A stretch of 24,321 nucleotides of DNA, taken from the NCBI GenBank assembly GCA_046293555.1, contig JBKBOT010000022.1, forward strand, positions 1 to 24,321, read 5' to 3'. The DNA comes from Pyrobaculum sp. GTDB taxonomy: Archaea > Thermoproteota > Thermoprotei > Thermoproteales > Thermoproteaceae. Below the pieces are notes generated by a model. The model ran no database searches. It saw only the letters and a program-made list of their open reading frames with translations, and was not told the DNA's origin. Positions 1 to 24,321 of the stretch are shown here, one piece after another. A program made the translations under genes and the position numbers. The stretch's first letter is position 1, and the number at the start of each line of letters is the position of its first letter.

Positions 1-20
1 CGCTGTAGTGTTTTATACAC

Positions 21-3000
21 GAATCTCAAAGAGAGGATTGAAAGAGGGGAGGGTATGCATGCTGATTTCGTAATACGCCGGTATCTCCACCGAATCTCAA
101 AGAGAGGATTGAAAGTTTTCTGCTGCGGCGGTAGTATTACCTGCTGTACAGTGGTACTGAATCTCAAAGAGAGGATTGAAAGATTGTATATGCAATGTCT
201 TTCTTTATTTCCAACTCAGACTTCATGAATCTCAAAGAGAGGATTGAAAGGCTCCGCCGCGGCGGGGGGCTCCACCACGCCGTTCTGCATGAAGAATCTC
301 AAAGAGAGGATTGAAAGGCGTTGACGGGGGAAAAAGAGAAAGGGAAAAAAGCGTTATTTTTTGAATCTCAAAGAGAGGATTGAAAGACAGTATCTACATC
401 GCAGGCGGTGGGTGGCGTGGCAATGTATGAATCTCAAAGAGAGGATTGAAAGGTTCATTAACTCTTCCGCATATTCCTTTGTCAATTCAAGCGTGGAATC
501 TCAAAGAGAGGATTGAAAGACGAGATAATCATATGCGGGTGATGTCACATGTGGATCTGGAATCTCAAAGAGAGGATTGAAAGTTTTTACATTTTTCATA
601 CAAGAATTGTAAATACTTATCTTTTATAAGAATCTCAAAGAGAGGATTGAAAGTGACGATCTCGTTAAGGTGTTGAACGCCGACGTCAAATCCCTCGCAG
701 AATCTCAAAGAGAGGATTGAAAGACTAAGACGTCTGTGGGGGTGCTTAGAATAACATTTGTAAGAATCTCAAAGAGAGGATTGAAAGGTGAATTTAGATC
801 CTGTGGCTTTACAAAATTCACACAAGTTATCGAATCTCAAAGAGAGGATTGAAAGATGCCTTTGTCCCAGCCCATGTCTTTGTAACGTTATTTAAATAAG
901 AATCTCAAAGAGAGGATTGAAAGAGAGAAAGGAAAGGAAAAAGATCCAGACTGGCCTCATCTACGCTGGAATCTCAAAGAGAGGATTGAAAGTCGGTAGC
1001 GGATTTCATATGCGTGAGAAGGGCGTTATGGATTTCGGAATCTCAAAGAGAGGATTGAAAGGGCGGCTACCAGGTCATGAGAAAAGGGATTACAATACCC
1101 CTGGAATCTCAAAGAGAGGATTGAAAGTAACACAATGCGCTGCCGTAAGGCCGCCTACGCCTTGTTGAATCTCAAAGAGAGGATTGAAAGAACTTCTCGA
1201 CGTCGATGGATTTGTCTGAGGTGATTGCTACAAATTTAGAATCTCAAAGAGAGGATTGAAAGTTGATTTGTGTTTCTTGGGTTTGAGACATGCTATTAGA
1301 AACATGAATCTCAAAGAGAGGATTGAAAGTGACGGGCACTTGCATAGAGATAAAAACACACATGTATTTAAGAATCTCAAAGAGAGGATTGAAAGCCAGC
1401 TTGCGTGTTTCCTTCTGTTTCTTTAGAGCTTCTAACATCCCGAATCTCAAAGAGAGGATTGAAAGGAAGTAGTATGCCGCGCGGCACTACTGACAAAGTC
1501 CTCAAGCGTGAATCTCAAAGAGAGGATTGAAAGCTACAACACGGCGCCGGGTACCGCAACTAGTGTAGATCCACGTGAATCTCAAAGAGAGGATTGAAAG
1601 TACTTCTTCTGTAGTTCTTCGGCATAGCCCTTTTGATCATCTCTGAATCTCAAAGAGAGGATTGAAAGGCCTGGCGGAATACGCTTTATACGGCGGCGAT
1701 GTTTATGACATGAATCTCAAAGAGAGGATTGAAAGCCGATGTGTCTGTTGCACCGTAGTTTGTCCATTACGCCATCGGCGGAATCTCAAAGAGAGGATTG
1801 AAAGATGACGTGGGCTAGAAAAAAGAAAGAAAAAATATTAAAGGTGAATCTCAAAGAGAGGATTGAAAGGACATCCGGATGAAGATCTTCCAGCTCCTCA
1901 GCGAAATTCGGAATCTCAAAGAGAGGATTGAAAGTATATACCATTTCATATATTCTTTCCCGATCCTGAGTTTGGGCCTGAGAATCTCAAAGAGAGGATT
2001 GAAAGGACTTTTTTCCACCGCCCGTGAACGGTTGCAGACACTATGAATCTCAAAGAGAGGATTGAAAGTTTGCCTCTTTTACAAACTTTTTCTGTGATTT
2101 TTTCAAACTTTTAAGAATCTCAAAGAGAGGATTGAAAGAGCTGTCTGGCGAACATGATGCCCTTCATGGTGAATACGAGAATCTCAAAGAGAGGATTGAA
2201 AGGCTAACATTTACCCCCAGCTCGGCGGCAACGGTCTTCACGGGAATCTCAAAGAGAGGATTGAAAGTCTAACGCGGCAGCGAGAACGCGCAACTCGCCG
2301 TATTCCTCTAGAATCTCAAAGAGAGGATTGAAAGTATTTCCAAACCGGCGGTATATGCGCCGCTTAATTTCTTTGCCATGGCGAATCTCAAAGAGAGGAT
2401 TGAAAGTAAATATGTTTTAACACATTATATATAACGTAATCATCGACATACGAATCTCAAAGAGAGGATTGAAAGGCAATACCGACAATCAACACCGTTG
2501 AGAGAGGTATAACGGTTGGCGGAATCTCAAAGAGAGGATTGAAAGCAGGTAGAACAACACAACGTCCCCCACCAACACGCTATCGCCGGAATCTCAAAGA
2601 GAGGATTGAAAGTTAAGTTGTTGTAAAGCGTTAGCCATATCGTCTAGATCGGCATGAATCTCAAAGAGAGGATTGAAAGATATCTTCCAAGAACATCGCT
2701 GTATAGTGCATTAAGTGTACTAACGAATCTCAAAGAGAGGATTGAAAGATTATATAAAAGTCAGGCTTGAATTCTAATGCCGGTGTTATTTTTGAATCTC
2801 AAAGAGAGGATTGAAAGATTGACGCATAGCGTTTCCGGATGCGATTAACTCCTCTAGGCGGTCGAATCTCAAAGAGAGGATTGAAAGTAACCCCATGGGG
2901 GCTTAGCCCCCATGGGGCTAACTAGAGTTGAATCTCAAAGAGAGGATTGAAAGCGGACCAACCACAGTCGCCTGGGCAGTCCAGCTCTACACAAGACGAA

Positions 3001-3555
3001 TCTCAAAGAGAGGATTGAAAGCATAATGCTGACTATACGCCCTTATCGCTGGGGCCTCAAAACTCGAATCTCAAAGAGAGGATTGAAAGCTCATGAACGT
3101 AAAACGCCTTTTCGTCAGCGACTTTTAATATGAATCTCAAAGAGAGGATTGAAAGTAGAGGATGCGTTACCGCCCATCTTGCTCTGGCAAGCCTTGCCTT
3201 TCAGAATCTCAAAGAGAGGATTGAAAGAGTTTCTTTATGCCGGAATAGCTGTGGCAACGACAGTGTTTCTGAATCTCAAAGAGAGGATTGAAAGCCACTG
3301 TGAGGTTGACAAAATCACGACGGCGTTAATGGACTGGGAATCTCAAAGAGAGGATTGAAAGGTACTCCCTAAACCATCGCCTGTCGAAATGCGTTTCGAG
3401 ATGTGAATCTCAAAGAGAGGATTGAAAGATAACGCATACTGTGTTATAATAAACGCGGCATCGTCCATTTCACGAATCTCAAAGAGAGGATTGAAAGCAC
3501 ACGAAGACCTGGATGGCTGCGGGCGCTGGGCGAATCTCAAAAAGAGGATTGAAAG
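21..3555 (+). CRISPR. CRISPR array, 53 x 24-bp repeat GAATCTCAAAGAGAGGATTGAAAG, 52 full spacers of 39-48 bp; probably continues upstream of the window
   Basis: Repeats counted by eye, first at 21 and last at 3532. The last repeat has a G11A change and a half-repeat GGATTGTAAAG follows at 3589-3599, marking the trailer end. The ATTGAAAG 3' end is the usual Cas6 8-nt handle, implying + strand transcription. Bases 1-20 are a partial spacer. Confidence 0.99.
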
Positions 3556-3775
3556 CTGTAAAATTGGCGTATGCCAGTTTTTCGTGTCGGATTGTAAAGG
3601 GGATGGCAGAAAATGTGATAGAGCTGGCTGCGGTGTTGCGTCTTGACGGCGGTGGGCGTCGAGAGGCCGACCTGGCGGGATGGCGTCTGGCGCTTGGCTG
3701 GGGGTGATTTTTGTATCCACGTGTTGGTTAGATTTGGTGAGGCGGGTGTTTCCGCCGGGGGGCTGGGGTTTGTGG

Positions 3776-5029
3776 CTAGTGTTCTGTAAGTAGCCAGTAC
3801 CATAGCGGCAGCGCCTCGACGCCGTCTATCTTTCCGTGGTAGTTCCACGTCAGTATTAACGTCTTTTTGGGTTTTAGCTCCCTCTCGGCCTTTTTTATCG
3901 CCTTGACTTCTCTCTCCGCTATGGCGTCCTCGGCGTAGGTTACCTGGATAAGTTTCTCCGCCTCGAAGTTTTTAGCCACGACGAGGTCCACCTCGGCGCC
4001 TGTGGCTTTTCCGTATTCTTTCCAGTAGTAGACCTCCTCCCCCCTCCTCGCCAGGTGGAGATAGGTGGCGTTTTCCATGGCTTTCGAGATGGAGAACTCG
4101 TAGCCGAGGGCTGTGGGGTATCCGGTGTCTATTATGTAGAGCTTTTTTGGGTTTGTCTTTCTCTTCCTTTCGCTTTTTTGAAAGATCTCTACCGTAAAGG
4201 CGAAGTAGGTCTCTCTAGCTCTGTTAACCATCTCTACAACCCTCTCCTTGCCTATAGAGAACCCTAGCGACTTGAGGTAGCTATATGCCCTATTTATCGT
4301 GAAGGGCTGGGCGTAGTTAGCCACTATGTACAACGCCAGGGCTTCCGCCAGGGGGCCGCCCCCCAGGTCTCTGACCACTACGGAGTCAAAGTATGCCTTA
4401 AGTACGCGCCTCTTGTCTTTCTCCAGGGCCACCGCCGGGTAGGCGCCGTAGTAGAGATACTGCCGCAGGAGGGATAGGACTTTTCCCCTCTCTGCGCTAT
4501 GTAGGAGAACTGCCGGCTTGGGTTCGTAGCCCAGGAAGGAGAGGTATTCCCTAAAGGAGAGTGGGTAGACCTCATAGTGTATACACCTCCCCCTAAGCTC
4601 CTCGGCGATTTTGGCCGGAGTTAAGGCCGAGGAGGAGCCGGAGATGTACACCCTGGCATCTAGCCTCCTCCTAAACCAACTCCCGAAATCCCTCACCGCT
4701 TGTATCTCGTCTAGGAAGAGGTATCTAGGCCTTTTCCCCGTCAGCTCCTGAAAGGCGGCTAACATATCGTCGAGATCCACCGCAGAGAGCCCCCTCAACC
4801 TCGCGTGTTCAAAGTCGACATATAAAACCTCGTCAAAGGCGGCGAGGCCGCTCTCCACAACTTTCCTTATGGTGGAGTAGAGGAGGTAAGTCTTGCCACT
4901 CCTCCTGGCGCCAGTCACCGCCACAATAAGGCTTGTGTCCAGAGGCAAAGCCACCTCCCTTTCCTTCACCTCTGGAAGCCCCCCACCTAGCCACTCCGCA
5001 ATGACGTACCTAAAATCTCCCACCCGCAC
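3776..5029 (-). CDS. AAA_14 ATPase with C-terminal DUF4143 (PD-(D/E)XK-like) domain
   Basis: Walker A GARRSGKT, Walker B LFLDEIQ, SGSS, LRGR, PLSFREY, KLYIIDTG, MENA and EVDLV motifs. Start moved from 5116 to GTG 5029 because TATATAAA lies about 25 bp upstream. Confidence 0.9.
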   Translation of the reverse strand: MRVGDFRYVIAEWLGGGLPEVKEREVALPLDTSLIVAVTGARRSGKTYLLYSTIRKVVESGLAAFDEVLYVDFEHARLRGLSAVDLDDMLAAFQELTGKRPRYLFLDEIQAVRDFGSWFRRRLDARVYISGSSSALTPAKIAEELRGRCIHYEVYPLSFREYLSFLGYEPKPAVLLHSAERGKVLSLLRQYLYYGAYPAVALEKDKRRVLKAYFDSVVVRDLGGGPLAEALALYIVANYAQPFTINRAYSYLKSLGFSIGKERVVEMVNRARETYFAFTVEIFQKSERKRKTNPKKLYIIDTGYPTALGYEFSISKAMENATYLHLARRGEEVYYWKEYGKATGAEVDLVVAKNFEAEKLIQVTYAEDAIAEREVKAIKKAERELKPKKTLILTWNYHGKIDGVEALPLWYWLLTEH

Positions 5030-5030
5030 A

Positions 5031-5079
5031 TAGTCTAAAACAGACCAGTTTATATAGAAAACTGGTCTAAAACAGACCA
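5031..5079. promoter_or_regulatory. Two 17-bp palindromic operator-like sites flanking the TATA box of the ATPase gene
   Basis: TAGTCTAAAACAGACCA (5031-5047) and TGGTCTAAAACAGACCA (5063-5079), 32 bp apart, with TTTATATA at 5049-5056 between them. Confidence 0.7.
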
Positions 5080-5918
5080 CTTTCAAGGCGCGAGTAGTGC
5101 ACGTCCAGACGTGCAATGAGCTTTAATAACGTGTTACGGCGTGGCGAACTGAATCGGCCTAGACGGCTGTGAAGACGGGAAGGCTTGTGGAGGTGGCCGC
5201 CGAGAGGGCTCTCCAGCGCCACGGCGTGGGGCCGTCCAGTCTCTACCTAGGACCCCCGCAGAGGACAAGGCGGGAAGCTACCAGCTAGGGAGTCTGCTGC
5301 GTTAACCTCCTCTATCTAAGACAGCGGGAAGCTACTCCTGCCCGCCAGCGGCGTCCCCATCGATACGAGAGAGGGGCGGTGGGGCCCGTCGGCGAGAGTA
5401 TGTGGCTCTTTAACTCGAGGTGTTAAAGGCATTAGAGAGAGGGGCCGGGTCGGCAGTCAGCCCGACAGCACGGCTTGACGCAAGACGTGACGCCAGAAAA
5501 CCGTTTATCAATCCCATCGTGCCCATCGACGTGTGAGTTTACCACAGTGGAGCAGGCCTTGTAAGAGGCGTGCGGCAAGCTGCCTGCCAGCGGCCCCAGA
5601 TAAGACGAAGGCCCCTGACGGCTTGAGACAAGAACCGGGCGGCGACAGGCTGAAGGCCGGGGAGAGGCTGTGGAGACGTTAGGCAGGAGGAGGCGATTTG
5701 TGGGCTCGTCAGGGGCAGTAGTGACGAGAACAGACATTTCGCCGCCGCGCCGAGCTGCGATGAACCCAACGTACAGACCCAACGGGCCTTGTTGACTTAA
5801 GGGGACGGTAATTCTTCCCGCCGCTCCGTTAAGAGCACGACCTCCGGCTGGCCAGAGCGTGAGGGGGACTCATCACGATGGCCGCTCGAGGAGCTGTAAG
5901 ATAAGAGGAGTGACAGGG

Positions 5919-6506
5919 CTACAGCTTTTTTATCTGCACTATTATGTCTTTAGAGTAGTGGACAAGGGCGTAATACCCCCTCTTCAGCGGACCCGCGTTG
6001 ACGTGTATCGTACCTCCTCTTACCACATGGCCGGGCGTCTCGTGGACGTGGCCGAAGAGATGTAGTCTAGGCCTCACGCCTTCTACTAACTCCCTAACTT
6101 CACGTAGCCCGATATGTAACCCTGGTTGAGGCTCGTCTAACACCCCGACTGGGGGGTGATGTGATATTAACACGTCGAGTTTTCCAAAACTCCCCAACGT
6201 CTCTTTAAGCCTCTCCACGTCGTCTACGGGGTCTAAACCCCCCAGCCCCCCGATGGTTATGTCTCCAAAAGCCGTCACCCTCCCGTCGAGAGAGATGCCT
6301 AACTTCTCAAGCCCTCTCCTCACCTCTATGTCGTCCATGTTTCCTGTTACGGCAAAAGCCTTAACTCCAGCAAGGATGTCGACAGTCTCTATACACTCAA
6401 AATCGCCAGTGGCGAGCACTAAGTCATACCGCTCGGAGTTTAAAACCTTGGCAAGCCTCTTACTGTCACAATGGACGTCAGAGATATGTAGTATTCTAAC
6501 CGACAT
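5919..6506 (-). CDS. Calcineurin-like metallophosphoesterase (Icc-related)
   Basis: Motifs HISDVH, TGD, GNMD, SHHPP and GHVHE. Confidence 0.92.
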   Translation of the reverse strand: MSVRILHISDVHCDSKRLAKVLNSERYDLVLATGDFECIETVDILAGVKAFAVTGNMDDIEVRRGLEKLGISLDGRVTAFGDITIGGLGGLDPVDDVERLKETLGSFGKLDVLISHHPPVGVLDEPQPGLHIGLREVRELVEGVRPRLHLFGHVHETPGHVVRGGTIHVNAGPLKRGYYALVHYSKDIIVQIKKL

Positions 6507-7674
6507 GTCTTAAACAAGATGTCTCAATAAATTTTACGCCGACGTGTAGATGTTCACATCGTAACACACCTCTTGCGTCTATTAACCGTTAAGACGTGTC
6601 GCCATAGGGCTGTCAGCTTAAGAATAGGTTCGAGAGAGCTGGAGGTATGACAGCGTTAATAATGGCCAGGGGGCAGGCCGCCGTTAGGACAAAACGGCTT
6701 AAAAGCTGAGGTGAAGACAAGAAAGAGGGGGTGAGGACTTGAGGGCGACGTCACAGATGGCGATAAATATGGCAACTACAGTGACAAATCACCGCAATGA
6801 CAAAAGCGCTGACAATAGACGAGAGGGACAATGGGGGGCAAGCTTCCCAAAATGACGAAAACAACAAGGGGCTTTACGAAGTCAAGCTAGCCGCACAGAA
6901 GGTAAATAGACATACGTCAAGCCGTCACCTCTCCAGCAGAGCTATCCGTAAGACCTTCACGTCGTTAGAAGTTCTGAACGTGAAGAGAGGAGACGGTGTT
7001 ATCTTACGGCGCTTTTAGGCGCTTATGTGTCATATAGAAGTGAGGCCTCTCGTAAAGACGTCAAGATGTCTGAACGGTTTTTGGCCCGGCGCGAGAGAAA
7101 AGTGACGTTATATGTCGTCATAACATACGGCTTGACGCAAAAAGCCTTAATCTTTAAAGACGCGCTTACATGTTCCCGAAGACGTCAACGCACTGTTTTT
7201 AAACAAGGCGCGGTTTACGACAAGACGAGAGCTTTTTAGAAGAGGCCTCGAGAGAGTTAAAGAGGGGGCTACTTCTTGTAGCCACAGCCGAGCTCCCGCC
7301 AAGAGGCAGACAATCCCCACGTCCAGTTGAGAACTTCGCCAAGGTCGTCTCTTAAAGAGGAGGGACTCAAGCCGACTGGTTAGACCAGAGACTAAAGGGC
7401 AAATCGCCGAGAAGATTCCTAAAAGACGGCGTGAAGTCTTGACAAGACCCCTGCGGCTGAGCCGTTGCCGAATTGGCCCAGACGTTTTCCCGTAAGCTGT
7501 TAATAAGAAGTATGGCCGTAATTATCAGAGAGGGCTTTACCCCATCCCCATGCCGTGGGCACGATGTCCGCACTACTGTCAAAAGGGAGTGAACAAGGAG
7601 AAGACGAGGGCAATAAGCGTTTAACAAACGGCCGTAACGTCGTGAGATTTATAAAACCGGGCGTCAGTAAAAAG

Positions 7675-8073
7675 GTGGCCGGGCTAGACAGCGGCCTCCT
7701 TCTCAAGATGGCTGAGGTGTTTTACACTAGGGCACGTGAGGAGTTTGAAAAGGCGTTGGCCACAGGCGACACAGTGGGCGTAAGAGACGCCGCGGAGAAG
7801 GCTTGGAACGCGGTGGTGCACGCGGTAGACGCCTTGATACTTAAATACGGCGAGGCCCTCCCCACAAGCCACTTCGAGAGGAGGAGGCGCCTTAGGGAGC
7901 TAGAGAGGAGAGTTAAAGAGATCGAAAAGCTGGGACTTTTAGATAGATACATGGCGCGCCACAAGGTGCTACACGGCGAGACCTTCTACGAGGGGCTTAT
8001 AGACGTGGAACAACTCAAGACAGAGATAGAAAAGGTGAAGAAGATGATAGAAGACATAAAGACGTTAATATAA
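7675..8073 (+). CDS. PaREP1-family (HEPN-superfamily) protein
   Basis: RDAAEKAWNAV helix, SH motif and RHKVLH (Rx4H) followed by FYEG. Start moved to GTG 7675, downstream of TTTATAAAA at 7648-7656. Confidence 0.8.
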   Translation: MAGLDSGLLLKMAEVFYTRAREEFEKALATGDTVGVRDAAEKAWNAVVHAVDALILKYGEALPTSHFERRRRLRELERRVKEIEKLGLLDRYMARHKVLHGETFYEGLIDVEQLKTEIEKVKKMIEDIKTLI

Positions 8074-8662
8074 CGACACGAGTTTGCCAGAGCTTAGTAC
8101 AGAGCTACGCCCAAGCGTGTCCGCCTTAAGGCGACCTGTGGATTAAAAAAACGGACGATAAATCTGGCGGCCGGGCGGGGAAGGCGCCCCCACTGCCTTT
8201 GTAGATTATACCTGGCGGGTTGTTGACATACATGCCCCGCCCCCGTTTGTCTCACGTCTAAGTCTTTCTCCCAGCAACACAGCTGCCTTTAAGGCAAGTC
8301 CATCGAGCCGACGGCGTGAAGAGTACGACAGTCAAGTCAACCCCGCCTTAAGACTTTACGTATTTCGACAGACATAAGCCAGGAACCACACGCTGTGTAG
8401 ACACCCCCACTAAACGACAGCAGGTCTCCACACATCAGAACGCCTCCTACCGCCCCCCACCCACAGCGACGTGAGACGCTCAGCGGCCGAGGCCCCCGGA
8501 GGTTCCCCACCCCCCCATCCCCCCTCCCAAGACCCCAAAACCTGTGGCCCATGAGGGGGGCGTTGGGATGGCGAAAACGCCGTGACTCTGTCTCCCCCTT
8601 TCTTAACTCCCCCGTCGTAGTTCATATGGATAAGGGTTAAATCAGGAGTGTAGTAGTTACAC

Positions 8663-9280
8663 ATGGCTTCATTACGAAAGACGTGGATTGTCGCGGCGTT
8701 GGCTATCGCCGCGGCGGTTGTTGTGGTGGTTCAGAGCTATGCCGCGGTTAACTACGGCGTTGGGAAAGGCCAAATAAAAGAGGGCCAAATTGACGTGACT
8801 GGTCTTAAGTTCTTTATCGTCGGCGAGGGCGAGACGGCGGATAGCTTAGTGGCTTGTTTACGTGCTGTAGGCGCCGAGGTTAGGAGGGTAAGCGTAGATG
8901 CGCTTCTCGGCATAGGCCTCGGCGACAGGTCTGTCGTGATTTTCGAGGGGGATTTTCTCGCAAAACGCCTTAGAGATACGGCAGTTCATGAGGTTTTAAA
9001 AAAGGCCGTAAGTAGCGGAGCTGCGGTGGTGGCTGTGGGTGGGGACACCTCTAAGCTCTTCGACGCGTTGCACGAGGCGGGGCTCTACAGTATAGCCTTT
9101 GAGGAGGATGGGAAGACGGCCTACAGAAACCCGGCGTATGACAGCCCCCTCGCCGCTGGGTTTAAGACTGGACATATGCAAAACGGCACGTCGTATAGAT
9201 ACCCGGCGGTAATGACATATAAAGGCGATAGCCCATGTTCTGCAATAAAGGCGGTGACAGAGTGGGTGAAAACACGATAG
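8663..9280 (+). CDS. Secreted or membrane-anchored hypothetical protein (205 aa), probably the N-terminal part of a longer disrupted gene
   Basis: Basic plus hydrophobic N-terminus (MASLRKTWIVAALAIAAAVVVVV) and an alpha/beta-like body. Disrupted coding-like sequence continues downstream. Confidence 0.75.
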   Translation: MASLRKTWIVAALAIAAAVVVVVQSYAAVNYGVGKGQIKEGQIDVTGLKFFIVGEGETADSLVACLRAVGAEVRRVSVDALLGIGLGDRSVVIFEGDFLAKRLRDTAVHEVLKKAVSSGAAVVAVGGDTSKLFDALHEAGLYSIAFEEDGKTAYRNPAYDSPLAAGFKTGHMQNGTSYRYPAVMTYKGDSPCSAIKAVTEWVKTR

Positions 9281-9349
9281 AGCTGTTACTGACGTTATTA
9301 AGCCTCTGTAAAACCCTTACTTACTTGTAAAGAGTATACCACATCGAGT

Positions 9350-9840
9350 CGCTATATGGGAAGCTGAATATAATAGTGACTAGCTAATAAATGATGGTGT
9401 ATATGACTACGACTGGTATTTCTACGGGGTGAAGATCCAAACAGTTCCCGGGACAGTGGCTTATGGGAGCGATAGATCACACATGGGTCAACTACACGGT
9501 ATTTAACCCAAGTACAGATGGCTTGTGGATTACGGCCCAACAACAACTTAAGGCGCAACTACCGTGACGGTGATTCTTACAGCTGTGGCAGGTCCTGAAG
9601 GGCCCTCAGTAGGCTGTAGCGTATCACACCGTTACTGATGGCTTGACAGAAGCGACTTTAGCGTTCACAGAGCTTTTTGGAAGCATGATATAAACAGCAC
9701 CAAATCTGTCGGCCAGTATACATACTTAGTAAAACCTGGCTTTGTCGTCAAGACAAGGCAGAATGTTCGCTAGTGGACGGGTGGTACTAAGTACAGTGGA
9801 GCCGCCCCGTCTGGTGGTGGCGGGAGTCTGTATATGTAAA
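9350..9840 (+). pseudogene. Decayed beta-rich extracellular domain with several stops and frameshifts
   Basis: Frame-hopping translation gives NDGVYDYDWYFYGVKIQTVPGTVAYGSD / DHTWVNYTVFNP / WLVDYGPTTT*GATTVTVILTAVAGPEGPSVG / DRSDFSVHRAFWKHDIN...YLVKPGFVVKT / LVDGWY*VQWSRP. Confidence 0.7.
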
Positions 9841-10195
9841 CATCAACCCTCAACGGCTAGACGCTTGTTACACCACCTCGCCTGACCAACTATTTTAACC
9901 CACCTCGTTTTTCCTATATCTGTCTCGGCGCCGTTTTGTTATTAATTCAACCCGGGAGCTTTGAGCTTTAACGCACCTTACCTAACAAATGGCATATTGC
10001 CATTCTGCCTCATAGATGGCCTCATCTTTGGTGAGCCGCATGTTTTTGGCCATGTGGGGAGCGTCCTCTCACATGGGGACGCGTCGCCGAGTGGCTTCAC
10101 ATAAAGCCCCACTGCGACGCGTCGCCGTGGTTTTCATACGATTTAATGCCACGTCTGTGACGTGATTAATTGTGTCTGTGGCTATATGTGGTGAG

Positions 10196-10933
10196 TTACA
10201 GTACTTTTGTCCTTTCTTTTACGTTTTCTATTAGCCAGACCCCCATCTCTTGTGCCTTTTCTACCGTGCCCGGTGTGGCCACCATGCAGTATAGCACCGC
10301 CACCACTCTGCCGGGGAATTTCTCCGGCCATCTCTCTAACGCCCTCTTCACCCTATTTACAGTCTTTACCACAGTTTTTGCGCCAGCTTTCGTCTTAGCC
10401 TCACCCACCACAGTCAAGTCGCCGGTGGTACAATATACGTCAAACTCATATTTCCTATCCAGCCAAAGTCTCCCCGGCGTGCACTTAATCCCCCTCTCTT
10501 TTAGAAGCCACTCCACCACCTCCCTCGCCTCCTCCTCCAAGGTGATCATAATCCTATTAATCTGCTCCTTAGTGGCCATCCTATCCTCAACCCTCTTCAA
10601 ATCCTCCTTAGTGGCCATAGTCTTCTCGATTCTCTCCACTCTTTCCTCCAGCTTTCTCAACTCCTCTCTAATCTTCTCTAGTTCTTCTCTTGTGGCCATT
10701 TCTTTTCTTATCTGTTGGATGTCTTCTTTTGTGGCTGTGTTTAGTGGCACCGCTATTGTTTTTGCCATTTCTGTGGCCAGCCTTAATCTTGCCTGCGGGT
10801 CTGCCAGAATGGCGTCTAACAACCTGCCGCCATCTATGGCATCGAGAATTACGCCGCGGAGAAACTCTCTATCCTCTTGTAGCAACCTTGTGAGAGCCTC
10901 CTTAAGAACCTCTAAAGACAGCGAGGTAGACAC
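10196..10933 (-). CDS. ATK-repeat (beta-layer) coiled-coil protein with C-terminal PD-(D/E)XK nuclease domain, short paralog (245 aa)
   Basis: Four xAT(K/R)E(D/E/Q) motifs, then EEEAR...YEFDVYC...VVGEAK. TATTTAA lies about 25 bp upstream of the GTG. Confidence 0.85.
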   Translation of the reverse strand: MSTSLSLEVLKEALTRLLQEDREFLRGVILDAIDGGRLLDAILADPQARLRLATEMAKTIAVPLNTATKEDIQQIRKEMATREELEKIREELRKLEERVERIEKTMATKEDLKRVEDRMATKEQINRIMITLEEEAREVVEWLLKERGIKCTPGRLWLDRKYEFDVYCTTGDLTVVGEAKTKAGAKTVVKTVNRVKRALERWPEKFPGRVVAVLYCMVATPGTVEKAQEMGVWLIENVKERTKVL

Positions 10934-11020
10934 GTCATCACATCTGTAAGTTTAGTTAAATATTTTCTTTCTCTAAACTACAGCACAGCATCTCCACACT
11001 TTTAGAAATCTCTTAGCCAG

Positions 11021-11144
11021 AAGAACGCAGCTTGTTAACGCCCTTGATATGTTAAGCCCCCTAGGCGGGGGCCCTACAGCCACCCCATAGAGATGCCGAA
11101 ATGGGCGGAAACCCCTGGACTCAAGAAAGACAGAGACAGGCGGA
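11021..11144. other. Conserved non-coding element (candidate ncRNA or CRISPR-leader-like sequence), copy A
   Basis: 119/124 identical to 17121-17244; contains the hairpin GCCCCC-TAGGC-GGGGGC. Confidence 0.6.
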
Positions 11145-11397
11145 TATCGCCCCTAGAGGCCGACGGGACAAAGGCCGGCACTCTCTACCTGTTAGTTGTC
11201 TATTTCCGCCTGGAGGCCAGGTGTATGGCCACTGCCGTCTGGAGCCGTTTCCCTGGCGGGCCGAGCGGGTTAGGGATATCACCGCCGTTTTCTCGCCCCC
11301 CGCGGCGGGAGTTATCACACGGGGCGTAGACATCTGGTGTGTTACGTCTTGCATTCAGCTCACTCGCCCCTTCAACTCGGGTATCTGGCGTGGCCGC

Positions 11398-11859
11398 CTA
11401 GATGTCGTATATTATGTATATGTTGTTTCTCTCGGCGAATGTCTTCACCCAGTCTGGGTTTTTGTCAAGTATAAACGGCGCCACTGCATAGATCCTCTCT
11501 ATCTGCCTCCCCTTTATTCTTTCAAAAAGTTCCCTCTTCCTTACAAGAAGGGCCACATCTCCCCGCCTAAATATCGGGGAGATCTCGAAGAGGTAAGTCC
11601 TCCCCTCTCTCGTCGCCACGTGGTATTCAACCTCGTCAGGCCAGCCGTAGACGTAGCCATCTACGTCCATGACGTATTCCTTCTCTACAGCCCACCCGGC
11701 CTTTTGGAGATTCCGAATTACCGCATGTTGGAAAGTCTCGACGTCTATCTCCCCCACCCAAGCTCTGGCGGCAAGACAGACCAGACACCAGTCCGCCATC
11801 TGGTCGTCTGTGTCGGCGCCCCGCGGCCCCGTCACGACGCCGTCCCAGGCGTCAGACAT
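11398..11859 (-). CDS. DUF3782-like PD-(D/E)XK-fold protein with degenerate catalytic motif and no coiled coil
   Basis: DVDGYVYGWPDEVEYHV...YLFEISP...GDVALLVRKRELFER...VAPFI pattern of crenarchaeal DUF3782-type proteins. Confidence 0.65.
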   Translation of the reverse strand: MSDAWDGVVTGPRGADTDDQMADWCLVCLAARAWVGEIDVETFQHAVIRNLQKAGWAVEKEYVMDVDGYVYGWPDEVEYHVATREGRTYLFEISPIFRRGDVALLVRKRELFERIKGRQIERIYAVAPFILDKNPDWVKTFAERNNIYIIYDI

Positions 11860-12111
11860 GCGATATATGTGTGTTTTTCATTGCACCCCACCCAATCTAA
11901 ACCCCAGCCGTGTATATACGGCATATAGACCCCCCACCCCGACCCCCCCCGCCCCCTCATACAGCTCTCCCACAAAAGCCCCATGCCCCCCGATCGACGC
12001 AGCCACCACCCCGCCGCCTTTCACCCCGCCGCCGTATTCCACGCCATGCGGCACCCCGTAATACGTCCATAACCCTCTCCACAGCCCACCCCCTAACTCA
12101 CGCGCCCCCCG

Positions 12112-12340
12112 GCCTTCCCACAAACCCAACGGGACCCCAACGACATCCACTCTCGCGACCACACTTCTCTCTACCCTCTCCAGCCCCTTCTTGACGTGTT
12201 CTAACTCCACGCCTAACTTTATATCTATACCTCCCTACTGTAGCCATGTCGTCTCTTGCCGCCAAGCCCCTACACGACATGTATCAAGGCCTCGTAGAGT
12301 ATCTCGTCACCAGCGAGTATTATCCCAGTCAGCTTGTCAG
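12112..12340 (-). pseudogene. Decayed N-terminal coiled-coil part of a DUF3782-like gene
   Basis: Fragments in different frames: DKLTGIILAGDEILYEALI*, LAARDDM (resembles LATKDDI) and LEHVKKGLERVERSVVARVDVVGVPLGLWE (resembles RLDALGARWG). TATTTAAG upstream at about 12362-12369. Confidence 0.45.
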
Positions 12341-12531
12341 ATCTCTCCAACCTTACAACAACTTAAATACCGCCCCAAAGCCGGCAGAAACGTCGTACAG
12401 CCACCGCCGAAGCCAACAGCCATAACGCACAAAAAGGACGATAAAAACTAGATACAAAAAAAGCTCATGACGTCTAAAACGGTGAAACAGCCAAAGAAAA
12501 TAAAACCCCCAAAACAATTCCAGAAGCCCCA

Positions 12532-12619
12532 GAGTCTCAAAAATCGCGGCAAATCCTAAGACACTTTACGAATCTCAAAGAGGGGGCTAAAAGCAGACGT
12601 CCTTGAAATCTCAAAAAGA
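12532..12619 (+). CRISPR. Orphan degenerate CRISPR-repeat cluster 1 with A-rich leader-like upstream sequence
   Basis: GAGTCTCAAAAA at 12532, GAATCTCAAAGAGGGGGCTAAAAG at 12570-12593 (20/24 to the consensus) and AAATCTCAAAAAGA at 12606-12619. Confidence 0.7.
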
Positions 12620-12673
12620 TAAGCAATAAAAAAGGGGTCTTGCCCACATGTTGGGGGTTTCTAGAGAGAGGTT

Positions 12674-13990
12674 TTATTTCCACCACATTTCTAGTATGTT
12701 GCGGTATACGTTAACCACGTAGTCAGCTGCCTTGCCTGTAGGTATTTTCTTGATTACTTCCAGCCTCTCTACGTCTACTACATACACGGCGTGGTCTTTG
12801 TTGTTATTTATATAGGCCTTTTTGCCGTCTAACGTAAATGCCACATGGCCGGAGTTCTTCCCGTCTCCCGCCTTTATTTCTTTTATCTTCTCGTGTGTTT
12901 TTGTGTCTATTACAGCTACTGTGTTGTCATTATAACAACCGACAAAGATATACCTCCCGTCTGGGGAGAGATATGGGTGTCCCGCCCCGTTTCCCACTTC
13001 AATCCTCTTGATTACCCGTCGGGTGGATGTCTCTATTACAAATAGGCTTCTCCCGCCGAAATGTGGGGGCGGGCCTCGGTTCGCGTAGTAGAAGTATTTC
13101 CCGTCTGAGGAGAAAACTCCGTGATGTCCCTCTACTGGCTCCCCTGGCGGCACGGAGATAGTTATCTTGTCTACTATAGACATCGTGGAGAGGTCTAATA
13201 TCGCCACCGCGGGCGGTATGTCGCCTTTACCTTCAAGTACAATCCACACCTCCTTGTTGTCTCTTGTGGCGACGAAATAGTGGGGACGGCTCTCCATTTG
13301 TAACGTCTTTACTATCTCAAACCGCGGCGCCTCGATGACAAAGACCACGTTTTTTATAAAATCTTGGGCAAAGAGGTATTTACTATCCCACGTCCATCCG
13401 GGGTGCATCATTGCCTTCTCGGCCGGGAGCTCTAGAGTTTTTACTATCGTGTCAGTAGTTGTGTCTATGATTACAGTTTTGTTATCTCTGTCGTGATTTG
13501 CGGCCACATATCTCCCGTTAGGTGATACCACTGGGTGATTCGGCCTTTCTCCCACAGTGATGGTTTTTATAACTTTTAAATTGACAGTATCGACAACTGC
13601 GATATCTACGCCGCCTCTATTGGACACGTATAGTTTCTTCCCGTCGGGAGTCATGCCGGAGAGGCTAGGGCCAGAGCCTGTGACTATTGTTTTTATAACC
13701 TCATCGGTCTTTGTGTCAATTACAGAAAGCGTGTTCTCTCCCCTGTTGGGCACAAAAACAAATCTTCCATATTCCCAAGCCGGCAGCGCTTCTGATGGCG
13801 TCACAGTGACAGTCTGTGTGACAGTACGTTCTACAGTCTTAGTCTCTGTCTTTACCTCAGTCTTTGTCTCAACGACTGTTCTTGGGAAGGCTTGCGAGCC
13901 GATGGCGGCGCCTACCACAAGGCCAATAATCCCGCCGGCTGCCGCTTTTAGGAAATCTCTTCTGCCTTCTCTCTTCTCTTCTCTAGCCAT
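12674..13990 (-). CDS. Tat-exported YVTN/YncE-like beta-propeller, His-rich, probable metal (Cu)-binding protein
   Basis: RRDFLK twin-arginine signal plus hydrophobic helix, Thr/Val-rich linker, and repeats such as TPDGKKLYVSN, SPDGRYIFV and VIDTKT. Confidence 0.88.
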   Translation of the reverse strand: MAREEKREGRRDFLKAAAGGIIGLVVGAAIGSQAFPRTVVETKTEVKTETKTVERTVTQTVTVTPSEALPAWEYGRFVFVPNRGENTLSVIDTKTDEVIKTIVTGSGPSLSGMTPDGKKLYVSNRGGVDIAVVDTVNLKVIKTITVGERPNHPVVSPNGRYVAANHDRDNKTVIIDTTTDTIVKTLELPAEKAMMHPGWTWDSKYLFAQDFIKNVVFVIEAPRFEIVKTLQMESRPHYFVATRDNKEVWIVLEGKGDIPPAVAILDLSTMSIVDKITISVPPGEPVEGHHGVFSSDGKYFYYANRGPPPHFGGRSLFVIETSTRRVIKRIEVGNGAGHPYLSPDGRYIFVGCYNDNTVAVIDTKTHEKIKEIKAGDGKNSGHVAFTLDGKKAYINNNKDHAVYVVDVERLEVIKKIPTGKAADYVVNVYRNILEMWWK

Positions 13991-14189
13991 ACGGCAAGTT
14001 TACACATTTATTAAAAAACGTTGTTATCTAGCCATATGGGAATAATTTTTTAAAATTTTATACAAAAGTTTAGTGAATATTCTTTTTTCGAGATAACGCC
14101 GTTTTTGAGGTCGTCGTTGTGATTTTATCTACTGTTATATTTTTTTACACATAGCCACTATGTTTAAAAATTGTAGAGAGTGGAGACGA

Positions 14190-14696
14190 GTGAAGAAGAG
14201 GGGTAGGGTAAAGAGTGGGAGAAATGGCGTCTTGCTTTATCTTTCTGTCGCTGCTGTGGCTTTGTTGTTATTGGCGTTAGGGCTTGCCACGAGGGCGCCG
14301 AGCCAGCCCTCTGGCGGCATGATTCCGGCGGGGCTTTCAGTCTATAAGACTCCACAGTGTGGATGTTGTGAAGAATATGTAAACTATCTGAAGGGCTTGG
14401 GCGTAGAGGTAAAGGTAGTGACTGTGAGCGAAGAGGAGTTGTCAAATCTCAAGACGAGACTTGGGATACCGGCCCAGTTGTCTAGTTGCCATACTTCTAT
14501 TGTAGAGGGCTATTTTGTTGAGGGGCACGTCCCCATGGAGGCAATTATAAAGCTTATAAAAGAACGGCCGGGGGTAGATGGCATAGCGTTGCCGGGGATG
14601 CCACAAGGCTCGCCGGGGATGGGGGGCGAGAAGAGAGGTCCGTTTAAGATTTACGCCAAGAGAGGCGATTTGATATTTGTATTTACAGAGATCTAA
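14190..14696 (+). CDS. DUF411 (CopG-like) exported metal-binding protein
   Basis: YKTPQCGCC, SCHT, VEGHVP and ALPGMPQGSPGM motifs; N-terminal TM/signal segment. Start GTG 14190 follows TTTAAAAA at 14163-14170. Confidence 0.92.
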   Translation: MKKRGRVKSGRNGVLLYLSVAAVALLLLALGLATRAPSQPSGGMIPAGLSVYKTPQCGCCEEYVNYLKGLGVEVKVVTVSEEELSNLKTRLGIPAQLSSCHTSIVEGYFVEGHVPMEAIIKLIKERPGVDGIALPGMPQGSPGMGGEKRGPFKIYAKRGDLIFVFTEI

Positions 14697-15282
14697 ATAT
14701 TTACCCGCCGGTTATATTTACCTACCGGCCTGTCCCCGCTGCGGCTGTTTTTAGTGTGACGTTATGGCTTGTTGTATGTCTATATGTAGGTCTTGTCGCC
14801 GTGACGTGAGGGGCTTTATATCCAGTAGAGGCGGTAGCATACATGGGTCTGGGGGCAGCGGGGCTCGGTTGTCTTTCTGTTAGGACTTAGCCACGAGGTC
14901 TCTATACGTTCTTCTTAATCTCGTTTAAGGCCGCCGTATATAGCCTTTGAGGTCTTTTCACATCGTCTCTCAAAACACCTCACGAGAGAGGCTGAGGTAG
15001 GGAGACTTTCTATGACGTCTGTAAGACCTCTGGACATTCTAGTTCTGCAGGCAATGGTGAAAGAGCTTAATGCCGAGTTTTCCGCCTCCCGCCGCCTTGA
15101 TTATATTTGTGCTGGCTGTAGGCCTTTCGGCTCCAGAGGGCTGAGTGCGACGCGTAGGAGCTTTAATCTACGTTTGCCGCCAGATAGGCCTCTGCGACGG
15201 CTTCTTGTCATAACTGTGACGTGTGGTCTCTGCGGCCGCCTTCCTCGGTAATTAAGGTTTAATATGAACATTATTATTCGCC

Positions 15283-15825
15283 GTGGTGTCAGCTAGGGCG
15301 ACTGTTATCACGTCTGACCTGAGGTCAAGTATCTGTCAGCTGGCTTAACCTCGTTACTGGTCCTATAGATGCGGGCTTTGGCTTGGCCTTGCTACGCCTT
15401 TATTGGGCAGGCGACGCCCTTGGCTGAGTACCTATGTGGACCAAGCGAACTGTTGTGCCTAACCCCAAGCTGGCCTCCAGCCCGCCGTGGGTGGACATAA
15501 TATTATCCTCATGTCAGGGGGCTTGCCAAGCCTATCGGCGTAAGCGATTGGACGCTTGGATCTTTTAGATCGCCTTATAATTCTACAAGCCCATTGCCGA
15601 CGTGGTCACTACAGAGTTTGTCTTTTTAATCATGCTTGTAGACAATCTGCCAAAGGCGCCTCAGTGGCTGCCAGAGGGTTTAAAAAACTGCCATTGTCCT
15701 CCTGGGCGCCAAGACTCTCTTTACAGACTGGTATGGAGGCTCTATTAGTTATGGTTCTTATCTCTTTCCCCGTTATGCTTTTGGCGACGCCTATCTTTCT
15801 TTACAAAATACAGATCTTAGCGTAA
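15283..15825 (+). pseudogene. Decayed membrane-protein gene, possibly an MFS transporter
   Basis: TTTAATA at about 15258, then GTG; hydrophobic fragments in shifting frames ending MEALLVMVLISFPVMLLATPIFLYK. Confidence 0.35.
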
Positions 15826-15994
15826 TGGCGGCTGAGGGTATAGGGATTCGTGGCGTCTCTGCCGCCGAGATTAACCATCACGACGTAGACTCAAAAAAGA
15901 TGGCATTTCGAAAAAATGTCAAGAGCCGATGAATCGCGTTGTATAAAACCCCGCTAGAGGAAAAACCTCTAAAAACAAACGCCTAAAAGCCCCA

Positions 15995-16033
15995 GAGTCT
16001 CAAAAAGAGGGTTGAAAAAGAGAGGGTTGAAAG
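15995..16033 (+). CRISPR. Orphan degenerate CRISPR-repeat cluster 2 with leader-like upstream sequence
   Basis: GAGTCTCAAAAAGAGGGTTGAAAA at 15995-16018 (20/24) fused to a second 3' part AAAGAGAGGGTTGAAAG at 16017-16033 (16/17). Preceded by AAGCCCCA, as in cluster 1. Confidence 0.75.
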
Positions 16034-16043
16034 ACATACAATT

Positions 16044-17244
16044 GCCGTGATTCTCAACGATTTAAGGCCGTTCTGCGCCGTGTTTAATTGTGTCTAGAGC
16101 GCTTTTGTCCTCTCCTTTCTGTCTTCTATAAGCCAGACTCCCAGCTCTTGTGCCTTTTCTACCGTGCCCGGCATAGCTATCATGCAGTACAACACCGTGA
16201 TTACTCTGCCGGGGAATCTCTCCGGCCACCCCCTCATGGCTTCTTTCACCCTATTTGCCGTATCTTCCACAGTGTTTGCACTAGCCCGCACCTTGGCCTC
16301 GCCGACGACAGTCATCTCTCCGGTGGTGCAATATACATCAAACTCGTACTGGCTGTCAAGCCAAAGCCTCCCCGGCGTACACTCAACCCCCCTCTCTTTT
16401 AGAAGCCATTTCACTACCTCCCTCGCCTCCTCCTCTAAAGCGATAATAATTCTCTCAATTTGTTCCTTAGTGGCCATCTTGTCTTCAAGTCTCTTCAAGT
16501 CCTCCTTAGTAGCCATTCTGTCCTCAAGTCTTTTTAACTCCTCCTTTGTCGCCATTCTGTCTTCAAGCCGCTTTAAGTCTTCTTTTACAGCTATCTCAAG
16601 TCTCTTCAAATCCTCCTTAGTCGCCATAGTCTTCTCGATTCTCTCCACTCTTTCCTCTAGCTTTCTCAAATCCTCTTTTGTGGCCATCTGGCTTCTTACC
16701 TCCTCGATTTTTGTTGTCATCTCTTGTCTAATCTTCTCTAGGTCTTCTTTTGTCGCCATCTCCTGCCTAATCTTCTCTAACTCCTCTTTTGTTGCCATTT
16801 CTTTTCTTATTTGGTCAATGTCTTCTTTTGTGGCCACGTTTAACGGTATTGTGATGATTTTAGCCATCTCTGTGGCTAGTCTTAGTCTTACCTGTGGGTC
16901 TGCCAAAATGGCGTCTAGAAGTCTGCCGCCATCTATAGCTTCAAGAATTACGGCGCGAAGAAAGTCTCTATCTGTTTGTAGCAGCTTTGTGAGAGCCTCC
17001 TTAAGGGCCTCTAAGGACAGCGAAGTGGACACGACACTACATTTGTAAGTTATTAAATACCTTCCCTTCTCTAGGCTAAAGTACAGTGTCTTCACACTTT
17101 TAGAAATCTCTCTTGGCCGGAAGAACGCAGCTTGTTAACGCCCTTGATATGTTAAGCCCCCTAGGCGGGGGCTCTACAGCCACCCAATAGAGATGCCGAA
17201 ATGGGCGGAAACCCCTGGGCTCAAAAAAGACAGGGACAGGCGGA
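16044..17244. repeat. Duplicated cassette, copy B; paralog of 10124-11144
   Basis: Same end points as copy A; longer because of extra 39-bp repeat units in the gene. Confidence 0.9.
16094..17032 (-). CDS. ATK-repeat (beta-layer) coiled-coil protein with C-terminal PD-(D/E)XK nuclease domain, long paralog (312 aa)
   Basis: Eight xATKE motifs plus MTTK and AVK variants, mostly on a 13-aa period; YEFDVYC...VVGEAK. Start GTG 17032 by alignment to the paralog and the TATTTAA position. Confidence 0.85.
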   Translation of the reverse strand: MSTSLSLEALKEALTKLLQTDRDFLRAVILEAIDGGRLLDAILADPQVRLRLATEMAKIITIPLNVATKEDIDQIRKEMATKEELEKIRQEMATKEDLEKIRQEMTTKIEEVRSQMATKEDLRKLEERVERIEKTMATKEDLKRLEIAVKEDLKRLEDRMATKEELKRLEDRMATKEDLKRLEDKMATKEQIERIIIALEEEAREVVKWLLKERGVECTPGRLWLDSQYEFDVYCTTGEMTVVGEAKVRASANTVEDTANRVKEAMRGWPERFPGRVITVLYCMIAMPGTVEKAQELGVWLIEDRKERTKAL

Positions 17245-17253
17245 ACAGTCCCA

Positions 17254-17339
17254 GAATCTCAAAAAGAGAAAGCGTCGATAATGTATTCTCCCTCACCGTC
17301 ATCGCCAATCGGCGTGAGTCTCAAAGAGAGAGTTAACAT
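17254..17339 (+). CRISPR. Degenerate repeat-spacer-repeat mini-array (cluster 3)
   Basis: GAATCTCAAAAAGAGAAAG at 17254-17272 (repeat lacking GATTG), a 43-bp spacer at 17273-17315, and GAGTCTCAAAGAGAGAGTTAACAT at 17316-17339 (18/24). Confidence 0.7.
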
Positions 17340-17667
17340 GAATTGAATGCCGTGGACTATATTTAATCAAAAAGACCAAAAGATCCAGGGACGTAGCGTG
17401 GCGACCAGCCGTGAAAGACTTTTGAAAGCGACGACGTCATTTCCATACACCCCGCCGGCTATCTGGCCGGGGTGGAGGCACAAGGCGCCGCGGATGTTAA
17501 CCGACAAGCCACTATCCTCTCTCCTTGTTGCCTTACCCCCCGCAGCCACAAAGCCGTCAGACGTCAAGCCTTGGAGACGTCATTTCTTCATCTCATTTTT
17601 CCATGAAAAAGTGGCGAAAAGTCAACACGCCCCATGCTAGACGCCGTTGTGACATGTGGCCTCCCCT

Positions 17668-18830
17668 CTACCTCCCTTCTCCAAGGAATATTATCGCTCC
17701 CCACAAATCCCCACTGAAGACCTTTACTAACTTCCCATCTTCCACTTTGTATAGTATCACATTGTTTATTAAATTCAGCCAATGGGTCGCGTAGTGCAAT
17801 AGCCCCTCTGCTATCGGGGCGTATGTCAACCTGCCGGGCATGCCTGTATAGTACCTGCCGGCGGGGTCTAATATCGCTATCTTTCCCCCATCTGCCGTCA
17901 TCACCGCGGCGTGACCGTCGAACCAGATGTAGAACACTAACAGCCAGACCTCACGTTCTCTCCCAGCTATGTATGTATCATACGCTTTGATCATGGCATA
18001 TAGCAGTATGGCCATATCTTCACAGTCCCCCGCCCTCCGCTCTAGCGTCACCTTCGGCGGCGCGATATATTCGCGACGCCACTTGACCTCAAAATCGCCA
18101 CTCTGAAGGTCTTTTGCCGACGGCGGTACCGGCAGGGGGGAGTCCCCAATATACCTGATGTTTTCAACGAGTGGTAAAACGCGTAGAGGGCCTCCAGCCT
18201 CCCCTTATTGCCAGCCAGCTGCCTCACTACATCCAACACGTCGTGGACGTCCTCCTCACCTAGCTTTGCCCTGTCTATATAGAGCAGTGAGAGCATCACC
18301 TCACGCCACCTCTCATAGTTCTCCGCGAAGTTCGTAAGACGTCTAACTGCCTCCATATAGCTTTCATTCAACTCTCTATATCTCCCCCACAGCTCCCCAT
18401 ACCTTTTCTGCAACTCATCGTATTCTCCACGCAGGTTCGTAAGACGTCTAACTGCCTCCACGTAGCTCTTATTCAACGCGTCATATCTCCCCTGCAGCTC
18501 CCTATATTTTCCCCACAGCTCTTCATATCTCTTCTGCAACTCGCTGTGTTCTTCACGCAGTTTTGAAAACGCTGCATTTGTAGACGTGAGTTCTTGCAAA
18601 AGTGAGTAATATGTCTCTCGCATCTCGACGTACTTTCTCTCAAAGTTTCTGTGCCTCGTCTCGAGGAGTATGTACTTTGTCTCAAGGTCTTTGTACTTCT
18701 TCTCAACTTCTTGATATTTATTGATGACGGCGTTGTATTGTATTAACAACGCGACTATTATTGCGCCCAAGGCGAGATATATAATTACTATTGCGCGTAA
18801 GGCGGAATGTATAAACTTGTCATCCTTCAT
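17668..18830 (-). pseudogene. Membrane-anchored coiled-coil plus transglutaminase-like (Cys-His-Asp) protein split by one frameshift
   Basis: N-terminal TM helix and heptad stalk with a 105-bp internal duplication (18331/18436). Adding 1 nt at about 18170 gives FYHxVENIRYIGDSP...EYIAPPKVTLERRAGDCED...GHAA...ILDP (about 387 aa). Confidence 0.85.
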
Positions 18831-19138
18831 GTTAAAAGAAAAGTGTATATATATTTACAAGAGCCGCTAATGACACATGCCGGCTAGTTAAGAAAAAGAC
18901 TGAAACTCTCGGCGTAAAACATAACGCTAAGCCCTTCCCTTGGCCACGCCCCGGCGACACCCCGCGGAATTCCCCTTGTAAAAACAGACACACGTCCGGC
19001 GCCGTGTTGTATTATGTCGCCGATCGTGACGTCTAAACCCCCGCCGGGGGCGCCCCATGTAGATGCCGGCCAGCGCGTGGCATATCGCATGCTCAACGAC
19101 ATACACCGCCGAAAGTAGAGATATCGCGCGGCGGCTTT

Positions 19139-19477
19139 CTACTTTACGAAATATTCCATTGTCTTTGATACTATATCGATATACAGTATTGGCACCACTT
19201 TAGAGAGTTCTTCAGGTGGTAGATCCAGCTGCTTTCCAAATAGCACCAACGCCACCGGCACCTGTCTATAGATGGACCAAAGCATTACTTGTCCCAGCCC
19301 ACAAGCCAGCCTCTCCACAGGCTCGACCTCTACATACACGTCGCCACACTTCAAATCCGCACGCCAAGGCCCAACCGACACCTCTTTCTCACAACTAAAG
19401 GCATCTTTGACACAACCCTCATCTATTTTAAGACAAAGCTCCAAAACACGGGGGTTAAAAAACCTCAGAAGGTCCAT
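19139..19477 (-). CDS. Small PD-(D/E)XK restriction-endonuclease-fold protein
   Basis: EKEV...RADLKC...YVEVE...GLGQVMLW, resembling the ExK...GQxxxY Mrr/NucS-type pattern with the Lys replaced by Glu. Confidence 0.6.
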   Translation of the reverse strand: MDLLRFFNPRVLELCLKIDEGCVKDAFSCEKEVSVGPWRADLKCGDVYVEVEPVERLACGLGQVMLWSIYRQVPVALVLFGKQLDLPPEELSKVVPILYIDIVSKTMEYFVK

Positions 19478-19530
19478 AAATGATGAAGTCTCGGGGAGGT
19501 GGACAGATGACGGCGGTTATCCCGCTGACT
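19478..19530 (+). ncRNA. Box C/D sRNA (2'-O-methylation guide), probably targeting 23S rRNA domain VI
   Basis: C ATGATGA 19480-19486, guide AGTCTCGGGGAGG, D' TGGA, C' CAGATGA, guide CGGCGGTTATCCCG, D CTGA 19525-19528. The guide complements GGGATAACCGCYG and CCCCGAGA resemble, from memory, neighbouring 23S segments around GAAAGCATCTAAG. Confidence 0.82.
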
Positions 19531-20392
19531 AATGGACATCATACTCCACAACAGGCTCCACAACAGGCTCTCCAACCCACTCAACCACCTCCTTGTAAAA
19601 CTCCTCTAGGACGTCACTAAGAGCTTTATACCCTGTAGTAACCCTCTTGCCTTCTGCCGTAATTCTTGTGAGTGCCACACTCTTAGGAATTACAACATCA
19701 AACCTTGGGATGTCAACGTTAAATTTTTCATTTAGCAACTCGGGCTTCCTACCTTCATTTGTAGTCTTTTCTACCTTGTTTATCAACAGGCGTGTTTTCG
19801 ACCTGACCTTATCTCTGTCGCCCTCTACCCCCCTAACAAGTTTTTCATACATCCTCCTGAGGCGGTAGGGCTCGGCCCCATAGGGCTGGGTCACAATTAT
19901 GACCTTATCCGCGGCAGCAAGCGACGCCAAGGTATAACGTGGCTCATAAAACGGCACCGTGTCTAAAACTATAAAGTCCCAACCCTTTCTGAAATTTTCA
20001 ACAAATTTCCTAATTCGCTTTGCCGGCTCTAGATAACTACCTCCCCATATCTTCACCATGACGTCAGCAATCTCGTCCCCGCCGGGGATCAACTCCACCT
20101 CTCTCCCGTCTATATAGATGGAAATTATGAAATTCCTCAAATCTACATGTTCCCCCTTTATAAGCGACTGCAAGATATCCCCCACAGTCTTCTTCCCATC
20201 TTCTAACCTAGCCACCTCTATATCTCCCAAAAGCTGGACACTAAGCCCGGCGCTGGGATCCAAGTCAATCAGAAGAGTCCTCTTCCCATTGTGGGCCAAC
20301 ATGTACGCCAGATATATCGCCAAGGTAGTCTTCCCAACACCTCCGCCAGCCGATATGAACGAGATAATCCGCCCGCCGGCATCATTTGACAT
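19529..20392 (-). CDS. ParA/MinD-family ATPase
   Basis: SAGGGVGKTT, LLIDLDPSA, LIPG, IVLDTVP, AADKVII and LINK motifs. Start ATG 20392 with ATATATAAA about 25 bp upstream. Confidence 0.92.
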   Translation of the reverse strand: MSNDAGGRIISFISAGGGVGKTTLAIYLAYMLAHNGKRTLLIDLDPSAGLSVQLLGDIEVARLEDGKKTVGDILQSLIKGEHVDLRNFIISIYIDGREVELIPGGDEIADVMVKIWGGSYLEPAKRIRKFVENFRKGWDFIVLDTVPFYEPRYTLASLAAADKVIIVTQPYGAEPYRLRRMYEKLVRGVEGDRDKVRSKTRLLINKVEKTTNEGRKPELLNEKFNVDIPRFDVVIPKSVALTRITAEGKRVTTGYKALSDVLEEFYKEVVEWVGEPVVEPVVEYDVH

Positions 20393-20793
20393 AATATAAC
20401 TCTCACAGAGATTTATATATTTTACCCAAATATCTAATTCAGACAAATCTTTACACAAATCAACCACACACACAGTCCAGCCCATCCAGACGCGACTCAA
20501 AACACCCAAAAAGCACGAAACAGCAACGCCGCCACAGAGGGGCGGCGCCTTTCCCCCACGCACGTTCCCACTAACCACCCCCCGCCAGGTCTCCCGCCGC
20601 GTTGGGCTACAGAAAGAGGCGTGGCCTCAAGGCTCAACTTTCCTACCCCGCTGCCGCACAGCGGCGCCCCCTGGGCCTTGCTCACCTCCTCTCGTGGGGG
20701 CCCTGGACACCCCCGATATCCACACACGTCGGCACCCCGCCTGGCGGCCGTAGGCCGCCCACGGTAGAGATAAAAACCAGAAGACATACGCCG

Positions 20794-20848
20794 ACGTGAT
20801 GAAGGTTCGGAACGCTTAGAACGGTGATAGACACCTGGAGGGCTGACC
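20794..20848 (+). ncRNA. Box C/D sRNA candidate
   Basis: C GTGATGA 20796-20802, guide AGGTTCGGAACGCT, D' TAGA and C' GTGATAG (compensatory K-loop pairs), 12-nt guide ACACCTGGAGGG, D CTGA 20843-20846; 51 nt from box to box. Target not identified. Confidence 0.7.
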
Positions 20849-20967
20849 CAGCCACAACAACCCCCAGCCACTACCCAAAAGGCCGCCCCCGGCACCTCCC
20901 CATACCCGTCAAACACTAAAAACATAACGGCAAAAACCCGCAGTTAGATTTAAATCCCCTTGGAGAT

Positions 20968-21423
20968 GTGTTTGTGGCCGCTGCCTCAAAGAGGGGCGTG
21001 GATGTCGACAAGCTGACAAGCCTTCTAGACGAGGTGTTATCACTTGAGGACCTAACCACGTTCGAGCTGAGAAAAAGAGTGGCAAAGATGTACCTAGAGT
21101 TGGGGCTAGAGGAGAAAGACCCGACGCAGGCCTCAAAGCTGTTGTACGAAGCCGCAAAGACGGCAATAAAGGCGGCAGCCCTGGCACTAGGCATCTCTAA
21201 AAAAGAGTGGAAATTTGAAGACTATGAAGACGCCGCCATAGAGCTAAAAAGGCTGTGTGGAGTGGACGTAGCCTCCTGGTGGACAACTGCAGCTGTGTTA
21301 TACGACTGGGGGCTAGAAAATATAATAGAACAAGAAGATATAGACATCAGGGTTTCGGATATCATAGAGTTAGTACAGTTGTTAGACAAACTCCAACAAT
21401 GTCAGAAAAACACAGCCAACTAG
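20968..21423 (+). CDS. PaREP1-family protein with a degenerate His motif
   Basis: KDPTQASKLLYEAAKTAIKA...W..AAVLYDWG; TTTAAAT at 20949-20955. Confidence 0.8.
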   Translation: MFVAAASKRGVDVDKLTSLLDEVLSLEDLTTFELRKRVAKMYLELGLEEKDPTQASKLLYEAAKTAIKAAALALGISKKEWKFEDYEDAAIELKRLCGVDVASWWTTAAVLYDWGLENIIEQEDIDIRVSDIIELVQLLDKLQQCQKNTAN

Positions 21424-21759
21424 CTAGAGAATAAGGGAGTCCAGCTAGTAGACAACGACCCCATACAGGCGTCAGAAAAGCTCTACAAGGCGGCCGAAGA
21501 GGCCATAAAGGCGCTCACAATAGCCAACAACATAGAGGACGTGCTATCTAAAGTCAGAAAGTCAAACAGGTGGAGCGCCAAACTTCTCAAAAGAGCTGCA
21601 AGAAAACTAGCCAACAAATACGGCGAGGACGTGCGGCGTGGATGGAAAGCGGCGTGGCACCTCCACGTCTGGGGCTTCCACGAAAGCAAATTAACGCCAC
21701 GCGAAATTAGAGAAAAAATACCACACATCGAAAAGCTGATACACCTCCTACAACAATAA
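21399..21759 (+). pseudogene. Second PaREP1 unit with a disrupted 5' end
   Basis: DPIQASEKLYKAAEEAIKAL...AAWHLHVWGFHE is in frame with the upstream gene but after its TAG (21421-21423). The alternative start ATG 21399 reads MSEKHSQLARE* in another frame. Confidence 0.75.
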
Positions 21760-22028
21760 AGCCGCCGCGCCAGGCGCCCACAACCATCCCACCAAGCGGC
21801 GACGACAAGCCACCCCGCCTAGAGACGTGGATGAACAACGCCCCCACGCCCAGCGTCGCCGCGAGAGACGCCCCACTGGGGCGGGCCCCGCCAGCTCCCA
21901 CAGGCCCACCGGGGGAGCTGCTCGGCAAACGCTCTGTCTCACGCCTCGCGCCGGCCGGCGCCGTGGCGGCTTGGCCGATCCGCCGTCTGGGGGACTTCAA
22001 TTTTTTAAATATCTCATCTGTTTGATTC

Positions 22029-22679
22029 ATGAGGTGGATTTTCTTGGTAACGGCCATAGTTGCGGCAGTTAGCCTAATTCTTTGGCTGATAGTTGCAGTA
22101 GTTAACCTATCTCATTGGCTGTCTGGAGGTCAAACCAACTGGTATGAGGTCTACTACACGATAGATGTCAAAAGCCCCACTTATCACGGGGAACTCGGGT
22201 GGGCCGTCGTGGGGGTTGGACCGCGGGGCAACTATACAATTATAAACCTGAAGGCGGAGCATACGCAAGTTGTTGTCTATTCGGTAATTGAGGGTAAAAA
22301 CGTGTACACTACCGCCTGCATAAACACAATCTGTACGAAGACAACTATTAAAATAGATCTTATACCATTCGGGGCAAGAGAAGTTGGCACATGCCGCCAC
22401 CTCGGCCGGGAGGGCAAGCTATACAGTGTCACCGAGTTACCTGACATATTCAATATCATCAAGCTTCCCGACATATCAAGCAATATAATAAGAGAAGCCA
22501 GCATCACAGCGTTAATGTGTATACACGGCGACATGTTACTATGGTACACAGTAGACATGAACCTACTAACCATAGGCAAAAAAGTCACCTCTATGAAATT
22601 CAGCATGAACGCCACACGCATCGGCCCATACAACGAAACCAGATACAAAGAAATACTAACAAAAGCCAAACAAAGCTAA
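22029..22679 (+). CDS. Membrane-anchored or secreted hypothetical protein (216 aa)
   Basis: Long hydrophobic N-terminus, beta-rich body, four Cys, several NxT/S sequons; TTTTAAATA about 25 bp upstream. Confidence 0.8.
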   Translation: MRWIFLVTAIVAAVSLILWLIVAVVNLSHWLSGGQTNWYEVYYTIDVKSPTYHGELGWAVVGVGPRGNYTIINLKAEHTQVVVYSVIEGKNVYTTACINTICTKTTIKIDLIPFGAREVGTCRHLGREGKLYSVTELPDIFNIIKLPDISSNIIREASITALMCIHGDMLLWYTVDMNLLTIGKKVTSMKFSMNATRIGPYNETRYKEILTKAKQS

Positions 22680-23101
22680 ACTGTCAACAAGCGTACGGCA
22701 CGCCACCAGCCGCCCTGACTTAGCGTTACGCCAGATCCCTCGTAGGAGCCCCCGCCCCCAGCGGTCAAGGGGGCACATCTACCTTCTCCGATTTCTCACA
22801 GCTATGCCCCCACACCGGGCTAGCCCAAAGCGCCACATCCATCTACACCAAAAGACGCAAGTCAACACGCCAAAGGTCTCCACTGCCGCATTAGGGGCAC
22901 TGCCTACGTCTTGTCCCCATCTCGGCCACGCAAGCCCTCCCGCAGTGGGGACACGCCACCGCCATATATTTCCTCTTTTCTTCTAAAGCCTTTCCCAGCT
23001 GGTAGTGGAAACAGCCCACGGCACAGCTAGTCCCCCCTCAACCCCACCACCGGCCCACAAGCCCCCACGACAGGCAGCAGAGGCGTCCCCACGACAGCCG
23101 T

Positions 23102-23449
23102 CTAACGCCGGCCGGTCTTGCTCACGACCTCTCTATACACGTCGAGATATCTCTCCGTAATTTTTTCCCAACTGAACTCCTCTCTAGCCAGCTTTCTGCT
23201 GTTTTCCCCCATCTCCCTCCGTATTTCTTCATTTTCGACTAGGTACAGAATCCTGTCGGCCAGTTCTTTTGAGTTCGCCGGCTCTACCAAAAAGCCGTTC
23301 CAGCCGTCTCTAATCTGCATGGGTATCCCACCCACTCTAGAGCCGACTAGGGGCTTGCCGGCGGCCAGGGCTTCTGTCAACACAATTCCAAACCCCTCCT
23401 CTAGTGAGGGCAACACAGTCGCGGGCGGTGTCCATATCTGGGTTTCCAC
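23102..23449 (-). pseudogene. GT4 glycosyltransferase, C-terminal fragment only
   Basis: VLPSLEEGFGIVLTEALAAGKPLVGSRVGGIP...GFLV...FSWEK. The N-terminal domain is missing and only about 60 bp separate it from the upstream gene. Confidence 0.85.
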
Positions 23450-23512
23450 AAAGGCAAAAACGCCAGAGAGGACCTCGGAAAGTGGTCTCTTTGTGCCGCC
23501 GGCGTGAACTCT

Positions 23513-24321
23513 TTACTCGGGTGGAGGCAGTGGCTGGAGTTGTCTTGCCATTGATAGAAATGCGGCCATGAATAGGGTCTCTACGCCTATCGCCAGCGCG
23601 ATGAGGAACAGCACGTCTTCTTCTGGCGGCGGGAGTGGCGAGCCGGAAAGCCACAACGAGGCGAGGTACCCCAGGTAGGCGGCCCCCGCCAGTGTCAACA
23701 CGGCGCCCGCTAGATACATCAGCCTCACCCTCCTGAAGAGCCACTCGGCGAGCCCCCCACGCCACCCCGCCAGCACCTTCGCCCCGACGCCAAGTAGCGC
23801 CAAGAGGTAGCCAATAGAGACAAAAGACACCCCCAGCAGGGTGGTCCGCAGCCCATGTCTAAACGGCAGAAAGCCAACTGGAGACCAAGACAACACCAAC
23901 AACAGCCCCAACACAAACAACAGTATGCCCGGCGCTGAAAGCAGAAGCGTGGGGGCGCCAAAAAGGATATAACGCAGGTGTCTATAGCCATCTCTAAACG
24001 TGCTAAGCTTAGAGACAGTGCCCTCTGCACGGGGGTAATAGGTAATCGGCACCTCCTTTACGCGTAGGCCGAGGCGTAGGGCCACTCTAAGCATCTCGGT
24101 GGCGAACTCCATCCCGCCTGCCTTGAGGTGGGGGAGCATCTTCTCGAGGGCCTCTCTAGTCAACGCGCGGAGGCCCCCATGGGTGTCGGTAAACCCCGTC
24201 CCATGCGCCAAGTTAAAAAGCCAGGTCAACGCCGGGTTGCCGACATGCCTATGGAGCCAGGGCATGGCCCCAGGCTTGATCTCCCCCAAACACCGGCTGC
24301 CCACAACCCCGTCTGCCTCCC
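23513..24321 (-). CDS. GT2 DPM1-like glycosyltransferase with C-terminal TM helices; 5' end outside the window
   Basis: ADGVVGSR...GN...FTDTHGGLRA...MEFATEM...EVPITYYPR...SKL followed by four hydrophobic segments. The frame is open to the window edge. Confidence 0.9.
   Translation of the reverse strand, partial: EADGVVGSRCLGEIKPGAMPWLHRHVGNPALTWLFNLAHGTGFTDTHGGLRALTREALEKMLPHLKAGGMEFATEMLRVALRLGLRVKEVPITYYPRAEGTVSKLSTFRDGYRHLRYILFGAPTLLLSAPGILLFVLGLLLVLSWSPVGFLPFRHGLRTTLLGVSFVSIGYLLALLGVGAKVLAGWRGGLAEWLFRRVRLMYLAGAVLTLAGAAYLGYLASLWLSGSPLPPPEEDVLFLIALAIGVETLFMAAFLSMARQLQPLPPPE

What the first reader, a model, noticed from the sequence alone, without database searches (positions are those of the whole stretch)
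15995..17339. A 1.2-kb coiled-coil nuclease cassette sits between CRISPR repeats like a giant spacer
Seen: the limits of the duplicated cassette (16044-17244, defined independently by alignment to copy A) fall 10 bp after a repeat end (16033) and 9 bp before the next repeat (17254). A normal-length 43-bp spacer and another repeat follow. All repeats are co-oriented with the main array, and a leader-like tract precedes the first. Inference: either the gene was inserted or captured at the leader-proximal position of a small array, or nuclease plus mini-array is a functional unit. In the latter case a leader transcript would be antisense to the nuclease mRNA, or repeat-derived guides could control it, by analogy with CreTA/CreR CRISPR-regulated toxin loci. 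I do not recognise this layout as a named system.
Basis: partly seen in the sequence, partly recalled or inferred. Interest (0 to 1): 0.85.

Follow-up and report, generated by a model that had tools for sequence, protein, structure and literature searches.

The report
Gene between decayed CRISPR array remnants
A working copy of a multi-copy archaeal nuclease-like gene lies between two dead, mutated leftovers of CRISPR arrays; this looks like a recombination accident in a CRISPR-rich genome region and not a new CRISPR-controlled gene system.

Summary
A 1.2-kb cassette (16044-17244) is a paralog of 10124-11144. On its left is a diverged CRISPR leader, a 4-mismatch repeat and a partial repeat (15854-16033). 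On its right are 10 leader-end-like bases, a repeat with a 5-nt deletion, a 43-nt spacer and a 6-mismatch repeat (17244-17339). Contigs from a public run bridge both junctions.

The "functional unit" reading is not supported.
- The flanking repeats differ at positions that are nearly invariant in 330 repeats of this genome, and the 8-nt handle is lost on the right side.
- The conserved leader promoter box is degraded or absent.
- The spacer matches the cassette no better than shuffled versions do, and no spacer in the genome hits the cassette.
- Arrays or repeats near homologs are rare: 0 of 28 family loci, 1 of 80 metagenome loci, and 2 of 20 loci at ±10 kb.

The gene (DUF8196: helical N-terminus, MATKEDL coiled coil, PD-(D/E)XK-like C-terminus) is intact and under purifying selection (dN/dS 0.15). 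The left cassette end is a truncation, not an element end.

Best reading: two dead mini-arrays and a paralogous gene were brought together by recombination or deletion.

One oddity remains. In this genome all four DUF8196 copies lie within 2.1 kb of repeat-like sequence, although only 4.2% of the genome does.

The parts
21..3555 (+). Main CRISPR array: 53 repeats of GAATCTCAAAGAGAGGATTGAAAG. It runs off the contig start, and the last repeat has the AAAAA core variant.
   Evidence: The repeat matches Pyrobaculum direct-repeat family I with the ATTGAAAG handle, as printed in PMC3396285.
10124..11144 (-). Cassette copy A. It holds the DUF8196 gene 10196-10933 (245 aa), with fewer coiled-coil units than copy B.
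   Evidence: P0004, PF26618
11398..11859 (-). PDDEXK_10 / DUF3782 protein gene upstream of copy A. It is absent from the copy B locus.
   Evidence: PF07788, E=1e-17
12463..12629 (+). M1, a third decayed mini-array: a weak leader followed by three repeat remnants (13, 20 and 15 of 24 matches) at shortened spacing.
   Evidence: (E=0.028)
15854..15994 (+). Diverged CRISPR leader of mini-array M2. Its promoter box has 3 mismatches and sits 21 nt from the repeat instead of 28-30 nt.
   Evidence: E=1.6e-5; the leader-repeat junction matches relatives at 81-84%
15995..16033 (+). M2: a degenerate repeat (15995-16018, 4 mismatches) followed directly by a copy of repeat positions 9-24 (16018-16033).
16034..16043 (.). 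10 nt (ACATACAATT) between M2 and the start of homology with copy A. Origin unknown.
16044..17244 (-). Cassette copy B. Compared with copies A and C37 it is cut short on the left (the 3' flank of the gene).
16094..17032 (-). DUF8196 gene, 312 aa from GTG: helical N-terminal part, about ten 13-aa MATKEDL units, and a PD-(D/E)XK-like C-terminal domain (D232, E245, K247).
17051..17060 (-). A/T-rich box about 20-28 nt upstream of the GTG, likely the gene's own TATA box. This is an inference.
   Evidence: read from the sequence; a similar A/T box sits at the same place in copy A
17101..17244 (.). Non-coding tract that is 135 of 144 identical to copy A, while synonymous sites of the gene have dS 0.75. 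Probably a recent gene-conversion tract.
   Evidence: (D13)
17244..17253 (+). 10 nt that resemble the end of a leader (8 of 10 to 15985-15994).
   Evidence: (D17)
17254..17272 (+). M3 repeat 1: the first 15 nt are exact, GATTG is missing, then AAAG. The 8-nt handle is destroyed.
17273..17315 (+). 43-nt spacer of M3. It has no match elsewhere in the genome.
17316..17339 (+). M3 repeat 2: 18 of 24 matches, with 4 of the 6 changes in the handle.

Best explanation
Copy B of a multi-copy DUF8196 gene is an ordinary, self-sufficient gene. It has its own A/T-rich promoter box and an intact reading frame under purifying selection. It happens to lie between two dead CRISPR mini-arrays in a stretch of the contig (12.4-17.4 kb) that holds three such remnants.

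- Left remnant (M2): a complete 'empty' array made of a diverged leader, one repeat and the partial repeat that also closes other arrays in this genome.
- Right remnant (M3): the start of a second array that kept only the last 10 nt of its leader, a damaged first repeat, one spacer and a degenerate last repeat.

Recombination or deletion removed most of the M3 leader and part of the cassette's 3' flank, which brought the three pieces together. A recent gene-conversion tract from or to copy A ends exactly at the right junction. Nothing is guided or regulated by CRISPR here.

Shown: the anatomy, the decay of the repeats and promoter box, the lack of spacer-target pairing, the lack of conservation around homologs, and selection on the gene.
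Inferred: the order and mechanism of the rearrangements, and the silence of the remnants.
For: 1. Repeat decay. Across 330 repeats of this genome (3 mismatches or fewer), every position except 10-11 is at least 99% invariant. M2 differs at positions 3, 17 and 24. M3 repeat 1 lacks 5 nt. M3 repeat 2 differs at positions 3, 16, 17, 20, 22 and 24. Rfam finds only the M2 repeat, below the gathering score, and neither M3 repeat at E of 1 or less.
2. Promoter decay. The box AAAAACTTAAAAA is reported as ultra-conserved in 37 Pyrobaculum arrays (PMC3396285, passages seen). It has 0-2 mismatches at 28-30 nt from the first repeat in 11 other leaders of this genome. In M2 it has 3 mismatches and is displaced, in M1 it needs 4 edits, and in M3 it is absent.
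3. No guide-target relation. The longest match of the M3 spacer to the cassette is 7 nt, and 481 of 500 shuffles do as well. None of the 297 spacers matches 16044-17244 or copy A.
4. Not conserved around homologs. Repeat-like sequence or arrays were found in 0 of 28 family loci (1.5-kb flanks), 1 of 80 metagenome loci and 2 of 20 loci at ±10 kb.
5. Stand-alone stubs are common here. Units of a leader plus one repeat lie next to unrelated genes at C4, C17 and C26. The repeat-plus-partial-repeat end recurs at C4, C34 and, more loosely, C37, and in another genome of the genus.
6. The left cassette end is a truncation. There are no terminal inverted repeats.
7. The gene is functional. dN/dS is 0.15 against copy A with dS 0.75, and the catalytic-type residues are conserved.
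8. Degenerate, unexpressed arrays are already listed for Pyrobaculum species (PMC3396285, Table 2 passage).
Against: 1. Both cassette ends lie within 10 nt of a repeat boundary. Random rearrangement does not predict that precision, and I could not explain it.
2. M3 repeat 1 keeps 15 of 15 bases and M2 keeps 20 of 24. That is better than neutral decay over the age of the A/B split would leave (about 7 changes per 24 nt expected from dS 0.75, my estimate). Either the junctions are younger than the gene duplication or the repeats are homogenised.
3. Within this genome, all 4 DUF8196 copies and 2 of 4 PDDEXK_10 loci lie within 2.1 kb of repeat-like sequence, while only 4.2% of the genome does. Multi-copy DNA in general is not enriched there once these genes are removed (6.7% against 6.0%).
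4. No expression data exist for the locus.
Confidence: 0.62

Rival explanations
1. One small array (leader, repeat, spacer, repeat) was split when the cassette was inserted at the leader-repeat junction, duplicating the last 10 nt of the leader plus the repeat. The route could be single-crossover integration of a circle carrying a leader-repeat junction, or an aberrant staggered-cut integration. The result is a dead array with a 'giant spacer' and no function.
For: Two leader-end-plus-repeat junctions in direct orientation flank the cassette (15985-16009 and 17244-17268, 22 of 25 identical; D17). The 10 nt before 17254 are leader-like, and 0 of 297 spacers are. M3 has no leader of its own and M2 has no spacers, so together they make one complete array.
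Against: Normal spacer integration duplicates the repeat only, not leader bases (established knowledge, not tested here). The 'insert' would have to start with a partial repeat, a structure that elsewhere in the genome sits directly behind a full repeat as an array end. The left end of the cassette is truncated relative to copies A and C37. There are no inverted terminal repeats and no integrase or cas1 gene inside the cassette. No empty-site form was seen in the laid contigs, although contigs drop rare variants.
Confidence: 0.2
2. In this lineage, DUF8196-type (and PDDEXK_10-type) nuclease genes have a real affinity for CRISPR leader-repeat sequences. Either the genes spread by recombination that uses the dispersed leader and repeat copies, or repeat-like stretches in their own MATKEDL-coding units, as portable homology. 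Or the proteins act on repeat DNA in a homing-like way. The stubs next to them would then be scars of such events.
For: Distances from the four DUF8196 copies to the nearest repeat-like sequence are 87, 1637, 1885 and 2090 nt, while 4.2% of the genome lies that close. On contig C103 an exact repeat sits 1 nt behind the stop codon of a coiled-coil PDDEXK_10 gene and is preceded by a 44-nt copy (43 of 44) of that gene's own 5' part. The enrichment is not a general property of multi-copy DNA. The sequence coding for the E-D-L-K motif (GAGGAYTTGAAR) resembles the repeat's 3' half GAGGATTGAAAG (read). In another genome of the genus, a repeat-like GAAT...AGGATTGAAAG lies about 80 nt behind a DUF8196 homolog.
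Against: The effect is absent in relatives: 0 of 28 loci, 1 of 80 loci, 2 of 20 loci, and for PDDEXK_10 loci 0 of 29 with arrays. The copies sit in only two or three neighbourhoods (C22, C37, C103), and copies A, B and the C37 fragment are recent kin, so the counts are not independent. The geometry differs from case to case (convergent, divergent, tandem). DUF8196 and PDDEXK_10 show no profile similarity, so pooling them was my own post hoc choice. The remnant in the other genome is an 11-nt match of a kind expected about once per genome by chance.
Confidence: 0.1
3. The remnants are a working regulatory module of the CreTA/CreR kind, or an antisense module. A leader-driven + strand transcript from M2 would be antisense to the 3' end of the nuclease mRNA, or a guide from M3 would direct a Cas effector to the gene's promoter.
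For: M2 points into the 3' end of the gene, 60 nt away. Its partial repeat keeps a near-canonical handle (GTTGAAAG). Degenerate two-repeat mini-arrays that regulate toxins or cas genes are known (abstracts of PMC8501985 and 10.1101/2023.03.03.530964). A cas1 gene exists elsewhere in the genome.
Against: The M3 spacer has no complementarity to the cassette or its promoter region above chance. Both M3 repeats have lost the handle, whereas CreA repeats are reported to keep the nucleotides needed for Cas6 processing (abstract). The promoter box is degraded. No cas gene was seen among the 26 larger ORFs of the window that I scanned. The layout is not conserved near homologs. The regulated partner would be a 312-aa protein under purifying selection, not a small RNA toxin.
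Confidence: 0.04

Closest known systems
Degenerate CRISPR arrays of Pyrobaculum (Bernick et al. 2012, PMC3396285; passages seen)
   Same: The repeat family is the same (GAAT CTC AAAGA/AAAAA GAG G ATTGAAAG) and so is the leader promoter box. Arrays marked 'degenerate array', without crRNA counts, are listed for P. aerophilum and P. arsenaticum.
   Different: Here three remnants lie within 5 kb, two of them hug a gene cassette to within 10 nt, and one keeps only 10 nt of its leader. I saw only passages of the paper, not its figures or supplements, so I do not know whether it describes leader-plus-single-repeat stubs.
CreTA / CreR regulatory mini-arrays (PMC8501985; 10.1101/2023.03.03.530964; abstracts seen)
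   Same: Two degenerate repeat-like sequences flank one spacer, outside a normal array and next to a gene that could be harmful (a nuclease-like protein).
   Different: Those elements keep the bases needed for Cas6 processing, carry a spacer partly complementary to the target promoter, lie inside cas loci and are conserved between related loci. None of these four features holds here.
Solitary repeat units and mini-arrays of viruses and other mobile elements (PMC10651486, PMC6858448, PMC11656645; search listing and starts of abstracts only)
   Same: Single repeats or one-spacer arrays away from cas genes.
   Different: Those lie on viral or mobile genomes and are intact enough to act. Here no DUF8196 relative was found in the viral contig collection, PHROGs gave no viral family for the neighbours except a ParA-like protein, and the repeats are decayed.
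Paralogous coiled-coil PD-(D/E)XK gene families of Thermoproteaceae (DUF8196 = PF26618; PDDEXK_10 = PF07788 with DUF3782)
   Same: The gene belongs to DUF8196 according to the precomputed Pfam label on the window's own protein. It occurs in several copies per genome in 22 of 28 relatives. Like PDDEXK_10 proteins it combines ATKEDL-type repeats with a restriction-endonuclease-like domain.
   Different: No function has been tested for either family, and a full-text search for 'DUF8196' found 0 papers. hhalign sees no relation between the two families.
Casposons / Cas1-mediated integration
   Same: A DNA segment sits between directly repeated target sequence at a leader-repeat junction.
   Different: The segment has no cas1 gene and no terminal inverted repeats. 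The duplicated stretch would be about 34 nt including leader bases, which matches neither spacer integration nor casposon duplications (recalled knowledge).

Membership tests
Functional CRISPR array (Pyrobaculum repeat family I) | Two or more near-identical repeats separated by spacers of about 37-51 nt | tested here: not met
   M2 has one repeat (20 of 24) plus a partial copy and no spacer. M3 has a repeat with a 5-nt deletion and a repeat matching at 18 of 24. The genome's 330 repeats are at least 99% invariant at 22 of 24 positions.
Functional CRISPR array (Pyrobaculum repeat family I) | Leader with the promoter box AAAAACTTAAAAA about 29 nt before the first repeat | tested here: not met
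   M2 has 3 mismatches and the box sits 21 nt away. M3 has no box within 80 nt. Eleven other leaders of the genome have 0-2 mismatches at 28-30 nt. The box is taken from PMC3396285.
Functional CRISPR array (Pyrobaculum repeat family I) | 8-nt 3' end of the repeat (ATTGAAAG) that becomes the crRNA 5' handle | tested here: inconclusive
   The M2 partial repeat keeps GTTGAAAG (1 change). M3 repeat 1 lacks it and M3 repeat 2 reads GTTAACAT. Processing itself was not testable.
CreTA/CreR-type regulatory mini-array | Spacer partly complementary to the promoter of the regulated gene | tested here: not met
   The longest match of the M3 spacer to 15900-17253 is 7 nt, and 481 of 500 shuffles reach that.
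CreTA/CreR-type regulatory mini-array | Flanking degenerate repeats retain the bases needed for Cas6 processing | tested here: not met
   The handle region is deleted or changed at 4 of 8 positions in the two M3 repeats. This is judged from sequence only.
CreTA/CreR-type regulatory mini-array | Located within or next to a cas operon | tested here: not met
   No Cas family appeared among the 26 window ORFs scanned with Pfam, NCBIfam or PADLOC. The only Cas1 match is on contig C57. Smaller ORFs were not scanned.
CreTA/CreR-type regulatory mini-array | Conserved next to the partner gene in related loci | tested here: not met
   0 of 28 family loci, 1 of 80 metagenome loci, and 2 of 20 loci at ±10 kb.
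DUF8196 (PF26618) | Match to the family model | tested here: inconclusive
   The protein database carries PF26618.1 as a precomputed label for the window's own protein and for all 120 listed relatives. The local Pfam copy did not report it at E of 0.01 or less, perhaps because the model is newer than that copy.
PD-(D/E)XK nuclease fold | Alpha-beta-beta-beta-alpha-beta core with a D...(D/E)xK motif | tested here: met
   In the AlphaFold model, residues 200-305 have pLDDT of 91-98 with helix, three strands, helix, strand. The Foldseek top hits are NucS/EndoMS, Can2/Card1 and restriction enzymes, with weak whole-chain E-values of 0.014-1 and probability up to 1.00. E230 and E245 are invariant, and D232 and K247 are at least 90% conserved, in 36 sequences. 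Catalysis was not tested.
Transposon / casposon / other self-mobile element | Own transposase, integrase or Cas1, terminal inverted repeats, and defined ends shared by copies | tested here: not met
   The cassette has a single gene and no such domain. There are no terminal inverted repeats. The left ends of copies A, B and C37 differ.

The most novel reading that the evidence does not exclude
In this lineage, coiled-coil PD-(D/E)XK genes (DUF8196, and perhaps PDDEXK_10) and orphan CRISPR leader-repeat stubs are linked by mechanism. The genes would spread into or next to leader-repeat junctions, either by recombination that uses the dispersed CRISPR sequences as homology or because the nuclease acts on repeat DNA. 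They would leave dead mini-arrays behind. The 'giant spacer' would then be one scar of a selfish gene family that feeds on CRISPR loci.
Probability: 0.1. Interest if true: 0.7.

Novelty: new member of a known kind. Interest (0 to 1): 0.27.

Why it matters
Taken at face value, a protein gene sitting as a 'spacer' in a CRISPR array would suggest a new way of capturing or controlling genes. The evidence says otherwise. The flanking CRISPR pieces are decayed, are not conserved around relatives, and have no target in the gene, so the locus should not be counted as a new CRISPR-linked regulatory system.

Three things remain useful:
- a documented example of how arrays die and are rearranged in Thermoproteaceae;
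- a catalogue of leader-plus-one-repeat stubs with a recurrent 'repeat plus partial repeat' end;
- a within-genome co-location of DUF8196 genes with such stubs, which could be followed up once closer genomes or RNA data exist.

Tried and rejected
- Empty-site search. A DNA search of 17 genomes of the genus with window 12600-20600 found no syntenic locus. Only gene-internal matches and leader-repeat matches came back.
- Sequencing runs. One run (X1) holds 73% of the sampled words. No RNA holder is listed. X2 and X3 laid nothing. No joint that skips the cassette was seen, but contigs drop rare variants.
- The conserved tract 17101-17244 as an RNA or small protein. Rfam gave nothing at E of 1 or less. 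Folding z-scores were +0.20 (+ strand) and -1.62 (- strand). Small ORFs differ between the two copies beyond the shared DNA. There is no match in 28 relatives. I read it as a conversion tract.
- 'AAAGCCCCA' beside copy A as a leader remnant. Rejected, because it is one arm of a 26-nt hairpin.
- The leader profile gave no hit at 17100-17253 or next to copy A at E of 10 or less.
- Sequences following the partial repeats at M2, C34, C4 and C37 show no similarity to each other.
- 'Junkyard' idea, that stubs sit in generally repeat-rich DNA. Not supported: 6.7% multi-copy DNA near stubs after removing the nuclease genes, against 6.0% genome-wide.
- DUF8196 against PDDEXK_10 with hhalign: probability 0.16%.
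- PADLOC and PHROGs gave only coiled-coil-level matches for the cassette protein.
- The viral contig scan found no relative.
- The Cas6 Pfam model PF01881 found nothing in the genome, but it also rings in only 4 of 14 control genomes and not in the Sulfolobus control, so this says little.
- My first gapless repeat scan of the 80 metagenome loci missed an array with a different repeat in L039. A later scan and a de novo detector found it, so the count is 1 of 80, not 0.
- Near-matches to half-repeats in homolog loci mostly fall in the K-D-L-K coding units and were not counted as CRISPR remnants.
- Supplementary files of the papers were not opened. The supplements of PMC3396285 may list degenerate arrays in more detail.
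Full report
**What the window is.** The window is a whole 24,321-bp contig (C22) of a 1.75-Mb, 145-contig genome assembled from a hot-spring metagenome. The family holds 29 genomes including this one in three genera. The closest named protein relatives are from Pyrobaculum and Thermoproteus. The contig starts inside a CRISPR array of 53 repeats (21-3555, + strand) with the unit GAATCTCAAAGAGAGGATTGAAAG. This unit is direct-repeat family I of Pyrobaculum, whose last 8 nt ATTGAAAG become the crRNA 5' handle (PMC3396285, passages seen).

**The observation.** The cassette is real. 16044-17244 aligns with 10124-11144 in three blocks at 77%, 94% and 84% identity, with indels only in the 39-nt coiled-coil units, and all similarity stops at both ends.
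- Left side. A profile built from eight good leaders of this genome hits 15854-15994 (E=1.6e-5). Then comes a repeat with 4 mismatches (15995-16018), a direct copy of repeat positions 9-24 (to 16033), and 10 further bases.
- Right side. 17254-17268 equals the first 15 nt of the repeat. GATTG is missing, AAAG follows, then a 43-nt spacer and a repeat with 6 mismatches (17316-17339).
- A third remnant of the same kind (M1) lies at 12463-12629.
- Contigs of a public run bridge both junctions (15986-16384 and 17189-18072), so this is not a chimera of this one assembly. The run is probably the source sample, however.

- The 10 nt before 17254 match the last 10 nt of the left leader at 8 of 10. None of 297 real spacers of the genome reaches 8 of 10 against any leader end, and none ends in CCCA. 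The right remnant therefore begins with a first repeat and the stump of a leader, not with the tail of a spacer.
- Copy A and a third partial copy at the end of contig C37 share about 45 more bases beyond the point where copy B's homology stops. The left limit of copy B is therefore a truncation and not the end of a unit.

**The gene.** 16094-17032 (- strand, 312 aa) is intact. The protein database labels it and all 120 listed relatives PF26618 (DUF8196). The local Pfam and NCBIfam copies give only coiled-coil noise. It has three parts:
- a helical N-terminal part;
- about ten 13-residue MATKEDL units, 67 residues more than copy A;
- a C-terminal domain modelled at pLDDT 91-98.

The nearest solved folds to that domain are NucS/EndoMS, Can2/Card1 and restriction enzymes (whole-chain E-values are weak at 0.014-1, probability up to 1.00). 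E230 and E245 are invariant, and D232 and K247 are at least 90% conserved, in 36 relatives. 'Nuclease-like' is therefore fair, but activity is untested. Against copy A, dN/dS is 0.15 with dS 0.75. Both copies have been kept by selection for a long time. In contrast, the 144 non-coding bases at the right end of the cassette are 135 of 144 identical and occur in none of 28 relatives. I read that tract as recent gene conversion, and it ends exactly at the right junction.

**Are the flanking CRISPR pieces alive?**
- Among 330 repeats of the genome, all positions but 10-11 are at least 99% invariant. The three flanking repeats differ at such positions, and both right-hand repeats have lost the handle.
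- The promoter box AAAAACTTAAAAA is reported as ultra-conserved in 37 Pyrobaculum arrays. It has 0-2 mismatches at 28-30 nt from the first repeat in 11 other leaders here. In M2 it has 3 mismatches and is displaced, in M1 it needs 4 edits, and in M3 it is absent.
- Rfam sees only the left repeat, below threshold.
- Degenerate arrays without crRNA counts are already listed for two Pyrobaculum species.
- No RNA run was available for this locus.

**Is there a guide-target relation?** The longest match of the 43-nt spacer to the cassette and its flanks is 7 nt, and 481 of 500 shuffles do as well. It matches nothing else in the genome, and none of 297 spacers matches the cassette or copy A. This removes the central feature of CreTA/CreR-type mini-arrays, where a spacer is partly complementary to the target promoter (abstracts).

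**Is the layout conserved?**

| Set of homolog loci | Flank | With arrays or repeat-like sequence |
|---|---|---|
| DUF8196 loci in family genomes | 1.5 kb | 0 of 28 |
| DUF8196/coiled-coil loci in genomes that carry this repeat | ±10 kb | 2 of 20 |
| Metagenome loci | up to 2.5 kb | 1 of 80 |
| PDDEXK_10 loci | 1.5 kb | 0 of 29 arrays; one 6-mismatch match |

- The family-loci scans covered four Pyrobaculum repeat families and a de novo array detector.
- My first gapless scan missed the one metagenome array, which has a different repeat.
- These scans would miss single repeats with indels. One such candidate (GAAT...AGGATTGAAAG) lies about 80 nt behind a DUF8196 homolog in another genome. A match of that size is expected about once per genome by chance.

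**How the layout may have arisen.** Stubs of a leader plus one repeat stand next to unrelated genes on C4, C17 and C26 (a transporter, an oxidoreductase and a beta-propeller protein). A full repeat followed at once by repeat positions 9-24 is also seen at C4, at the last repeat of a 6-repeat array on C34, more loosely on C37, and in another genome of the genus. The left remnant therefore looks like a complete, empty array with its usual end, and the cassette lies behind it and not inside it. The right remnant is the start of another array whose leader is gone. On copy A's side, a PDDEXK_10 gene and then the M1 leader follow the cassette in the same divergent arrangement. One simple path is a duplicate of that arrangement followed by a deletion that ends 10 nt before the first repeat, but the sequences are too diverged to test this. 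A rival path is insertion at a leader-repeat junction with duplication of leader end plus repeat. It fits the two direct junctions (22 of 25 identical) but not the partial repeat or the truncated left end. I cannot explain why both ends fall within 10 nt of a repeat boundary.

**An unexplained residue.** In this genome the four DUF8196 copies lie 87, 1637, 1885 and 2090 nt from repeat-like sequence, and two of four PDDEXK_10 loci lie 26 and 711 nt away. Only 4.2% of the genome is within 2.1 kb of such sequence. Multi-copy DNA in general is not enriched near the stubs once these genes are removed (6.7% against 6.0%). On the 1.3-kb contig C103, an exact repeat sits 1 nt behind the stop codon of a coiled-coil PDDEXK_10 gene and is preceded by a 44-nt copy of the gene's own 5' part. 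These cases come from two or three neighbourhoods, involve recent paralogs, differ in geometry and are not echoed in relatives. I therefore give a real mechanistic link about one chance in ten.

**Verdict.** The sequence observation is correct and well above chance. The exciting interpretation is not supported. The locus is best filed as decayed CRISPR remnants around a selected paralog of an uncharacterised nuclease-like family. Interest is low to moderate.

Noticed in passing
window 16018-16033; G000 contigs C4:21441-21481, C34:5271-5310, C37:2112-2148; L177 about 1500-1545: A full repeat followed directly (0-1 nt) by a copy of repeat positions 9-24 recurs at the far end of arrays and of leader-plus-one-repeat stubs. 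It is seen in this genome and in at least one other genome of the genus. It looks like a conserved array terminus.
   Followed up: partly
G000 contig C103 (locus L137) 331-1176: An exact CRISPR repeat (opposite strand) lies 1 nt after the stop codon of a 257-aa coiled-coil PDDEXK_10 gene. Beyond it is a 44-nt stretch that is 43 of 44 identical to codons about 20-34 of the same gene. There is no leader and no second repeat on the contig.
   Followed up: partly
window 17101-17244 and 11001-11144: This non-coding tract is 94-95% identical between the two cassette copies, although synonymous sites of the adjacent genes have dS 0.75. It is absent from 28 relatives and has no Rfam hit or significant fold.
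   Followed up: yes
window 16464-16836: Copy B has expanded its 39-nt (13-aa MATKEDL) units and is 67 residues longer than copy A. The E-D-L-K coding string GAGGAYTTGAAR resembles the 3' half of the CRISPR repeat, which produces inverted repeats between the stubs and the gene body.
   Followed up: partly
G000 contigs C19, C21, C25, C35, C50, C52, C61, C66 and others: Dozens of spacers from the genome's own arrays match these contigs at 90-100% over 30-51 nt. The contigs are probably viruses, plasmids or integrated elements binned with the genome.
   Followed up: no
window 4248-4275: A 28-nt spacer of the mini-array on contig C113 matches, with 2 mismatches, the AAA_14/DUF4143 ATPase gene (3776-5116). 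That gene scores E=8e-79 against the PADLOC candidate defence family PDC-S01 and sits right after the main array.
   Followed up: no
window 19139-20578 and G000 contig C67:566-1829: A ParA-like ATPase gene and a 112-aa gene are duplicated as a pair (37% and 57% protein identity). In both places the pair lies 1-2 kb from a degenerate repeat.
   Followed up: no
G000 contig C37:11356-12126: A serine resolvase gene lies 149 nt from a leader-plus-one-repeat stub, between that stub and the diverged DUF8196 copy at 9702-10367.
   Followed up: no
window 10072-10129: Copy A carries a 38-nt insertion flanked by the direct repeat GACGCGTCGCC. It forms a hairpin with 26-nt arms behind the gene. The C37 copy lacks it.
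   Followed up: partly
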